From NCBI GenBank assembly GCA_965203535.1, contig OZ241897.1, forward strand, positions 2,828,714 to 2,892,713: 64,000 nucleotides of DNA. The letters run 5' to 3'. Made by a program: the position numbers and the translations under genes. Under the pieces are notes generated by a model. That model searched no databases and was not told where the DNA came from. It was given only the letters and a program-made list of their open reading frames with translations. Positions 1 to 64,000 of this stretch are shown here, piece by piece (positions within the stretch are counted from its first letter, which is position 1; the number at the start of each line of letters is the position of its first letter). The DNA comes from Acidobacteriota bacterium (lineage in GTDB: Bacteria > Acidobacteriota > UBA6911 > RPQK01 > JAJDTT01).

Positions 1-1192
1 CCTCCTTGATCAGAGTCCGGACCTTGCTGGCCTTGAGGTAGTACGCATCGTAGTACCCGGCGCTCAAGACGTAGGTCCCGATCATGATCCGCCGCTTGAC
101 CTCGTCTCCGAAGCCTTCGTTGCGGCTGTTCCGGTAGGTTTCCTCCAGGGATCCGGCACTGCGGCTGCGGTGGCCATATCGCATGCCATCGTAACGAGCC
201 AGATTCGAACTCGCCTCGGCCAGGGCAATGATGTAGTAGGTGGCGATCGCGAACTCCGTATGGGGCAGATCGACCTCCACGACCTCGCACCCGGCCGCCG
301 CCAGCTTGGCTGCCGCGGCCCGGACCGCGGCTTCGATCCGCGGGTCCAGACCCGAAGAGAACCACTCCGCCGGAAGACCGATCCTCAAGCCCCGGATATC
401 CCCTTCGAGGCCCGCCACGTAATCGTCCACCGGGCGCCGCGCGGAGGTCGAGTCCATCGGATCGTAGCCCGACACGACCTGCAGAATCATGGCCGCGTCA
501 CGTGCGGTACGGGCCAGCGGCCCAATCTGGTCCAGGGAGGAGGCAAAGGCCACCAGTCCGTAGCGCGAAACCCTTCCGTAGGTCGGTTTCAATCCCACGA
601 CTCCACAGAAGGCGGCCGGCTGGCGAATCGATCCGCCGGTGTCGCTCCCCAGGGCGCCCGGAGCCTCCAGTGCGGCCACCGCCGCGGCCGACCCGCCGCT
701 GGACCCGCCGGGGACCCGGTTCAGATCCCAGGGATTGCGGGTCGGGAAGAACCCCGAGTTCTCGGTGGTGGAACCCATGGCGAACTCGTCCAGGTTGGTC
801 TTGCCCAGGATCAGCCCTCCGTCGGCCCGGAGTCGGGCGACCGACGTGGCTTCATACGGGGGAACGTAATGCTCCAGAATCCGGGACCCGCAGGTCGTCC
901 GCATTCCCCGGGTGACGATGTTGTCCTTCACCGCCAGGGGAATCCCGGTCAACAGGCCGACCTCCCGTTTCCCCGAGGTCAGGGACCGATCCAGAGTCCG
1001 GGCCTCCTCCAGCAGAGCTTCCGCACTACGGCTGATGAAAGCCTGGACCTTGGGGTCGCGGGACCGGATTCGCCGCAGGTAGGCTTCGGCGATTTCCACC
1101 GGCGAGATCTGCCGCTTCCTGATCCCCCGGTGCAGTTGGGCAATGGACAGATCGCAGATTTCACACGCCGGAAGGGATGCCTCGCGTTCCAT
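1..1192 (-). CDS. gatA: Glu-tRNA(Gln) amidotransferase subunit A, N-terminal ~397 codons; 3' end runs off the window
   Basis: Manual minus-strand translation from ATG at 1192: [39 protein letters not shown]... Amidase signature [10 protein letters not shown] near nt 690-720. ATGA overlap with the gatC stop. Absent from the ORF track (no stop in window). The + ORF 170..1333 is its antisense shadow. Confidence 0.9.
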
Positions 1193-1488
1193 CACTCGAT
1201 GACCCTGGGCACTCGGAAGTACCCCTTTCGTGCCTTGGGCGCCCCCTCCAGGACGGCCTCCGGCGCCAGCGAGGGCCGGTTCCGGTCGGGACGAACGGCC
1301 CCCGCGGACGGGATCTCCGCCAAGCCATGGTAGGTCGGCTCCACCCCTTTCGTGTCCACCTGCCGGAGTTGTTCGAAATAATCCAGAATCCGTTGAAATT
1401 GGCCGACGAACCGTTCCAATTCAGCGGGGGAGAATTCGAGATGAGCCAACTCGGCGATTCGCCGGACTTCCTTGGGAGTGATGCTCAT
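1192..1488 (-). CDS. gatC: Glu-tRNA(Gln) amidotransferase subunit C (98 aa)
   Basis: Internal Met of ORF 1192..1704: [41 protein letters not shown], typical GatC. ATGA overlaps with ribF upstream and gatA downstream. Confidence 0.9.
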
Positions 1489-2441
1489 GGGGCCCTCTTC
1501 GCGAGAATCGAATCCGATTTCCTGCCATATTTTCGGGCCATCCGCACATCGGATCCGAGTTGCCGTTTCAAGGCTTCCAGGCTGGAGAACCGCCTTTCCG
1601 AGCGCAGCCTGTACCAGAAATCGAGCGTCATGAACTCTCCATACAGATCGCAGTCCGCATCCAGCAGGTAGGTTTCGACCACCGGCTTGTCCGCAGGCTC
1701 GCACAATGTGGGCCGGTAGCCTACATTAGTGGCGCCGACAAAAACAGCGCCGTTGACCGTCGCTCGAGTCACGTAAACTCCGGTCGCCGGTATGAGCTCG
1801 CTGGCCGGCTGAAGATTCGCCGTCGGGAATCCCAGGTCCGCGCCCCGGCCCGATCCCCTCACCACCGTACCCAGAATCTGGTAGGGCCGGTTCAGGAGGC
1901 GCCGGCAGAGCGCCACCCTCCCTTGGCCCAACAGCTTGCGGACGACCGTGCTGCTGATGCGTTGTCCCCGAAAACGAACCGAATCGATGGCATGGACATC
2001 AAACCCGAACTTCCGCCCCAGGGATTCCAGGGTCTTGAAATCGCCCGCTCTCCCGTAGCCGAAACGAAAGTTGCTTCCCACGTGGATCTCTCTTACGGCA
2101 TCGGATCCCAGGACATCCCGGACGAAACGTTCCGGACTGAATCGGGAGAGCTGCCGGCTGAAGGGGAACCGAACCAGGACGTCCAGACCCAACTCTCCGA
2201 GGAGACGATTCTTCTGCGCCGGCAACTGCAGGAGCGAAGGCGCATCCGCGGGCGAAATGATTTTCTGAGGATGAGGCGTGAAAGTGAGGAGTATCCCGGT
2301 CCCGTTCATTTCTCGAGCCCGCTGAACCACCCGTTTGACAATCGCCTGGTGCCCCAGGTGGAGTCCGTCGAAAACTCCGATCGCGGCCACCGGATACGGT
2401 AACTCGGGAGGAAGGTTCTTCAGGTCGTCAACGATCTGCAT
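1485..2441 (-). CDS. ribF: Bifunctional riboflavin kinase / FMN adenylyltransferase
   Basis: 318 aa. N-terminal AIGVFDGLHLGHQAIV nucleotidyltransferase motif and C-terminal riboflavin kinase region (GFPTANL...). Confidence 0.9.
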   Translation of the reverse strand: MQIVDDLKNLPPELPYPVAAIGVFDGLHLGHQAIVKRVVQRAREMNGTGILLTFTPHPQKIISPADAPSLLQLPAQKNRLLGELGLDVLVRFPFSRQLSRFSPERFVRDVLGSDAVREIHVGSNFRFGYGRAGDFKTLESLGRKFGFDVHAIDSVRFRGQRISSTVVRKLLGQGRVALCRRLLNRPYQILGTVVRGSGRGADLGFPTANLQPASELIPATGVYVTRATVNGAVFVGATNVGYRPTLCEPADKPVVETYLLDADCDLYGEFMTLDFWYRLRSERRFSSLEALKRQLGSDVRMARKYGRKSDSILAKRAP

Positions 2442-2480
2442 GTTTCTTCGCGATGGGGGAGGCCGCGGTGGCGACTCGAG

Positions 2481-3233
2481 TCATACCTCCAGGACCAGGC
2501 CGTCATGGGCCAGACTGACTGCATCCGGCAGGTAGGCATTCCCCTCGTCGTGATCCACCTCGTGGCAGATGTGGATCAGATAGGTTCGCTCGGGCCCGAT
2601 GCGAGCCGCCGCCTCGACCGCTTCGGGCAGACTGAAGTGCGTGGGATGACTCTGATACCGAAGGCCGTCCAGCACCAGGCACTCCACCCCTCGGAGACGC
2701 TCGAAGCTGCTGTCCGGAATGTAGCTCACATCGGTCAGATAGGCGAAACTCCCGATCCGAAAACCCAGGACCGGCATTCGGCCATGCATGAGGTCGATGG
2801 GCTCGATCTCCAGGTCGCCCACACGGAACCTGCCGGCAACCGGAATCAACTCGACGCTGGGAACGCCGGGATAACCCTTGCCGTCGAAGAGGTGCCGAAA
2901 GGTCACCGCGATCTCTTTGAGCGTGGCCTCACTCCCGTAGGCGGGCACCGTTCGCTCCGACCACATGTTGAACGGGTAGACGTCATCGAGTCCGAGAATG
3001 TGGTCCACGTGAGAATGGGTGTAGAGGAGGGCGTCGAGGTGACGGACTCCGTACCGAAGCATTTGGACGCGGAAGTCGACGGAAGTATCGATGACCAGTG
3101 TCACCGTTCCCTGGATCAGAAGCGAACTGCGCAGCCGATGGTTCTTCGGATTGTCCGACAAGCAAACCTTGCAGTCACATCCGATGACGGGAATCCCGCG
3201 GGAGGTCCCGGTTCCGAGAAACGTCACCCGCAT
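2481..3233 (-). CDS. MBL-fold metallo-hydrolase (PhnP-like)
   Basis: 250 aa. HSHVDH metallo-beta-lactamase motif. N-terminal FLGTGTSRGIP...CDCKVC as in PhnP-type hydrolases. Confidence 0.8.
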   Translation of the reverse strand: MRVTFLGTGTSRGIPVIGCDCKVCLSDNPKNHRLRSSLLIQGTVTLVIDTSVDFRVQMLRYGVRHLDALLYTHSHVDHILGLDDVYPFNMWSERTVPAYGSEATLKEIAVTFRHLFDGKGYPGVPSVELIPVAGRFRVGDLEIEPIDLMHGRMPVLGFRIGSFAYLTDVSYIPDSSFERLRGVECLVLDGLRYQSHPTHFSLPEAVEAAARIGPERTYLIHICHEVDHDEGNAYLPDAVSLAHDGLVLEV

Positions 3234-3664
3234 TACAGCTTGATCGACTTGGACTGCCTCATCACACCCATCTGCATCTCGTAGATCAGGCCGTCCAACA
3301 GCTTCGACTCCTCATTCGACAGATTCCCCCGAGTCTTTTCCCTCAGCACCGTCAGGACTGCGATCATCTGCCGGGCGCCAGGAAGATTCTCCTCTCTCTT
3401 TCCGGATACGGGGTCGGGAATGGCGCCCAAATGAACCATGCCGGTGGTGGCCAAAGACAGGACGAAGCCGGAAAAATCGATCTCCGCTTCAGCGGATGCC
3501 GCTTCTGGCCCGGGAGGCCGCGACTCCCTGGCGTCCGTCTGGGCCGGGCCTTCCTCCACGTCCGTCGCCGCCTTCTCCGGAGGTTCCGGCCGCAACTCTC
3601 CATCCTCGGAGAAGATCCTTCGATCATGAACCTTGAATCCTCCCTGGTCTGAATCTGCCGTCAT
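3233..3664 (-). CDS. DUF1844-like small acidic protein
   Basis: 143 aa. The FSGFVLSLATTGMVHLG segment followed by a conserved C-terminal helix resembles DUF1844. Recognition is from memory only. Confidence 0.6.
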   Translation of the reverse strand: MTADSDQGGFKVHDRRIFSEDGELRPEPPEKAATDVEEGPAQTDARESRPPGPEAASAEAEIDFSGFVLSLATTGMVHLGAIPDPVSGKREENLPGARQMIAVLTVLREKTRGNLSNEESKLLDGLIYEMQMGVMRQSKSIKL

Positions 3665-3750
3665 GAATCCACCCCCTCTCCGCCGGTTACTTCGGCAACA
3701 GCACTGGTACCCGCGTGCCGAACAGCGGTCAACCCGAATTTCTCACCGGG

Positions 3751-4785
3751 TCAAGGCTGAAGGATGACCTTCGTCAGGCCAGGCTCGCGCGAGTACAGCC
3801 TGTCGAACATTTCCTGACCGCGCTCCAGCGGGACCGAGGCGCTCAACACCGGCCGCACCCGGATGGCGCCGCGCCGCATCATGTCCAGACAGGCGGGGTA
3901 GTCGTTGGACGACGCGCACGAGCCGAGCACGTCGATTTCGCGGGTCACGACGCTCTGCAACCCGAATCCGACGGTCGGCGCGATATTGCCGATCAGGACG
4001 ACCCTGCCTCCCTTGCGCACGCTGTCGATCGACATCGCGACGGTGTCGCCGATCCCCACGGCCTCCATGACCAGGTCCGCCCCGAGCCCGCCGGTCATCT
4101 CCCTCACCACCGCGGGCACGTCCGTACCGTCGCCGGACTGAATGGTCTCGTCCGCTCCGAGCTCCTTCGCCAGCCGCAGGCGGTCGGCCGCCAGGTCGAC
4201 CGCGAAGATCCGGCCGCAGCCCGCGCTGCGCAACGCCTGCATCGTCAGCAGACCGATCATCCCCGCTCCCACAACCAGCGCCTGGTCTCCCAGAGCCGGC
4301 CTGGCGCGCGCGACGGCATGCACGGCGACGGAGACGGGCTCCACCATGGCAGCCTCGTCGAAGCTGACCCCGTCCGGCACCCGGAACATGACGTGGTCCG
4401 GCACGGCCACGTATTCGGCAAACGCCCCGTGGCGCCGATAGTCATCGCACGAGACGCCGAGCACGCGCCTGTCCTCGCAGAGGTTCGGCCGGCCGGCCCG
4501 GCAGAACACACAGTTCCGGCAACAGATCATGGAGTCAAAAGTGACCCGTTCGCCGGGGTCGAAGGCGCGTACTCCGTTTCCCACCTCTGCGACCACGCCC
4601 GAAGCCTCGTGGCCCATGATCACCGGCGGGATCCGGCGCCCCGAGCTTCCGTCATAGCCATGCACGTCGCTTCCGCAGATCCCGCACGAGCGCACCCGGA
4701 CCAGCACCTCGTTGGGCGCGGCATCGGGGTTCGGGACGTCCATCAGGTCCAGCTTCTTGTATTCGTTCAGGACGAGCGCTTTCAT
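3751..4785 (-). CDS. Zinc-dependent alcohol/polyol dehydrogenase (MDR family)
   Basis: Start at internal Met (MKALVLNEYKK). GHEASG zinc motif, C-x2-C-x2-C structural zinc site, GAGMIG Rossmann motif. ATGA overlap with the mazG stop. Confidence 0.85.
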   Translation of the reverse strand: MKALVLNEYKKLDLMDVPNPDAAPNEVLVRVRSCGICGSDVHGYDGSSGRRIPPVIMGHEASGVVAEVGNGVRAFDPGERVTFDSMICCRNCVFCRAGRPNLCEDRRVLGVSCDDYRRHGAFAEYVAVPDHVMFRVPDGVSFDEAAMVEPVSVAVHAVARARPALGDQALVVGAGMIGLLTMQALRSAGCGRIFAVDLAADRLRLAKELGADETIQSGDGTDVPAVVREMTGGLGADLVMEAVGIGDTVAMSIDSVRKGGRVVLIGNIAPTVGFGLQSVVTREIDVLGSCASSNDYPACLDMMRRGAIRVRPVLSASVPLERGQEMFDRLYSREPGLTKVILQP

Positions 4786-5666
4786 TGCTGCTCGGCGCCG
4801 GCAGATCCCAACTCCCCTTTCTGACTCTGCCACTGCCGCTCCATTTCCTCCGGCTCCACCTCCGCCAGTGGCCTCCCCTGTCGAGCGAAATGCTCTTCCA
4901 TGCTTCGATAACGACGGGAAAATTTTCGGTTGGCCCGGCTCAAGGAAGTTTCCGGGTCGACCTGGAGAAAACGAGCCACGTTTATGGCGGCGAAGAGAAA
5001 ATCACCGACTTCTTCCCGGATCCCCGTTTCGTCGCGCGCGCGGACGGCGTCCGCCAACTCCTGGAACTCCTCCGTGACCTTGCCTCCCAAGGCCTCGAGA
5101 CTCGGCCAATCGAAGCCCACTCGCGCGGCCTTGGCCGACATCTGGTAGGTAGCGTATATGGCCGGCAGCCGATCCGGCAAGGAATCCATCAGAGACTTCC
5201 GTTCCTCGTCCTGGCCCCGGTCCTCCTTCTCTCCGGCCTTGATTCGTTCCCATTCCCTCAACAACTCGTCGCTCGAATCGAAACGAGCCTGCCCGAAGAC
5301 GTGGGGATGCCGGCGGACCATCTTCTGGTGGATGCTCCTGCAGACGTCGTCGATATCGAACTCGCCTCTCTCCTTGGCGATCCGGCTATGAAAGACGATT
5401 TGCAGCAACAGGTCTCCCAACTCGTCGCACAGCGCCGCCGGAGACGACCAGTCCAACGCCTCCAGGACCTCGTAGCTCTCTTCGATCAGCATCGCCTTGA
5501 GGGTTTCAGGAGTCTGCTCCTGATCCCACGGGCACCCACCCGGCCCCCTCAGCGTATCCATCAGCTCCACGAGCTTCCGAAAATGAGGATGGCGGACCGG
5601 ATTCCTGGTGTCGTTGTCAGCTGACGGTTCGGAACGGACCGCGTTTTGCGGATCGACCGCCGTCAT
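4782..5666 (-). CDS. mazG: Nucleoside triphosphate pyrophosphohydrolase MazG
   Basis: Internal Met (MTAVDPQ). Tandem MazG repeats: CPWDQEQT...EESYEVLEA and a second EEVGDFLFA repeat. ATGA overlap with the rng stop. Confidence 0.85.
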   Translation of the reverse strand: MTAVDPQNAVRSEPSADNDTRNPVRHPHFRKLVELMDTLRGPGGCPWDQEQTPETLKAMLIEESYEVLEALDWSSPAALCDELGDLLLQIVFHSRIAKERGEFDIDDVCRSIHQKMVRRHPHVFGQARFDSSDELLREWERIKAGEKEDRGQDEERKSLMDSLPDRLPAIYATYQMSAKAARVGFDWPSLEALGGKVTEEFQELADAVRARDETGIREEVGDFLFAAINVARFLQVDPETSLSRANRKFSRRYRSMEEHFARQGRPLAEVEPEEMERQWQSQKGELGSAGAEQQ

Positions 5667-7480
5667 TTTCCAATCACCTCGAACTGTTCGATCTGAAGCA
5701 GCGGGTCCGGCTTGACCCGAACCTTCTGGCCCGTCAGCTTCTTGATTTCCTTGAGCACCAGGTTCTCCCCTCCCCGCAGCGCCTTCCCGATCTCCGGATG
5801 GCAACGAATGGTCATCGACTTGGCGTCCGGAGAGAGGGGAAGCATGCTCTGCACCTGGTGATGAACGGAATAGCAGACGGTGCGGACGGAACGGGTCAGG
5901 CCGGTGCCCTCACAGACCGTGCACTTTTGCGAAAGCGTCCTCTCCAGGGACTGCTTGTCCCGTTTCCGGGTCAGCGCCACCAAGCCGAACTCGTTGAAAT
6001 CGAGCACCTTGAAAGGAGCCTTGTCCTTGGACAACTCCCTGCGGAGCGCATCCAGGACCTGCCGCTGGTTCGAGCTGTCGGACATGTCGATGAAATCGAT
6101 GATGATGATTCCGCCGATGTTGCGGAGCCGGATCTGGCGGGCCAGCTCCTTGACGACCTCCAGGTTCGTCCGGGTGATGGTGTCTTCCAGAGAATCGGTC
6201 TTGCCGACGTAGCGCCCGGTGTTGACGTCGATGGCGACCAGCGCCTCGGTCTGATTGATCACGATGTGACCGCCGCTCTTCAACCAGACCTTCGGGCGCA
6301 ACGCCTTTTCGATCTCCACGTCGATCCCGTAGTCCTGGAGAATATCCGCGTCCTTGGAATAGAGCTTGATTCGCGAGGCCAGTTCGGGACTCAGACGCCG
6401 AACCATCTCCAGAGTTTTCTCGTATTCCTCCTCATCGTCGATGTAGACATGGCGAAAGTCCGCAGAAAGGTAGTCCCGCACCACCCTTTCCGAGAGGCTC
6501 GGCTCGGCGTAGACGAGCGCCGGCGCCGCCATCCGCCGACCCTTCCTCTTGATTCGGTCCCAGAGCCGGGTGAGGTATTCCATATCACGACGCAACTCCT
6601 CCTCCGAACGGTTCTCCGCCACCGTTCGCACGATGAAGCCGCCCCTGGTGAAATCGCGCCGCAACTCACGGATCAGTCTCTTCAAACGCCGCCGTTCCTC
6701 CTCGGACACGATTCGCCGGGAGACACCAACGTGGCTGACGGTCGGCATATAGACCAGGTACCGGCCGGGAAACGCCACATGGGAGGTAATCCGGGACCCC
6801 TTCCGGCCGATCGGCTCCTTGGCAACTTGAACCAGAATCTCCTGGTTCTCCTGGAGCACCCTCCCGATGGGCAGATGAGATGCAGTTCCGCCGCCCCGCC
6901 GCTTACGGTTTCGTTTTCGCCGATTCGAATTTCCAGCGGCACCGTTGGACTTGCCGCCGCTCGACCCGGCCGCGCCTCGCGCAGGAGAATCGAATCCGCT
7001 CAACCACTCGGGAAGGATGGTGGGAGACCAACCCGCAGCGCCCCCGCCCATGGCAACGCTATCCGGACCGATACCGGGATCGAGGGAGATTCGCCCCGGG
7101 AGAATTGAAGCCCGGACCGATCCCTCCCGTGAGATCTCATTCCGGCCGGCCCCGGCCGCCAGCGGTTCGGAGGTTGTTGCCCCTCGACCTTCGGCGGCCA
7201 CCCAGTCGGCGTCAGCCTGCGACTCGAAACCCACTTCGACATCGGGATACTGCTCCTCAAGAAAATCGGAGACAAAAAGAAACGCACCGCGGCCCAGGCC
7301 GATGTCCACAAAGGCCGCCTGCATACCCGGCACGATCTTGGTCACGCGGCCCTTGTAGATGTTGCCCAGTATCCCTCTGGTCTTTTCCCTTTCGATGAAG
7401 ACTTCGACGACCTTGCCGTCTTCGAGCAGTGCAATCGTCATCTCGAGCGGAGTCGAGCCGATGATGAGTTCCTTGATCAT
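5663..7480 (-). CDS. rng: Ribonuclease G/E family endoribonuclease with an expanded S1-domain insertion
   Basis: 605 aa. GNIYKGRVTKIVPGMQAAFVDIGL S1 motif, the EILVQVAKEPIGRKGSRIT segment, and a catalytic core IIIDFIDM. Confidence 0.85.
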   Translation of the reverse strand: MIKELIIGSTPLEMTIALLEDGKVVEVFIEREKTRGILGNIYKGRVTKIVPGMQAAFVDIGLGRGAFLFVSDFLEEQYPDVEVGFESQADADWVAAEGRGATTSEPLAAGAGRNEISREGSVRASILPGRISLDPGIGPDSVAMGGGAAGWSPTILPEWLSGFDSPARGAAGSSGGKSNGAAGNSNRRKRNRKRRGGGTASHLPIGRVLQENQEILVQVAKEPIGRKGSRITSHVAFPGRYLVYMPTVSHVGVSRRIVSEEERRRLKRLIRELRRDFTRGGFIVRTVAENRSEEELRRDMEYLTRLWDRIKRKGRRMAAPALVYAEPSLSERVVRDYLSADFRHVYIDDEEEYEKTLEMVRRLSPELASRIKLYSKDADILQDYGIDVEIEKALRPKVWLKSGGHIVINQTEALVAIDVNTGRYVGKTDSLEDTITRTNLEVVKELARQIRLRNIGGIIIIDFIDMSDSSNQRQVLDALRRELSKDKAPFKVLDFNEFGLVALTRKRDKQSLERTLSQKCTVCEGTGLTRSVRTVCYSVHHQVQSMLPLSPDAKSMTIRCHPEIGKALRGGENLVLKEIKKLTGQKVRVKPDPLLQIEQFEVIGK

Positions 7481-7711
7481 TGCACCCTCGAGAAACGTTC
7501 CCGCAACGGGACCGGCGAACCGAACGCCGCCGCCTGGCGCGCTCCGCCTCGACTCTGCCTTTGGCCGCTTCGACGCCTCCCGCGCCCGCTCATTATACCG
7601 TCAATACTCGCGCCTCCGTCCTTCCGCCGGATCGCATGACTTTCAGCATGAGAATCAGCAGCTGCCGGAACGGATCTGTGCGCGGCGACGGGGGGGGATT
7701 GGCCCGGAGGA

Positions 7712-8797
7712 TCAGTTGACGTAACTCTGAGACTGGGCGCTGAGCGCGACACCCAGAGCCGCGAAGGTGACGATGGTGAAGGATCCCCCGTAGCTGAGAA
7801 GAGGAAGGGGGATGCCGATCGGAGGCAACAGCCCCAGTGTCATTCCCACGTTCACCAGAACGTGGGAGGAGATCATGCAGACCACACCGGTGACCACCAG
7901 GATCACGGTCCTGTCGCGCGCCTCGACGGCGATGCGAATCAGCCTGCTCAGAACCAACAGGTACAACAGCAAAATGGTTCCGGCGCCGATCAGGCCGGTC
8001 TCCTCGGCCAGGAGCGCGAAAATGAAATCCGAGTGAATCTCCGGGACAAAACCGAAGTGGCTCTGGCTGCCCTGCCCGATCCCTCTCCCGAATACGCCGC
8101 CTGACCCAATGGCGATCTGGGATTGCCGAGTCTGGTAGCCAACGCCCTGAGGGTCCAACTCGGGATCGAGCGTGGTCAGGATTCGCTGCTTCTGATAGTC
8201 CTTGAGGTAGATCCATACGGCGGGGGAGGCACACAGAAAGGCGACCATGGACCAGACCAGGACCCGTTTCCGGAGGCCCGACACCACGACAATGCCCAGC
8301 ATGATCGGCAGGTACATGAGCGCCGTTCCCAGATCGCCTTGAAGAACGACGAGAACCATGGGAACCAACGTCAGAAAGCCCACCTTCAGGAGCTGCCACG
8401 TCCCGGGGTGCCTTCGGTTCATGCCGGCCAAGGACTTCGCAAGCGTCAAGAGGACCGCCAGCTTGCCCATCTCGGACGGCTGAATATGAATCGGACCCAG
8501 GACCAGCCAGCTCCGGCTGCCGTTGATTTCGGAACCGTAAATCAGAACCAGAACCAGGAGCGCCAGGCCGGCGCAGTACCAGACCGGGGCATAGTTCGTG
8601 TACAGCCGGTAATCCAGGCTGACCAGAACCGCACAGAGGCCGATGCCCAGGCCGATCCAGACGAGTTGCCGGAAAAAGAGCCCGCTGGATCCGGGTTCCG
8701 CTGCACTGTAGACGCCCACGCCCCCCATCAGCGAGAGCGCCAATACCAGAAGCAGCAAGACGGGGTCCAGACCCGTGAGAAAACTCCGCCGTATCAT
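7712..8797 (-). CDS. rodA: Rod shape-determining protein RodA (SEDS family)
   Basis: 361 aa polytopic membrane protein of the FtsW/RodA family, immediately downstream of mrdA with an overlapping stop/start. Confidence 0.9.
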   Translation of the reverse strand: MIRRSFLTGLDPVLLLLVLALSLMGGVGVYSAAEPGSSGLFFRQLVWIGLGIGLCAVLVSLDYRLYTNYAPVWYCAGLALLVLVLIYGSEINGSRSWLVLGPIHIQPSEMGKLAVLLTLAKSLAGMNRRHPGTWQLLKVGFLTLVPMVLVVLQGDLGTALMYLPIMLGIVVVSGLRKRVLVWSMVAFLCASPAVWIYLKDYQKQRILTTLDPELDPQGVGYQTRQSQIAIGSGGVFGRGIGQGSQSHFGFVPEIHSDFIFALLAEETGLIGAGTILLLYLLVLSRLIRIAVEARDRTVILVVTGVVCMISSHVLVNVGMTLGLLPPIGIPLPLLSYGGSFTIVTFAALGVALSAQSQSYVN

Positions 8798-10620
8798 GGG
8801 TGCTGATGCCCCGCCATTTCCACAACCCTGTCGGGACTCCGTTTATCGTGGAACACCTGCAGAATTTTCGCCGCGATCGGAGCGGCCACGGCTCCGCCCG
8901 AGCCGCCCGCTTCCACCAGGACAACCACGGCGACCTCGGGGAACTTCTGGGGAGCAAAACCCACAAACCAGGCATTGGCGGTGAAGCGGGAGGCCTGCTC
9001 CGCCTCAAGCTTCGAGAGGCCCGCCCGGCCGATGGTCTGCGCCGTTCCCGTCTTCCCGCACACGTCGAAGCCGTTGACCTGAGCGGCGCGACCGGTGCCA
9101 TACCGATTCACCACCTCCCACATGGCTTCCCGCACCAGATCGAGATTGCCACTCGAGATCTCAATTGCAGACGCGTTTCTTGCCGGCTGCCTCTTGGGAA
9201 GCTGGTTCCGGGCCAGGTGCAGGGGAGCGGCAGATCCGGTGGCCAGGATACCGACCATCCGGGCCAGTTGAAGTGGTGTCAGGTGGACCGGACCCTGACC
9301 GATGGAGACGGAAACGGTTTCCCCCCGGTACCACTTCTGCCGGAAGGTCCGCTGTTTCCACTCCTTGGACGGGACCAATCCGGCAACCTCGCCCACCAGG
9401 TCGATCCCGGTCGGCCGATCGAGACCGATGGCATGTCCGAAACCGGAGATCAGATCGATGCCCAGGCTCTTTCCGAGCTGGTAAAAGTACACGTTGCACG
9501 AGCTGCGGATCGCTTCCCGCAGCGACACCGTTCCATGCCCACCCTTTTTCCAGCAGTGGAACTGATGCCCGTACAGAGTCACTCCGCCGTTGCAAAAATA
9601 GGACCGGTCGGGATCGACGTCCCCCCATTCCAGGCCGGCGAGCGCCACGACCAGCTTGAAGACCGACCCCGGCGCAAACGTACTCTGGACCGCCCGGTTC
9701 TGGAGCGGGTGGTGCTCGTCCCCGACGAGACGGTCCCATTCGCTCCGGCTGATTCGGGCTGCAAACCGGTTCGGGTCGAAAGCCGGCTGGCTCACCATGG
9801 CCAATATCTCGCCGTTTCGGGGATCGAAGGCAACAACCGCTCCCCGCCGGCCGCCGAGTTGCCCTTCCGCCGCCATCTGGAGATCAAGGTCAAGCGTGAG
9901 CTCAAGCGCGGCTCCCTCCTCGGGAGGAACCTGCCCCAATTCGTCGATGGTGCGTCCCAGACTGTCGACGAGTATTTTCCGGGTGCCGTTCCGGCCGGCC
10001 AGATGACGATTGTAGACCCGCTCGACGGCGTACTTCCCGACGATGTCGCCGGCCCTGAAATCGGAAAACTCCGAGGTCTCCAATTGAACCTTTGACGCCT
10101 CGCCCACGTAACCCAGGACATGTGCGGCCAATTCACCGTACGGGTACGACCGTCTCGGTTCGGCCAGAATATCCAACTCGGGATGCTCGCCTTTCCGGGA
10201 GAGGAGATAGGCCACCTCCGCCATGGTCAGGCTCTTCTTGACCACCAGCGGTTGATACGGAGAATAGCCGTCGGTCACGGCAAGGCGCTGCTCCAATCTC
10301 TTTCGGTCAAGACCAAGTCCCTGGGCCAGAAAGTCCGCGGTGGCCTGCAGATTCGCCGCCTCGCTCCGGTAACACACCAGGCTGAACGAGTTCACGCTGC
10401 TCGCCAGGACCCGCCCCTCGCGATCGTAGATCACTCCGCGGGGGGCCCGGATGGGGACGGTACGAGCGCGGTTGCGCTCCGCCGCCACGCTGTGTTGCGT
10501 GAAATCGACTACGGTCAGATGCCAAAGCTTCAGGAACAGTCCCAGAAACAAAACGAAGAGAAACCGTTGGATCCACTTGAGGCGAAGCCGGCAGAGTGAA
10601 TTGTCCTGATAGATGGGCAT
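8794..10620 (-). CDS. mrdA: Penicillin-binding protein 2 (elongasome transpeptidase)
   Basis: 608 aa. N-terminal TM helix, SxxK (SVFK), SCN and KTGT transpeptidase motifs. Located between mreD and rodA. Confidence 0.9.
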   Translation of the reverse strand: MPIYQDNSLCRLRLKWIQRFLFVLFLGLFLKLWHLTVVDFTQHSVAAERNRARTVPIRAPRGVIYDREGRVLASSVNSFSLVCYRSEAANLQATADFLAQGLGLDRKRLEQRLAVTDGYSPYQPLVVKKSLTMAEVAYLLSRKGEHPELDILAEPRRSYPYGELAAHVLGYVGEASKVQLETSEFSDFRAGDIVGKYAVERVYNRHLAGRNGTRKILVDSLGRTIDELGQVPPEEGAALELTLDLDLQMAAEGQLGGRRGAVVAFDPRNGEILAMVSQPAFDPNRFAARISRSEWDRLVGDEHHPLQNRAVQSTFAPGSVFKLVVALAGLEWGDVDPDRSYFCNGGVTLYGHQFHCWKKGGHGTVSLREAIRSSCNVYFYQLGKSLGIDLISGFGHAIGLDRPTGIDLVGEVAGLVPSKEWKQRTFRQKWYRGETVSVSIGQGPVHLTPLQLARMVGILATGSAAPLHLARNQLPKRQPARNASAIEISSGNLDLVREAMWEVVNRYGTGRAAQVNGFDVCGKTGTAQTIGRAGLSKLEAEQASRFTANAWFVGFAPQKFPEVAVVVLVEAGGSGGAVAAPIAAKILQVFHDKRSPDRVVEMAGHQHP

Positions 10621-10640
10621 GACTACCGATGGACCTCTAC

Positions 10641-10670
10641 CAGCCCAGGGCGAAAGTCGTCACAGGCTGG
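10641..10670. repeat. Short remnant resembling the terminal inverted repeat of the foldback repeat family
   Basis: CAGCCCAGGGCGAAAGTCGTCACAGGCTGG versus the copy at 31271: CAGCCCGTGGTGAAAGTCGTCACGGC. Lies in the mreD-mrdA spacer. Confidence 0.35.
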
Positions 10671-10718
10671 CCGGGGACTGCTGCGCATGGACTCCCCTGA
10701 CCTGTCCGTAGCGGCCTC

Positions 10719-11288
10719 TTAGAAGGGATCTTCCTCGTCCATCGACTTTCTGGCGAAATCCTTGGGAGGAAACTTGATCCGATCGTAACCGCGAAAGATG
10801 AAGATGCCGACCACCGATGCAACGCAACTGCGAATAGCGATGAAGGTCAGCAAGCTATCGGGTAACCGCTGTCCGAGCAAGTCAAGAATAGCAACCATGA
10901 GGACCGTGTCAAGGGCCGCTGCCGCCCCCAACAACAACATGCGTCCCGGAACGCCCTCCGCCGCCGCCCTCAGGCGAAACAGGCCAACCAGCCATCCGAT
11001 CAGGGTCTTGCTCAAACCGTTGAGTCCCAAAACGGTTCCCAGCAGCAGATCGGACAACAGGCCGAAACAAGTGCCCCAGAACGCACCCTTGCCCGCTGTC
11101 GAATGCATGGAGAGGTAGAGGACCAGTATCAGCGGCAGATCGATGTAGCGCCGCAACTCCGGCAACGCCCTGCTGAGCAGGATTTCGAAGCTCCCCGCGA
11201 GCAGGAGCAGGACCAGAATCTCGGTCCGGGAGAATCGGGCTTGCAGAGGGGTCCAACGAGTCTCGTCGGCCGGCCGCGGACGTTTCAA
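10719..11288 (-). CDS. mreD: Rod shape-determining protein MreD
   Basis: 189 aa hydrophobic protein directly after mreC (overlapping junction). The call rests on position and topology. Confidence 0.7.
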   Translation of the reverse strand: MKRPRPADETRWTPLQARFSRTEILVLLLLAGSFEILLSRALPELRRYIDLPLILVLYLSMHSTAGKGAFWGTCFGLLSDLLLGTVLGLNGLSKTLIGWLVGLFRLRAAAEGVPGRMLLLGAAAALDTVLMVAILDLLGQRLPDSLLTFIAIRSCVASVVGIFIFRGYDRIKFPPKDFARKSMDEEDPF

Positions 11289-12094
11289 GGAGCACGCGCG
11301 ACGAGAACTTCCTCGACCTTGGAAAAATCGACGAAGGGTTCGACCCTGATGTTGCGATGGTTCATTTCCCCTTTCTCGGAGATCACTACCCGGCCGACCG
11401 GAATGGCTTTGGGATAGATCCGGTCGGTCCCGGAGGTGTAGACCAACTCACCGACTTCCACCGGCTCGTGATTGGGGATGAATTTCCACTCCAGGAGATC
11501 GCCTCCGTTGCCCTGGACCACACCTTGCAAACGGGAGTCGGCCAGCATGGCGCCCGCCGAAGCGCCACGGTTGGTGATCAACTCCACCTCCGAGCTCATG
11601 GGTGTCGTCGCCACAACGCGCCCGATGATGCCGGACAGGCCGAGGACCGCCAGGTTTCGCTTGACGCCATGGAGGGTCCCCAGGTTGATGCCGATACGAC
11701 GACTGAAAAAGGGAGCGGTCTTCCAGATAATGCTGGCCGTCATGGTTTCGAAAAGATACTGCCGGGCCAGGGTCCGGAGTTCGGTACTGCGGCCCAGCAT
11801 CGACTGAACGCTCCTGAGCTGCGCGTTCTCCAGGCGCAGCCTCCCGATCTCCGCCTCCAACTCTTCATTCCGTTCCTGAATTCCGAAAAGAATCACATAT
11901 CGATTCAACGCGCCCTGGACGCTGTCGGCCACTGCCGAAACAGCCAGCGCAAGAGGGGAGATCACGGCCACTCCCAAGGTTCTCAACAGCGTCTGACCGG
12001 CGGGATTCCGCACCTGCGCCGAGATCAGCACCAGGTGCAACACGATCGCCAAGATGACCAGAGGCAGTGATTTTCGCTCGGCCGGCCAACCCAT
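11285..12094 (-). CDS. mreC: Rod shape-determining protein MreC
   Basis: 269 aa. N-terminal TM helix, a coiled-coil (EELEAEIGRLRLENAQL), then a beta-rich periplasmic domain. Lies between mreB and mreD. Confidence 0.85.
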   Translation of the reverse strand: MGWPAERKSLPLVILAIVLHLVLISAQVRNPAGQTLLRTLGVAVISPLALAVSAVADSVQGALNRYVILFGIQERNEELEAEIGRLRLENAQLRSVQSMLGRSTELRTLARQYLFETMTASIIWKTAPFFSRRIGINLGTLHGVKRNLAVLGLSGIIGRVVATTPMSSEVELITNRGASAGAMLADSRLQGVVQGNGGDLLEWKFIPNHEPVEVGELVYTSGTDRIYPKAIPVGRVVISEKGEMNHRNIRVEPFVDFSKVEEVLVARAP

Positions 12095-12104
12095 CCGGAG
12101 ATCC

Positions 12105-13127
12105 TCAGGAGCTGATCCTCTTCAACAGCTCGATGTCCTCAAGCATCTTTCCGGTTCCGATGGCGACAGAGGAGAGCGGATTCTCGGCCACGTAGACGGG
12201 AAGGCCCGTCTCCTCGCTGATTCGGTGGTCCATCTTCTGGAGCAGCGCCCCGCCTCCGGTCAAGATGATTCCCGTGTCCGATATGTCGGCGGACAACTCG
12301 GGCGGCGTTCTCTCCAGAGCGACTCGGACCGCATTCACAATCGCCACCATGGAGTCGGCCAACGCCTCGCGAATCTCATCGTCGGTGACGGTCACAGTCT
12401 TGGGTATTCCCTCGATGAGATTCCTGCCCTTCACTTCCGCGGTGAGGGGCTCCGACAATTCGGCAGCCGATCCGAGCTGGATCTTCACTCGCTCCGCCGT
12501 CCGTTCGCCGATGAGCAGATTGTGCTTTCGTTTGATGTACTGAATGATGGCTTCGTCCATTTCGTTTCCCGCCACCCGGACGGAGCGGCTGTGGACGATC
12601 CCCGCAAGACTGATGACGGCGATGTCGGTGGTCCCGCCGCCGATGTCGACGATCATGTTTCCATTCGGCTCGGTGATGGGAAGGCCGGCACCGATGGCAG
12701 CCGCCATCGCTTCCTCCACCAGGTAGACCTCGCTGGCCTTCGCGCGCAACGCAGATTCGCGAACCGCCCGCTTCTCCACCTGCGTGATCTCGGAGGGGAT
12801 GCAGATGATGATCCGGGGATTCAGCAGAAAACTCCGGTTCTGGGCCTTCCTGATGAAATAACGGAGCATTTCCTCGGTCACGTCGAAGTCGGCGATGACC
12901 CCGTCCTTCATCGGCTTGATGGCGACGATGTTGCCCGGCGTCCTCCCCAGCATCTCCTTGGCGTCGGTCCCAACGGCTTCCACCTTGTTGGTGAACTTGT
13001 TGATGGCGACGATGGAAGGTTCGTCGACGACGACTCCTTTCGCTCGTGCGAAAACGAGCGTATTCGCCGTGCCCAGATCAATGGCCAAATCGTGGGAAAA
13101 AGATTTCAAGAGGGAACGAAAGATCAT
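12105..13127 (-). CDS. mreB: Rod shape-determining actin homologue MreB
   Basis: 340 aa. DLGTANTLV and DIGGGTTDIAV actin-fold phosphate motifs. Confidence 0.95.
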   Translation of the reverse strand: MIFRSLLKSFSHDLAIDLGTANTLVFARAKGVVVDEPSIVAINKFTNKVEAVGTDAKEMLGRTPGNIVAIKPMKDGVIADFDVTEEMLRYFIRKAQNRSFLLNPRIIICIPSEITQVEKRAVRESALRAKASEVYLVEEAMAAAIGAGLPITEPNGNMIVDIGGGTTDIAVISLAGIVHSRSVRVAGNEMDEAIIQYIKRKHNLLIGERTAERVKIQLGSAAELSEPLTAEVKGRNLIEGIPKTVTVTDDEIREALADSMVAIVNAVRVALERTPPELSADISDTGIILTGGGALLQKMDHRISEETGLPVYVAENPLSSVAIGTGKMLEDIELLKRISS

Positions 13128-13271
13128 TGGTCCCTGATGCTCCTCGGGATTTCAGCGGGACCACACCCTCAGCCGGGGCAGTCCCCTTTTCACCGTCGTC
13201 CATTATCGGACGCAACCGGGTGCTGTCGCAAGAAAACTCTCTCCGGAAGCCGCGTAGCGGTACCCGCCTCA

Positions 13272-13280
13272 TGGTATAAT
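13272..13280 (+). promoter_or_regulatory. Extended -10 promoter element (TGgTATAAT) upstream of ppiD
   Basis: Perfect TATAAT at 13275..13280 preceded by TG at 13272..13273. GGAGGA Shine-Dalgarno at ~13291 and ATG at 13302. No good -35 element. Confidence 0.4.
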
Positions 13281-13301
13281 CGGCGGCTGACGGAGGACTG
13301 G

Positions 13302-15206
13302 ATGCTACCCTTTTTCCGCGAGAAGAGACGAGGGCTCAAGTGGATCCTGTGGTTGGTCATCATCGGGTTGGGCGTCGGAATGATGGGCCTGTTCGTCGAT
13401 ACGCCGGGCACCAGCTCCGGGATCTCCTCTGCCCACGCCGCCGAAGTGGCCGATTTCGTCATTACCTCCAGTGAATTCCGGAGACACTACGTCCAACTCT
13501 ACGAGGCCTACCGCCGAGTCTACAAGTTGGACCGCCAGGACACTTCCGTCATCAAGCAGTTGCGTCTGGAACAACAGGCGCTCGATCAACTGGTGGCGGA
13601 ATACGCGACGTTCCACGAAGCACGGGAAATGGGAATCACCGTGACCTCGGATGAAATCGTTCGATTCATCACCAAGACCCCCGTATTCCAGGAAAACGGC
13701 AACTTCATCGGCGTGGATCGCTATCGCGCCATCTTGCGGGCCAATAACTGGGCGCCCCAGGAATTCGAGGACAGCATCCGGAGACAGCTTGCCCAGGAGA
13801 AGCTGCGCAGAATTCTGACCGACGGGATCTTTCCCACGCCCGGTGAGATCCGGCGAGAGTTTCTGAAGCGGAATCAGGAGGTGAAGCTCCGGTACGTGGC
13901 CTTCGACCCGGAAGAGTTGGCTCCGGGGGACGTGGAAGAAGAAAAACTCAAGGAGTATTTCGACGAACGGCAAGAGAACTACCGGGTCGGCGAGCAACGC
14001 AGGATACGGTACGTTTCCGTCGGCGTCGACCCTGAGAACGCCACCGTCTCCGAAGAGCAGATCCGGGATCGAATGGATCGCGTCACGGACACGGACCAGG
14101 CAAGAGTCAGCCATATTCTGGTTTCGGTGCGGAGCCCTGACGACGAACCCGCGGCGAGGGCCAAGGCCCAGGGTCTCCTGCAGCAGCTTCGGTCCGGCGC
14201 GAATTTCGCGCAGTTGGCTCGCGAGCACTCGGAAGACCCGGTTTCCGCGGCGGCCGGCGGGGACCTCGGCTTTTTCGGACGAGACAAGATGATGCCGGAG
14301 TTCGAGAAGGCCGCTTTTGCGCTGAAGCCCGGCGAGCTGAGCGACCTGGTGGTGACGCCCTTCGGCTACCACATCATCCTCGGCGCCTTCAATCCCCAGC
14401 ACCACGACGGCGATGCCCGGCGGCCGATCGCCGAATACGAAGCCCGGCGGCAGGAGGCGGAGAATCAGGCCAAGGATCTGGCGGCGGAAATATCCGGAGA
14501 TCTGGCGGAGGACCCGGATCTGGCGAGGGCGGCGAGCTCTCGCGGCCTCGCGGTTGAGGAATCGGACTACTTCGAGCTCGGCGGCTTCATTCCCGGCCTG
14601 TCCGTACAGAACGACTTCAATCAGAAAATCTTCGATCTCCAGGAGAACCAGTCACTGGAGCCGTACGAAGCGGCCGGTTCCTACCTGGTGGCTCAGCTCA
14701 TGGAGATCCGGCCGGGCCACATGCCGGCTTTCGAAGAGACCCGCGCCAAGGTTCTCGCCGACTACCGCTCCACGCAGGGTGACGAATCCGCCCGGGAGAA
14801 CGCCTTCGCCATGCACCAGGCCATCGGCGGCGGCGGCGAGTTCCGGAAGCTGGCACAGGAACGGGAATTGGCGGTCATGACGACCCCCTTCTTCAAGCGG
14901 GGAGCCACCATCGACGAGAACCTCCGATTCTCGCCGCAGGTTCACGACCATGCTTTTCGACTGGAGACGGGAGAGGTCGCGCCGCCCGTACTCGTCACCG
15001 GCAAGTATTTCGTGTTCCAGTTAGCCGAGAAGACGGGCCTGGACCAGGAGAAGTTCGAACGCGAGAAGAGTCAACTGGAAAAGGAGTTGACGGAGAAGAA
15101 ACGTACGGACTACTTCAATGCCTACGTGGAAGGCACCCTGGAACGCCTGCGCGGCGACGACGCCATCACCATCAACCAGGAGATGGTGGACGCCATAACC
15201 GGGTAG
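13302..15206 (+). CDS. ppiD: Periplasmic chaperone / parvulin-type peptidyl-prolyl isomerase (PpiD/SurA-like)
   Basis: Real start is the internal Met MLPFFREKRRGLKWILWLVIIGLG (TM anchor). Parvulin domain VSHILV...GGDLGFF...FGYHII. The first 416 codons of ORF 12054..15206 are antisense to mreB. Confidence 0.8.
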   Translation: MLPFFREKRRGLKWILWLVIIGLGVGMMGLFVDTPGTSSGISSAHAAEVADFVITSSEFRRHYVQLYEAYRRVYKLDRQDTSVIKQLRLEQQALDQLVAEYATFHEAREMGITVTSDEIVRFITKTPVFQENGNFIGVDRYRAILRANNWAPQEFEDSIRRQLAQEKLRRILTDGIFPTPGEIRREFLKRNQEVKLRYVAFDPEELAPGDVEEEKLKEYFDERQENYRVGEQRRIRYVSVGVDPENATVSEEQIRDRMDRVTDTDQARVSHILVSVRSPDDEPAARAKAQGLLQQLRSGANFAQLAREHSEDPVSAAAGGDLGFFGRDKMMPEFEKAAFALKPGELSDLVVTPFGYHIILGAFNPQHHDGDARRPIAEYEARRQEAENQAKDLAAEISGDLAEDPDLARAASSRGLAVEESDYFELGGFIPGLSVQNDFNQKIFDLQENQSLEPYEAAGSYLVAQLMEIRPGHMPAFEETRAKVLADYRSTQGDESARENAFAMHQAIGGGGEFRKLAQERELAVMTTPFFKRGATIDENLRFSPQVHDHAFRLETGEVAPPVLVTGKYFVFQLAEKTGLDQEKFEREKSQLEKELTEKKRTDYFNAYVEGTLERLRGDDAITINQEMVDAITG

Positions 15207-15210
15207 GTAG

Positions 15211-15233
15211 CCGGCAGCGGCCGGTCCTGCCGG
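15211..15233. terminator. GC-rich hairpin between convergent ppiD and glmS (possible bidirectional terminator)
   Basis: CCGGCAG-cggccggtc-CTGCCGG, a 7-bp stem 5 nt after the ppiD stop. No clear U-tract. Confidence 0.3.
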
Positions 15234-15278
15234 TCCCCACCCTTTGCTCCCACGCACCAACGGCGGTGTCTCAACGGA

Positions 15279-17105
15279 CTACTGCACCGTGACCGACTTG
15301 GCCAGATTCCGGGGCCGGTCGATGTCGCAGCCTCGCTCCCTGGCCACGTAATAAGCCAGGAGTTGGAGCGCCATCACGCTCAGAAATGGCGTGAACATCT
15401 CTCCGCATTGCGGAATCTCGATCAGGTCGTCGACCAGCTCGGCCAAGTGCGCGTCTCCTTCCGTTCCCACCGCGATGACCGGTCCGTTTCGACTCTTGAT
15501 CTCCTGGATGTTCCCGATCATTTTTCGATAGACGCTGTCGCGGGGCGCCAGGCAGACGGTGGGAAAATTCTCGTCAACGAGGGCGAGAGGCCCGTGCTTC
15601 ATTTCTCCCGCGGCGTACCCCTCAGCGTGCAGGTAGGAAATCTCCTTCATCTTCAGGGCTCCCTCCATCGCCACCGGATAGCTGAATCTTCTCCCCAGAT
15701 AAAGCAGGTTGCGGTGATGGGCGTAACGGCGGGCGATCCCTTCAATGGCGGGAGCCCGCGCGAGCATGGACCGCATCCTGTCGGGCAGGGCCCGGAGCTC
15801 ATGGACGAAATCCTGGCCTTCGCTCAAAGACATCTGCTGATGACGGCCCAGCAGGAGGCCCACCAGGTAGAGAATGGCGATCTGGGAGACGAAAACCTTG
15901 GTGGAGGCGACACTGATTTCCGGTCCGGCGTGATTGTAGATGCCGGCGTCGGTGAGGCGGGCGACGGTGCTGCCCACCACGTTGACGAGGCCCAGGCTGA
16001 GAGCGCCGCGCCGTTTGACTTCGCGGACCACGGCCAGGATGTCGGCCGTCTCGCCCGACTGGCTGATGGCCAGAACCGCCGTACCCGCTTGCAGGTTCAA
16101 CTTGCGGTACTGGAACTCGGACGCGAGATCGACGTCGACAGGATAGTTGGTGCAACTCTCGATGACGTAACGTCCCAGCAGTCCGGCGTAGTAGGAGGTC
16201 CCACAGGCCAGGATGATGAGACGCCGCATGTTCCTCAGGCGCGACCAGACTCGCTCCAGGCCACCCAGCTTGGAGAGTCCTTCCGCCTCGATCAGCCTTC
16301 CCCTGATGGCCTCTCCGATCACCTCGGGCTGCTCGTGGACCTCCTTGAGCATGAAGTGGGGGTAACCCCTCTTCTCGGCGGACGACATGTCCCAGTCCAG
16401 GGTCTGGACGGAGCGATTCATGGGCATCCCGCTGAGCGTTCGTATCCGGTAGCTCCCGGGCTTCAGCAATGCCACCTCGCCGTCATGGAGGTAGGCCACC
16501 TCCCGGGTGTGACTCATCAGGGCCGCCGCGTCGGACGCGGCAAAGATCTCCCGGTCCCGGATTCCCAGGACCAGGGGGCTGCCCAGCCGGGCGACCACGA
16601 TCTGGGAAGGATTTTCGGCGGAAATCACCCCGATTCCGTAGGTTCCGTCGACGCGTTGAAGAGCCGAGTTGACCGCATCTTCCAAGTCGCCTCGATAGTA
16701 TTCTTCGATCAGGTGGGCCAGAACCTCGGAATCGGTGGAAGAGCGGAACCGGTGCCCCTTTTCCCGAAGTTCCTCCCGCAACTGCCGGTAGTTCTCGATG
16801 ATTCCGTTGTGCACCACGAAGATGCGGTTCCGGCAGTCGCCATGCGGATGAGCGTTTTCGGGAGAAGGAACCCCATGCGTGGCCCAACGAGTATGGGCAA
16901 TGCCGCCCCAGCCGGTCCAAGATTCGTCCCCGAGAAGCCCCGCCAGATCCGAGATCTTTCCCACCGCTTTCCGGCAGTGGATCTCCTCATTCACGGCTAC
17001 CGCGACACCGCTGGAGTCGTAGCCGCGGTATTCCAGTCTTCTCAAGCCGTTGAGCAGGATCGGCAGGGAGGGGCGATCCCCCAGGTAGCAGATAATTCCA
17101 CACAT
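15279..17105 (-). CDS. glmS: Glutamine--fructose-6-phosphate aminotransferase
   Basis: 608 aa. N-terminal MCGI nucleophile and two SIS domains. C-terminal ...AKSVTVQ as in GlmS. Confidence 0.95.
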   Translation of the reverse strand: MCGIICYLGDRPSLPILLNGLRRLEYRGYDSSGVAVAVNEEIHCRKAVGKISDLAGLLGDESWTGWGGIAHTRWATHGVPSPENAHPHGDCRNRIFVVHNGIIENYRQLREELREKGHRFRSSTDSEVLAHLIEEYYRGDLEDAVNSALQRVDGTYGIGVISAENPSQIVVARLGSPLVLGIRDREIFAASDAAALMSHTREVAYLHDGEVALLKPGSYRIRTLSGMPMNRSVQTLDWDMSSAEKRGYPHFMLKEVHEQPEVIGEAIRGRLIEAEGLSKLGGLERVWSRLRNMRRLIILACGTSYYAGLLGRYVIESCTNYPVDVDLASEFQYRKLNLQAGTAVLAISQSGETADILAVVREVKRRGALSLGLVNVVGSTVARLTDAGIYNHAGPEISVASTKVFVSQIAILYLVGLLLGRHQQMSLSEGQDFVHELRALPDRMRSMLARAPAIEGIARRYAHHRNLLYLGRRFSYPVAMEGALKMKEISYLHAEGYAAGEMKHGPLALVDENFPTVCLAPRDSVYRKMIGNIQEIKSRNGPVIAVGTEGDAHLAELVDDLIEIPQCGEMFTPFLSVMALQLLAYYVARERGCDIDRPRNLAKSVTVQ

Positions 17106-17261
17106 CGTTCCCTCAGAATCGTACCGGAAAGTTATCGGGATCCTTCCGTTTCCGTGACGTCAGCCCTGGAGGGTCTTGCCGGCAATGGACGGGGTAGGGT
17201 GCGTGCGGCAGAGCGCGGGAAGAGACTTGCAAGTGATTGAGGTCCCGGTGGGACCCGCTGG

Positions 17262-17633
17262 TCAGAGAAGGCCCAATTGAAGTCTTGCCGCCTCGGACAT
17301 GTTCTCCATGGTCCAGGGCGGGTCCCAAACGACTTCTACGGCAACTTTTTCTATGCCGGGAAGCGCCCGTACTTTGGATTCGACCTCCAACGGCAGCGAC
17401 TCGGCCACCGGACAACTGGGCGAAGTCAGGGTCATCTTGATATCCACAGCTCCGGCGTCGTCGACGTCGACCCCGTAGACCAGACCCAGTTCGTAGATGT
17501 CCACCGGAATCTCCGGATCGTAACAACTCCTGAGGACCGAGATCACCTCTTCCTGGACGGGACCCCCCACCGGCGCAATCCCACTTCCCGTTTCGCCCTG
17601 AAAACCCGGTTCCGGGTTCGGTTCTTCTGCCAT
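17262..17633 (-). CDS. sufT: DUF59 / SufT-like Fe-S assembly protein
   Basis: 123 aa. YDPEIPVDIYELGLVY and MTLTSPSCP motifs of the DUF59/MIP18 family. Last gene of the suf operon. Confidence 0.75.
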   Translation of the reverse strand: MAEEPNPEPGFQGETGSGIAPVGGPVQEEVISVLRSCYDPEIPVDIYELGLVYGVDVDDAGAVDIKMTLTSPSCPVAESLPLEVESKVRALPGIEKVAVEVVWDPPWTMENMSEAARLQLGLL

Positions 17634-17664
17634 GGATCCCCCTCCGCGGTCCTCCGCGGGAGTC

Positions 17665-18123
17665 TTATTCGGTCGAGACGACCTCGTTTCTCTTTTCGAG
17701 TGCCGCCCGCAACGTATGCCAGGTCAAGGTGGCGCATTTCACCCGAACCGGATAGCGGCTGACCCCTTCAAACACCACCAATTTACCCAGATCCGGTTCG
17801 GAATGATCTTCCGAATCGAGATTCCCGGTCACGAGCTGGTGAAAGCGCTCGAACAACGCGTTGACTTCCTCCAGGTTCCGACCCTTCAAACTCTCGGTCA
17901 TCAACGAGGCGGATGCCATGGAGATGGCGCACCCCGAGCCCTGAAACGAGATCTCGTCGACGACGGAGCCCTTCAACTTGAGGTACACGGTGACCCGGTC
18001 GCCGCAGAGGGCATTGAAGCCTTCCGACTGGTGGTCCGCGTCCTCCAGAACAGCGAAATTCCGAGGCCGCCGGTTGTGATCCAGGATGACCTCCTGGTAG
18101 AGGGCGCTCAGGTCCGCCATCAC
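17665..18123 (-). CDS. sufU: SufU/IscU-like Fe-S scaffold / sulfur acceptor
   Basis: 152 aa. NRRPRNF...NALCGD...GSGCAIS...C motifs. Overlaps the sufS stop. Confidence 0.85.
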   Translation of the reverse strand: MMADLSALYQEVILDHNRRPRNFAVLEDADHQSEGFNALCGDRVTVYLKLKGSVVDEISFQGSGCAISMASASLMTESLKGRNLEEVNALFERFHQLVTGNLDSEDHSEPDLGKLVVFEGVSRYPVRVKCATLTWHTLRAALEKRNEVVSTE

Positions 18124-19385
18124 TCAAACACCTCGATCACCTTCTCGAGGCCCCGGCACAAGGCATCGATCTCTTCCCGCGTGTTGTAGAACGCCAGCGA
18201 CGCCCGCGCCGTGGCCGGGAGCCCATAGTAATCCATCAGAGGCTGGGCACAGTGATGGCCGGTCCGAATCGCCACCCCCTCCAGATCCAGAATGGTGCCC
18301 ATGTCGTGCGGATGGACTTCGTCCAGAACGAAGGAGAGGACGGCCGCCTTCGCCGGCGCGGTGCCGATCAGGCGCAGGCCGGGAACCTGGGAAAGCCGGG
18401 CAGTTGCGTACTCCAGCAGCTCGTTCTCGTAGGCCGCCACGCGATCGAGGCCCAGGTTCTCCAGGTAGTCCAGCGCCGCTGCCAACGCGACGCCGCCGGC
18501 GATATTGGGCGTCCCCCCCTCGAACTTGTGCGGAGGTTCGTTGTAGGTCGTCTTCTCGAAGGAGACGGAACGGATCATCTCCCCTCCCCCCTGGTAGGGA
18601 GGCATGGACTCCAGGTGGTTCCATTTGCCGTAGAGGATGCCGATACCGGTGGGCCCGTAGATCTTGTGTCCGGAGAAGCAATAGAAATCGCAATCCAGTT
18701 CCTGCACGTCCACCTTGAGGTGAGGCACCGCCTGAGCCCCGTCCAAGAGGACGAGGGCCCCGTGCCCATGCGCCATTTCAACCATTTTCCGCACCGGGTT
18801 GACGGTCCCGAGAACGTTGGACACATGGGTCACCGCGACGATCCGGGTGCGAGGGTTCAACAGCTTTTCGTACTCGTCCAGAAACAACTCGCCCCGGCCG
18901 GAGACGGGAATGACCCGAAGCCGGGCGCCCTTTTGCTGGCAGAGCATCTGCCAGGGAACGATATTGGAATGGTGCTCCATTTGGGAAACGATGACTTCGT
19001 CACCCGGATTCAGAAGGCTCCGTCCCGCCGTCTGGGCCACCAGGTTGATCGCCTCGGTCGTGCTCCGGACGAAGACGATCTCTTCCGCCCGGGTCGCGTT
19101 GACGAATTTCTGCACTCTCTCACGGGTCGCCTCATAGGCATCCGTCGCCCGGACGCTCAAAAGATGGACACCCCGCTGAATGTTGGCGTTGGTGCGGGAA
19201 TAGTATCGGCTCACCGCATCGATGACCTGCTGCGGCTTCTGGCTGGTGGCCGCATTGTCCAGGTAGGCCAACGGCTTGCCGTGAACCTTCCGGGAGAGGA
19301 TCGGGAAATCCCGTCGGATGCGTCCCGGATTCAGCCCTTTCGACACGCGCCGGTGTTGGTTTCGGGCGGTTGTGCTGAAACTCAC
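18120..19385 (-). CDS. sufS: Cysteine desulfurase SufS
   Basis: In-frame GTG at 19385 overlaps the sufD stop (GTGA). Product VSFSTTARN...YLDNAATSQKP...SGHK...RTGHHCAQP. The upstream 135 codons of ORF 18120..19790 overlap sufD and are not coding. Confidence 0.9.
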   Translation of the reverse strand: MSFSTTARNQHRRVSKGLNPGRIRRDFPILSRKVHGKPLAYLDNAATSQKPQQVIDAVSRYYSRTNANIQRGVHLLSVRATDAYEATRERVQKFVNATRAEEIVFVRSTTEAINLVAQTAGRSLLNPGDEVIVSQMEHHSNIVPWQMLCQQKGARLRVIPVSGRGELFLDEYEKLLNPRTRIVAVTHVSNVLGTVNPVRKMVEMAHGHGALVLLDGAQAVPHLKVDVQELDCDFYCFSGHKIYGPTGIGILYGKWNHLESMPPYQGGGEMIRSVSFEKTTYNEPPHKFEGGTPNIAGGVALAAALDYLENLGLDRVAAYENELLEYATARLSQVPGLRLIGTAPAKAAVLSFVLDEVHPHDMGTILDLEGVAIRTGHHCAQPLMDYYGLPATARASLAFYNTREEIDALCRGLEKVIEVFE

Positions 19386-20725
19386 GTCAGTGCCTTCCTC
19401 AGAAAACTCCCTTGCGGCAGCCGGTCGAAGAGCAGGGAACTGAGTCGATCCCGGAGACCGGCCAGCCGCACGCGGCGGATCACGTCCTCGGCAAAACCGT
19501 AGGTCAGGATGCTTCGCGCCATGTCTTCGTCGATGCCTCGCGACCGCATGTAGAAGATGGCTTCCCGGTCGAGCTGCCCGATGGTGGCGCCATGGGTGCA
19601 CTTGACTTCGTCGGCGTAGATCTCCAGTTGGGGCTTCGTGTTCACCAAGGCTCGATCGGACAGCAGCAGGTTGTTGTTGGTCTGCACCGAGTCGGTCTTC
19701 TGGGCTCCCGGATGAACCACGATGCGTCCCCGGAACACCCCCCGGGAACGGCCGGCCAGAATACCCTTGTAAACCTCGCGGCTGCCGCAATGGGGAGCCG
19801 CGTGCTCGATCCGGGTGTGGTTGTCCACCAACTGCTCGCCGGAAACGACGAAGATGCCGTCAAGCGCCGCGTCCGCTCCCTCGCCCCCCAGAACCACGTT
19901 CAGGTCGTTGCGTGTCAGCCGTCCCCCCAGGTCCGCCGACATCGTGCGGGCCACACTGTTGGATTCCTGCCGGATCTCCAGGGTCGAGACATGGTGTGCG
20001 GCGGGACTCTCCTCCTGCAGCCGGTAGTGATCCAGGTTGGCGTTCTCCCCCACCGCCACCTCGGTGACGGGATTGCTGAAATAGGACTTCTCTCCGACTC
20101 CCAGGTAGTGCTCGACCACCGAGCATTCGCTGCCGGCGCCCACCAGGATCAGGTTCCGGGGATGGGTCACGAATGCCGGCCCGCCGTTGCCGGTGGAGAG
20201 GAATACGAGATGGATGGGATCCGGGACCCGAACTCCGTCGGGGACCCGAACGACGGCTCCGTCTTCAATAAATGCGGTGTTGAGAGTAACGAACGGATGG
20301 CGCTCAGCCTCCACGTACCGGGCCAGGTGGTCCTCGACCTCTTCGGGACGTTCCCGAAGAATGGAGGCCAAGGAGCCGATCCGGACCCGGCGCTCCCCCT
20401 CCTCCAAGTGGGACAGCTCCGCGCAGTACCGTCCATTCAGGAAGACGCAATGGGCGGCGGCGCTGCCGCCGGCCGCCAGGGACTCCGTCCGGCAATGTCC
20501 GTCCGGAGAAGTCGCGGGAGCGGTCTCGAATGCGGTGGCCGCCAGGGGGGCGACGTTGGTGTAACGCCAATCCTCATCGGCGATGGTGGGGAATCCCGTC
20601 TCAACGAAACGCAACATGGCTTCCCGGCGCAGCCGGGACAACCAGTCGGGACTGTCCGACGCCGTATCGTCCAACCGGTTGAATCGTTCCAGGTAGGAGT
20701 CCAGGGACTTTCGTGCGACCTTCAT
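19382..20725 (-). CDS. sufD: Fe-S cluster assembly protein SufD
   Basis: 447 aa. C-terminal beta-helix region homologous to SufB (QLEIYADEVKCTHGATIG). Lies between sufC and sufS. Confidence 0.85.
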   Translation of the reverse strand: MKVARKSLDSYLERFNRLDDTASDSPDWLSRLRREAMLRFVETGFPTIADEDWRYTNVAPLAATAFETAPATSPDGHCRTESLAAGGSAAAHCVFLNGRYCAELSHLEEGERRVRIGSLASILRERPEEVEDHLARYVEAERHPFVTLNTAFIEDGAVVRVPDGVRVPDPIHLVFLSTGNGGPAFVTHPRNLILVGAGSECSVVEHYLGVGEKSYFSNPVTEVAVGENANLDHYRLQEESPAAHHVSTLEIRQESNSVARTMSADLGGRLTRNDLNVVLGGEGADAALDGIFVVSGEQLVDNHTRIEHAAPHCGSREVYKGILAGRSRGVFRGRIVVHPGAQKTDSVQTNNNLLLSDRALVNTKPQLEIYADEVKCTHGATIGQLDREAIFYMRSRGIDEDMARSILTYGFAEDVIRRVRLAGLRDRLSSLLFDRLPQGSFLRKALT

Positions 20726-20739
20726 CTCGATTCGTGCCT

Positions 20740-21507
20740 CTAGGCTCCCGCCACCGCCTGCGGCCGGTCCTGCACCAGGCCGGCATACCCTCTCTCTTCC
20801 AGTTCCAGAGCCAACTCCTTGCCCCCCGACCGGACGATGCGGCCGCGGGCCAGGACATGGACGAAGTCGGGGACGACGTAATTGAGCAGACGCTGATAGT
20901 GGGTCACGACGATGATGGCCCGCTCGGACGACCTCATGGCGTTGACCCCGTAAGCGACGACCTTCAGCGCGTCGATATCCAGCCCCGAATCGGTCTCGTC
21001 CATGATGCAGAGGTCCGGTTCCAGGACCGCCATCTGGAAGACCTCGTTGCGTTTCTTCTCGCCGCCCGAGAAACCTTCGTTCACCGGCCGGGTCAGGAGG
21101 CTCTCGTCCATCTTCAGAAGCCGGGTCTTCTCACGGACCAGCTTGAGGAAATCCAGAGCGTCGACCTCCTCCTGGGAGCGGCTGACCCGGATCGAGTTGA
21201 GTGCGGCTCTCAGGAAATAGGTGTTGCTCACTCCGGGAATCTCCACCGGGTACTGAAAGGCCAGGAATATTCCCGACTGGGCCCGCTCTTCCGGTGAGCA
21301 CTCCAACAGGTCTTCGCCCTTGTAGGCGATCGTCCCCCGAGTGACCTCGTAGTCTTCCCGGCCGGCCAACACCTGGGCCAAGGTGCTCTTTCCGGACCCG
21401 TTGGGCCCCATGATGGAGTGGATCTCTCCCTTGCGGACCGTCAGGTCCACACCGTTCAGGATCTTCGTATCCCCCGATCTCACATGCAGATCACTGATTT
21501 CGAGCAT
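20740..21507 (-). CDS. sufC: Fe-S cluster assembly ATPase SufC
   Basis: 255 aa. Walker A GPNGSGKST, ABC signature FSGGEKKR, Walker B LCIMDETDSGLD. Confidence 0.95.
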   Translation of the reverse strand: MLEISDLHVRSGDTKILNGVDLTVRKGEIHSIMGPNGSGKSTLAQVLAGREDYEVTRGTIAYKGEDLLECSPEERAQSGIFLAFQYPVEIPGVSNTYFLRAALNSIRVSRSQEEVDALDFLKLVREKTRLLKMDESLLTRPVNEGFSGGEKKRNEVFQMAVLEPDLCIMDETDSGLDIDALKVVAYGVNAMRSSERAIIVVTHYQRLLNYVVPDFVHVLARGRIVRSGGKELALELEERGYAGLVQDRPQAVAGA

Positions 21508-21565
21508 TGGATTCCCTCCCTGGGTTCAGGAGCCTCGCGGCTTGATGGATGGGCGGCGTGGCGGT

Positions 21566-23023
21566 CTACCCGACACTCCCTTCGAGGCTGATGGACAGCA
21601 GTTTCTGGGCCTCGACGGCGAATTCCATCGGCAGTTCCTTGATGACCTTCTTGCAGAAGCCATTGACGATCATGGAGACGGCGTCCTCCGCCGAAAGTCC
21701 CCGCTGTTGGCAATAGAAGATCTGATCCTCTCCGATCTTTGAGGTCGACGCCTCATGCTCCATGTGGGCGCTGCTGTTGTTCACCTCGATATAGGGGAAG
21801 GTATGGGCTCCACACTCGTCCCCCATCAACATGGAATCGCACTGGGTATAGTTGCGGGCCCTTTCGGCGCCGGAACCGATCCGGACCAGGCCCCGGTAGG
21901 TATTCTGTCCATGGCCGGCCGAAATCCCCTTGGAGACGATGTTGCTCCGGGTGTTCCTGCCGATGTGGATCATCTTGGTCCCGGTATCCGCCTGCTGCCG
22001 GTTGTTGGTCAAGGCCACCGAGTAGAATTCCCCCACGGAATTGTCGCCGATCAGGATGCAACTGGGATATTTCCAGGTAATCGCCGATCCCGTCTCCACC
22101 TGCGTCCATGAGATCTTGGAGTTGACCCCCTGGCACTTGCCCCGCTTGGTGACGAAATTGTAGATGCCGCCTTTGCCGTTCTTGTCCCCCGGGTACCAGT
22201 TCTGAATGGTGGAGTACTTGATCTCCGCATTGTCCAGCGCCACCAGTTCCACCACCGCCGCGTGGAGCTGATTCTCGTCTCTCATGGGCGCGGTGCAGCC
22301 CTCCAGATAGCTGACGTACGACCCCTCGTCGGCGACGATCAGGGTGCGCTCGAATTGCCCGGTCTTGGCGGCATTGATCCGGAAGTAGGTCGAAAGCTCC
22401 ATGGGGCAGCGGACGCCTTTGGGCACGTAGACGAAGGAGCCATCGGTGAAGACGGCCGAGTTCAACGCCGCAAAGAAATTGTCCGTGTGGGGTACCACCG
22501 AACCCAGATAGCGCCGAACCAGCTCCGGATGTTCCTGAATGGCTTCGCTGAACGAACAGAAGATGATTCCCAGTTCCGACAGCTTCTCCTTGAAGGTCGT
22601 GGCCACCGAGACGCTGTCGAAGACGGCATCCACGGCCACCTCCGTGACCCCGGCCAACATTTCCTGCTCCCGCAGGGGAATGCCCAGCTTTTCGTAGGTG
22701 GCGCGGATCTCGGGGTCGATGTCGTCCAGGCTCTTGGGACCGTCGCCGTTCGACTTGGGAGCCGAATAGTAGACGATGTCCTGGTAGTCGATGGGTGGAT
22801 AGTGGACATTGGGCCACTCCGGCTCCGTCATCTTCCGCCAGCGGCGATAGGCCCTGAGCCGCCACTGGAGCATCCACTCGGGCTCCCCCTTCTTGGATGC
22901 GATCAGCCCGATGGTGTTTTCGCCCAGACCGGGAGGAACCTCGTCGGTCTCCACATCGGTGTAGAAACCGTATTTGTATTCCTCCGCCGCCAGATCCTGC
23001 AACTGTTCCATCTCAGTAGGCAT
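21566..23023 (-). CDS. sufB: Fe-S cluster assembly scaffold SufB
   Basis: 485 aa, highly conserved SufB sequence (YKYGF..., ...[17 protein letters not shown]..., ...[20 protein letters not shown]). Confidence 0.95.
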
Positions 23024-23073
23024 GGGATTCCTCTCTCACCGACGATGGTCGTTCCGGCAATCCTTCCGGGTCT

Positions 23074-23544
23074 TCAGCCTGCGGCCTGCGGCGGGCCCAA
23101 CTCATTGCCGCGTCCCGCCTCCAGCGGGACCAACGAGTCTGACAGCGGAGACGTCATGTCCTGCAGACTGATCCTCTCCAGTGCGTCCAGTACCGCCTGG
23201 TTGATCACCTGCCAGTTGCTCCGGATACAGCAGACCGGTTCCTGCTTGCACTCTCCCGGGGTCCCGATGCACTCGGTCATGGCAATGGGTCCCTCGATGA
23301 CGTTGATGATGTCCGCCACCGAGATCCGCCCCGGCTTGAGCGCCAGACTATAGCCTCCCTTGGCGCCGCGGCGGGACGACAGGACTCCTTGCCGAGTCAA
23401 CACCTTGAGGATCTTGCTGACCATGGGCAGCGGGATCCGGGTTTCGTCGGAAAGTGTGCGAGCACTGTAGGTCAGTCCCTCGCCACCGGCAAAATGCGTC
23501 AACAGAACGATTCCGTAGTCGGCCTCCTTGCTCATTCGTATCAC
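23074..23544 (-). CDS. Rrf2-family transcriptional regulator (IscR/SufR-like), first gene of the suf operon
   Basis: wHTH region and a Cys cluster (MTECIGTPGECKQEPVCCIR) suited to Fe-S ligation. The true start may be the ATG at 23535 (MSKEADYG). Confidence 0.85.
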   Translation of the reverse strand: MIRMSKEADYGIVLLTHFAGGEGLTYSARTLSDETRIPLPMVSKILKVLTRQGVLSSRRGAKGGYSLALKPGRISVADIINVIEGPIAMTECIGTPGECKQEPVCCIRSNWQVINQAVLDALERISLQDMTSPLSDSLVPLEAGRGNELGPPQAAG

Positions 23545-23569
23545 GATCTCGTCACCCTCTGGATCGCAT

Positions 23570-23599
23570 ATAGTACTAATTTGGTCCTGTTTCTGTCAA
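23570..23599 (-). promoter_or_regulatory. Candidate sigma-70 promoter of the rrf2-suf operon with an overlapping palindrome
   Basis: Minus strand reads TTGACA (23599..23594), an 18-nt spacer, then TACTAT (23575..23570). The 8-bp palindrome TAGTACTA (23571..23578) overlaps the -10. Confidence 0.4.
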
Positions 23600-23705
23600 C
23601 GTCCGCGGCAGCCGATTCCAAAGCGGGTTTCAGACCCTGCTGCCCACCGGTCTCACGGGGCGGGGATCCGGCGAGCCATGAACGCGTCGACGGAAGGAAG
23701 GACCG

Positions 23706-24722
23706 CTACGGACGGGGCGCAGGCGGAGAACCGGGGGCGTAATATCCGGGCCGGGTATGGACGACGGCGCCGGGAACCGCCGCCCGGATCGTCACGTCGC
23801 GCCAGGAGCCGTCACGGGCGCGATTGGTCGGACGATAGGAGATATAGTATTGATTCTTAAGCTCTTCCGCTACCCTCACATAGACATCGGAAAGGCTTTG
23901 GAAGGCCTCGCTGTCAAGAACGCGGCCTCCGGTCCGGTCCGCCAGCGTGCGGAGAAATTTCCTCGCACCGATGATGTACTCGTCGGTCATCTGCCGGGGA
24001 ATGAGGCGTCCGCGGCTCATGAGCTGGACTCGGGCGTTCATGGCGCCTCTCCAGTACGCTTCCACCGTCGACGCGACGTAGGTCATGGCCTCTGAGCGGG
24101 TCACCAGATCCAGGGCCTCCTCGGGAGTGACCATGCTGTTGGTGTCGATTCCGTCGGACAGCAGAATGATCGCTTTTCTTCCCGACACGCCGGCCAGGAG
24201 ATCGTCGCAGGTGACGTAGAGGGCGTCGTTCAGAACGGTCCGTCCCTTGGCATAGATCTTCAGCATCGCGTTCTGGATGCGCTGGCGGTCGTTGGTCCAA
24301 TCGAGGATGAGCTTCGGAAGGCTGCTGAAGGTGATGACGGCGATCTGGTCCTCCTCGCCGAGGCTGTCCACGAAGCGGAGAGCCGCCCGCCGGATCTCGC
24401 TCTGGCTTCCCCGGGTGCTTCCACTGACGTCCACCAGCAGCACCACACGCACGGGCAACGCCTCGCTGTAGAAGTTCAGGATCTCCTGCCGGACGCCGTC
24501 CTCGTAGACGGAGAACTGGTCGCGGGTCAGGCCCCGGAGGAAACCGCCCTGGGCGGAACGCGCGTTCACGGAAAGGAAGACCTGGTCTACGGCGACGCCG
24601 ATTCTGAAGCCGGTGTCGGTTTCTTCGACCTGGGGCGGGACACCTTCTTCGGCCTGGGGCGGGGCATCGTCCTGGATAGCGGGCCAGAAGAGCCCCCAGA
24701 TCAACAGCGTGAGATGAGCCAC
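23706..24722 (-). CDS. Secreted von Willebrand factor A domain protein (acidobacterial VWFA-related type)
   Basis: 338 aa. Signal-like N-terminus, MIDAS motif LLVDVSGST, C-terminal ...RPGYYAP. Paralogue of 53252..54793. Confidence 0.75.
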   Translation of the reverse strand: MAHLTLLIWGLFWPAIQDDAPPQAEEGVPPQVEETDTGFRIGVAVDQVFLSVNARSAQGGFLRGLTRDQFSVYEDGVRQEILNFYSEALPVRVVLLVDVSGSTRGSQSEIRRAALRFVDSLGEEDQIAVITFSSLPKLILDWTNDRQRIQNAMLKIYAKGRTVLNDALYVTCDDLLAGVSGRKAIILLSDGIDTNSMVTPEEALDLVTRSEAMTYVASTVEAYWRGAMNARVQLMSRGRLIPRQMTDEYIIGARKFLRTLADRTGGRVLDSEAFQSLSDVYVRVAEELKNQYYISYRPTNRARDGSWRDVTIRAAVPGAVVHTRPGYYAPGSPPAPRP

Positions 24723-24759
24723 GGGTCCATTATAGCGGAGGACCCGGTTTCGGATACGG

Positions 24760-25215
24760 TCAGGGCAGAGGGGACTTCGTCTTTTCCAGGAGGCGGATCG
24801 GCCCGATCTCCAGTCCCGGGTCCACTGCCTTGCACATGTCGTAGAGGGTGAGGGCGGTGACGGCCACTGCCGTCAAGGCCTCCATCTCCACGCCGGTCGC
24901 CCAGCGGCAACTGACTCGGCTCCGGATCAGGAACCCCGATTCGTCCAACTCCACGTCCACGTCGACGAAGTCCAGGTTGATGTTGTGGCAGAGTGGAATG
25001 AGGTTGCTGGTCCGCTTGGCCGCCTCGATTCCGGCCAGACGGGCGACCTCGAACGGATTGCCCTTGGGAAGGCCGGCTTCCACAATCACCCGGCGGGTCT
25101 TCTCCGCAACCAGGACCCGCCCCTCGGCGGCAGCCGTCCGGCGGACCAGTTTCTTGGCGCCGATGTCCACCATGCGCGCTCTTCCCGTCGAATCCACATG
25201 GGTCAGCCGTGTCAT
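24760..25215 (-). CDS. moaC: Cyclic pyranopterin monophosphate synthase MoaC
   Basis: Internal Met MTRLTHVD...MVDIG.K...RTSNLIPLCHNI...GVEMEALTAV. GAGGAGG Shine-Dalgarno upstream. The upstream part of ORF 24760..25422 lies in a repeat. Confidence 0.9.
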   Translation of the reverse strand: MTRLTHVDSTGRARMVDIGAKKLVRRTAAAEGRVLVAEKTRRVIVEAGLPKGNPFEVARLAGIEAAKRTSNLIPLCHNINLDFVDVDVELDESGFLIRSRVSCRWATGVEMEALTAVAVTALTLYDMCKAVDPGLEIGPIRLLEKTKSPLP

Positions 25216-25230
25216 CCCGCCTCCTCTCAA

Positions 25231-25390
25231 CAGTCCGTGGTGAAAGTCCCGCGAGCACCGAGACCGTTCCTGCGCCCGCCGGACAAGGCGCGATTCGGGC
25301 ACATACCGGGAGTATGTGTGTTCGAATCGCAACGCCGTCCTCCGGGATGCAGGGACGGTCGAATGCCATGATGACTCTTGCCACGGGCTG
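25231..25390. repeat. Foldback (long imperfect palindrome) intergenic repeat, full copy A
   Basis: About 160 bp filling the moeA-moaC spacer. Aligns over its whole length with the reverse complement of 31271..31428. Ends are CAGTCCGTGGTGAAAGTC ... GACTCTTGCCACGGGCTG. Confidence 0.75.
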
Positions 25391-26629
25391 TCATGCCAGT
25401 CGGCCCCGGCCCGGGTCGGCATCGAGGAGCAGGACCGAGGCCCGGGCTCCGGCGGCGATACCGGAAACGTGGGAGGGGATGACCAGCAGGGAATCCGCCC
25501 GGGCGAACCCCGTCAGATCGGCGGACCCTCCCGTCTCGACCGGGGAAACCCGGAGTGTCCCGCTCCACTCCATGCGGGCCGGCTTGAAGAAGGTGCGGCC
25601 CGGCTTTTGGGAGACGGCCTGCGTCAACGTCGCCTCGACCCGCCGCAACGAGACCGATTCGAATCCCATCCACTGCCGGACCATCGGCCTCGCAAAGAGC
25701 TGAAAAGTGACGAATGCCGAAACCGGATTGCCCGGAAGACCGAAAGCCAGAGTCGATCCCTTTCGGCCCACACAGATCGGTTTTCCCGGTTTGACGGCGG
25801 CCTTGTGGAAAATCAGTCCGGCTCCTTCCCGCTCCAGGATCCGGTGGACGTAATCGTACTCGCCCATGGACACGCCGCCGGAGAGAAGGAGGAGGTCGAA
25901 TTTCAGTCCGGTTCGAATGGCCTCGGCGATGCGTTCCGGATCGTCTCCCACCGAGATCTCCGATTCGACCTTCAGCCCCAGCCGGCGACAGAGCGCCGAG
26001 ATCATGGGGCCGTTGGAATTTCGAATCTGTCCGAACCGGGGCCGGGTGTCGACCGGCACCAACTCATCTCCGGTGGAAACCACGGCGACGGAGAGCGAAC
26101 GAAAGACTTTGGGCCGAGCCTGGCCGAAGGAGGCCAGGACACCAATTTCGCCGGGGCCGATCAATCGTCCCGCTTCCAGAACCACGCTTCCCCTGGCGAC
26201 TTCCCTGCCCTGACTCGAGACGTTTGTCCCCGGCGCCACCGTCTTCAAGATCTCGACGGTGGATCCATCGACCATTCTCGATTCCTCCACCATCTGAACC
26301 GCATCGGTGTCGGGCGGGACCGGCGCCCCGGTCATGATCCGCACCGTTTCGCCGGGAGCCACGGACGGCAACGAATCCGCTCCGGCCGCCACCTCTCCGA
26401 CCACGGCCAGGCGGGCCGGGACTTCCCGGACGTCGGCGCTGCGGACGGCAAAGCCGTCCATGAACGATTTGTCGAACGGGGGCACGTCCGCGTCCGCATG
26501 AACGGGAGACGCCAGAACTCGATCCAGACACTGCTCCAACGGCAGTGTCACCTTCACCGGGGGCGGACACTGGGCAAGAATCCGCTCCAACGCCTCTTCA
26601 TAGGGAAGCAAATCGGCCATTTCGTTCAT
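25391..26629 (-). CDS. moeA: Molybdopterin molybdenumtransferase MoeA
   Basis: 412 aa. N-terminal LPYEEALERIL..., the PPFDKSFMDGFAV motif, and a central MoCF-binding domain (SGGVSMGEYD). Confidence 0.9.
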   Translation of the reverse strand: MNEMADLLPYEEALERILAQCPPPVKVTLPLEQCLDRVLASPVHADADVPPFDKSFMDGFAVRSADVREVPARLAVVGEVAAGADSLPSVAPGETVRIMTGAPVPPDTDAVQMVEESRMVDGSTVEILKTVAPGTNVSSQGREVARGSVVLEAGRLIGPGEIGVLASFGQARPKVFRSLSVAVVSTGDELVPVDTRPRFGQIRNSNGPMISALCRRLGLKVESEISVGDDPERIAEAIRTGLKFDLLLLSGGVSMGEYDYVHRILEREGAGLIFHKAAVKPGKPICVGRKGSTLAFGLPGNPVSAFVTFQLFARPMVRQWMGFESVSLRRVEATLTQAVSQKPGRTFFKPARMEWSGTLRVSPVETGGSADLTGFARADSLLVIPSHVSGIAAGARASVLLLDADPGRGRLA

Positions 26630-26654
26630 GCTCCCTGTTCGGTTCCGGAGCCTG

Positions 26655-26719
26655 GGAGCCAGCAGTCCGCCGGGATGCGGACCCGGTCGAACGCCGTGAC
26701 GATTTCTGCCACGGCCTGC
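26655..26719. repeat. Foldback repeat, half copy C
   Basis: GCCGGGATGCGGACCCGGTCGAACGCCGTGACGATTTCTGCCACGGCCTG matches the right arm of copy A (TCCGGGATGCAGGGACGGTCGAATGCCATGATGACTCTTGCCACGGGCTG). Lies between the mutase stop and the moeA start. Confidence 0.6.
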
Positions 26720-28320
26720 TACAGCACCACCTGCTCCCGATACTCCCCGAACACCTCTCTCATGGCTTCGGACATTTCTCCGACCGTCGCACCCGCCTCG
26801 ACCCCCTCAACAATGGCGGCCATCGTATTCTCCCGGCCCCGGGCGGTTCGGGTCAGTTTCTCCATGGCGCGGCGCCAACCATCCCGGTTCCGCCCGGCCC
26901 GCTGCCGTGACAATTCCATGATCTGCCGCTCTCTCGTCTCGGGATCCACCCTCAGCAAATCAATGTCGACCGGATCTTCATCCTGAAACCGGTTGACGCC
27001 CACCACCACCCTTTCCCCCGACTCAAGGGTTCTCTGGAGACGATGAGCCGAGTCCTGGATCTCTCGCTGGACGAACCCGCTCTCGATAGCCGGCACCATC
27101 CCTCCCATGGACCGGATGCGCTCCAGGTAGCTTTCCGACTCCTCCTCCAGGCGGTTCGTGAGCTTCTCCAGGTACCAACTCCCGCCGAGCGGATCGACCA
27201 CGTCCGTCAGACCCGATTCGTGGGCCAGAATCTGTTGGGTCCGGAGCGCCAACTCGGCGGCGGCCTCTGTCGGAAGAGACATGGCCTCGTCTTTGCCGTT
27301 GGTGTGAAGCGACTGGGTGCCCCCCAGGACCGCAGCCAACGCCTGCACGGCGGTTCGCACCACGTTGTTGTCCGGCTGCTGCGCCGTCAGGGTGCTTCCA
27401 CCCGTCTGGGTGTGAAAACGCATCATGCAGGACTTGGGATTCGCGGCGCCCCAGCGTTCCTTGACGCAACGGGCCCAGAGCCGGCGCGCCGCCCGGAACT
27501 TGGCCACCTCCTCGAACAGGTCGTTGTGGGCCGCGAAGAAAAAGGAAAGCCGCGGGGCGAATTCATCGATGTGAAGACCCGCCTTCAAGACCGATTCCAC
27601 GTAGGTTTCGGCATTGGCCAACGTGAATCCGATCTCCTGAGCGGCTGTAGAGCCAGCCTCCCGGATGTGGTAGCCGCTGATGGAAATGGGATTCCATCCG
27701 GGAACCGTCTCATGACAGAACGTCACCAGGTCGGTGACCAGCCGGAGGGATGCGTCCACTGGGTAGAGGTAGGTGCCGCGGGCAATGTATTCCTTGAGAA
27801 TGTCGTTCTGGACCGTGCCCCGCACCTTCCCCCAGGACGTTCCCTGCCGGCGGGCCTGAACCAGGTAGAGCGCCAGCAAAATCGGCGCGGTTGCATTGAT
27901 GGTCATGGAGGTGGAAACCCTGCCCAGGTCGATTTCACGGAACAAGGTCCCCATGTCCCACAGGCCGTCTATGGCAACGCCGGCGCGGCCGACCTCACCC
28001 TCCGCCAGGGGATGGTCCGAATCCAAGCCCAGTTGAGTCGGCAGGTCGAACGCTACGGACAGGCCCCTGTTTCCCTGAGAGAGGAGATAGCGGTATCGAC
28101 GATTGGATTCTCGCGCTGTGGCGTAGCCCGAATACTGGCGGATCGTCCAGTGGCGGTCACGATACATGCCGGGATAGGCGCCCCGAGTGAAAGGATAGCC
28201 GCCCGGGTTCCCCAAGTCCCTGTTCTCGTCGAATTCCGGGACGTCTTTGGGCCCGAAGCATGCCTGCTCAGGTTCGCCGGCGCCGACGCCGGACCTCAAT
28301 CCGGTGGCATCGTTCCTCAC
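26719..28320 (-). CDS. Methylmalonyl-CoA mutase family protein, catalytic (TIM-barrel) subunit without a B12-binding domain
   Basis: 533 aa. YPFTRG...[12 protein letters not shown]...[19 protein letters not shown] motifs. GTG start at 28320 as listed; the start is uncertain. Confidence 0.85.
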
Positions 28321-28348
28321 TTTACAAGCACCCCGTGTTTGATATCAT
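28321..28348 (+). promoter_or_regulatory. Weak candidate promoter for the small ORF / mnmG unit
   Basis: TTTACA (28321..28326), a 16-nt spacer, then TATCAT (28343..28348). Pattern match only. Confidence 0.2.
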
Positions 28349-28434
28349 GGGCCCAATCCCGAGCAAGCGCGCCGCAAGGTCGCAGCCTTGCTCGATTTCG
28401 GCAGGATGTTAGCAACGGGAAGGGTGGAACTCAA

Positions 28435-28698
28435 ATGCAAGACGGGCAGTTGAAGGACTACAAGAAGAAACTCGAGTCAGCCATCAACGAAGCCCTCGTC
28501 AGTTCCCCCCAGATCAACGCCGCCATACAGGGCATTCGAGAACACGGATACGATGTCTTCCTCATCATCGAAGCCACCATCGGTTTCAATGCGAGAGGGA
28601 GTGGAGCGGCGCCGGCCAAGAAACTGTCTGCGGTCCGGCTGCAGTTGACGGGTCAGGACGAGAAGTTTCTGCGCTCGCTGAAGATCAGCCCCGAGTAG
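28435..28698 (+). CDS. Hypothetical small protein (87 aa)
   Basis: Internal ATG of ORF 27043..28698: MQDGQLKDYKKKLESAINEALVSSPQINAAIQGIREHGYDVFLIIEATIGF... Balanced, non-shadow composition and a GGGTGG-like SD 8 nt upstream. No family recognised. Confidence 0.45.
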   Translation: MQDGQLKDYKKKLESAINEALVSSPQINAAIQGIREHGYDVFLIIEATIGFNARGSGAAPAKKLSAVRLQLTGQDEKFLRSLKISPE

Positions 28699-28761
28699 CC
28701 CACCCTTTGTGGCCGGGTCCAATTGGGCGCCTCCGGCCGTGAAGACGATATAATCCCCGCC

Positions 28762-30666
28762 ATGCCCGATCTCTCGGTCGACGTCATTGTCATTGGGGGC
28801 GGCCACGCCGGTTGCGAGGCGGCGTTTGCCGCGGCCCGAATGGGGGCCGATACCGCCCTGGTCACCATAAACCGGGAAATGATTGCCCAGATGTCTTGCA
28901 ACCCCTCCGTCGGGGGCATCGGCAAGGGTCACCTGGTGCGGGAGATCGACGCCCTGGGGGGCCTCATCGGCCAGGTGGGGGATTCGAACGGGATCCATTT
29001 CCGGCTGCTCAATCGGAGTCGCGGCCCCGCCGTCCAGGCCCCTCGCGCCCAGTGCGACAAGAAGCTCTACCGGCAGGAGATGCAGCATCGGCTGCGTTGT
29101 CAGGAAAACCTCACGGTGGTCGAGGCAGAGGCCACGGCCCTGTTGCGGAATGGGAATCGAATCGCCGGCATCGAAACCGCTGCCGGGGATCGGATCGACG
29201 CGGCCTGCGTCGTTCTGACCACCGGCACCTTCCTGAACGGGCTCTGCCATTTGGGGCAAAAGAAGTTTCGTGCCGGCCGTTCGGGAGAAAAAGCTTCCGT
29301 GCAGCTCGCCCGTTCCTTGAAGTCCATCGGCTTTCGCCTCGGCCGCCTGAAGACGGGGACGCCGCCGCGGCTCGAACAGAAAAGCATCGACTTCTCTGGT
29401 TTCGAAGTCCAGTCGAGCGATCCGGACCCCACCTTGTTCTCGTTCCAAAGTCAGGGGCCGCGATTGCCCCAAGTCGACTGTTGGCTCACGCTCACCAACA
29501 GCCGGGTCCACGACGTGATTCGCAACAATTTGCATCGCAGCCCCCTTTACAGCGGCGACATCGTCGGTCTCGGACCCCGCTATTGCCCCTCCATTGAAGA
29601 CAAGGTGGTGAAGTTTCCTCACCACGACCGTCATCAGCTGTTCCTGGAGCCGGAAGGACTCGATTCCGAGCTCATTTACGTCAGCGGGCTCTCCACCAGC
29701 CTCCCGGTGGACGTACAGGCAGAGATCCTGGCCCAGATCGGCGGCTTGGAAGAAGCGACCATGATCCGGCCCGGTTACGCTGTGGAGTACGACTACGTTC
29801 AGCCGTCGGAGTTGCGCCCTACGCTGGAGACCAAGAAGGTCGAGGGACTGTTTCATGCCGGCCAGATCAACGGAACCACGGGCTATGAGGAAGCCGCCGG
29901 CCAGGGCATCCTCGCCGGCATCAATGCCGCCCTCAAGGCCGCGGGGGACGAGCCTTTCGTACCGAGCCGCAGCGAGAGCTACCTGGGAATTCTGGTGGAC
30001 GACCTGGTCACCAAGGATGTCGACGAGCCGTATCGAATGTTCACGTCCAGAGCCGAGTGCCGCCTGCTGCTCAGGATCGACAACGCCGACCGTCGGCTCA
30101 TGCCGCACGGCCACAAGCTGGGACTCGTCTCGTCGAAGCTCTTCGAAAAATTCCAGAACAAGTGGAAGCGGATCGACGATGCCATCGAATTCTTACGGAA
30201 GACTCGTCTGAAGAAAGCGTCCCGCCTGCTGGAGGACCTGCGGGAGCGGACCGGCGCTCCCCGCGGAGCCTGCCTGGACCGGCTGCTCAAGCGGCCCGAG
30301 GTCGACATTCGCGATATGACGCCAATTTTGCGGTCCCACGGGCATGATCTGAGCCGTGAGGAGGGGCAGGTGGTCCAGACGCAGATCCGGTACGAAGGCT
30401 ATATCCGGCTGCAGATGGAGGATGTCCGGCGCATGAAGAACATGGAGGGCAGAACCATCCCTGCCGGAATCGACTTCGGCCGCGTCAACGGGCTTTCCCT
30501 GGAAATGAAGGAGCGGTTGGAGCGGGTTCGCCCCACCAGCCTGGGCCAGGCCTCCCGAATCCCCGGAATCACTCCGGCCGCTCTGTCGATGCTGAGCATA
30601 CACCTCGAAGTGAGAAAGAGGACTCTGGTGCGGCAGCCCGTCGCCGGAACGATCTCCCAGGCATGA
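28762..30666 (+). CDS. mnmG: tRNA uridine 5-carboxymethylaminomethyl modification enzyme MnmG (GidA)
   Basis: Start at ATG 28762 ([24 protein letters not shown] motif). Conserved [24 protein letters not shown]. Confidence 0.95.
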
Positions 30667-31256
30667 GCCGCTTCTTGAAATGCGTCTCTTCGCTTGAAAC
30701 CCTCTTCGGCCTGACCCTCGACCAAGTGCAACGAAACCGAGTCCGGACCTATCTCCGTTTGCTGGCCAAATGGAACTCGCGGGTGAATCTGACTCGCCTG
30801 GCTCGAACGGATGACAGGCTGCGGTTTCATTTCTTCGAGTCGTTCTGGCTGGCACAGCGGTTCCTGGAGCCGTGCCACTCCGTAGTGGACGTCGGCAGCG
30901 GAGCGGGGTTCCCGGGACTGGCCATGCAGCTCTATTACCCCAGCCTCTCCCTGACTCTCATCGAAAAGAACTTCAAGAAGACCGTCTTTCTGAAGGAGGT
31001 CACCCGTACTCTTTCCCTTCGGGCCCGGGTCGTTCACGGAGAGGCCGAAACCGACGCCGACTGGGAGGCCGTGCAACTGGTCACGGTGCGCGGCCTCAAG
31101 CCGTCACCCCGGTTGACCGAAGTCTTGGACCACCGCGGCATTCCGTTACTGGCGCTTCATGGCGAGAAGCTGGGAGAAACCCTGAAGGAACGCCGATGTG
31201 TTCGCCGCGAACGGGTTCCGGGCTCGCAACGCCGCTTTGCGACGCTGTTCGGCTAG
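30663..31256 (+). CDS. rsmG: 16S rRNA (guanine527-N7)-methyltransferase RsmG (GidB)
   Basis: 197 aa. SAM motif [17 protein letters not shown] overlap with the mnmG stop. Confidence 0.85.
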
Positions 31257-31266
31257 GAATCCGCCG

Positions 31267-31432
31267 ATAACAGCCCGTGGTGAAAGTCGTCACGGCATTC
31301 GACCGGCCCTGCATCCCGGCGGACTGCGTTGCTACGGGCGCACATACTCCCGGTATGCTCCCTCATCGCGCCTTGTCCGGCGGGCGCAGGAACGGTCTCG
31401 GTGCTCGCGCGACTTTCACCACGGGCTGTTAT
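31267..31432. repeat. Foldback intergenic repeat, full copy B (best preserved)
   Basis: Perfect 23-bp terminal inverted repeats ATAACAGCCCGTGGTGAAAGTCG ... CGACTTTCACCACGGGCTGTTAT. The interior arms are also largely self-complementary. Inverted relative to copy A. Confidence 0.8.
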
Positions 31433-31439
31433 GCGAGCG

Positions 31440-31455
31440 TGTTTCACGTGAAACA
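31440..31455. promoter_or_regulatory. parS: parS centromere-like site
   Basis: TGTTTCACGTGAAACA is a perfect 16-bp palindrome identical to the canonical parS consensus. It lies 125 nt upstream of parA. Confidence 0.85.
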
Positions 31456-31580
31456 ATGCGACGCCGCAGGTTCAATATTGACCGGGCCGCCGCTTGTCCG
31501 CCGCAATGGGATGCGCGAACGACGCGCTCTCCGGATCTTTCACCGCCTGCTGTTACTATGCCGACACCCGGAACCGGAAA

Positions 31581-32381
31581 ATGACAAGAACCATTGCCAT
31601 TGCCAACCAGAAAGGTGGTGTCGGCAAGACCACGACTGCGATCAACCTGGCAGCCTCGCTCGCTCTCGCCGAGTGGCGGGTCCTCCTGGTTGACCTGGAC
31701 CCCCAGGGAAACGCCACGTCGGGATTGGGAATCGACAAGAACGAAAACGGCCTCTTTGTCTATGACGTCCTCGCGGGCGGCGTGGACCCGCTTTCCGCCC
31801 TGAGGCGGACCGAGGTGGAGAACCTGCACCTCCTGCCGGCCAATCGATCTCTCGTCGGCGCCACGGTGGAGTTGCTCGAAGCGCATGACCGGGAACGGCT
31901 GCTCGGCCGCGCTCTGAAGCCGATTCGCGACAAGTACGACTTCGTCCTGATCGACTGCCCACCGTCGCTGGGCATTCTCACCCTGAACGGACTGGTGGCT
32001 GCCGACACGGTCCTCATTCCGGTCCAGGCCGAATACCTGGCGCTGGAGGGATTGACGGATCTCATGGAGACCATCCGGCTGATCCGGGAAGGTCCCAACC
32101 CGGGTCTGGTGCTGGAGGGGATTCTCCTGACCATGTACGACAAGCGCCTCATCCTCTCCTCCCAGATTCGCGACGATGTCTGCTCCCACCTGGGGTCCTG
32201 GGTTTTCGACACCTTCATCCCCCGCAACGTGCGGCTGGCCGAATGCGCCAGCTTCGGTCAGCCCATCCATTTGTATGACGCCCGTTGCAAAGGGGCCGCC
32301 AGCTACCAGAGTCTCGCCCGCGAATTGCTCGGACGTTGCAACCTGGGGTTGGCCCCGGTATCGCGTGAGGTGAACGGATGA
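31581..32381 (+). CDS. parA: Chromosome partitioning ATPase ParA (Soj)
   Basis: Start at internal Met [24 protein letters not shown] (deviant Walker A). Confidence 0.9.
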
Positions 32382-33202
32382 AGCGAAGAGCTCTCGGACG
32401 GGGCTTGGGCGCCCTGCTGCCCAGTCCCGAAACCGCCTCCTTTTTCCTTCAGATCGAACTGGACCGGATCCGGCCGAATCCTTTTCAGCCCAGAATCCGC
32501 ATGGACAGCGCCCGGCTCCAGGAACTCGCCGATTCGATCACGGAAAACGGCGTCCTCCAACCCATCGTCGTCCGGTCCCGGCCCGAGGGCTACGAAATCG
32601 TTGCCGGCGAACGCCGCTGGAAGGCGGCTCAACAGGCCGGTCTTTCTCGGATTCCCGCCGTCGTTCAGGACCTTTCCGACGAAAGAATGGTGGAAGTCGC
32701 CGTCGTCGAGAATATCCAGCGCGACGAATTGAGCCCCATCGAGGAAGCGCACGCGTACCACATCCTGATCCAGGACTTTCGACTCACCCAGGAGCAGGTG
32801 TCTCAACGCGTCGGCCGCAGCCGCGCGGCCGTCGCCAACACTCTTCGGCTGCTGCGGCTTCCCAAAGCCGTGCAGGAATCCCTCTTGGACGGCAAGATCA
32901 GCATGGGGCACGCACGGGCGCTGATTCCCTTGACTCAGGCACAGCAATTGAAGTTGGCCCGCCAAATCGTGTCGGCGGACCTCTCGGTCCGCCAGGTGGA
33001 GCGCCGCGTCCGGGCGCTGCGCCTCGGTCCATCCTCGCGGCCGTCCACCGTTGACCCCAACGTCAAGGCCGCACAGCAGAGGCTGCAACGACGTTGGAAG
33101 ACGAGAGTTCAGATCCGCACCCGGGGCTCAAAGGGCCGAATCGTCTTCCACTTCAATTCCAATGAGGAATTGGATCGACTGTACGAGAACCTCATGATGT
33201 AG
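32378..33202 (+). CDS. parB: Chromosome partitioning protein ParB (Spo0J)
   Basis: 274 aa. The GERRWKAA (ParB box) motif, an HTH region, and ATGA overlap with parA. Confidence 0.9.
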
Positions 33203-33222
33203 GGGCACCCCTTGTCGCCCCT
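33199..33222. repeat. GTAGGGGC-type hairpin motif, third copy in window
   Basis: GTAGGGGCACCCCTTGTCGCCCCT resembles the two hairpins inside the element at 41326..41521. Its TAG is the parB stop codon. Confidence 0.5.
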
Positions 33223-33286
33223 GCGAACCGGGAGGGCAATCGCTCTACCCTTCGGAGTTCGCGGGACTTTCGCCACGCACTTCCAG

Positions 33287-34714
33287 CTATTTCCCGATGC
33301 AGAACGTGCTGAAAATCTGTCCCAGCAGGTCTTCCACCGTCGTCTCGCCCGTCACCGCGTCCAGCTCGGACAAGGCTCCCCGCAGGTGATACAAGGGGAA
33401 TTCTTCGCTCAGACCGTCCCGATAGCCTTTCATTCCCTCGCCGAGCCGCTGCCGCGCGCGCTGCAGACATTCCTTGTGCCGCAGGTCGGTGATCACGACG
33501 CGTTCCCGCTCCCAGTCGCTGTCGGGCGCGATGGCCTCCCGGATGGCCCGCCGGAGGGCGCCCACCCCCTGACCGGTCAAGGCTGAAACGTCGGACCTGC
33601 TTCGAGCGCCCGACACCAACTCTGAAGGAATTCGAAGCACGGCCTCCAGGTCCACCTTGTTCACCACCAGCAGATAGGGCCTGTCCTTGAGCTCCTTCCG
33701 GATTCTGGCGTCCTCCGCGGAAAAATCCCTGCTGCGATCGACCACGAACAACGTCAAGTCCGACGCCCCGACGTAGTCCAGTGATTTTCGGACACCGAGC
33801 CGCTCCACCGGACTTCGCGCTCTCCGGATTCCTGCCGTATCCACCAACTGCATCGGGATGCCCTCCAGATCCACGGCCTGGTCGATGGCGTCTCTGGTGG
33901 TCCCGGCGACAGGGCTCACGATAGCTCGTTCGGTTCTACATAACGCATTGAAAATACTGGACTTACCTGCATTTGGACGGCCGACGATAGTGGCCGTGAA
34001 TCCATCCCGCAGGACCCGCCCCACGCGAAAGGAGTCTTCCAGATCCCCGATGCGTCCGGCGATCCTCCGCAAGTTCCGAAGCAACCTGTCCCGGCTGTCG
34101 GGTTCCACGGGATCTTCGACGAATTCCAACCCCGTTTCCATGTGTGAGATGACCCGCACCAGGCGCCCCTTCACCGACCGGAGCACCCGGGACAACTTGC
34201 CGTCCAATTGCTCCCGTGCGATGCGCGCCTGGTGCGCGGTCTGGCTTCGGACCAGGTCGCGGACCGCCTCCGCCTGGACCAGGTCCATCTTCCCGTTGAG
34301 AAACGCCCGTAGCGTAAACTCTCCCGGTTCAGCCAGACGGGCGCCCGCTTCCAGGAGGCCATCCACGATCTGCGCCTCCACCGCGGGGCTTCCATGGCAG
34401 GAAATCTCCACGACGTCCTCCCCGGTGTACGAGGCCGGAGCCGCGAAAAACGTCAACAGGACCCGGTCGATGCGATTCCCGTTGCGGTCCAGAAAGTCCG
34501 TCAATGATGAAAGGCGGGGTTTCCAAAGCCGGCGGTGGGAGGGGGGAAGCCGCTGGTGCACGAGACACCGGCTGGAAGGACCGCTGACGCGAATCACCTT
34601 GATGGCGCCGCGCCCCGGGGGTGTGGCGACCGCAACTATGGTATCGCTGTACGGGTCGGTGGCGTCAGGGGGTTGCGTGGATGATGACGCGCCGATTGGA
34701 TCCCGTGCCTTCAC
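33287..34714 (-). CDS. mnmE: tRNA modification GTPase MnmE (TrmE)
   Basis: 475 aa. DTIVAVATPPGRGAI N-terminus, G-domain GRPNAGKSS / DTAG / NKVD, C-terminal CIGK. The listed start overlaps jag by 50 nt, so the start is uncertain. Confidence 0.9.
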   Translation of the reverse strand: MKARDPIGASSSTQPPDATDPYSDTIVAVATPPGRGAIKVIRVSGPSSRCLVHQRLPPSHRRLWKPRLSSLTDFLDRNGNRIDRVLLTFFAAPASYTGEDVVEISCHGSPAVEAQIVDGLLEAGARLAEPGEFTLRAFLNGKMDLVQAEAVRDLVRSQTAHQARIAREQLDGKLSRVLRSVKGRLVRVISHMETGLEFVEDPVEPDSRDRLLRNLRRIAGRIGDLEDSFRVGRVLRDGFTATIVGRPNAGKSSIFNALCRTERAIVSPVAGTTRDAIDQAVDLEGIPMQLVDTAGIRRARSPVERLGVRKSLDYVGASDLTLFVVDRSRDFSAEDARIRKELKDRPYLLVVNKVDLEAVLRIPSELVSGARSRSDVSALTGQGVGALRRAIREAIAPDSDWERERVVITDLRHKECLQRARQRLGEGMKGYRDGLSEEFPLYHLRGALSELDAVTGETTVEDLLGQIFSTFCIGK

Positions 34715-35243
34715 TTTCAGTCCGAACTCCGGGCTCGTCGGCCAAGCTCAAATGAATGATTCTCCGCTCGGCCGCCGGCAGAGACTGGAACACGAACTCC
34801 CGGCCAGTGAGCCGCACCTGCTCCGCGGCCGTTCCCGCCAGCAGCCGCAACTCCCCGTCCCGATCCCTGCGGTAACCATTGCAATCGACCCAGAAGTTGC
34901 AGCCTGTCAAAGATTTACGGTAGTAGATCTGGTTGAGCAGGTGATTCACCGCGTAGAGAAAACGGGCGTTGTTGGCAAGGACCACTTCACTGTCGTGTCC
35001 GCTGAGGCGGAAACTGATCAGGTCGTCATCGAGACTTGATTCGAAGGAGAGTTCCAGGTCCAGCCTCTCCAACAAGTTCTTGAGAAACATCTCCGAACTG
35101 GCCAGGATCTCGCCATTGTCAATCTTTGGCTGAGCCTTCCACGGCCGTCCCGACCCTCGACGCCCTCGAGGACGGCGCCAGCGCTCCCGGCGCCGCCCGG
35201 ACCGGCCTCCGGACGGAGGTCTCCAGGGCCGGGACTCCATCAT
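34665..35243 (-). CDS. jag: Jag/KhpB-like RNA-binding protein (KH + R3H)
   Basis: 192 aa. R3H region ERRIIHLSLADEPGVRTESEG. Sits downstream of yidC. Arg-rich N-terminus instead of a recognisable Jag_N domain. Confidence 0.7.
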   Translation of the reverse strand: MMESRPWRPPSGGRSGRRRERWRRPRGRRGSGRPWKAQPKIDNGEILASSEMFLKNLLERLDLELSFESSLDDDLISFRLSGHDSEVVLANNARFLYAVNHLLNQIYYRKSLTGCNFWVDCNGYRRDRDGELRLLAGTAAEQVRLTGREFVFQSLPAAERRIIHLSLADEPGVRTESEGTGSNRRVIIHATP

Positions 35244-35307
35244 TTCTTCCTGGTTTTCTTGGGGGAGGACTTACGCTTCGGGGCCAACTCAGGCTTCAAT
35301 CTCTGCA

Positions 35308-36957
35308 TCAAACCTGAAACATCATAGCAAAGAGGTTGCTGAACAGAAAGTAGACCACCAAGCCGCTGGAAAAGTTCAAGAACAAGAACGTGAGGACCAC
35401 CGGCAGCAGCATCATCATGCGCCTCTGCATCGGGTCCCCCGCCGCGGGCGTCATCTTTTGTTGCACAACCATGCTCGCCCCCATGAGGATAGGGGTGATG
35501 TAGTAGGGGTCGTGCCGGGAGAGATCCTGTATCCAGCCCATGAATGGCGCCGCCCGCAATTCGATGGAGGAATCCAGCATGCGGTAGAAGGCGATAAGGA
35601 AGGGCATCTGGATGACCAGCGGCAGACATCCGCCCAAAGGATTCACGCCATGCTTCTTGTACAACCCCATCATTTCGGAATTCATCTGCTGGCGCCTGGG
35701 GTCGGTCCGCTTCATCCGCTTGTACCGGTCCTGGATGGAGCGGACCTTGGGTTGAAGCTCGGCCATCTTCTTCATGGACACGATCTGCTTGTAGCGCAGG
35801 GGGAAGAGAGCCAGGTTGATGAGGAAGGTGAGAATGATGATGGCGACGCCGTAATTGCCCACATAGGCATAGCTCAGCTTCAGGCAATAGAGCAGGGGCC
35901 TCACCAGGAGGTCGAACCAGCCGTAGTCGACGATGCCGCTCAGAAAAGGGTCTGCAAGAACCAACTCTTCCTGGACCTTGGGCCCCAGAAACAGGGTGTA
36001 CCGGGCCGTGCCCCTGAATTCGGCTTCTCCCAGCACCAACGGCGTCTCGTCCGATTCGCCGCCCTCCGCCGCCGGCAAAGGGACCACCGACAGGCGCGCC
36101 GCGCGGATCTCGCCGGGCGCGATCGCCACGCAGGTGAAATACTTGCTGTCGACAGCCACCCAGCGAGCGGCCGTCTCGATCCGGTGGGCTCCCTCCGCCA
36201 GATCGGAAGCCTCGTACTTTTCCACCGAGCCTCCCGCGTAATAGGCAACGCCGGGCCACCAGAAATCCGTAGAAGTCCCTCCCTCCGGGTCCGCCGCTCC
36301 GAGGCCCGGCCCCAAAAGGACCGAATACGTTGCCGGTCTTCCGCCGAGCTCGACCCGGGTCCGGACCTCCAGCATATGACCCGCCTCGGGAATGCTGATC
36401 TCCTCTTCGACCAGAAGACCCTGGCTCCGGTAGCTGAACGCAATCCGGGCGGGCGCCTGCACCCTGCCGGCAGCCGCTCCGGCAACCTCGAACGGCGAGG
36501 TGGCGAGCTCCAGGTCCAACTCTTCATCGTCCAGACGCAGTTGCATGGATCTGGGAAGAGTCTCGGCGAGGTCCTGGACCAGCAGCTCCACCGGTTCGCC
36601 CGACTCATCCGTGTAACGTTTGAGCTGCACACTTTCCAGCCGGGCGCCGGTGCTGCTCCAGGTCAGAACCATGTCGTCGTTCTCGACCTGAATCTTGCGA
36701 TCCTGCCCCTGGGTCGGACTCAGGGGCTCGCTGCCCGGGGGGCTGTCCTGGGAAACGCTCTCTTGCGGCGGTTCGGGTTCGACCGGCCGCTCCTCGACTT
36801 CCTGCTCCTCAGCCGTTTCGACAGCGACCGGAGGCGGAGACGGCCCCAGCCGCTGGTAAAGAAAGGGAATCAGCAGCAGAACGGCCATGGAAAGAAGCAT
36901 CGCCATGAGGAGACGCTTCTCCATGTCCATCTGTTCCGGCCCCTGACCACCCTGCAT
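35308..36957 (-). CDS. yidC: Membrane protein insertase YidC
   Basis: 549 aa. N-terminal TM helix, a large periplasmic domain, and a conserved C-terminal 60-kDa IMP core (GCLPLVIQMPFLIAFY). The start may be the Met at 36930. Confidence 0.9.
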   Translation of the reverse strand: MQGGQGPEQMDMEKRLLMAMLLSMAVLLLIPFLYQRLGPSPPPVAVETAEEQEVEERPVEPEPPQESVSQDSPPGSEPLSPTQGQDRKIQVENDDMVLTWSSTGARLESVQLKRYTDESGEPVELLVQDLAETLPRSMQLRLDDEELDLELATSPFEVAGAAAGRVQAPARIAFSYRSQGLLVEEEISIPEAGHMLEVRTRVELGGRPATYSVLLGPGLGAADPEGGTSTDFWWPGVAYYAGGSVEKYEASDLAEGAHRIETAARWVAVDSKYFTCVAIAPGEIRAARLSVVPLPAAEGGESDETPLVLGEAEFRGTARYTLFLGPKVQEELVLADPFLSGIVDYGWFDLLVRPLLYCLKLSYAYVGNYGVAIIILTFLINLALFPLRYKQIVSMKKMAELQPKVRSIQDRYKRMKRTDPRRQQMNSEMMGLYKKHGVNPLGGCLPLVIQMPFLIAFYRMLDSSIELRAAPFMGWIQDLSRHDPYYITPILMGASMVVQQKMTPAAGDPMQRRMMMLLPVVLTFLFLNFSSGLVVYFLFSNLFAMMFQV

Positions 36958-37000
36958 CGTCTACACCAATCCACGAATCGCGCCGTTCGCGACCAGACTT

Positions 37001-37210
37001 CTACGGAACCGGGTCGAATCCCCCGGCGTGCCAGGGGTGACAACACGCCACTCGCCTGAGCCCCAGCAGGATCCCCTTGAGCACTCCCTTTTTCTGAATC
37101 GCCTGGCGCATGTACTCCGAACAGGAGGGGTGAAACCGACAGGACGGGGGCAACAGAGGAGACACGAATTTCTGATACAAGCGCAGACACCCGACCAGAA
37201 ACCGCTTCAC
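37001..37210 (-). CDS. yidD: Membrane protein insertion efficiency factor YidD
   Basis: 69 aa. YQKFVSPLLPPSCRFHPSCSEY signature. Confidence 0.9.
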   Translation of the reverse strand: MKRFLVGCLRLYQKFVSPLLPPSCRFHPSCSEYMRQAIQKKGVLKGILLGLRRVACCHPWHAGGFDPVP

Positions 37211-37566
37211 CGCCTCTGCTTCCTTCTCTTCCAGCGTGAAACCACTCGAAGAAACTCTCCCTGGAGTTCCTGGAACGTTGCTGCCGCGGCGCGGCGCCGA
37301 ACGTTGACCACTACATCGGAGCAGGGAAGAATTCCCCGTTTGTTCCTGCGGAAACTTTCCCGCAGGCGCCGCCGGATGCGGTTTCGCACCACCGGCCGGC
37401 CCACTTTCCGCGACGCGGCGATCCCCAGCCGGCTGAATTGCCGCCCGTTCTCCCGGAAGTAGAGGACGAAGCAGGGCGCGAAGACCCTGTACCCTTCCCG
37501 GTAAACGGCGAGATATTCTTTCCGCGTGTGCAGGCGCTCTTCCCAGGAGAAACCGAACTGTTTCAC
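37207..37566 (-). CDS. rnpA: Ribonuclease P protein component
   Basis: 119 aa basic protein with the RNR-type motif [12 protein letters not shown]. Lies between rpmH and yidD. Confidence 0.85.
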
Positions 37567-37703
37567 CCGCTCACCGAAAGCAGCGTCCGCTTCTTGGCTC
37601 GCCTCCGCCTCAGAATCGCCCGGCCCGCCGGCGAAGCCATGCGCGCCCGGAACCCATGATTCTTCTTGCGACGGCGATTATTCGGTTGAAAGGTTCGCTT
37701 CAT
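37563..37703 (-). CDS. rpmH: 50S ribosomal protein L34
   Basis: Internal Met [22 protein letters not shown]..., 46 aa. Confidence 0.9.
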
Positions 37704-37780
37704 CTCCGTCTCCGCCCGTATTGAAAGGAACCAGATGCTATCAATTCCGGGCTTCCGGTTCAACTCGCGCCACAGCGCGG

Positions 37781-38644
37781 TTACATGCCCTTCCTCTCAT
37801 GCGTCGCATCCCTGGGGTAACAACCCAGCACGTTCAGGAACTCCGTCAATTCACCGAGGTGGCTCAACGCGTTGCGCACCCGCGTCTCACCGGTGTTCCC
37901 GAGAAAGTCGAGGTAAAACAGGTACTCCCAGGGACGCCCGTGGATGGGGCGCGACTCGATCTTGGTGAGGTCGATGTCCCTCAGCGCGAAGACGCTGAGA
38001 CATTTGAAGAGCGCCCCTGCGGCATTCTTGAAGCTGAAGACGATGGAGGTCTTGTCCGCGGCTTCGGACACCGAGGATCTGCTCGAGAGCAGAACGAAAC
38101 GGGTGAAGTTCTCCTCGCTGTCCTCGATCCGCTCCATCAGCACTTTCGCGCCATAAAACCGTGCGGCGTTCCTGCTGGCGATGGCGGCATGGTCCCGGAG
38201 GCCTCCTTCCACGATCTCCTTGACGCTTCCGGAAGTGTCATAGCCGGTTTCCCGGACCAGGTGCGGATGCCGTTCGAAGAACCGCTCACACTGATCCAGC
38301 GCCACCGGATGGGAGCGGACCGTTTTCACGTCGTCGAAGCGGCCTCCGGCCAGCACGATCAGGCTGTGCTCTACGGGCAGATTGGTCTCCTGCCGGATTC
38401 TCAGGCCATGGCGGACCAGAAGATCGTAGTTCCGGTGAATCGATCCCGCCAGAGAATTCTCGATGGGAATGACGCAACAGCCACATTCTCCCCCGGCCGT
38501 ACGCTGAAAGACTTCGTCAAACGTCCGGCAGCAGAGAAACTCCACCGGCGCCGGGACCATCTGCCTTGCCGCCTGCTCGCTGAACGATCCGCGTTCTCCC
38601 TGAATGGCGACTCGGGTCGCCTTTCCCTTGTCGTACCGATCCAC
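37781..38644 (-). CDS. pheA: Prephenate dehydratase (PDT + ACT domains, no chorismate mutase domain)
   Basis: [16 protein letters not shown]...[11 protein letters not shown]...TRF PDT motifs and a C-terminal ACT domain. The start must be downstream of the tRNA at 38702: GTG 38644 or TTG 38650. Confidence 0.8.
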
Positions 38645-38701
38645 GTCCAACCGGAACCTCCATTTCCGCTCTCGTCCAACCTCCAGGCCAGCGCCACCCG
38701 G

Positions 38702-38797
38702 CGGAGGCACATGGGAATCGAACCCACCGGCCCCGGATCTCGCCGCGGCCCGACTGATTTTGAAGACCAGGCCCGTCACCAGACGAGAAGTGCCTCC
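38702..38797 (-). tRNA. selC: tRNA-Sec (anticodon UCA)
   Basis: Hand-folded 96 nt: acceptor GGAGGCAC/GTGCCTCC (8 bp), D stem CTCGTC/GACGGG (6 bp) with loop TGGT, anticodon loop CTTCAAA, ~26-nt variable arm, T arm GTGGG-TTCGATT-CCCAT, discriminator G. CCA is not encoded. Confidence 0.85.
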
Positions 38798-38864
38798 GTG
38801 CCGTCATTCTAGCACTCAAGAGGCTCTTTTCCGGCTGAACGGCGGCTGCTACCATCACGCTGGA

Positions 38865-40031
38865 ATGACCAAGACGCGGGGACGGCGGCTCCCGGAGTCC
38901 GTACAATCTCTCTGCCGCAGCGCCGCGCGCTTGCGCGACCAGGTCAAGGGCCGGACCATCAGCTTTTCGCCCAAAGTCTTCCTCCCGCTGACCCGCCTCT
39001 GCCGCGACCGATGCGGCTACTGCGTCTTCCGGCAGGATCCCAATGACGAGACTCCGCCCTACATGACCCCGGACCAGGTTCTCGCCGTGGTTCGCCGGGG
39101 AGAAGAACTGGGCTGCCGCGAGGCCCTCTTCGTCCTGGGCGACCGCCCGGAGCAAAGCTACCCCGGGGCGCGCCTCTGGCTCCGTCAGCACGGATACGAC
39201 AGCACCATCGAGTATCTCTACGACATGTGCTCTCTGGTTCTGGAGGAGACCCGGCTCTTTCCCCACAGCAATCCCGGCATCCTCACCCGGCGCGAGTTGG
39301 CGTCCCTGAAACAGGTCAACGCGTCCATGGGCCTGATGCTGGAAAGCACGAGCCGCCGACTCAGCGAACCGGGAGGACCGCATCATCGGAATCCGACCAA
39401 GGACCCCCAACTTCGACTCCGAGTGCTGCGGGACGCGGGCGAGCTGAAGATCCCCTTCACAACCGGCCTCCTGGTCGGAATCGGAGAAACCGGCCAGGAA
39501 CGGATCGATTCCCTTCACCAACTCCGGCGTCTTCAGAGCCGGTACGGCCACCTGCAGGAATTCATCATCCAGAACTTTGTCCCCAAGCCGGGAACTCCCA
39601 TGGAGGCGGCGCCGGGCGCATCCGGCCGGGAGATGATGGAGACCATCTCGCACGCCCGTCTGATCCTGGGCGGCTCAGCCAACCTGCAGGCGCCCCCCAA
39701 TCTCTCGGGCCGCAACCTCCGGTATCTGGATTACCTGGATGCCGGAATCAACGATTGGGGCGGCATTTCTCCGCTGACCATCGATTTCGTGAATCCCGAG
39801 GCGCCCTGGCCTCGAATCGCCGCCCTGGCCCGTCAAACCGAATCGCGCGGTTTCCGGCTCAAGGCCCGCTTTCCCGTCTATCCCGAATACTTTCAGGGTC
39901 CTTCCTCATTCCTGCCCTCGACTCTCCACTCCCGCTTGCGGTCGGAAGCGGATCCGGACGGGTACTTCCCGGCCGGTTCCCTCCGGACGCATCCCCCTGT
40001 ATCAACCGGGGAGGCCGCCGGTGCCCACTGA
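38865..40031 (+). CDS. cofG: FO (7,8-didemethyl-8-hydroxy-5-deazariboflavin) synthase subunit CofG
   Basis: Internal Met MTKTRGRR... Radical-SAM CRDRCGYC motif. The sequence has typical CofG character (YMTPDQVL...GCREALF). The upstream part of ORF 38604..40031 overlaps the tRNA region. Confidence 0.85.
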   Translation: MTKTRGRRLPESVQSLCRSAARLRDQVKGRTISFSPKVFLPLTRLCRDRCGYCVFRQDPNDETPPYMTPDQVLAVVRRGEELGCREALFVLGDRPEQSYPGARLWLRQHGYDSTIEYLYDMCSLVLEETRLFPHSNPGILTRRELASLKQVNASMGLMLESTSRRLSEPGGPHHRNPTKDPQLRLRVLRDAGELKIPFTTGLLVGIGETGQERIDSLHQLRRLQSRYGHLQEFIIQNFVPKPGTPMEAAPGASGREMMETISHARLILGGSANLQAPPNLSGRNLRYLDYLDAGINDWGGISPLTIDFVNPEAPWPRIAALARQTESRGFRLKARFPVYPEYFQGPSSFLPSTLHSRLRSEADPDGYFPAGSLRTHPPVSTGEAAGAH

Positions 40032-41325
40032 TCCGGAGCAGGCGCTGAACGGGGTTCGAATCGGCGTCGCCCGAATTTTGGGCAGAGCCCTGGAGGGCAG
40101 GGACCTGGCAGTTCCCGACATGGTCCGCCTGTTGGAGTGCCGGGGCCCCGAGTTTCTCGCCCTGCTGGAAGCCGCCGACTCCCTGAGGCGCCGTTCCGTC
40201 GGCGACCCGGTGACCTACGTGGTCAACCGGAATATCAATTTCACCAACGTCTGCACCAAGAAATGCAGCTTTTGCGCCTTCAGCCGAACCTACCGCAGCA
40301 ACGAAGGCTATTGGCTGCCCGTTTCCGAAATCGTCCGCCGGGCCCGGGAGGCGCGGCAATTCGGCGCAACGGAGGTCTGCATCCAGGCCGGGCTGCCGCC
40401 CACCATGCCGGGAGACCTCTATATTCGAATCTGCCAGGCCGTGACCGACGCCCTGCCGGGCCTGCACGTCCATGCCTTCTCGCCGGAGGAGATCTCATAC
40501 GGGTGCCGGCGTTCCGGAATGCGGGTTCGGGATTACCTGGCGGAACTCCTCGATGCGGGGATCGGCAGCCTGCCCGGCACGTCCGCCGAAATACTGGATG
40601 ATGATCTCCGCAACGTCATCTCGCCCGGCCGCATCAGCAGTGGTGAATGGACCCGGATCATCTCGACGGCCCACTCCCTCGGCATCCGGACCTCCTCCAC
40701 CATGATGTTCGGCCACCTCGAAACCCCGGTCCACGTCGCACGACACCTGGCGCACCTGAGAACCATCCAACGCCAGACCGGCGGTTTCACCGAGTTCGTA
40801 CCCTTGGGCTTCGTCCACACGGAGGCGCCCCTCTACCAGAGCAGACGGCTGCCGAAGCTCCGGCCCGGACCCACGGGTTGGGAGGTTCTGAAGGTCCACG
40901 CCGTCTCCCGTCTGGCGCTGGACAAGGACATTCCCAACCTCCAGGTCTCCTGGGTCAAGGAAGGGATGAAGCTGGCTCAACTCTGTTTGGCAGCCGGCGG
41001 CAACGACCTGGGGGGCACGCTGATCAACGAGAGCATTTCCACCGCCGCCGGGGCCGGCCACGGCCAACTCGTGACCCCGGAAGAGCTTCATCGCGTGATT
41101 CGCGACGCCGGCAGGGTCCCGGCGGAACGGGACACGCTCTACCGGACCCTGCGCACCTTCGGCGGCGACGACGATGACGGGGCTCACCCTCTGGACTCCC
41201 TGCGCACCGGCGACCGGAACCGCTTCGGCTCCTACGCCCAGTTGACCCGGTCGCGGAGGTTTCGCTTCAACCCCGGCGCAGCACCGGTCTCGGGGATGCG
41301 GGAAACTTCCGCCACGGACGGCTAG
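40021..41325 (+). CDS. cofH: FO synthase subunit CofH
   Basis: 434 aa. Radical-SAM CTKKCSFC motif. GTG start overlaps the cofG end by 11 nt. The TAG stop lies in the CTAG at 41322..41325. Confidence 0.85.
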   Translation: MPTDPEQALNGVRIGVARILGRALEGRDLAVPDMVRLLECRGPEFLALLEAADSLRRRSVGDPVTYVVNRNINFTNVCTKKCSFCAFSRTYRSNEGYWLPVSEIVRRAREARQFGATEVCIQAGLPPTMPGDLYIRICQAVTDALPGLHVHAFSPEEISYGCRRSGMRVRDYLAELLDAGIGSLPGTSAEILDDDLRNVISPGRISSGEWTRIISTAHSLGIRTSSTMMFGHLETPVHVARHLAHLRTIQRQTGGFTEFVPLGFVHTEAPLYQSRRLPKLRPGPTGWEVLKVHAVSRLALDKDIPNLQVSWVKEGMKLAQLCLAAGGNDLGGTLINESISTAAGAGHGQLVTPEELHRVIRDAGRVPAERDTLYRTLRTFGGDDDDGAHPLDSLRTGDRNRFGSYAQLTRSRRFRFNPGAAPVSGMRETSATDG

Positions 41326-41521
41326 TGTGCTGTCCCTCAAAAAGACGTAGGGGCGACCCTTGTGGTCGCCCGCCCGGCAACGGCGGCCGAGTCGTCCCGG
41401 GGGGAGCTTTGTACTGGTGGCGTGACTTGGACCGAAGAGGGCACCCACAAGGGGTGCCCCTACGGGGATTCGAAATCGAGGCTCGATCCGTAACGAACAC
41501 ATGTATTTGCGGGACGGCACA
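41326..41521. mobile_element. Non-autonomous MITE-like element flanked by CTAG direct repeats
   Basis: 11-bp TIRs TGTGCTGTCCC / GGGACGGCACA (10/11 complementary). CTAG at 41322..41325 and 41522..41525. Two internal 8-bp-stem hairpins. No credible ORF. Confidence 0.6.
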
Positions 41522-42277
41522 CTAGCGAAACAGGTCCCGATCCGCAGGCCGGACCAGGTTCGATGCATCGCCCGGCCCTTCTTCCAGGCGCACTCCCCGG
41601 ACCAGGGCCGCCGGCGCCCGCCGGCGCTTTCCCATCACCAGCTCCGCGGCGGAGGCGATTTCGTCGGCACGGGCGATGCAGGTGGACTCCAGCGTTCGGC
41701 CGAACCCGTCTTTTCTGCCCCGGTAGTCCGACAACGGCATTCCGCCGGCCACGCCGATGGCCACGTTCACCTGCCCCTCGCGCCAGGGACGGCCGAACGT
41801 GTCGGCAATGATCACCACCAGGTCCCACCCCGTCGCCTCTTTCAGGCCCTCCCTGATGTCGGCGGCAGAGCGGTCCGGATCCTCCGGAAGCAGGGTGGCC
41901 ATTCCCTCCGGACTGTTGGAGAGATCCACCCCGGCATTGGCGCACACGAACCCGTGCCTGGTTTCAGCCAGCAGCACCCCGCGATCCATCTTCACGATCC
42001 TTCGGCTCTCGGACAGGGCCAATTCGACCACCCTGGGGTCCCGGCCCCATTCCCGCGCCCAGGAATCGGCCAACGGAGACGGGGTGACCGCCGCCAGGGG
42101 AACGATTCGCCCCTCCGCCTTGGAAACGATCTTGTGAGCCAGCACCAGAATGTCTCCTGAGCGGGCCTGCAAGGGGAGCTTCGTCAGCGCCTCTGCCAGG
42201 AGCGGGACCAGGGCGTCCCCCGGCTTCACTTCGGGGAGTCCCGGCAGGGCCAGGATGCGCACGCCGGCGTCATTCAT
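41522..42277 (-). CDS. cofE: F420-0:gamma-glutamyl ligase CofE (stand-alone, 251 aa)
   Basis: Internal Met MNDAGVRILALPGLPEVKPGD...SKAEGR...CANAGVD...ADTFGRPWREGQ...DLFR. No C-terminal FMN/nitroreductase domain. Confidence 0.85.
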   Translation of the reverse strand: MNDAGVRILALPGLPEVKPGDALVPLLAEALTKLPLQARSGDILVLAHKIVSKAEGRIVPLAAVTPSPLADSWAREWGRDPRVVELALSESRRIVKMDRGVLLAETRHGFVCANAGVDLSNSPEGMATLLPEDPDRSAADIREGLKEATGWDLVVIIADTFGRPWREGQVNVAIGVAGGMPLSDYRGRKDGFGRTLESTCIARADEIASAAELVMGKRRRAPAALVRGVRLEEGPGDASNLVRPADRDLFR

Positions 42278-42944
42278 CAAGGTTCCACCCCTGCTCGGCC
42301 AGGCGAGCGACGAGGCCATTGTCGGAGAGATAACTTCTGGTCGCCGCCCCTCCCTTCCGGCGCCAGAACCGCAACAGGTCTTCCGGACCGTCCAGGTCGA
42401 GGCCGAACCGCGGGTTCGAGAGCACGGTGGCGGGAACCCGGGCGCGGCGCGCCTCCGCCAGATGCCGGCGCAGGCTGTCACGGCCGAAGCGGGACGGAAA
42501 GGCATCCGGCGGCATTCTCAACAGGGCATTGGTGCCCCGGCCGTCCCGCGAGGGCACCAGGAGCGCCGCCGGAGCGGCCAGCGGGCGGCCCAGCAAAGCG
42601 TCCACATCCCGCCCCTCGATGAGAGGGACGTCAAGCGGCACCCGCAGAACGCACGTTGCTCCCTGTTGGCGAAGCGCGGCTGCGCTCTCGTCCACGGAGC
42701 GGCTCTCGGAGGTTTGGGACCGCTCCCGGATGAACTCCCACCGCCGCCGGGCGGCATAGGCCGCAAGCTCAGGGTCCCGGCCGGCGACCACCACTTTGCC
42801 CGGCATTTTCGCGCACGCCAGAGCCCTGCCCACATCCTCCAACATGGCCCGGACCAGCCCGATCCTTTCCCGGCGGGACAGCCAGGGAGCCATTCTCCGT
42901 TTGGCTTGGGCCAGTTCCTTGACCGGCAACAGAACGACGTTCAC
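42270..42944 (-). CDS. cofC: 2-phospho-L-lactate (or PEP/3-PG) guanylyltransferase CofC/FbiD
   Basis: GTG at 42944 overlaps the cofD stop (GTGA). Product VNVVLLPVKELAQAKRRM... (224 aa), typical CofC N-terminus. The rest of ORF 42270..43643 overlaps cofD. Confidence 0.7.
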   Translation of the reverse strand: MNVVLLPVKELAQAKRRMAPWLSRRERIGLVRAMLEDVGRALACAKMPGKVVVAGRDPELAAYAARRRWEFIRERSQTSESRSVDESAAALRQQGATCVLRVPLDVPLIEGRDVDALLGRPLAAPAALLVPSRDGRGTNALLRMPPDAFPSRFGRDSLRRHLAEARRARVPATVLSNPRFGLDLDGPEDLLRFWRRKGGAATRSYLSDNGLVARLAEQGWNLDE

Positions 42945-43921
42945 ACCAATCGCAACAGGGCGCGCGCCAGAGCCCGTTTCGCGCCGGAGGTGTCCATGAC
43001 GGTATTTCGGACCACGACCCGCATGCCCAGACGTTCGATGGCCGGTGCGCTTCCGGCATCGCGTTCGTCCAACACGAAAACATCCAGGAGACCCCGGTAG
43101 ATCCTGGCAACCCCTTCGGCCGAGACCGGATGCCCCAGTTCTTCCAGCATTTTCGCCGCCGGTCCCTTGAGGGCGCGCCCGCCGACAATGGGACTGACCG
43201 CCGCCACCAAGGCGCGACTCGCGCCCACCGCCCGCCGGATTCCGGGGACCGCCAGGATGGGCCCCACGCTGATGAAAGGGTTGCTGGGACAGATGACCAC
43301 GATCCGGGCGTCTCGAATGGCCTCTTCGACCCCCGGTCCGGCGCGCTGACGACTCAAACCTGTGTATTCGAAGCCCTGGACCCGAGGCGCGCACTTCTCC
43401 CGGACCAGGTACTCCTGAAGATGAAGGCGCCCGGCATCGGTCTTCACCAGAGTCGGCGTGTAGCCTTCCGCCATGGGCAGGACCGAAACCTCCACCCCCA
43501 GGGCCTCGCAGAGGTGTGCGGTCACGGCCGCCAGACCCCACCCCTGGTTCAAAAGCGACGTCCGCCGGAGATGGGTCGCCAGATCCTGGTCTCCCAACCC
43601 GAACCAGGTGTCCGCCCCCAAGCGGCCAAGGGCCTTCAAGCAACGGAACGTGTCCCCCTCGATGCCCCAGCCCCAGGCCCGGTTGGACAGGCCCGCCAGG
43701 GTATAGGTGATGGTGTCGAGATCCGGGCAGATCCGGAGCCCGAAGGCTTCCAGGTCATCCCCGGTATTCACGACGACGGACAGGCGGCTTCCGAGACCTT
43801 CCCGCGCCAGGCCCCAGACCAATTTTGCGGCACCCACCCCTCCGGCCAAGGCCACCACGGGAGCCGCGTCCGGCCTGGAGAATTCATCGCCGGTCTCGAC
43901 ACGAGCAGGAGCTGCCGCCAC
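42941..43921 (-). CDS. cofD: 2-phospho-L-lactate transferase CofD/FbiA
   Basis: 326 aa. ALAGGVGAAKL...VVVNTGDD...ICPDLDTITYTLAG motifs. Confidence 0.85.
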   Translation of the reverse strand: MAAAPARVETGDEFSRPDAAPVVALAGGVGAAKLVWGLAREGLGSRLSVVVNTGDDLEAFGLRICPDLDTITYTLAGLSNRAWGWGIEGDTFRCLKALGRLGADTWFGLGDQDLATHLRRTSLLNQGWGLAAVTAHLCEALGVEVSVLPMAEGYTPTLVKTDAGRLHLQEYLVREKCAPRVQGFEYTGLSRQRAGPGVEEAIRDARIVVICPSNPFISVGPILAVPGIRRAVGASRALVAAVSPIVGGRALKGPAAKMLEELGHPVSAEGVARIYRGLLDVFVLDERDAGSAPAIERLGMRVVVRNTVMDTSGAKRALARALLRLV

Positions 43922-43927
43922 GGATCT

Positions 43928-44587
43928 TCAAAGCCCCACGACACGGAAACGCGACTCGTGAACCCGGTATCGGCGATTGATGCCGATCAGAAGGGCGCTC
44001 ATTCTCTCCAGGGTCCGGGCCGTGTCGAGCCGGCCGGCGTCCACCGTCCGGACACCTGGCCACCGGCTCAGCACCTGCGCCACCTCACGCTTCCGGCGCC
44101 CGGAATTTCCACACACGAAGACATCGCAATCGAGAGGAGCCGCGACCTCTTCCAGAAGGCGGGCCGGAACCGTCTTCAGGGCCGCCACCAGGGCGCCCGG
44201 ATCAGGAAGAAGCGCAGCCAGTTGCTCGCTGCCGGAGGCGGCCTCCAGCGGGGTCATCCGTATCCGGCCGGCGTCGAACGACACCGGCACCGTGACATCG
44301 ACCCAGGTGGTTTCAGGCGCGGCGCGCGGCGCACACCGGGACACGAGATCGGCAGCTGCGGAAAAAGGCGCCGCCAGGAAGAGAACTTTCGACTGCGCCG
44401 CGACCTCCCGGTTCAGCGATCCCCGGATATGGGCCCCGCCCCCCAGAAGACGATTCAACTCCGACGCCGTCCCGGCCGCCCGGCTCCGGCTCCGGGATCC
44501 TACCATGACCTCGCAGCCCGCTTTGGCCAGACGCAGTGCAATGCCTCGGCCTTCCTGTCCGGTGCCGGCGAGCACGCCCAGTGTCAC
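43928..44587 (-). CDS. fno: NADPH-dependent F420 reductase (Fno/NpdG family)
   Basis: 219 aa. N-terminal Rossmann LGVLAGTGQEGRGIALRLAKAG. First gene of the fno-cofD-cofC-cofE string. GTG start. Confidence 0.75.
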   Translation of the reverse strand: MTLGVLAGTGQEGRGIALRLAKAGCEVMVGSRSRSRAAGTASELNRLLGGGAHIRGSLNREVAAQSKVLFLAAPFSAAADLVSRCAPRAAPETTWVDVTVPVSFDAGRIRMTPLEAASGSEQLAALLPDPGALVAALKTVPARLLEEVAAPLDCDVFVCGNSGRRKREVAQVLSRWPGVRTVDAGRLDTARTLERMSALLIGINRRYRVHESRFRVVGL

Positions 44588-44862
44588 AACCCACCCTCAT
44601 TCTTGCCTGCCTGGCGGGACCCCGACCCGGGATCCACCCTTGCAGGAAGCCGCATTACAGCAAAGCGCGACCACCCCCACAAGTCTCGCGTTCAGTGGAT
44701 TTTGTCCGTCCGGCGCCCCTGTCGTCACCGATCCGGAAGGCTTGCGGGGGAGAGAGCGTCCGCGTAATCTCTCCACTGCGTTGATGAGTTGATGGAGGCG
44801 CCGCCAGCAACATTTTCAGGGCGGTGCAACGGTTCGAGCCCGGATGTTCCCGGTAGCGCTCA

Positions 44863-47800
44863 ATGAACTCGGTAGCTGAATATCTCAAGGGCAAGACACT
44901 GTTCATCACCGGAGCCACCGGTTTCCTGGGACAGTGCCTGGTCGAGAAAATCCTCTGGGCGGTGCCCGACGTCAAGCGCGTCTATGTCCTGATCCGCCCG
45001 CGAACGAACCTGCGCGGCGCGGTCGTGACCGCCCGGATGAGACTGGAAAGGGAGCTCTACCAAGCCAGTTGTTTCGACCGTCTCCGAAGCAAGCTCGGCA
45101 GCGATTTTGCGGCCTTCCTGAAAGAAAAACTGGTCCCGGTCTCGGGCGATCTGTCCAGGGACGACCTGAACATCGACGAGCAGACGCGGCTTCGCCTTCA
45201 GGGCGAAACCGACATCGTCATCAACAGTGCCGCCGTCGTCTCCTTCGACGCCCCGCTGGACGAAGCCTACCACCTGAATGTGCTGGGCGCCGAGCGGGTC
45301 GCCCGGTTTGCCCAGTCCTGTGACGGCTGCGTCCTGGTGCATGTTTCCACGGCCTATGTGTGCGGCGCCGTCGTCGGCTCGGTCCCGGAAACGATTCCGG
45401 AGGCTCCGGTGCGGACCGGCGAGGCATTTCCCGTGCGCGCCTTCAGCGACGTGGACCTGGACATCGAGCACATCGAGAAGATCCTAGACTCGGTCCGAGA
45501 GCGCGCCTATGCGCCCGAACTCGAGCGGGAATTCGCGGCAGCGCTGCTGCGGCGATTCAGGCGCTCGAAGGGGGGGCGCAATGTTCGGCGGCGGGAGAAG
45601 ATCGAGAACCTCCGCAAGAAATGGATCCAGAACCAGCTCTCCCAGGAGGGGATGAGCTGGGCTCGCGAGCGGGGCTGGAACGACACCTACACCTACACCA
45701 AGTCCATCGGCGAACGGATCGTCTTGCGGACCCGGAACGGGGCTCCGACCATCATCATTCGCCCCGCCGTCATCGAAAGCGGCTTTTCCGAGCCCAGCCC
45801 CGGATGGCTCGAGGGGCTTCGCATGGCCGATCCACTCATCGCCGCCATCGGCAAGGGCCGTCTCCGGGCCCTGCCCCTGAGCCCCAAGGTCATCATCGAC
45901 CTGGTGCCCGTGGACATGGTGGTGAACGCGTTGTTGGCGTCGCTTCCCGCCACCTCGAACGCAACGGGCGTCCGGATCTACCAGGTGGCCACCGGGTCCT
46001 GCAATCCCATCACGTTGGGCTATCTCTACGATCTCATCTACCGCTATTTCAAAAGAAACCCCATGTTCGACAGGTCGGGGCGGCCCATCAACATCCGCTA
46101 CCTCCGCTTCCCGAAGCCGGCCAGTTTCCGCTTGCAACATCGACTCAAGGCGCTGCCCTTGAACCTGGCGGCCGGCGCCTTGGACAAGCTTTCCGTACTC
46201 GACTCACTCAACGGCGTCCAGCGCTACAAGCGGCGCCTTTCGGCGCTGACGGTCGCGCACGAAAAACTCCATTACTACGGAGAAATCTACGAGCCGTATC
46301 TGAATCTGAATTGCCGCTTCGGAATCGAGAACACGATGGGCCTCCTGGACAACATGTCCCCGGAGGAGCGGGAAGTCTTCAACTTCGACGTGACGCGCCT
46401 GAATTGGCGCCACTACATTCAGAACATCCACATCCCGGGGGTCAAGAAGTTCATCCTGAAGATGGAGGGAGCCGGGACACTGGAGCTGGACGTCCAGCCG
46501 GCCGGCGAAGGCGGATCCGTCTCGACCATCAACGACCTCCTCGCTTACAGCGTATCCCGTTACTCCGCCAAGACCGCGCTCCAAATGCAGCGCAACGGCG
46601 AGTGGATCCGCTATTCGTACTCGGATCTTCAGCGCCGGGCCGGGGCCGTGGGCCGGCAACTCCGGATCGAGGGCCTGGCCAAAGGCGATCGAGTGGTCCT
46701 GTTTGCGGAGAACCAACCGGACTGGGGCGTCGCGTACCTCGGCGCGGCCTCTCAGGGACTCGTCGTCGTTCCCCTCGATTCCCAGTCGTGGCACCGTGAG
46801 GTCTGGTCCGTCGCCCGCTTCACCGGGGCCCGGGCCATCCTGGCTTCGTCACGCACCATCGAGCGGTTGCCGCCTGAAAGCATGGCGCGGAATGAAGCCG
46901 GAGAGGTCCCGGTCCGGCTCCTGAACATCAACGAGCTGGCCCAACCGTTCGGCCTGCCGCAATGCCCGCGCAGCACCGGCGCCGTGGATCCCGCTTCGCC
47001 GCCGGCCGCCGCCGGCCCGGTGACGGTCGACGCCCAGGACCCGGCCTCCATCATCTTCACCACGACCACCGCAGCCGACCCCAAGGGCGCCGTCCACACC
47101 CATTCCAGCTTTCTCAGCAATCTCCACGGCATGAACCGTTACCTGGCGGCGGAGGAGACGGATCAGATCCTTTCGGTGCTCCCTCTCTACCATGCCCTGG
47201 AGTTCACGTGCGGCTTTCTGTCCCCCCTGTTTGGCGGTGCTACCGTCACCTACCTTCACTCCCTGAAGCCGAGAGTCATCCTGAAGACCATGCGGGAGAC
47301 GGGCACCACCTGCATGTTGGGCGTCCCCAGCCTCTATGCGCTGATCCGGGACGACATCAACCGGCGCACACTGCGCGCCTCCAAGTCATCTCTGAAGTCC
47401 AACCTGGTGGCCAGGTCACGCCAACTCAGCAAGTCCATCGACAAGACCTTCGGTAAGAACCTGGGACGGCAGCTCTTCGCTCGGGTACACCAGGAATTCG
47501 GGGGCAGGATCCGGGCTTTCGTCAGTGGCGGTTCTTCTCTCGGAGATGAACTCTACGACGATTTCAAGGCCCTGGGCCTGACGATCTACGAAGGCTACGG
47601 GCTCACCGAGACCGCGCCGGTCCTCACGGTCAACCCGCTGAACAGGAGCCGCCGGGGATCGGCCGGCAAGCCGTTGCCCGGGACCGAGCTGCGGATCTTT
47701 CAAGCCGATGACCGGGGCGAAGGCGAGATCATCGTCCGTACGCCCAGCCTCATGAAGGGTTACTACAAGAACCCGGAAGCCACCCGCGCCGTGATGCGCG

Positions 47801-49239
47801 AGGGCTGGTTTCACACCGGGGATCTGGGGTGGGTGGACGAGGACGGATACCTCTACATCACGGGGCGCAAGAAAAACGTCATCGTCACCGGGGCCGGCAA
47901 GAACGTCTATCCCGTGGACCTGGAGGCCATCTACCGCAATGTTCCGGCTGTCGACGACATCTGCGTGGTGGGCACTCCCAAGGGACTGACCGAAGACGTC
48001 CATGCGGTCATCGTGCCCAAGAAGGAGACGTTGCGGGATGTGGCGGCGCCGGAATGGCCACGGGCCATGAAGCGGGCGACTCGCGCACTCGCCCGCCAGC
48101 TACCCGGATACCAGCGGCTGCAGCACATTCATCTTTCGGAGACGCCCCTGCCGAGGCACGGTGACGGGTCGCTCGCCCGCGACGTGATCCTGCAAAACGT
48201 GCGCCGGAGCGTCGCCCGCGCTCGAGCCCGCGGCGGCCCGGGGGCGCGGCCCCGCGGCAGCGACGTCGCCATGGAGCTGACTCGGGAGTTGAGCCGAATC
48301 TCGGGGATTCCCTCGGCGGAAATCACGCCCGACTCCCATCTGTTCACCGACGTGGGCCTGGATTCCCTCGCCGCCATGGAGCTGCTGATTCAACTGGAGC
48401 ATCGATTCGGCATTTCTCTTTCGGAAGAGCGCGTCGCCTCCCTGGTGAGCTTTGGAGATCTGGTCGCCGCGGTGAAGGAGAGCCGGGCCGCAACCGAAGC
48501 CGGCACAACCGGCACGGCCGCCGTCCGGTCCGCCCTGCCGTGGTCCCAGCGGCCGCCCATCGACCGCGCCCTGCTCGGGCTCTCCTTTTCCGCCCTGCGG
48601 CTCCTGTACGCAAGCTACTTCCGGTTGCGGCTGCGATTTCCGGAACACCTTCCCCGGGACGAGGCCTACGTCATCGCCGCCAACCATTCCAGCCATCTCG
48701 ACAGCGGCGCCATCATCGCCGCCCTGGCCGGGGCCCTGGGATCCAACCAGGCAAAAAAGCTCCATCTTCTCGGCGCCCGCGACTACTTCTTCAACAACCC
48801 CGTTCGCGCCTGGTTTTTCAGCACCTTTCTCAACGTGGTGCCCATCGAACGGGAAGAAACCTCGTTGGCGGGACTCCGGATCATCCAAACGATCCTGCAG
48901 GAAGGCGAACCCATTCTCATCTTTCCGGAGGGCACGCGATCGCGGACCGGCGAACTTCGATCCTTCAAACCGGGCCTCGGTCTCATCGCCCGGGAACTCA
49001 GGGTGCCCATCGTCCCGACCCATATCGACGGCGCCTACCGGGCGCTGCCGGCGGGACGCAACCTTCCCCGTCCCGGAAGGCTGGAAGTGACTTTCGGCAA
49101 ACCGATCAGGACCGAGCGGTATTTCTCGGACGGCGCCGAGGAGTCCCGCGTCCACCTTTACCGAAAGATCGCCGACGACGTCCGAGAGCATGTCGTGCGC
49201 TTGGGGAGCCGGGACGGGGGCGGCGACGAACCGGTTTGA
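44863..49239 (+). CDS. Four-domain lipid-metabolism enzyme: fatty acyl reductase + AMP-dependent ligase + acyl carrier domain + 1-acylglycerol-3-phosphate acyltransferase-like (ElbD-like)
   Basis: 1458 aa. ITGATGFLG and YTYTK (Tyr codon 45688); IIFTTTTAADPKG (47050..47088), YGLTETAP, FHTGDLG, GRKKNVIVTGAGKNVYP; GLDSL carrier serine (48364..48366); NHSSHLD (48682..48702) and FPEGTRS. Confidence 0.85.
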   Translation: MNSVAEYLKGKTLFITGATGFLGQCLVEKILWAVPDVKRVYVLIRPRTNLRGAVVTARMRLERELYQASCFDRLRSKLGSDFAAFLKEKLVPVSGDLSRDDLNIDEQTRLRLQGETDIVINSAAVVSFDAPLDEAYHLNVLGAERVARFAQSCDGCVLVHVSTAYVCGAVVGSVPETIPEAPVRTGEAFPVRAFSDVDLDIEHIEKILDSVRERAYAPELEREFAAALLRRFRRSKGGRNVRRREKIENLRKKWIQNQLSQEGMSWARERGWNDTYTYTKSIGERIVLRTRNGAPTIIIRPAVIESGFSEPSPGWLEGLRMADPLIAAIGKGRLRALPLSPKVIIDLVPVDMVVNALLASLPATSNATGVRIYQVATGSCNPITLGYLYDLIYRYFKRNPMFDRSGRPINIRYLRFPKPASFRLQHRLKALPLNLAAGALDKLSVLDSLNGVQRYKRRLSALTVAHEKLHYYGEIYEPYLNLNCRFGIENTMGLLDNMSPEEREVFNFDVTRLNWRHYIQNIHIPGVKKFILKMEGAGTLELDVQPAGEGGSVSTINDLLAYSVSRYSAKTALQMQRNGEWIRYSYSDLQRRAGAVGRQLRIEGLAKGDRVVLFAENQPDWGVAYLGAASQGLVVVPLDSQSWHREVWSVARFTGARAILASSRTIERLPPESMARNEAGEVPVRLLNINELAQPFGLPQCPRSTGAVDPASPPAAAGPVTVDAQDPASIIFTTTTAADPKGAVHTHSSFLSNLHGMNRYLAAEETDQILSVLPLYHALEFTCGFLSPLFGGATVTYLHSLKPRVILKTMRETGTTCMLGVPSLYALIRDDINRRTLRASKSSLKSNLVARSRQLSKSIDKTFGKNLGRQLFARVHQEFGGRIRAFVSGGSSLGDELYDDFKALGLTIYEGYGLTETAPVLTVNPLNRSRRGSAGKPLPGTELRIFQADDRGEGEIIVRTPSLMKGYYKNPEATRAVMREGWFHTGDLGWVDEDGYLYITGRKKNVIVTGAGKNVYPVDLEAIYRNVPAVDDICVVGTPKGLTEDVHAVIVPKKETLRDVAAPEWPRAMKRATRALARQLPGYQRLQHIHLSETPLPRHGDGSLARDVILQNVRRSVARARARGGPGARPRGSDVAMELTRELSRISGIPSAEITPDSHLFTDVGLDSLAAMELLIQLEHRFGISLSEERVASLVSFGDLVAAVKESRAATEAGTTGTAAVRSALPWSQRPPIDRALLGLSFSALRLLYASYFRLRLRFPEHLPRDEAYVIAANHSSHLDSGAIIAALAGALGSNQAKKLHLLGARDYFFNNPVRAWFFSTFLNVVPIEREETSLAGLRIIQTILQEGEPILIFPEGTRSRTGELRSFKPGLGLIARELRVPIVPTHIDGAYRALPAGRNLPRPGRLEVTFGKPIRTERYFSDGAEESRVHLYRKIADDVREHVVRLGSRDGGGDEPV

Positions 49240-49282
49240 CCCGGCAAGCGCGGCGCCTCTAGAATGGCGTCCTTCTCTGGCC

Positions 49283-49374
49283 GGAGAGGTGCTGGAGTGG
49301 CTGAACAGGGCTGCCTGCTAAGCAGTTACTCGGGGGAACCTGGGTCGGGGGTTCGAATCCCCCCCTCTCCGCCA
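49283..49374 (+). tRNA. tRNA-Ser (anticodon GCU)
   Basis: Hand-folded 92 nt: acceptor GGAGAGG/CCTCTCC, anticodon stem-loop GCTGC-CTGCTAA-GCAGT, long variable arm, T arm GGGGG-TTCGAAT-CCCCC, encoded CCA. Confidence 0.9.
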
Positions 49375-49441
49375 ACCGTCCCGGCCCGATCCCTTCCGCA
49401 CCGCGCCGGGCGTAGCCTCGCTTCAAACCTTCCGCTGTTTC

Positions 49442-50245
49442 TCAGAAACGAAACACCAGCAGAAGCTGAGGGAGCACTTCGTCCGCGTCTTCAAACCCGA
49501 ACTTGTTGACCCAGACGTGCATTTCTATCCCTGCGAAGAAGCGGCCCGGCCGACGGGCGAGCGCCTTGCCCAGGTCCAGACGCAATTGGGGCTGAAACAG
49601 GATCCAATACGGCGCGCGGAACCCGAACTCGGTGTCTCGCGGACTCTGCCATTCGCCGTGTCCCTCGAACGAGAATGAGGCGCCGCCGATCTCAAAGGGC
49701 AGGCCCCAGTTGAAATCGACAAGATGACTGTTGCCCTCCTTCGGGGCGCCGCCGGCCGCCACTCCCCGGTTACGATCCACCAGGTACACGTAATCGAGGT
49801 TCGCAAAGGCGAAACCGGGAAGATCGAGCTGAAAGCGGAAACCGGGACCGACCTTGAGCACCTTGGACTGAGCTCCCCAGTTCAGTCCGCCCAGGGGGCC
49901 GATCCCCCGGATCGGTCCCCACGACACTTTCTGTCCGGTGATCGCACCCAGGTCGAAGTAGGGAAACCACTCCATGTAGATGTCCCGGTCCGCGCTCGAA
50001 CCCGAGCAGCAGGTCATGTCCACGAAGAAAAAATTCTCTCCGTGGCTCCAGCCGCTGGCGTGCTGAAGGGTCAGGATATTCTGGAATCCGCTGGGACTGA
50101 CCAGGTGGGGCCGCAACGAGCTGCCACCCTGGTATTGAATCTCGGTAACGCTCCAGCCCTGGGCCAGAATGTTTCCGCCGATCACCAGTGGAGCAATCGC
50201 AATCAGAACCAGAGCGGCGGGGCAACGGCAACTTGTCTTTGTCAT
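49442..50245 (-). CDS. Outer-membrane beta-barrel channel, Tsx/nucleoside-channel-like
   Basis: 267 aa. Signal peptide, the LQHASGWSHGENFFFVDM segment typical of the Tsx-like family, and a C-terminal ...VFRF aromatic terminus. Confidence 0.65.
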   Translation of the reverse strand: MTKTSCRCPAALVLIAIAPLVIGGNILAQGWSVTEIQYQGGSSLRPHLVSPSGFQNILTLQHASGWSHGENFFFVDMTCCSGSSADRDIYMEWFPYFDLGAITGQKVSWGPIRGIGPLGGLNWGAQSKVLKVGPGFRFQLDLPGFAFANLDYVYLVDRNRGVAAGGAPKEGNSHLVDFNWGLPFEIGGASFSFEGHGEWQSPRDTEFGFRAPYWILFQPQLRLDLGKALARRPGRFFAGIEMHVWVNKFGFEDADEVLPQLLLVFRF

Positions 50246-50300
50246 GGCATGAAAGGAATACGAATTCGGCGCGGACGCCTGGACACCGAGCTGTGGCCCT

Positions 50301-50969
50301 TCAGTGCACCACCGGTTTCCGCTTCCACGCGTGTCTGCCGATCAAGGGCACGAAAACACATCGTTCCGCGCGGTCGGTTCGATACCCGTCCCCCCGGCGG
50401 GTCACGATGTGCAGCACCTGGGAATAATCTCGCCCCACGGGGATCACCAGGCGCCCTGCTTCACTCAACTGCTCCAGCAGGGGCCCGGGTATTCCGGGGG
50501 ATGCGGCGCCGACGATAATGCTCTCGAACGGCGCGAATTCCTCCCAGCCCAGTGTTCCGTCGGACACTTGCAGGCGGACGTCCCGGCACCCGAGCTCGGC
50601 GAGCCGGTCCGCCGCCCGGTTGGCCAGTTCCGGGATCCGCTCCACGGTGAAAACCTGCGCCTTCATGGCCGAAAGCACCGCAGCCTGATAACCGCTTCCC
50701 GTCCCGATTTCCAGGACACGGCTTCCCTGGGACACCCTCGCCGCTTGAACCATGATGGCGATCATGTACGGCTGACTGACGGTCTGATCATGGCCGATGG
50801 GAATGGGGCCGTCATCGTACGCCTTCTCGACCCATTTGTCAGGCACGAAACGATGACGAGGGACTCCCAGAAAGGCTTCCAGTATCCTGCGGTCGCGAAT
50901 GCCTCGGCCTCTGAGTTGCTTCTCCACCATGTTGCGGCGTTCCAGAGCGTAGGAAGCGCGCCGCGTCAT
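50301..50969 (-). CDS. pcm: Protein-L-isoaspartate O-methyltransferase
   Basis: 222 aa. TVSQPYMIA and VLEIGTGSGYQAAVL motifs. ATGA overlap with the rnhB stop. Confidence 0.9.
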   Translation of the reverse strand: MTRRASYALERRNMVEKQLRGRGIRDRRILEAFLGVPRHRFVPDKWVEKAYDDGPIPIGHDQTVSQPYMIAIMVQAARVSQGSRVLEIGTGSGYQAAVLSAMKAQVFTVERIPELANRAADRLAELGCRDVRLQVSDGTLGWEEFAPFESIIVGAASPGIPGPLLEQLSEAGRLVIPVGRDYSQVLHIVTRRGDGYRTDRAERCVFVPLIGRHAWKRKPVVH

Positions 50970-51799
50970 GCGATTCTCCGGCAGAATGACGCCCGATGCA
51001 CCGGCGTCCTCCCATATTGCTCGATGGCCTGAAGGTGTTGTCTGGTCCCGTAGCCCTTATGGCGGGCAAATCCATATTCCGGATACAGCCGGTCCAGCTC
51101 CGTCATCAGACGGTCCCGATGGGTTTTCGCCAGGATCGACGCCCCGGCTATGGAGAAATGCCTGCGGTCGCCGCCGACGCACCTCTCCTGTGGGACCTCG
51201 AGATTCGGAATCCGGCGGCCGTCCACGAGCGCGACTTCCGGGGCCGGCCGGATCGCTGCCACGGCCCGCTTCATGGCCAGAAGGCCGGCATGATAGGTGT
51301 TCAGCCGGTCGATCTCCGGCACGGATGCCTCTCCGATGCCCATGGCCACCGCGTCTCGGGCAATGATCCCGGCCAACTCGTTGCGCCGGGCGCTCGAGAG
51401 TCTCTTGGAGTCATCCATGCCGCAGATTTCAGTGCCCGGCTCGAAAACCACCGCGGCGGCAACGACCGGACCCGCCAAGGGGCCCATTCCGGCTTCGTCG
51501 ACTCCGGCGACACGCACGGTCCCACCGCGCCACAGCCCCCGCTCCTTCTCCAGCATCGAATTCAATCGGCGCCGCTCCGCCCGGGCAGCCGCTCTCGCCC
51601 GCGCCAGACGGCGCCCAAGACGCCGCACTCCGACTCTCCGGTCTCCCGCCAGTTCGGACAACACCGCGGACGTCACCCGGCCTTCACCGGAGGCAAGGGC
51701 TTCCCTGATTTGGGACAACGTCAACCGAGAGGGCTCCAGCGCCACCATGCAGTTCGCCACTCCAGCCGATTTCGACATGCATGTGCCTGGCTCGGGCAC
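50966..51799 (-). CDS. rnhB: Ribonuclease HII
   Basis: GVDEAGMGPLAGPVVAAAV and DSKRL motifs, with a ~90-aa N-terminal extension as in some RNase HII. The start is uncertain (Met codons at 51799, 51778, 51748). Confidence 0.85.
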   Translation of the reverse strand: MPEPGTCMSKSAGVANCMVALEPSRLTLSQIREALASGEGRVTSAVLSELAGDRRVGVRRLGRRLARARAAARAERRRLNSMLEKERGLWRGGTVRVAGVDEAGMGPLAGPVVAAAVVFEPGTEICGMDDSKRLSSARRNELAGIIARDAVAMGIGEASVPEIDRLNTYHAGLLAMKRAVAAIRPAPEVALVDGRRIPNLEVPQERCVGGDRRHFSIAGASILAKTHRDRLMTELDRLYPEYGFARHKGYGTRQHLQAIEQYGRTPVHRASFCRRIA

Positions 51800-51867
51800 C
51801 GGCAGCAGGGATCACGAAGAGGCTGGTTATTTTTCGGGTGTTTGCAATTCCATTATAATGCCCCGCC

Positions 51868-52617
51868 GTGAGCAGCGGCAATATCGGCCTCGTGGGCTTC
51901 GGGCGCTTCGGCCAACTGGTCCACCGCCACCTGCCCGCCGGTAACGTCGCCGGCGTCTTCGACCGCGATCCCGATAAACTGGCCGGGTTGGCCGATGCCG
52001 CTCCCCTGGAGCAGGTTCTCGGCGCCAGGTACGTCATCCTCGCCACCCCCATCTCCGCCATCGATGCCGTCTGCCGACAGATTTCGCCGGCTCTCCGAAC
52101 CGGCCAGGTGGTGGTGGACACCTGCAGCGTCAAGCAATATCCCATCGACTGCATGTTGTCCCGACTGCCGGACGGGATTCAGATCCTGGGCACCCACCCC
52201 CTCTTCGGGCCCGACAGCGGCCGGGACGGGATCGGAGGCATGAAGATCGCAGTCTGTCCGGTGCGAATCGAGTCCGCCAACTACGACTGCATACGCAATT
52301 TTCTCCATGGCCTCGGCTTGGAGATCATCGAGACGACGCCCCGGGAGCACGACCGGAGACTCGCCCGCACCCAAGCCATCTTCCACCTCATCTCCCAGGC
52401 GCTGAAGGAGTTGGATTGGCGCGGGCAGCGGCTCTCCACGCCGGGACCAGCCGCCTTCTACCGCCTCGCCGAGACCGTCCAGAACGACACTTCCGAACTC
52501 TTCCGGGACATGGAGCAGCGCAACCTCTATGCCGGCGCGTCCCGCCGCCAGTTCATCAGCAAACTCGTGGAAATCGACGAGCTTCTCTCCCGTGGCGACA
52601 GGCCCGGGCCGGCTTGA
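51868..52617 (+). CDS. tyrA: Prephenate/arogenate dehydrogenase
   Basis: 249 aa. GTG start, GLVGFGRFG Rossmann motif, VDTCSVK and GTHPLFGP motifs. Confidence 0.8.
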   Translation: MSSGNIGLVGFGRFGQLVHRHLPAGNVAGVFDRDPDKLAGLADAAPLEQVLGARYVILATPISAIDAVCRQISPALRTGQVVVDTCSVKQYPIDCMLSRLPDGIQILGTHPLFGPDSGRDGIGGMKIAVCPVRIESANYDCIRNFLHGLGLEIIETTPREHDRRLARTQAIFHLISQALKELDWRGQRLSTPGPAAFYRLAETVQNDTSELFRDMEQRNLYAGASRRQFISKLVEIDELLSRGDRPGPA

Positions 52618-52623
52618 GCCATC

Positions 52624-53307
52624 ATGAACGCCGATGACGCGCCCTTGTCGCAACGCATTTGCCTGGCTGCAGGAAGTACGGCCGGTTGGGCCCTGATCTG
52701 GAGTCTCGGCACGCTCCTTCGATACCGGGTCGAAGGCTGGGAACATTTTGCCCGGTTGAATCGCCGAGGCACTCCCTTCATCTTCAGCTTCTGGCACAAC
52801 CAGATCTTTTGCGCCACCCATTTCTGGCGATTCCGGGAGATCGGCGTGATCACCAGCCAGCACGCCGACGGGGAGTACATGGCCCGCATCATCCGCCGGT
52901 TCGGGTACTTTCCGGCCAGGGGATCCAGCCGCAGAGGCTCGACTCGGGCCCTCCTTCAGCTCAAGCGTCATCTGGCCGGCGGCCGGCCCGTGGGTTTCGC
53001 CGCCGACGGGCCCGTGGGTCCGGTCTACAAGGTCAAGCCGGGGCCGCTCTGGCTCTCCATGAAGACACGGATTCCCATTCTTCCGTTCCACATCCAGCCG
53101 CGCCGATTCTGGGCGGGTTCCGGCTGGGACGGTTTTCGAATCCCCAAGCCCTTCTCTCCAGCCTTGGTGAAGATCGGACAACCGTTCCTGGTGCCCAGCG
53201 GACAATCCGCCAAGGACTGGCTGCCCAGGTATCAGGAGACGATGGATGCCCTCAAGGAATACTGCGAGTCCTACCCCTGGAACCGCGAGAGAAGGCTGGA
53301 GGGCTGA
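52624..53307 (+). CDS. DUF374 family protein (lysophospholipid acyltransferase-like)
   Basis: 227 aa. FSFWHNQIF...SQHADGEYMARI...ARGSS.RG...ADGP.GP motifs recalled for DUF374. Confidence 0.65.
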   Translation: MNADDAPLSQRICLAAGSTAGWALIWSLGTLLRYRVEGWEHFARLNRRGTPFIFSFWHNQIFCATHFWRFREIGVITSQHADGEYMARIIRRFGYFPARGSSRRGSTRALLQLKRHLAGGRPVGFAADGPVGPVYKVKPGPLWLSMKTRIPILPFHIQPRRFWAGSGWDGFRIPKPFSPALVKIGQPFLVPSGQSAKDWLPRYQETMDALKEYCESYPWNRERRLEG

Positions 53308-54793
53308 CCCTGACGTCGCGCTGGAAGAAGAACATTTTCCAGGTGGGAATTTCCAGCAGGGCCAACCGCAAATTGTACCGCCCCGGCTGTACGAAGAGCT
53401 TGTTGGTGTAGATGATCCCGCGGCCGTCTCGAAGCTCCTTCCTTTCCAGGGTGGCCCGGAAGAATTCTCTCATCCTGACCACTTCCCGCCCGTCCGCGTC
53501 CACCAACTGGCCGATGATTCCCAATTGGGTTCGAACGTCTCCATCCGGCTCCCTCGAGAGCGTGTAGGGACTGATTTTGATTCGGAAGGGCAACCCGACC
53601 TTGCCCGAGATCTGTCCCCTGGGCCGGAGTATGTCCACGTCGGCGCCCAGCTCGTACCGTTCCAGGCCCTCGTCCTCGGGTGGTCCCAGCTCGACTTCAC
53701 TGTAGAAGAGCGCTTCGATGAATTTCTTCTTGGCGCGGAGACGGCCCGGCGCCCGGGTGAACGGGCGCGACACCAGTAATTTGGAGTTCGACGTGGTGAC
53801 GACGGCCGGCGAGTCGGGATCGATCCCCGGAGTCGGGTCGCCGGAGATGCCGATGGAGTAGAGATTGCCGAAAACGTCGTCGTTGATCTGTGCCAAGGTG
53901 GAATCGAAGTCCAGGATGGTTTCGATTCCGCTGAAGTGCATTCCGCCGGTCTTCACGGCCAGACGAGCGAAGGCGGCTTCCTTTTCCTCCGCCTTGGGAT
54001 CTTCCGCCGCCACGAGCCCCGGAGCCGTCGGCAGCGCCGTCGCCGAGGGGACCAGAATGGTATAGATTCTCACATCCTCGCTCAGGGCCCGGGCCGCCGC
54101 CCTCTCGGCCCGGTGATAGGCGTCGTCCATCCCGTCGGAGACGAGAATCAACACCTTTCCGTCGCCGGGCCTCGCCCGGGTGCCGAGCGGTGCGAGCAGC
54201 GCCTCCACCGACTCGTAGATTGCGGTTCGCCCCTGGTGCGGGCGGGCCGCCGCGAAGGCCTTTTCCGCAAGCGCCTTGCGGGTGGTGAACTCCTGAAACA
54301 CCAGCAACTTGTCGGTGAACCCGAAAACGCCGATCTGGGTGAACAGGTGGATGTTGTCCAGGAAGTTCTGAGCGGCCATGATCTCTTCCGCCCTGGTGGC
54401 AAAGGTGCTTCCACTCACGTCCAGAAGAAAGGCGATCCAGAGGCGGCCCAGGTCGGCTGTCCGTTTTCGCGGGGGCCGAAAGAAGATGATCTCCCTTTCC
54501 CTGCCGGCCTGGATCACGCGGAAGTCCTCCTGCGTCAGGGTGTTGACCAACCGGTTCCCGGCATCTCTGACGGTGAAACGAAGCAGAACCAGATCGACCC
54601 TGACCCGGATCGCTTCGTCCTGAGTCTGGTCCTGCCCGATCGCCCAAGCCGGCCCCAGCCAGGTCCAGAGAAGCGGGGCCAGGGTCAGCCGCATGAGCTG
54701 CCCCCACCATCGCCGACTCCGGATCTCAGGTCTCATTTCAAGTTTTCCGGGCGCCCACCAGGTGCAGAAACTCACTCCGGGACCGCTGGTCAT
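53252..54793 (-). CDS. Secreted von Willebrand factor A domain protein (acidobacterial VWFA-related type), long paralogue
   Basis: 513 aa. N-terminal beta-sandwich-like module ([23 protein letters not shown]), [14 protein letters not shown]. Its 3' end overlaps the convergent DUF374 gene by 56 nt. Confidence 0.75.
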
Positions 54794-55289
54794 CCCTGAA
54801 CTTGCCCAGCATGGCGGAAGTCATCATCCGAGCCTGCCGCTTTTCGACCCCTCGCATCAACATGCACAAGTGTTGCGCTTCGACAACGACCGCCACGCCC
54901 TTGGGCCGGATCTTTTCATTGACGGTTTCGGCGATCTGTTGAGTGAGCCGTTCCTGAACCTGCAGGCGCCTCGCGAACAAATCCACGATTCTCGGAATCT
55001 TGCTGAGTCCGATGACCCGGTCCGACGGGAGGTATCCCACGTGGCACCGGCCGAAGAAGGGGAGCAGGTGATGTTCGCAAAGGCTGTAGACCTCGATGTC
55101 CTTGACGATGACCATTTCATCGTAATCCACCTTGAAAAGGGCGCCGTTGAGGAGCTCGTCCACATCCTGTGCGTATCCCCTGGTCAGGAAACGCATGGCG
55201 CGGCCGACCCTTTCGGGAGTGCCTACAAGCCCTTCCCGGTCGGGATCCTCGCCGATCTCATAAAGCAACTTCCTGACCAACTCCTCCAA
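54738..55289 (-). CDS. folE: GTP cyclohydrolase I FolE
   Basis: Proposed TTG start at 55289, preceded by AGGAGG with a 6-nt spacer. [21 protein letters not shown]...CEHHLLPF...QERLTQQIA. The longer listed ORF overlaps the HIT gene. Confidence 0.85.
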
Positions 55290-55341
55290 AGCCGACCTCC
55301 TGCTACTCTCGACTCCCGAACCCGGGTTCCTGCAACCGGGA

Positions 55342-55683
55342 TCAACCCGGCGGCCAGCCCAAGCGTCGACCGCCCAGAACATGGGCGTGGATGTGAAAAA
55401 CGCTCTGCCCGGCGGCAGCGCCATTGTTCAGGACGACACGATAGCCCGAGTCCAGGCCTTCATCGCGCGCGACCCTCTTGGCCAGCAGCAACAGCCGGCC
55501 GAGACGGGCCGTGTCTTCCTCCGCCGCTTCGCCCAATGAGCCGATGTGCTTCTTGGGGATCACCAGGATATGGGTGGGCGCCTGCGGGTTGATGTCCCGG
55601 AACGCCATAGCCCATTCGTCCTCCGCCACCACGGCCGCGCGAAGTTCTCCGTTCACGATCCGGCAGAACAGGCAGTCACGCAT
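55342..55683 (-). CDS. HIT family (histidine triad) protein
   Basis: Internal Met [10 protein letters not shown]... and the HIHAHVLGG histidine triad. Confidence 0.85.
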
Positions 55684-56593
55684 CGCACCCCTCGCTGCGG
55701 TTCCTCCGGACCAGCACCAGGCATCGTTCGTGGCCCGCCAAATCCGTCCGGACCTCCACCTCGCGCCAGCTCCAACGCCGCGCCAGTCGGCAGACACGCT
55801 CCCTGGCGTCCGCATCGATCTCCAATACCAGAGGACGCGACCGCTTCATGACGGACGGACATTCCTTCAGCAATGTTTCGTACATCTCCATGCCGTCCCG
55901 GCCCGCAAAGACGGCGGCGCCGGGCTCATAGGCCGCGACAGACCGGTCGACCCGGCCGCGGTCGGCCGTTGCGACGTAGGGGGGATTCGATACCACCAGG
56001 TCCCAGCGAGCCGCCCGCCCCTCCAATGGCGTCAGGTCCCGCCCCTCCAGGAACTCGATCCGGGATTCGCAACCGTGGCGAGCCGCGTTCCGCCTGGCCA
56101 CCGCCAGCGCTCGGCGGGAAATGTCCGTGGCCGTTACCCGGAGCCTCGGGCGTTCGGCGGCCAACGTCACCGCAATGGCCCCCGAACCCGTTCCCACGTC
56201 GAGGCCTTTCGGGTTGGGCAGGGCCATGGCGTCGAGCCGCTCCAGGCAGACGTCCACCAACAGCTCCGTTTCCGGCCGCGGGATCAGCACGCCCGGCCCT
56301 ACGGCGAAACTCCTCCCGTAAAACTCCTGGTTCCCCAACAGATACTGGATCGGGTAATGCTCTGCCCGCTTCCGGAGCCAGCTTGCCCATCTTGCGGCCT
56401 GGGCGGCGTCCAGGTGCACTTCGGGGTGCGCCAGCAGGTACGCCCGGGAACGCCCCAGAATAGAACCGAGCATCAACTCCGCATCCTGGCGGGGACAGCG
56501 GACGCGTTTACGCCTGAGGCGAGAGGTTCCCTGCCGAACCGCCTCCCCCACCGTCGGCCCCGACGGAATCCTGTCCGGATACGTTTCAAGCAA
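55676..56593 (-). CDS. prmC: Release factor glutamine methyltransferase PrmC (HemK)
   Basis: 305 aa. VGTGSGAIA SAM motif and the NPPY motif (VVSNPPYV). Directly after prfA. Confidence 0.85.
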   Translation of the reverse strand: MLETYPDRIPSGPTVGEAVRQGTSRLRRKRVRCPRQDAELMLGSILGRSRAYLLAHPEVHLDAAQAARWASWLRKRAEHYPIQYLLGNQEFYGRSFAVGPGVLIPRPETELLVDVCLERLDAMALPNPKGLDVGTGSGAIAVTLAAERPRLRVTATDISRRALAVARRNAARHGCESRIEFLEGRDLTPLEGRAARWDLVVSNPPYVATADRGRVDRSVAAYEPGAAVFAGRDGMEMYETLLKECPSVMKRSRPLVLEIDADARERVCRLARRWSWREVEVRTDLAGHERCLVLVRRNRSEGCDA

Positions 56594-57659
56594 TTTTCTG
56601 TGCTTTCAGCGCTTCAGCCTGATCGAAAGCGATCAGCGGTTCGAGGAGGTCGTCGAGGGCGCCCCCCAGCACGGCCTCCAGCCGGTGCAGCGTGACGCCG
56701 ACCCTGTGGTCGGTGATGCGGTTCTGGGGAAAGTTGTAGGTCCGGATCTTCTCGCTGCGGTCGCCGGTGCCTACCAGGGCGCGGCGAGTGGCCGCCACCT
56801 CGTCGTGCCGTTCCCGGAGAGCCCGTTCGTACAGCCGGGACCTCAACACCCTGAGCGCCTTGTTCTTGTTCTTGAGCTGCGACTTCTCGTCCTGGCAGGT
56901 CACCACCTCCCCGGTGGGAACGTGGGTGACACGGACCGCCGAGTAGGTCGTATTCACCGACTGGCCGCCGGGACCGGAGGAGCAGTAGGTGTCCCACCTA
57001 AGGTCCTTGGGATGGATCTCGACATCGACGTCATCCGCTTCCGGCAAAACCGCAACCGTCACGGCGGAAGTATGAACCCTTCCCTGGGTCTCGGTTTGGG
57101 GGACCCGCTGGACGCGGTGCACGCCGCTCTCGAACTTGAGACGGCCGTAGACCTGCTTGCCCTCGATGGTGGCGCTCACCTCCTTCATGCCGCCCGCATC
57201 GGTGGCATGCGCGGCGAGGATCTCCACCCTCCACCCGTGCGACTCGGCATATCTGCCGTACATGCGGAACATTTCCTGTGCGAAGAGGCTGGCTTCGGCG
57301 CCTCCCGTGCCGGCGCGAATCTCCAGGATGGCGTTCTTTTCATCGTTGGGGTCGCGCGGCAGGAGCAGGAGGCGCAGCTCCTCTTTCTGCTCGGCGATGC
57401 GGGCCTCAAGCATCGTCAACTCAGCTTTCGCCAACTCTGCCAACTCGACATCCGCCTCGGCCCCAGCCATCTCCCTGAGGTCCTCGACTTCGCGGAGGGC
57501 TCGACGGTACTCCCTGAACATTTCGATCAGTGGGCGCAACTCCGAATAAGTTCTCGCCACCTCCCGGTAAAGGTCCCGGGAGGCAACGACCTGAGGGTCT
57601 CCCAATTGCCGGGAAACCCTCTCGTAGTCTGCCTCCAGGGCACGCAATTTCTCTAACAT
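56586..57659 (-). CDS. prfA: Peptide chain release factor 1
   Basis: Internal Met MLEKLRALE... The PQT (RF1-type PxT) tripeptide region and GGQSVN (GGQ) motif. Confidence 0.95.
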   Translation of the reverse strand: MLEKLRALEADYERVSRQLGDPQVVASRDLYREVARTYSELRPLIEMFREYRRALREVEDLREMAGAEADVELAELAKAELTMLEARIAEQKEELRLLLLPRDPNDEKNAILEIRAGTGGAEASLFAQEMFRMYGRYAESHGWRVEILAAHATDAGGMKEVSATIEGKQVYGRLKFESGVHRVQRVPQTETQGRVHTSAVTVAVLPEADDVDVEIHPKDLRWDTYCSSGPGGQSVNTTYSAVRVTHVPTGEVVTCQDEKSQLKNKNKALRVLRSRLYERALRERHDEVAATRRALVGTGDRSEKIRTYNFPQNRITDHRVGVTLHRLEAVLGGALDDLLEPLIAFDQAEALKAQKIA

Positions 57660-57787
57660 GGCGGGGGCTTCCGGGGACTCGTCTCCCCGGCTCCGGTTTG
57701 GGGTTCCAGGGTCCCGCGACGAGAGTTGCCGCGGCATTCGGGCGCAACACCGGCGCCAGTGCGACGCTGAACCGTCACCGCAGGCTC

Positions 57788-57994
57788 CTATTGGATGAGG
57801 CCGTACTTCCTCTGGAACCGCTCGACGCGGCCTGCGGTGTCAATCAGCTTCTGCTTACCGGTGAAAAAGGGGTGACAACTGGAACAGATATCGAGGCGCA
57901 ACTGGCCCCTGTGGGTGGATCGGGTTTCCCACCCCGCACCGCACGCACAACGCACAGTGACGACGCCGTAGTCGGGATGGATGCCTGCTTTCAT
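57788..57994 (-). CDS. rpmE: 50S ribosomal protein L31
   Basis: Internal Met MKAGIHPDY...CACG...[10 protein letters not shown], 68 aa, zinc-ribbon type. Confidence 0.9.
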
Positions 57995-58123
57995 CTCTGA
58001 CCGCTCCCCTTTCTCTCTCGTCTTGTACGCAGTCGCTCCGAAGTTTAGCAAATTCGACGGCACCTAGTCGAGGCGGTGCCGAGCGGCTCGCTTCTCCCCC
58101 CTCGAGCCGCCGGCCCGCGACAC

Positions 58124-58152
58124 TTGACAATACGGACGGACGGCGGTAAATG
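58124..58152 (+). promoter_or_regulatory. Candidate sigma-70 promoter of rpsA-ihfB
   Basis: TTGACA (58124..58129), a 17-nt spacer, then TAAATG (58147..58152). AGGAGG SD about 10 nt before the ATG at 58304. Confidence 0.4.
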
Positions 58153-58303
58153 ATCAACCTCACGCGCCCGGGCGGTTGCGGAAGGCAGACCGAATATCCT
58201 ATTCTGATTGCCCCCTCTCTGAGAATGTCAGCCGGTGATTAACAGGGGGGAGTTTGCAGTCTGCCGGGACAGGTGGCGCCGGCTCGCAGGAGGAACTTAG
58301 CGG

Positions 58304-60088
58304 ATGGCCCCAACTGGAACCGACAAAGAGCTTGAAAGCCTGATTGCGGCGGGGCTCTCGAACGTCGCGCTCCCGACCATCGAGATCGCCGACGACCTCG
58401 ATCACGATGCGCTGGTGCAAGCGTACGATTCAAGCTTCAAAAACCTTTCCGAGGGCGAGGTGATCCCCGGAACGGTGATCGAGGTCACCGAATCCCATGT
58501 TCTGGTGGATATTGGATTCAAGTCCGAAGGGCTGGTCCCCATCAGCGAGTTTCGCGAGCGGGGCGGCGTGATCAGCGTCAAGGCCGGCGATACCGTCGAC
58601 GTTCTGATGGAGAACTCGGAGACGTTGGACGGTGGCGTGATTCTCTCCCGCGAGAAGGCGGAGAGAATGAAGATCTGGGACAGCATCGAGCGCGCCTACC
58701 AGGAACAGACGGTGATCGACGGGCGCGTCATCGAGCGGGTGAAGGGAGGGCTCTCCGTCGATATCGGCGTTCGCGCCTTCCTGCCCGGCTCCCAGGTCGA
58801 CATGCATCCGGTTCGGAATCTGGACAGCCTGCGCGACCAGGAACTCCAACTCCGGGTGATCAAGGTCAACAAGCGCCGCGGCAACATCGTCCTTTCGCGC
58901 AAGGCCGTCCTGGAGGAAGAATACTTCAAGCGGAAGGAGGAAACCCTCCGCAGCCTCGAGGAGGGGAAGGTCACGCCGGGCGTCGTGAAGAACATCACCG
59001 ACTACGGCGCTTTTGTCGACTTGGGCGGGATCGACGGTCTGCTGCACATCACCGACATGTCCTGGGGCCGGGTGAACCACCCCTCCGATCTCTTCAAGGT
59101 CGGAGACAAGATCGACGTCAAGGTTCTCAAGTTCGACAGAATCGACGAGAAGGTCTCCCTGGGATACAAGCAACTCACTGCCGACCCCTGGTACACCGTG
59201 GCCCAGCGATACCCTCGCGGATCCCGGGTCCCCTCGGTGGTTGTCAGCATCACCGACTACGGCGCCTTCGTCGAACTGGAGGAGGGTGTCGAGGGGCTCA
59301 TTCACATCTCCGAAATGACCTGGAACCGCCGGATCAAGCATCCGTCCAAGATTCTTTCCGTCGGGGACCAGGTCCAGGCTGTCGTCCTCGACGTCGACGC
59401 CAAGGCCCGGCGCATCTCCATGGGCATGAAACAGACCGAACCGAATCCCTGGGATTCGGTGGAGGAGCGTTACGCGATCAATTCCGTCGTCAACGGGATC
59501 GTCCGAAACCTGACCGACTTCGGCGCCTTCGTCGAGGTGGAGGAAGGAATCGAGGGGTTGGTCCATATCTCCGACCTGAGTTGGACGAAGAAGATCAAGC
59601 ACCCGTCGGAGGTTCTCAAGCGAGGGGACGAGGTCACCGCCGTGGTGCTGAGCGTCGACGGCGAAAGCCAGCGCCTGTCGCTCGGGATCAAGCAGTTGGG
59701 ACCCGACAAGTGGGAGGATTTTTTCTCGCGGCATCAAGTTGGCGATCGCGTCCAGGGCAAGGTCGTTCGATTGACCTCGTTTGGCGCGTTCGTGGAGTTG
59801 GACGAGGGCGTGGAAGGCCTCTGCCACATCTCCGAGTTGTCCGAAGATCGAGTCGAGGACCCCACATCCCACGTCTCAGTGGGCCAGGAACTCGATTTCG
59901 AGATCATCAAGCTCAACCTCCTCGAGCGGAAAATCGGGCTTTCCTTGAAGGCCCTGGTCGAGCGGGACCACCGGGAAACCTGGTCCTACCGTCCGGAGGT
60001 GGGCAAGACCTCCATTGGAGAATTGGCGGGCAGCCAACTGGGTGGCCTCAGGCAGCGGGCCATCGACGCAGCGAGAACGAAAAAATGA
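58304..60088 (+). CDS. rpsA: 30S ribosomal protein S1
   Basis: 594 aa with six S1 repeats (recurring G.V..I.D.GAFV.L motifs). Confidence 0.95.
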   Translation: MAPTGTDKELESLIAAGLSNVALPTIEIADDLDHDALVQAYDSSFKNLSEGEVIPGTVIEVTESHVLVDIGFKSEGLVPISEFRERGGVISVKAGDTVDVLMENSETLDGGVILSREKAERMKIWDSIERAYQEQTVIDGRVIERVKGGLSVDIGVRAFLPGSQVDMHPVRNLDSLRDQELQLRVIKVNKRRGNIVLSRKAVLEEEYFKRKEETLRSLEEGKVTPGVVKNITDYGAFVDLGGIDGLLHITDMSWGRVNHPSDLFKVGDKIDVKVLKFDRIDEKVSLGYKQLTADPWYTVAQRYPRGSRVPSVVVSITDYGAFVELEEGVEGLIHISEMTWNRRIKHPSKILSVGDQVQAVVLDVDAKARRISMGMKQTEPNPWDSVEERYAINSVVNGIVRNLTDFGAFVEVEEGIEGLVHISDLSWTKKIKHPSEVLKRGDEVTAVVLSVDGESQRLSLGIKQLGPDKWEDFFSRHQVGDRVQGKVVRLTSFGAFVELDEGVEGLCHISELSEDRVEDPTSHVSVGQELDFEIIKLNLLERKIGLSLKALVERDHRETWSYRPEVGKTSIGELAGSQLGGLRQRAIDAARTKK

Positions 60089-60360
60089 CTAAAGCCGAAC
60101 TGGTCGAGCGAGTCGCCAGCGGCTCAAGTCTCACCAGAAAGGAAGCCGAGGTGGTCGTCCAGGCCGTCCTCGACAGCATCGTTCACTCCCTGAAAAGCGG
60201 CACCAAGGTCGAATTGCGAGGCTTCGGCAGCTTTCGGCTGCGCAACCGGGCGGCACGCATCGGGCGCAACCCGAAGACCGGCGCCAAAGTCCACGTTCCC
60301 GCCAAGCGGGTTCCCTATTTCAAGCCGGGCAAGGACCTGAAAGAGCTGATCAACTCCTGA
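60085..60360 (+). CDS. ihfB: Integration host factor beta-like / HU family DNA-binding protein
   Basis: ATG 60085 overlaps the rpsA stop (ATGA). MTKAELVERVA...RGFGSF...RNPKTG...PYFKPGK. The rpsA-ihfB linkage is as in E. coli. Confidence 0.85.
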   Translation: MTKAELVERVASGSSLTRKEAEVVVQAVLDSIVHSLKSGTKVELRGFGSFRLRNRAARIGRNPKTGAKVHVPAKRVPYFKPGKDLKELINS

Positions 60361-60810
60361 ACGGATTCGGCGCCCGTGAGTTGCCGCCGGATGACTTCCC
60401 TGCCACCAAAAGCTCGCCGGTGTGGTGCCGGCAGGTGTCGAATGAGCGATCCGGAAAACACCCAAAACGTCAAAAATACACCCAACCGCCGCTCCCGGCG
60501 AGACCCGAGCAGCCCTGACATTGACAAAATCTTCATAAAACCCTTGCGAGCACTGGAGAAAGTGCGCTCCTTGTCACACAACCTGAATGAACAGCTCGTT
60601 TTTTGTTTTCTAAACTACTGAATCTAAAGATATTTCCAGGGAACTCACCAGCACCTCGCGGGACCGCGAAAGAAACTTCTTTCGCCGCCGGGACGGGCTG
60701 TGCTACCTTGTTTTCGGAGCGAGAACGTAATTGATCGCGGGCCGTGCACCGATTTGCCCGTTTCTTCATTACAAATTCAAAAAACGGGGCTCGAGAGAAG
60801 AGGGCCGACT

Positions 60811-62136
60811 TTGGATCTATGGAGCGACGCCGTGGCTTCCCTCAAAGCTGCGGGACAGATTTCCCCCGAGGATTTGGCCGTCTATTTCCAGGCCACTTCC
60901 CAGGTTCGCTATGAACCTGCCACCAGGAGACTTGTGGTCCGGGTTCCCAACAACCGCTTCAGCAGGTGGATCTCCCACAAATACGGCGACCTTCTGAAAA
61001 CGAAGTTGGAAGAGATGGGGTATCCGGATACGGAAATCGCTTTCCTGGCCGATCTGGACGAACCGCAATCGACCCTGATCTCGTCACCCCGCCTGTCGGG
61101 CTCCTATGTCGGCGCCGCCGAGTGCGCCCTGACCCAGCGCTTCACGTTCGCCAACTTCGTCGTCGGGTCGAGCAACCAATTCGCGCACGCCGCCGCACTG
61201 ACTGTCGCGGAGCGTCCATCGAGAAGCTACAACCCTCTATTTCTCTGCGGTGGCGTCGGGTTGGGCAAGACCCACCTCATGCATGCTATCGGACACTCGA
61301 TCAAGATCGAGCATCCCAACGTCAATCTCGCCTACGTCACGTCGGAACGCTTCACCAACGACCTCATTATCGCCATCCGTTACGATCGGACCGCCGGTTT
61401 TCGACAGAAATACCGGAACATCGACGTGCTGCTGATGGACGACGTACAGTTCCTCGCCGACAAGAAAAAGACAAAAGAGGAGTTTTTCCACACTTTCAAC
61501 AGCCTGTACCACGACCAAAAGCAAATCGTCATCTCAGGCGATTCTCCTCCTCACGAAATCCCGACCCTCGAAGAGCGTCTCCACAGCCGCTTCCAGTGGG
61601 GTCTGATTGCAGACATACAGCCCCCGGATCTGGAAACCAAGGTGGCTATTCTTCGAAAAAAAGCCGCCTTGCAACAGATGGAGCTACCGGATGACGTGGC
61701 CTTCTTCATCTCGAGCAACACCAAGTCCAACATCCGCCAACTTGAAGGATCCCTCAACCGTCTCATCGCCTACAGCAGTCTGCTGGGCGAGGAGATCACC
61801 CTGGACCTGGCCCAATCCACCCTCAAAGATCTCACCGAGTCCTCGCAACGCGTGATCACCATCAGTGAGATTCAACGAGTGGTCGCCCGGCACCATTCCC
61901 TGAGCGTGTCCCAACTCATCAGCCGCAGCAACTCCCCGAGGATCGTAGTTCCGAGACAGATCGCCATGTATCTCTGCAAGGAACTGACCAAGGGCTCTCT
62001 TCCTCAGATCGGCCGCGCTTTCGGCAACAGGCATCACACAACCGTGCTTCATGCCGTCCGGAAGATCTCCCGGCTCATCAAGGACGATCCGCTGCTGCAT
62101 TCCACCATCAACAAGCTGACCGACGAAATTTCATGA
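60811..62136 (+). CDS. dnaA: Chromosomal replication initiator DnaA
   Basis: AAA+ motif GGVGLGKTHL and a C-terminal DNA-binding domain (...HTTVLHA). The proposed TTG start at 60811 (LDLWSDAVASL) is uncertain; the listed ORF begins at 60700. Confidence 0.9.
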   Translation: MDLWSDAVASLKAAGQISPEDLAVYFQATSQVRYEPATRRLVVRVPNNRFSRWISHKYGDLLKTKLEEMGYPDTEIAFLADLDEPQSTLISSPRLSGSYVGAAECALTQRFTFANFVVGSSNQFAHAAALTVAERPSRSYNPLFLCGGVGLGKTHLMHAIGHSIKIEHPNVNLAYVTSERFTNDLIIAIRYDRTAGFRQKYRNIDVLLMDDVQFLADKKKTKEEFFHTFNSLYHDQKQIVISGDSPPHEIPTLEERLHSRFQWGLIADIQPPDLETKVAILRKKAALQQMELPDDVAFFISSNTKSNIRQLEGSLNRLIAYSSLLGEEITLDLAQSTLKDLTESSQRVITISEIQRVVARHHSLSVSQLISRSNSPRIVVPRQIAMYLCKELTKGSLPQIGRAFGNRHHTTVLHAVRKISRLIKDDPLLHSTINKLTDEIS

Positions 62137-62370
62137 CGTTTTCCCGCTTTTCCACTGGTGGTAGAATGTCCTGGCTGTGGAAAAGGTCGAGCGGATTTTC
62201 TCCGGGCCTTTTTCAACCTCGTTTCAAGAGCGGAATTCACAATTGACGAGTGACTCCATCCCATTGGAAATAAACGTTTCTTCCAACTCATCCACAGCCT
62301 GGGCGGCTCCTGGTACGACGATTCCAAATAAAATTTTTCTTTTTCTTGTGACCCGGAGATAAAGAACACC
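62137..62370. other. oriC: Candidate oriC segment (DnaA-box cluster plus AT-rich tract) in the dnaA-dnaN spacer
   Basis: TTTTCCACT (62148..62156), TGTGGAAAA (62176..62184), TCATCCACA (62288..62296). Each has 1-2 mismatches to TTATCCACA. AT-rich run CAAATAAAATTTTTCTTTTTCTT at 62325..62347. Confidence 0.5.
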
Positions 62371-63510
62371 ATGGACATAACTTTGAAGCGGGACCGCTTG
62401 TTCCCCGAGGTCCAACACCTTCAGACCATCGTCGAGAGGAAAACGACGGTGCCGATCCTGGGTCATGTCCTGCTTGAAACTATCGGGAACAACATTCTCC
62501 TCACTGCCACCGACCTGGACGTCTCTCTGCGTTGCCGCTGTGAAGCGCAGGTGCGGGTGAGCGGCGCCCTCACCATTTCAGCGAGGAAACTCTTCGAGAT
62601 CGTCCGCCTGGCCCCTCAGGATTCCGCCATCCACATCAAATCCATCGCTGAGGGGGACTGGGTCGAGATCGGCTATGGCCGATCCCGGTTCAAAGTCGCC
62701 GCCCTGGGGAAGGGAAATTTCCCTGAGACCGGCGAGGCGGAGGGCCAGGTGATTCGCATGAACGCGGCCATGGTTCGCCACATGATCGGGAGTTGCGTAT
62801 TCGCCGTCACCCAGGAGGAGAGCCGGTATACCCTGGGTGGAGCGTTAGCGGTCATTACTCCTTCCGATCTGTCTCTGGTCACCACGGATGGGCATCGTCT
62901 CGTCATTGTCCAGCGGGACGTGGAGATGGGTATCGAGCAGGAGGAGCTTCGAGTCCTGATCCCCAAGAAAGCACTGGTCGAATTGATGAAGTTGCTCAGC
63001 GAAACCGACGGGGATATCGAATTCAGAAGCGGAGAGAGGCGGATCTCGTTTCGAATGGGCCGGCGGCTCTTGATCTCCCGCATCCTCAGCGGCGAGTTTC
63101 CCAACTACAAGATGGTCATCCCGCAAGGGAACGATCTGGACGCGCAGTTGGGCACCTCGGGTTTCACCGCGGCCTTGAGGCGTGTCGCGGTGGTGGCGGA
63201 TCGGGAAATGCGGGCGGTCGAGCTGAGCCTCAACGAGGGACAGGTCAAACTGGCGTGCGAAAATGCGAATGGGGAGCGGGCCGCCGAAGCGCTGGAGACA
63301 ACCTACGAGGGGACGCCGATCAAGATCGGTTTCAACGTGGACTATCTGCTGGACTTCGTCAACGTCATCGACAGCGACCAGGTGCGCATCTCGCTCAAGG
63401 ACTCGGATACTCAGGGCCTGCTCCGGCCCATCAGTACGTCCGATGCAGACAACCCCGAGTCGGCCGGGGATTACAAGATCCAATATGTCGTCATGCCGCT
63501 GAGCCTCTGA
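62371..63510 (+). CDS. dnaN: DNA polymerase III beta sliding clamp
   Basis: 379 aa with a three-domain clamp pattern. N-terminus matches DnaN (L...V...V.RK.T.PIL..VLLE). Confidence 0.95.
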
Positions 63511-63592
63511 GCCGCACCCCCTCTCTCGGTCCATTTGCGACACATGTACCGGGTATAATTGGAGAGGACTCGGTCCGAGAGGACCATCTCTC

Positions 63593-64000
63593 ATGAGCGG
63601 CGCCGGGGCCGCGTGTGAAATCACCAAGGACGAGGATTCGGGATTGACGAATCAACTGCAGCCTGCAGACCAGGCTCAAGACTCCGCTGCCTATACGGCC
63701 AGGAAGATCCGTGTCTTGGAAGGCCTTGAAGCGGTTCGGAAACGGCCCGCCATGTACATCGGCTCCACCGGACCGGCCGGGCTCCATCATCTGGTTCAGG
63801 AGGTGGTGGACAATTCGGTCGACGAGGCCCTGGCCGGCTTCTGTGACCGCATCCGCCTGACGATCCACCAGGATGATTCCATCACCGTCGAGGACAATGG
63901 AAGAGGCATCCCCGTCGACATCCATCCCGAGAAGCAGCTTCCAGCCGCCGAGGTCGTATTGACCACCCTGCATGCCGGCGGCAAATTCGACCACGACAGC
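63593..64000 (+). CDS. gyrB: DNA gyrase subunit B, N-terminal 136 codons; continues beyond the window
   Basis: Manual translation from ATG 63593: ...[46 protein letters not shown]...[11 protein letters not shown]. Perfect TATAAT at 63554..63559 upstream. Confidence 0.9.

Follow-up and report, generated by a model that had tools for sequence, protein, structure and literature searches.

An ElbD-like four-domain protein of an Acidobacteriota genome, probably an ether-lipid enzyme, with a divergent ligase domain

The window, a 64 kb stretch of Acidobacteriota DNA, includes a gene whose product, to judge from its sequence, is probably a multifunctional ether-lipid enzyme of the ElbD family. Myxobacteria need ElbD for their ether-linked membrane lipids. 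Acidobacteriota are already known to carry ElbD homologues, and the find is thus solid but not new in kind: the published examples of this phylum include stand-alone elbD genes, and stand-alone matches are reported from sponge and Black Sea metagenomes. The catalytic motifs of the reductase, carrier and acyltransferase domains are intact.

The protein and its likeness to myxobacterial ElbD

The first-pass annotation had described a single reading frame with four activities, a combination that it ascribed to ElbD of Myxococcus xanthus. The gene and its domains are as follows.

44863..49239, plus strand, ElbD-like multidomain gene, 1,458 aa plus stop (ORF, Pfam, end-to-end alignment, dN/dS)
44905..45930, plus strand, FAR-type extended-SDR reductase domain, NAD_binding_4, residues 15-356 (Pfam E 7.7e-62)
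44908..44931, plus strand, TGATGFLG, residues 16-23, reductase NAD(P)H site
45688..45702, plus strand, YTYTK, residues 276-280, reductase motif with catalytic Tyr276/Lys280
46198..46461, plus strand, Sterile domain (FAR C-terminal), PF03015, residues 446-533 (Pfam E 6.2e-16)
46549..47766, plus strand, AMP-binding, ANL ligase N-terminal subdomain, residues 563-968 (Pfam E 7.1e-70)
47920..48156, plus strand, AMP-binding_C, ANL C-terminal subdomain, residues 1020-1098 (Pfam E 1.3e-06)
48277..48474, plus strand, acyl carrier (PP-binding) domain, residues 1139-1204 (Pfam E 4.6e-13)
48364..48366, plus strand, phosphopantetheine attachment Ser1168 (GLDSL), carrier-domain motif
48625..49026, plus strand, PlsC/LPLAT-type Acyltransferase domain, residues 1255-1388 (Pfam E 1.4e-23)
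48685..48702, plus strand, HX4D, NHSSHLD residues 1274-1280 (His1275/Asp1280), acyltransferase motif
48922..48942, plus strand, FPEGTRS, residues 1354-1360, acyltransferase motif

The frame is uninterrupted, starts with ATG and has a GC3 of 0.82. All six Pfam matches, to NAD_binding_4, Sterile (58.8 bits, with its cut-off at 35.4), the two AMP-binding subdomains, PP-binding and Acyltransferase, exceed the curated cut-offs, and the domains are in the order first described. All of the motifs quoted earlier are in the translation, including YGLTE (912-916), TGD (985-987) and GRKKNVIVTGAGKNVYP (1001-1017) of the ligase, and Ser1168 is at exactly the codon that had been named. The top PDB match of the reductase domain is the fatty acyl-CoA reductase 7eoz (E 5.7e-84). 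The D-S-L motif of the carrier is invariant in the homologue alignment and kept in all clades, and the reductase and acyltransferase motifs are likewise conserved in all clades.

Purifying selection acts on every domain of the protein. Against orthologues 87-93% identical the overall dN/dS is 0.15-0.16, with values below 0.45 in every segment tested, 0.07-0.24 for the catalytic domains and about 0.10-0.15 for the ligase. The low dN/dS, together with a start codon and length common to close homologues, led us to reject a chance ORF or a pseudogene.

ElbD of M. xanthus is MXAN_1528, UniProt Q1DC43 (Lorenzen et al. 2014), and the architecture ascribed to it is correct: ACS, ACP and AGPAT-like domains come after a FAR1-like domain at the N-terminus (PMC9131029). 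When elbD is deleted, M. xanthus is blocked in making alkyl and vinyl ether lipids, and its i15:0 aldehyde is likewise ElbD-dependent; in vitro work has proven both ACS and ACP activity for Myxococcus ElbD (PMC9131029; PMC13012113). The reductase and acyltransferase activities have never been demonstrated, in Myxococcus or elsewhere (PMC9131029). We compared the M. xanthus protein through its M. stipitatus orthologue P0429, which is encoded in an epimerase-HAD-Lar_N-ElbD-epimerase operon, the canonical elbA-elbB-elbC-elbD-elbE. Residues 4-1442 of the window protein align to residues 9-1437 of P0429 (32% identity, 619 bits), which upholds the proposed likeness. Identity is about 30-32% between the two ElbD clades as against 37-47% inside each, and this distance of the window protein from myxobacterial ElbD may count against an ether-lipid role.

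Domain chemistry and the published myxobacterial ElbD suggest a three-step mechanism. The ANL ligase would bind a long-chain fatty acyl group and pass it as a thioester to the phosphopantetheine on Ser1168 of its own carrier domain (step 1), the N-terminal FAR-type reductase would turn the tethered thioester into a fatty aldehyde or alcohol as the alkyl chain (step 2), and the C-terminal PlsC-type acyltransferase would esterify a glycerol-phosphate or DHAP-type backbone (step 3), the steps together giving precursors of 1-O-alkyl glycerolipids. The substrates, the reaction order, the ether-bond step and ether lipids in the host organism are what we infer by this analogy. Some Acidobacteria do produce alkyl ether lipids, for which a route through the elb cluster has been put forward, in agreement with the first-pass annotation. 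Two observations from the literature count against the ether-lipid reading: Pontiella has ElbD homologues and no ether lipids were detected in it (PMC11868695), and Solibacter usitatus makes brGDGTs without ElbD.

The Pontiella case, and a window lineage that is locally without any Elb partner gene, would suit an enzyme of fatty-acid recycling or remodelling, or a producer of neutral lipids, which we consider improbable. In one version the protein would act as Aas does, activating fatty acids onto the carrier and then acylating lysophospholipids. Its ligase-carrier-acyltransferase part does resemble the bifunctional Aas, with an E of 4.4e-64 to NCBIfam PRK08633 ('acyl-[ACP]--phospholipid O-acyltransferase'), but the score of 217 bits falls far short of the family cut-off at 1,221, and the domains come in another order. 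In the other version the fatty aldehydes or alcohols that the reductase makes would go into wax esters or signalling lipids, and stand-alone FAR enzymes do yield fatty alcohols for wax esters (PMC11948995); however Pfam annotation of the ORFs finds no wax synthase gene in the window. Both versions have to contend with a four-domain fusion that matches ElbD colinearly from end to end, and with the linkage of ElbB and ElbC homologues to the gene in related genomes.

Divergence of the ligase domain

Two sites in the ligase domain depart from the canonical sequence.

47059..47088, plus strand, P-loop (A3), TTTTAADPKG versus canonical TSGTTGxPKG (FadD13 (3r44) alignment)
48169..48171, plus strand, A10 position, Ser1103 in place of the catalytic Lys (alignment to myxobacterial ElbD)

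TTTTAADPKG falls opposite TSGTTGHPKG of FadD13, and both P-loop glycines are absent. The P-loop is TSGTTGxPKG in clade B (Myxococcota-type), TTgTAVDPKG in the Acidobacteriota/Gemmatimonadota group and TTTTAADPKG in the window lineage. In the A10 segment LPRHGDGSLAR of the window protein is aligned to myxobacterial LPRTSTRKVKR, an assignment made by alignment to clade-B ElbD as the PDB alignments end before the segment. Nearly all clade-B proteins (85 of 86) have the lysine, whereas in the Acidobacteriota/Gemmatimonadota group only 11 of 118 do; some proteins of the wider clade A keep it. YGLTE, TGD and GRxKDVIVTGAGKNVYP, motifs for acyl/AMP binding and thioester formation, are invariant among the homologues. 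As judged from these alignments, the acidobacterial and gemmatimonadotal clade has a degenerate ATP P-loop and has mostly lost the A10 lysine, with its ligase still under purifying selection.

Since the lysine and both glycines are missing, step 1 may fail as drawn above. It is possible, if rather doubtful, that in the same family and with the same end product the ANL domain of this clade has given up the ATP-dependent adenylation of free fatty acids. It would then take a pre-activated acyl group (acyl-CoA, acyl-ACP or acyl-AMP) and catalyse only the half-reaction in which the thioester is formed on the carrier domain in cis. The distribution of the lysine and of the P-loop between the clades, the invariance of the remaining motifs and the strong purifying selection on the ligase are all consistent with this, and a naturally non-adenylating ANL enzyme, reportedly a subject of Wang et al. 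2018 (Nat Chem Biol 14:730), would be a precedent. However the proposal is purely an argument from sequence, with the A10 call made on clade-B ElbD, and another basic residue could replace the lysine. Partial retention of lysine in the wider clade A means that its loss may be tolerated for other reasons, and Myxococcus ElbD has the proven ACS activity (PMC9131029).

Neighbourhood, partner genes and lineage

Upstream of the ElbD-like gene are F420 genes and a divergent intergenic region.

41522..42505, minus strand, cofE (Pfam F420_ligase), same run as fno
42941..43921, minus strand, cofD (NCBIfam TIGR01819), same run as fno
43928..44587, minus strand, fno/npdG, NADPH-dependent F420 reductase (TIGR01915, 154 bits versus 149.8 cut-off)
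44588..44862, no strand, divergent intergenic region, fno to ElbD-like gene (nine-genome alignment)

The F420 cluster beside the gene comprises cofG/H/E/D and fno, with fno, recognised earlier as the divergent neighbour, being the first gene of the minus-strand run. Among 80 related loci, 17 have F420 genes adjoining the ElbD-like gene, an association of gene position only. The promoters of both genes and a 5' leader probably lie in the intergenic region. It has many fully invariant columns in the alignment of nine genomes of the lineage, and its block 44740..44798 hardly varies, with identity in about 85% of columns. A hairpin predicted at 44749..44774 has only 3 covarying pairs, and the region matches no Rfam family.

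The closest relatives are Acidobacteriota MAGs with proteins 87-98% identical, so that the acidobacterial host, at first only supposed, is confirmed. The gene had also been called a singleton, and a tblastn search of the 64 kb with the other four Elb proteins of M. stipitatus (ElbA, B, C and E) indeed gave no match. Pfam annotation of the called ORFs found no AGPS, PlsA/Ger or Tes/Mss in the window, nor does it contain a lipid kinase gene. This local lack of elbB, elbC, elbE, lipid kinase and AGPS counts against the ether-lipid reading.

Hundreds of homologues of 1,440-1,470 aa, 54-61% identical, are found in Acidobacteriota and Gemmatimonadota MAGs. Many of their genes have as neighbours a lipid kinase of DAG-kinase type, a HAD resembling ElbB and a Lar_N protein resembling ElbC. 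The elb-like arrangement in MAGs of these phyla and Poribacteria is DAG-kinase / ElbD / ElbB / Zn-ADH / ElbC. Immediately downstream of the ElbD-like gene, 37 of the 80 related loci have a homologue of M. stipitatus ElbB and 24 of the 80 have one of ElbC, which places the clade of the window protein genomically within an Elb-type system. The neighbour-joining tree suggests that the partner genes were lost locally in the window lineage. In a search for ElbC, the best 120 matches included no copy from genomes of this lineage. The ElbD-like gene is vertically inherited in this uncultured Acidobacteriota lineage.

The position of the gene near oriC, among the housekeeping genes yidC, rnpA, pcm, rnhB and dnaA, bears on whether it could be the core of an NRPS/PKS-like specialised-metabolite pathway, making not a membrane lipid but a lipid-derived natural product. 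In favour are an A-carrier-reductase logic like that of carboxylic acid reductases and NRPS-like enzymes, the match of CAR structure 5mso to residues 581-1214, and the classing of elb-like loci as biosynthetic gene clusters by genome-mining tools (bioRxiv 10.64898/2026.06.23.733905). However such surroundings, synteny kept across many Acidobacteriota, the absence of tailoring genes and a resemblance to core lipid metabolism rather than an accessory cluster make it most improbable.

Comparison with known systems

Like myxobacterial ElbD, the window protein is one polypeptide with the same domain order, colinear over about 1,440 residues, and with identical catalytic motifs in reductase, carrier and acyltransferase. 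It differs in belonging to a separate clade, in the P-loop and A10 lysine that are canonical in Myxococcota, and in its gene being without elbA/B/C/E neighbours, near oriC and beside F420 genes. With the elb-like loci of Acidobacteriota, Gemmatimonadota and Poribacteria MAGs it shares the degenerate ligase motifs and the full-length similarity given above, and with many Acidobacteriota loci the synteny with yidC-rnpA-pheA or pcm-rnhB. The sister clade still has a lipid kinase upstream at this site, whereas in the window lineage (8 related loci) the kinase has been lost; both are without ElbB or ElbC within 10 kb.

The eukaryotic peroxisomal enzymes ACSL, FAR1 and GNPAT (plus AGPS) also provide acyl activation, reduction to fatty alcohol and acylation of DHAP/G3P, and FAR1-type enzymes have the FAR domain with a C-terminal Sterile domain (PMC9131029). 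In contrast the activities in the window protein are fused and carrier-protein dependent, and the ether-forming AGPS, absent from the window, is dispensable for the ElbD route in Myxococcus (PMC9131029). In carboxylic acid reductase (A-PCP-R) too an ANL domain loads a carrier and an SDR-type reductase reduces the thioester, but that reductase is C-terminal and of NRPS-terminal type, whereas in the window protein it is N-terminal and FAR-type, and there is an appended acyltransferase. E. coli Aas (2-acyl-GPE acyltransferase / acyl-ACP synthetase) likewise has a PlsC-type acyltransferase and an ANL acyl-ACP synthetase in one protein, but in the opposite order and with neither fused carrier nor reductase.

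The ElbD-like protein and its family

The ElbD-like gene at 44863..49239 (+ strand) is an uninterrupted ORF encoding 1,458 aa, and its GC3 of 0.82 is typical for the genes of this 63% GC window. The product has six Pfam domains, each above the curated cut-off.

Pfam domains of the ElbD-like protein
Residues 15-356, NAD_binding_4, E 7.7e-62
Residues 446-533, Sterile
Residues 563-968, AMP-binding, E 7.1e-70
Residues 1020-1098, AMP-binding_C
Residues 1139-1204, PP-binding
Residues 1255-1388, Acyltransferase, E 1.4e-23

The first-pass annotation had proposed a single ORF with four activities, and the ORF and its Pfam domain order agree with this; the motifs that it quoted are all in the translation, and the codon at 48364..48366, given for the carrier serine, does encode Ser1168. 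The reductase TGATGFLG and Y276/K280, the Ser of the carrier DSL motif (S1168), and H1275/D1280 (HX4D) and FPEGTRS of the acyltransferase are intact, and are kept in both of the superclades described below. The reductase is of the FAR1/MS2 type of fatty acyl-CoA reductase (FAR), with NAD_binding_4 and a C-terminal Sterile domain above cut-off and a YxxxK site, and its best solved structure is the fatty acyl-CoA reductase 7eoz (E 5.7e-84). Against orthologues 87-93% identical, dN/dS is 0.15-0.16 for the gene overall, 0.10-0.15 for the ligase domain and 0.07-0.22 for the acyltransferase domain. Judged on this sequence evidence the ORF is a functional gene, and neither a chance ORF nor a decaying fusion.

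In ElbD of M. xanthus a FAR1-like domain at the N terminus precedes the ACS, ACP and AGPAT-like domains (PMC9131029), and the elb genes are elbA (epimerase), elbB (HAD), elbC (unknown), elbD and elbE (epimerase) (PMC9131029; PMC13012113). The window protein has the same domain order, NAD_binding_4/Sterile, AMP-binding with AMP-binding_C, PP-binding and Acyltransferase. In our comparisons M. xanthus ElbD was represented by its M. stipitatus orthologue P0429, a protein of 1,474 aa with the same Pfam architecture, whose gene is in an operon epimerase-HAD-Lar_N-ElbD-epimerase exactly as in the published elb. In BLASTP residues 4-1442 of the window protein align colinearly with 9-1437 of P0429 (32% identity, 49% positives, 619 bits). 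Because the domain order is that of the published ElbD and the alignment to P0429 is colinear over the full length, the earlier claims of ElbD-like architecture and of homology to ElbD both stand, and assignment of the gene to the ElbD family is supported, with ether-lipid synthesis as its putative function. The Aas models were matched over partial stretches only (PRK08633, 217 bits against a cut-off of 1,221; PRK06814, 171 bits against 1,349), and in Aas the acyltransferase is N-terminal to the ligase, whereas the window protein has the reverse order.

Hundreds of database proteins share this domain set and are 1,440-1,470 aa long. The nearest, at 86-98% identity, are from closed 5-6 Mb MAGs labelled Acidobacteriota, and a second tier at 54-61% is from Acidobacteriota and Gemmatimonadota; among species-representative genomes the top match to the window protein is 93%. 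Relatives were counted by two strict peptide patterns with one genome per species, giving 327, and the best 80 of these are all from Acidobacteriota or Gemmatimonadota MAGs, plus one from Thermoguttaceae and a few unclassified. As the closest relatives are from Acidobacteriota MAGs, we take the source organism to be an uncultured acidobacterium.

When the whole library was searched by HMMER with the window protein (residues 1-1200) as query and a BLAST matrix was computed, the full-length ElbD-like family divided into two superclades. The clade B representative P0204 used as query finds the ElbD orthologues of Myxococcus, Corallococcus, Archangium, Hyalangium, Melittangium and Anaeromyxobacter, and also of Planctomycetota. 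The window protein falls in the other superclade, clade A, where it groups with proteins from Poribacteria, Fervidibacterota and Gemmatimonadota; the 20 cluster representatives that were named are from Poribacteria, Gemmatimonadota, Fervidibacterota and Binataceae, with none from myxobacteria.

Partner genes and chromosomal setting

The window is an origin-proximal part of the chromosome, with the following main features.

Gene content around the ElbD-like gene
28.7-38.8 kb, gidA, gidB, parA, parB, mnmE, jag, yidC, rnpA and pheA (gidA to rnpA at 28723..37566)
38.6-44.6 kb, F420 cluster, cofG and cofH (+ strand), cofE, cofD and fno/npdG (- strand)
44.9-49.2 kb, + strand, ElbD-like gene
49283..49374, + strand, tRNA-Ser(GCT), 44 nt past the ElbD-like stop codon
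Downstream of tRNA-Ser, genes for a putative outer-membrane protein, pcm, rnhB, a prephenate-dehydrogenase-like gene, DUF374, a VWA protein, folE, prmC, prfA, rpmE and rpsA
60.7-63.5 kb, dnaA and dnaN (60700..63510)

About 23 kb of other genes, the ElbD-like gene included, lie between rnpA and dnaA, and GC falls to 0.57 at 60-62 kb.

The gene had been described as a singleton, divergent from fno and lacking elbB/elbE partners, and the gene map and tblastn bear out that description. ElbA, ElbB, ElbC and ElbE of M. stipitatus have no tblastn match within the 64-kb window, in which ElbD is thus not found beside ElbB, ElbC and ElbE as in the elb operon, and there are no AGPS, PlsA/Ger or radical-SAM Tes/Mss homologues among its Pfam-annotated ORFs. 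The ORF at 35308..36957 was suspected to be a radical-SAM (Tes-like) partner from its co-occurrence in 34 of 80 loci (the best 80 of 327), and in Pfam it is YidC; the co-occurrence is plain oriC-proximal synteny.

Neighbours were clustered in the best 80 of the 327 loci (L001-L080), and the Myxococcus Elb proteins were run against these loci by tblastn. In 38 of these 80 loci a DAGK_cat/YegS_C lipid kinase gene directly precedes the ElbD-like gene on its strand, a homologue of ElbB (HAD, about 36% identical) begins 2-100 nt downstream in 37, a homologue of ElbC (Lar_N, 33-48% identical) is present in 24 and a Zn-dependent alcohol dehydrogenase (ADH) in 17, with epimerases of the ElbA/ElbE type in none of the 80. 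The usual layout, kinase-ElbD-ElbB-ADH-ElbC, is found among L009-L080 (for example L020, 8815..17755, L021 and L044) in both Acidobacteriota and Gemmatimonadota. Linkage to ElbB and ElbC is common to both superclades, and is the strongest computational argument for Elb-type chemistry in the window's clade. The ElbC-like proteins have 64-75% identity among the best 120 hits, and are more conserved than ElbD.

In a neighbour-joining tree the 8 related loci of the window lineage, and the 6 loci of a sister clade at 59-60% identity, are nested inside this partner-bearing radiation, and none of the 14 loci has ElbB or ElbC within 10 kb. The sister clade retains the kinase at the equivalent site, between the F420 genes and ElbD, and the window lineage has no kinase there. 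Since the lineage is nested among partner-bearing loci and the partners are missing, the singleton state of the window gene is, on the tree, derived, by loss or relocation. With an acidobacterial ElbC as query, no copy was found on contigs of this lineage among the best 120 of 1,052 hits.

The F420 set adjoins the ElbD-like gene in 17 of the best 80 of 327 loci (L001-L008, L011, L020, L023, L040, L054, L061, L062, L067 and L074), and these loci are spread over three separate regions of the ElbD tree. We have not adopted a functional tie between the two, because inherited synteny accounts equally well for the adjacency. The set at 38604..44587 comprises cofG, cofH, cofE, cofD and fno, and no cofC was recognised in the window. 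The 545-aa ORF at 43130..44767 (+ strand) is an antisense artefact over cofD and fno (minus strand), with atypical codon-position GC.

The intergenic region between fno and the ElbD-like gene (44588..44862) has near-invariant stretches (44645..44669 and 44740..44798) in nine genomes for which coding dS is 0.26-0.47, and includes a hairpin GGAGAGA-N12-TCTCTCC at 44749..44774. An Rfam scan of this region gave no meaningful match and the consensus fold has 3 covarying pairs only; the region may act as a promoter/operator or as a 5' leader, and we propose no RNA element. At 49236..49265 a good sigma-70-like site (TTGACC-18-TAGAAT) shares bases with the ElbD-like stop codon.

A tRNA-Sec gene at 38700..38797 (- strand; Rfam 69 bits, ARAGORN anticodon TCA) indicates that the organism uses selenocysteine. 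It is contained in two ORFs, the long cofG ORF (38604..40031), at its 5' end, and the longest of the minus-strand ORFs that cover the prephenate dehydratase gene (38517..39653 region). Translation of cofG probably begins downstream of the tRNA gene. The gene at 49442..50245 (- strand) encodes 267 aa with an N-terminal signal peptide and C-terminal ...LLLVFRF, and the protein, which has no Pfam or NCBIfam match, looks like an outer-membrane beta-barrel. A gene for it at this position, the last after rnhB-pcm, is confined to the window lineage (8 related loci). The DUF374 gene at 52624..53307 (+ strand), which follows the ElbD-like gene at a distance of about 3.4 kb and is syntenic with it in 16 related loci, presumably encodes a member of the lysophospholipid-acyltransferase-like superfamily.

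Adenylation motifs of the ligase domain

The ligase domain belongs to the ANL superfamily, and two of its motifs depart from the canonical adenylation form.

Ligase motifs in the ElbD-like family
A3 (P-loop), clade B: TSGTTGxPKG (canonical)
A3 (P-loop), Acidobacteriota/Gemmatimonadota group: TTgTAVDPKG
A3 (P-loop), window protein: TTTTAADPKG
A10 (catalytic Lys), clade B: LPrTxTRKVKR, Lys in 85/86
A10 (catalytic Lys), Acidobacteriota/Gemmatimonadota group: PLPRxxdGxxdR, Lys in 11/118
A10 (catalytic Lys), window protein: Ser1103

The window P-loop aligns opposite TSGTTGHPKG of FadD13, and its second glycine is replaced in every full-length representative of the wider clade A that was examined. 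The A10 lysine is missing in several separate lineages of the wider clade A; the A10 assignment is by alignment within the ElbD family, because the PDB alignments end before that segment. Motifs A5 (YGLTE), A7 (TGD) and A8 (GRxKDVIVTGAGKNVYP) are invariant, and are intact in the window protein.

In ANL enzymes the half-reaction of ATP-dependent adenylation relies on the A10 lysine and the P-loop, and thioester formation relies on A8. A natural ANL enzyme that does not adenylate was reportedly described by Wang et al. in 2018. With A3 and A10 degenerate across the Acidobacteriota/Gemmatimonadota group, A8 intact and this precedent, we count loading of the acyl chain without adenylation as a mechanistic rival for the window's group; the invariance of A5, A7 and A8 and the purifying selection on the domain also favour it, and we consider it possible but rather doubtful. 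If the loss of adenylation is biochemically real, the first step of the pathway would have to be redrawn for Acidobacteriota and Gemmatimonadota. The two findings could be read jointly, as a non-adenylating acyl-transfer ligase in the Acidobacteriota/Gemmatimonadota branch and a window lineage reduced to ElbD alone, which we think unlikely. If true, one polypeptide, supplied with acyl chains that are already activated, might be enough for the alkyl branch of ether-lipid synthesis in bacteria, and possibly also for synthesis of brGDGT precursors, and the conserved F420 neighbourhood would hint at an unusual supply of reductant.

Proposed pathway and comparison with known systems

In the pathway that we propose the ligase domain would load the phosphopantetheine arm of Ser1168 with a fatty acyl chain, the FAR-type domain would use NAD(P)H to reduce the carrier-bound thioester, giving an aldehyde or an alcohol, and the PlsC-type domain would acylate a glycerol-phosphate or DHAP backbone. 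To our knowledge only three routes to ether lipids are known in bacteria, and ElbD is one of these. Ether-bond formation in bacteria bears on the "lipid divide" that separates Bacteria from Archaea, and on the origin of the brGDGT palaeoclimate proxies, for which Acidobacteria are the leading suspected source.

In Myxococcus the i15:0 aldehyde is dependent on elbD and AGPS is a minor route only to the ether bond (PMC9131029). ACS activity has been demonstrated for myxobacterial ElbD, which has canonical adenylation motifs (PMC9131029), and genetic proof that elbD is required for alkyl and alkenyl ether lipids comes from M. xanthus only (PMC9131029; PMC13012113). An ElbD homologue alone is no proof of ether-lipid synthesis, as for example in Pontiella (PMC11868695), and Solibacter usitatus makes brGDGTs without ElbD.

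The first-pass annotation mentioned elb homologues from Acidobacteria, and these are indeed published, with an elb cluster reported in subdivision-4 Acidobacteria and elbD homologues counted in Black Sea MAGs of Acidobacteria (15 of 97). A 2026 preprint on elbD of sponge symbionts reports the gene in MAGs of Acidobacteriota, Poribacteria and Latescibacterota, both clustered and stand-alone and with adjoining DAG kinases, and in it we found no mention of degenerate ligase motifs. As ElbD homologues of Acidobacteriota are already published, the window gene by itself opens no new question. It adds a complete and well-supported enzyme of the ElbD type, from an acidobacterial lineage that is uncultured and has a closed genome, and being alone among core genes it offers a clean construct for heterologous testing. 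What goes beyond the published picture, to judge from the comparisons made here, is that the gene stands alone near oriC among housekeeping genes, as a derived state, and that adenylation motifs are degenerate throughout its clade.
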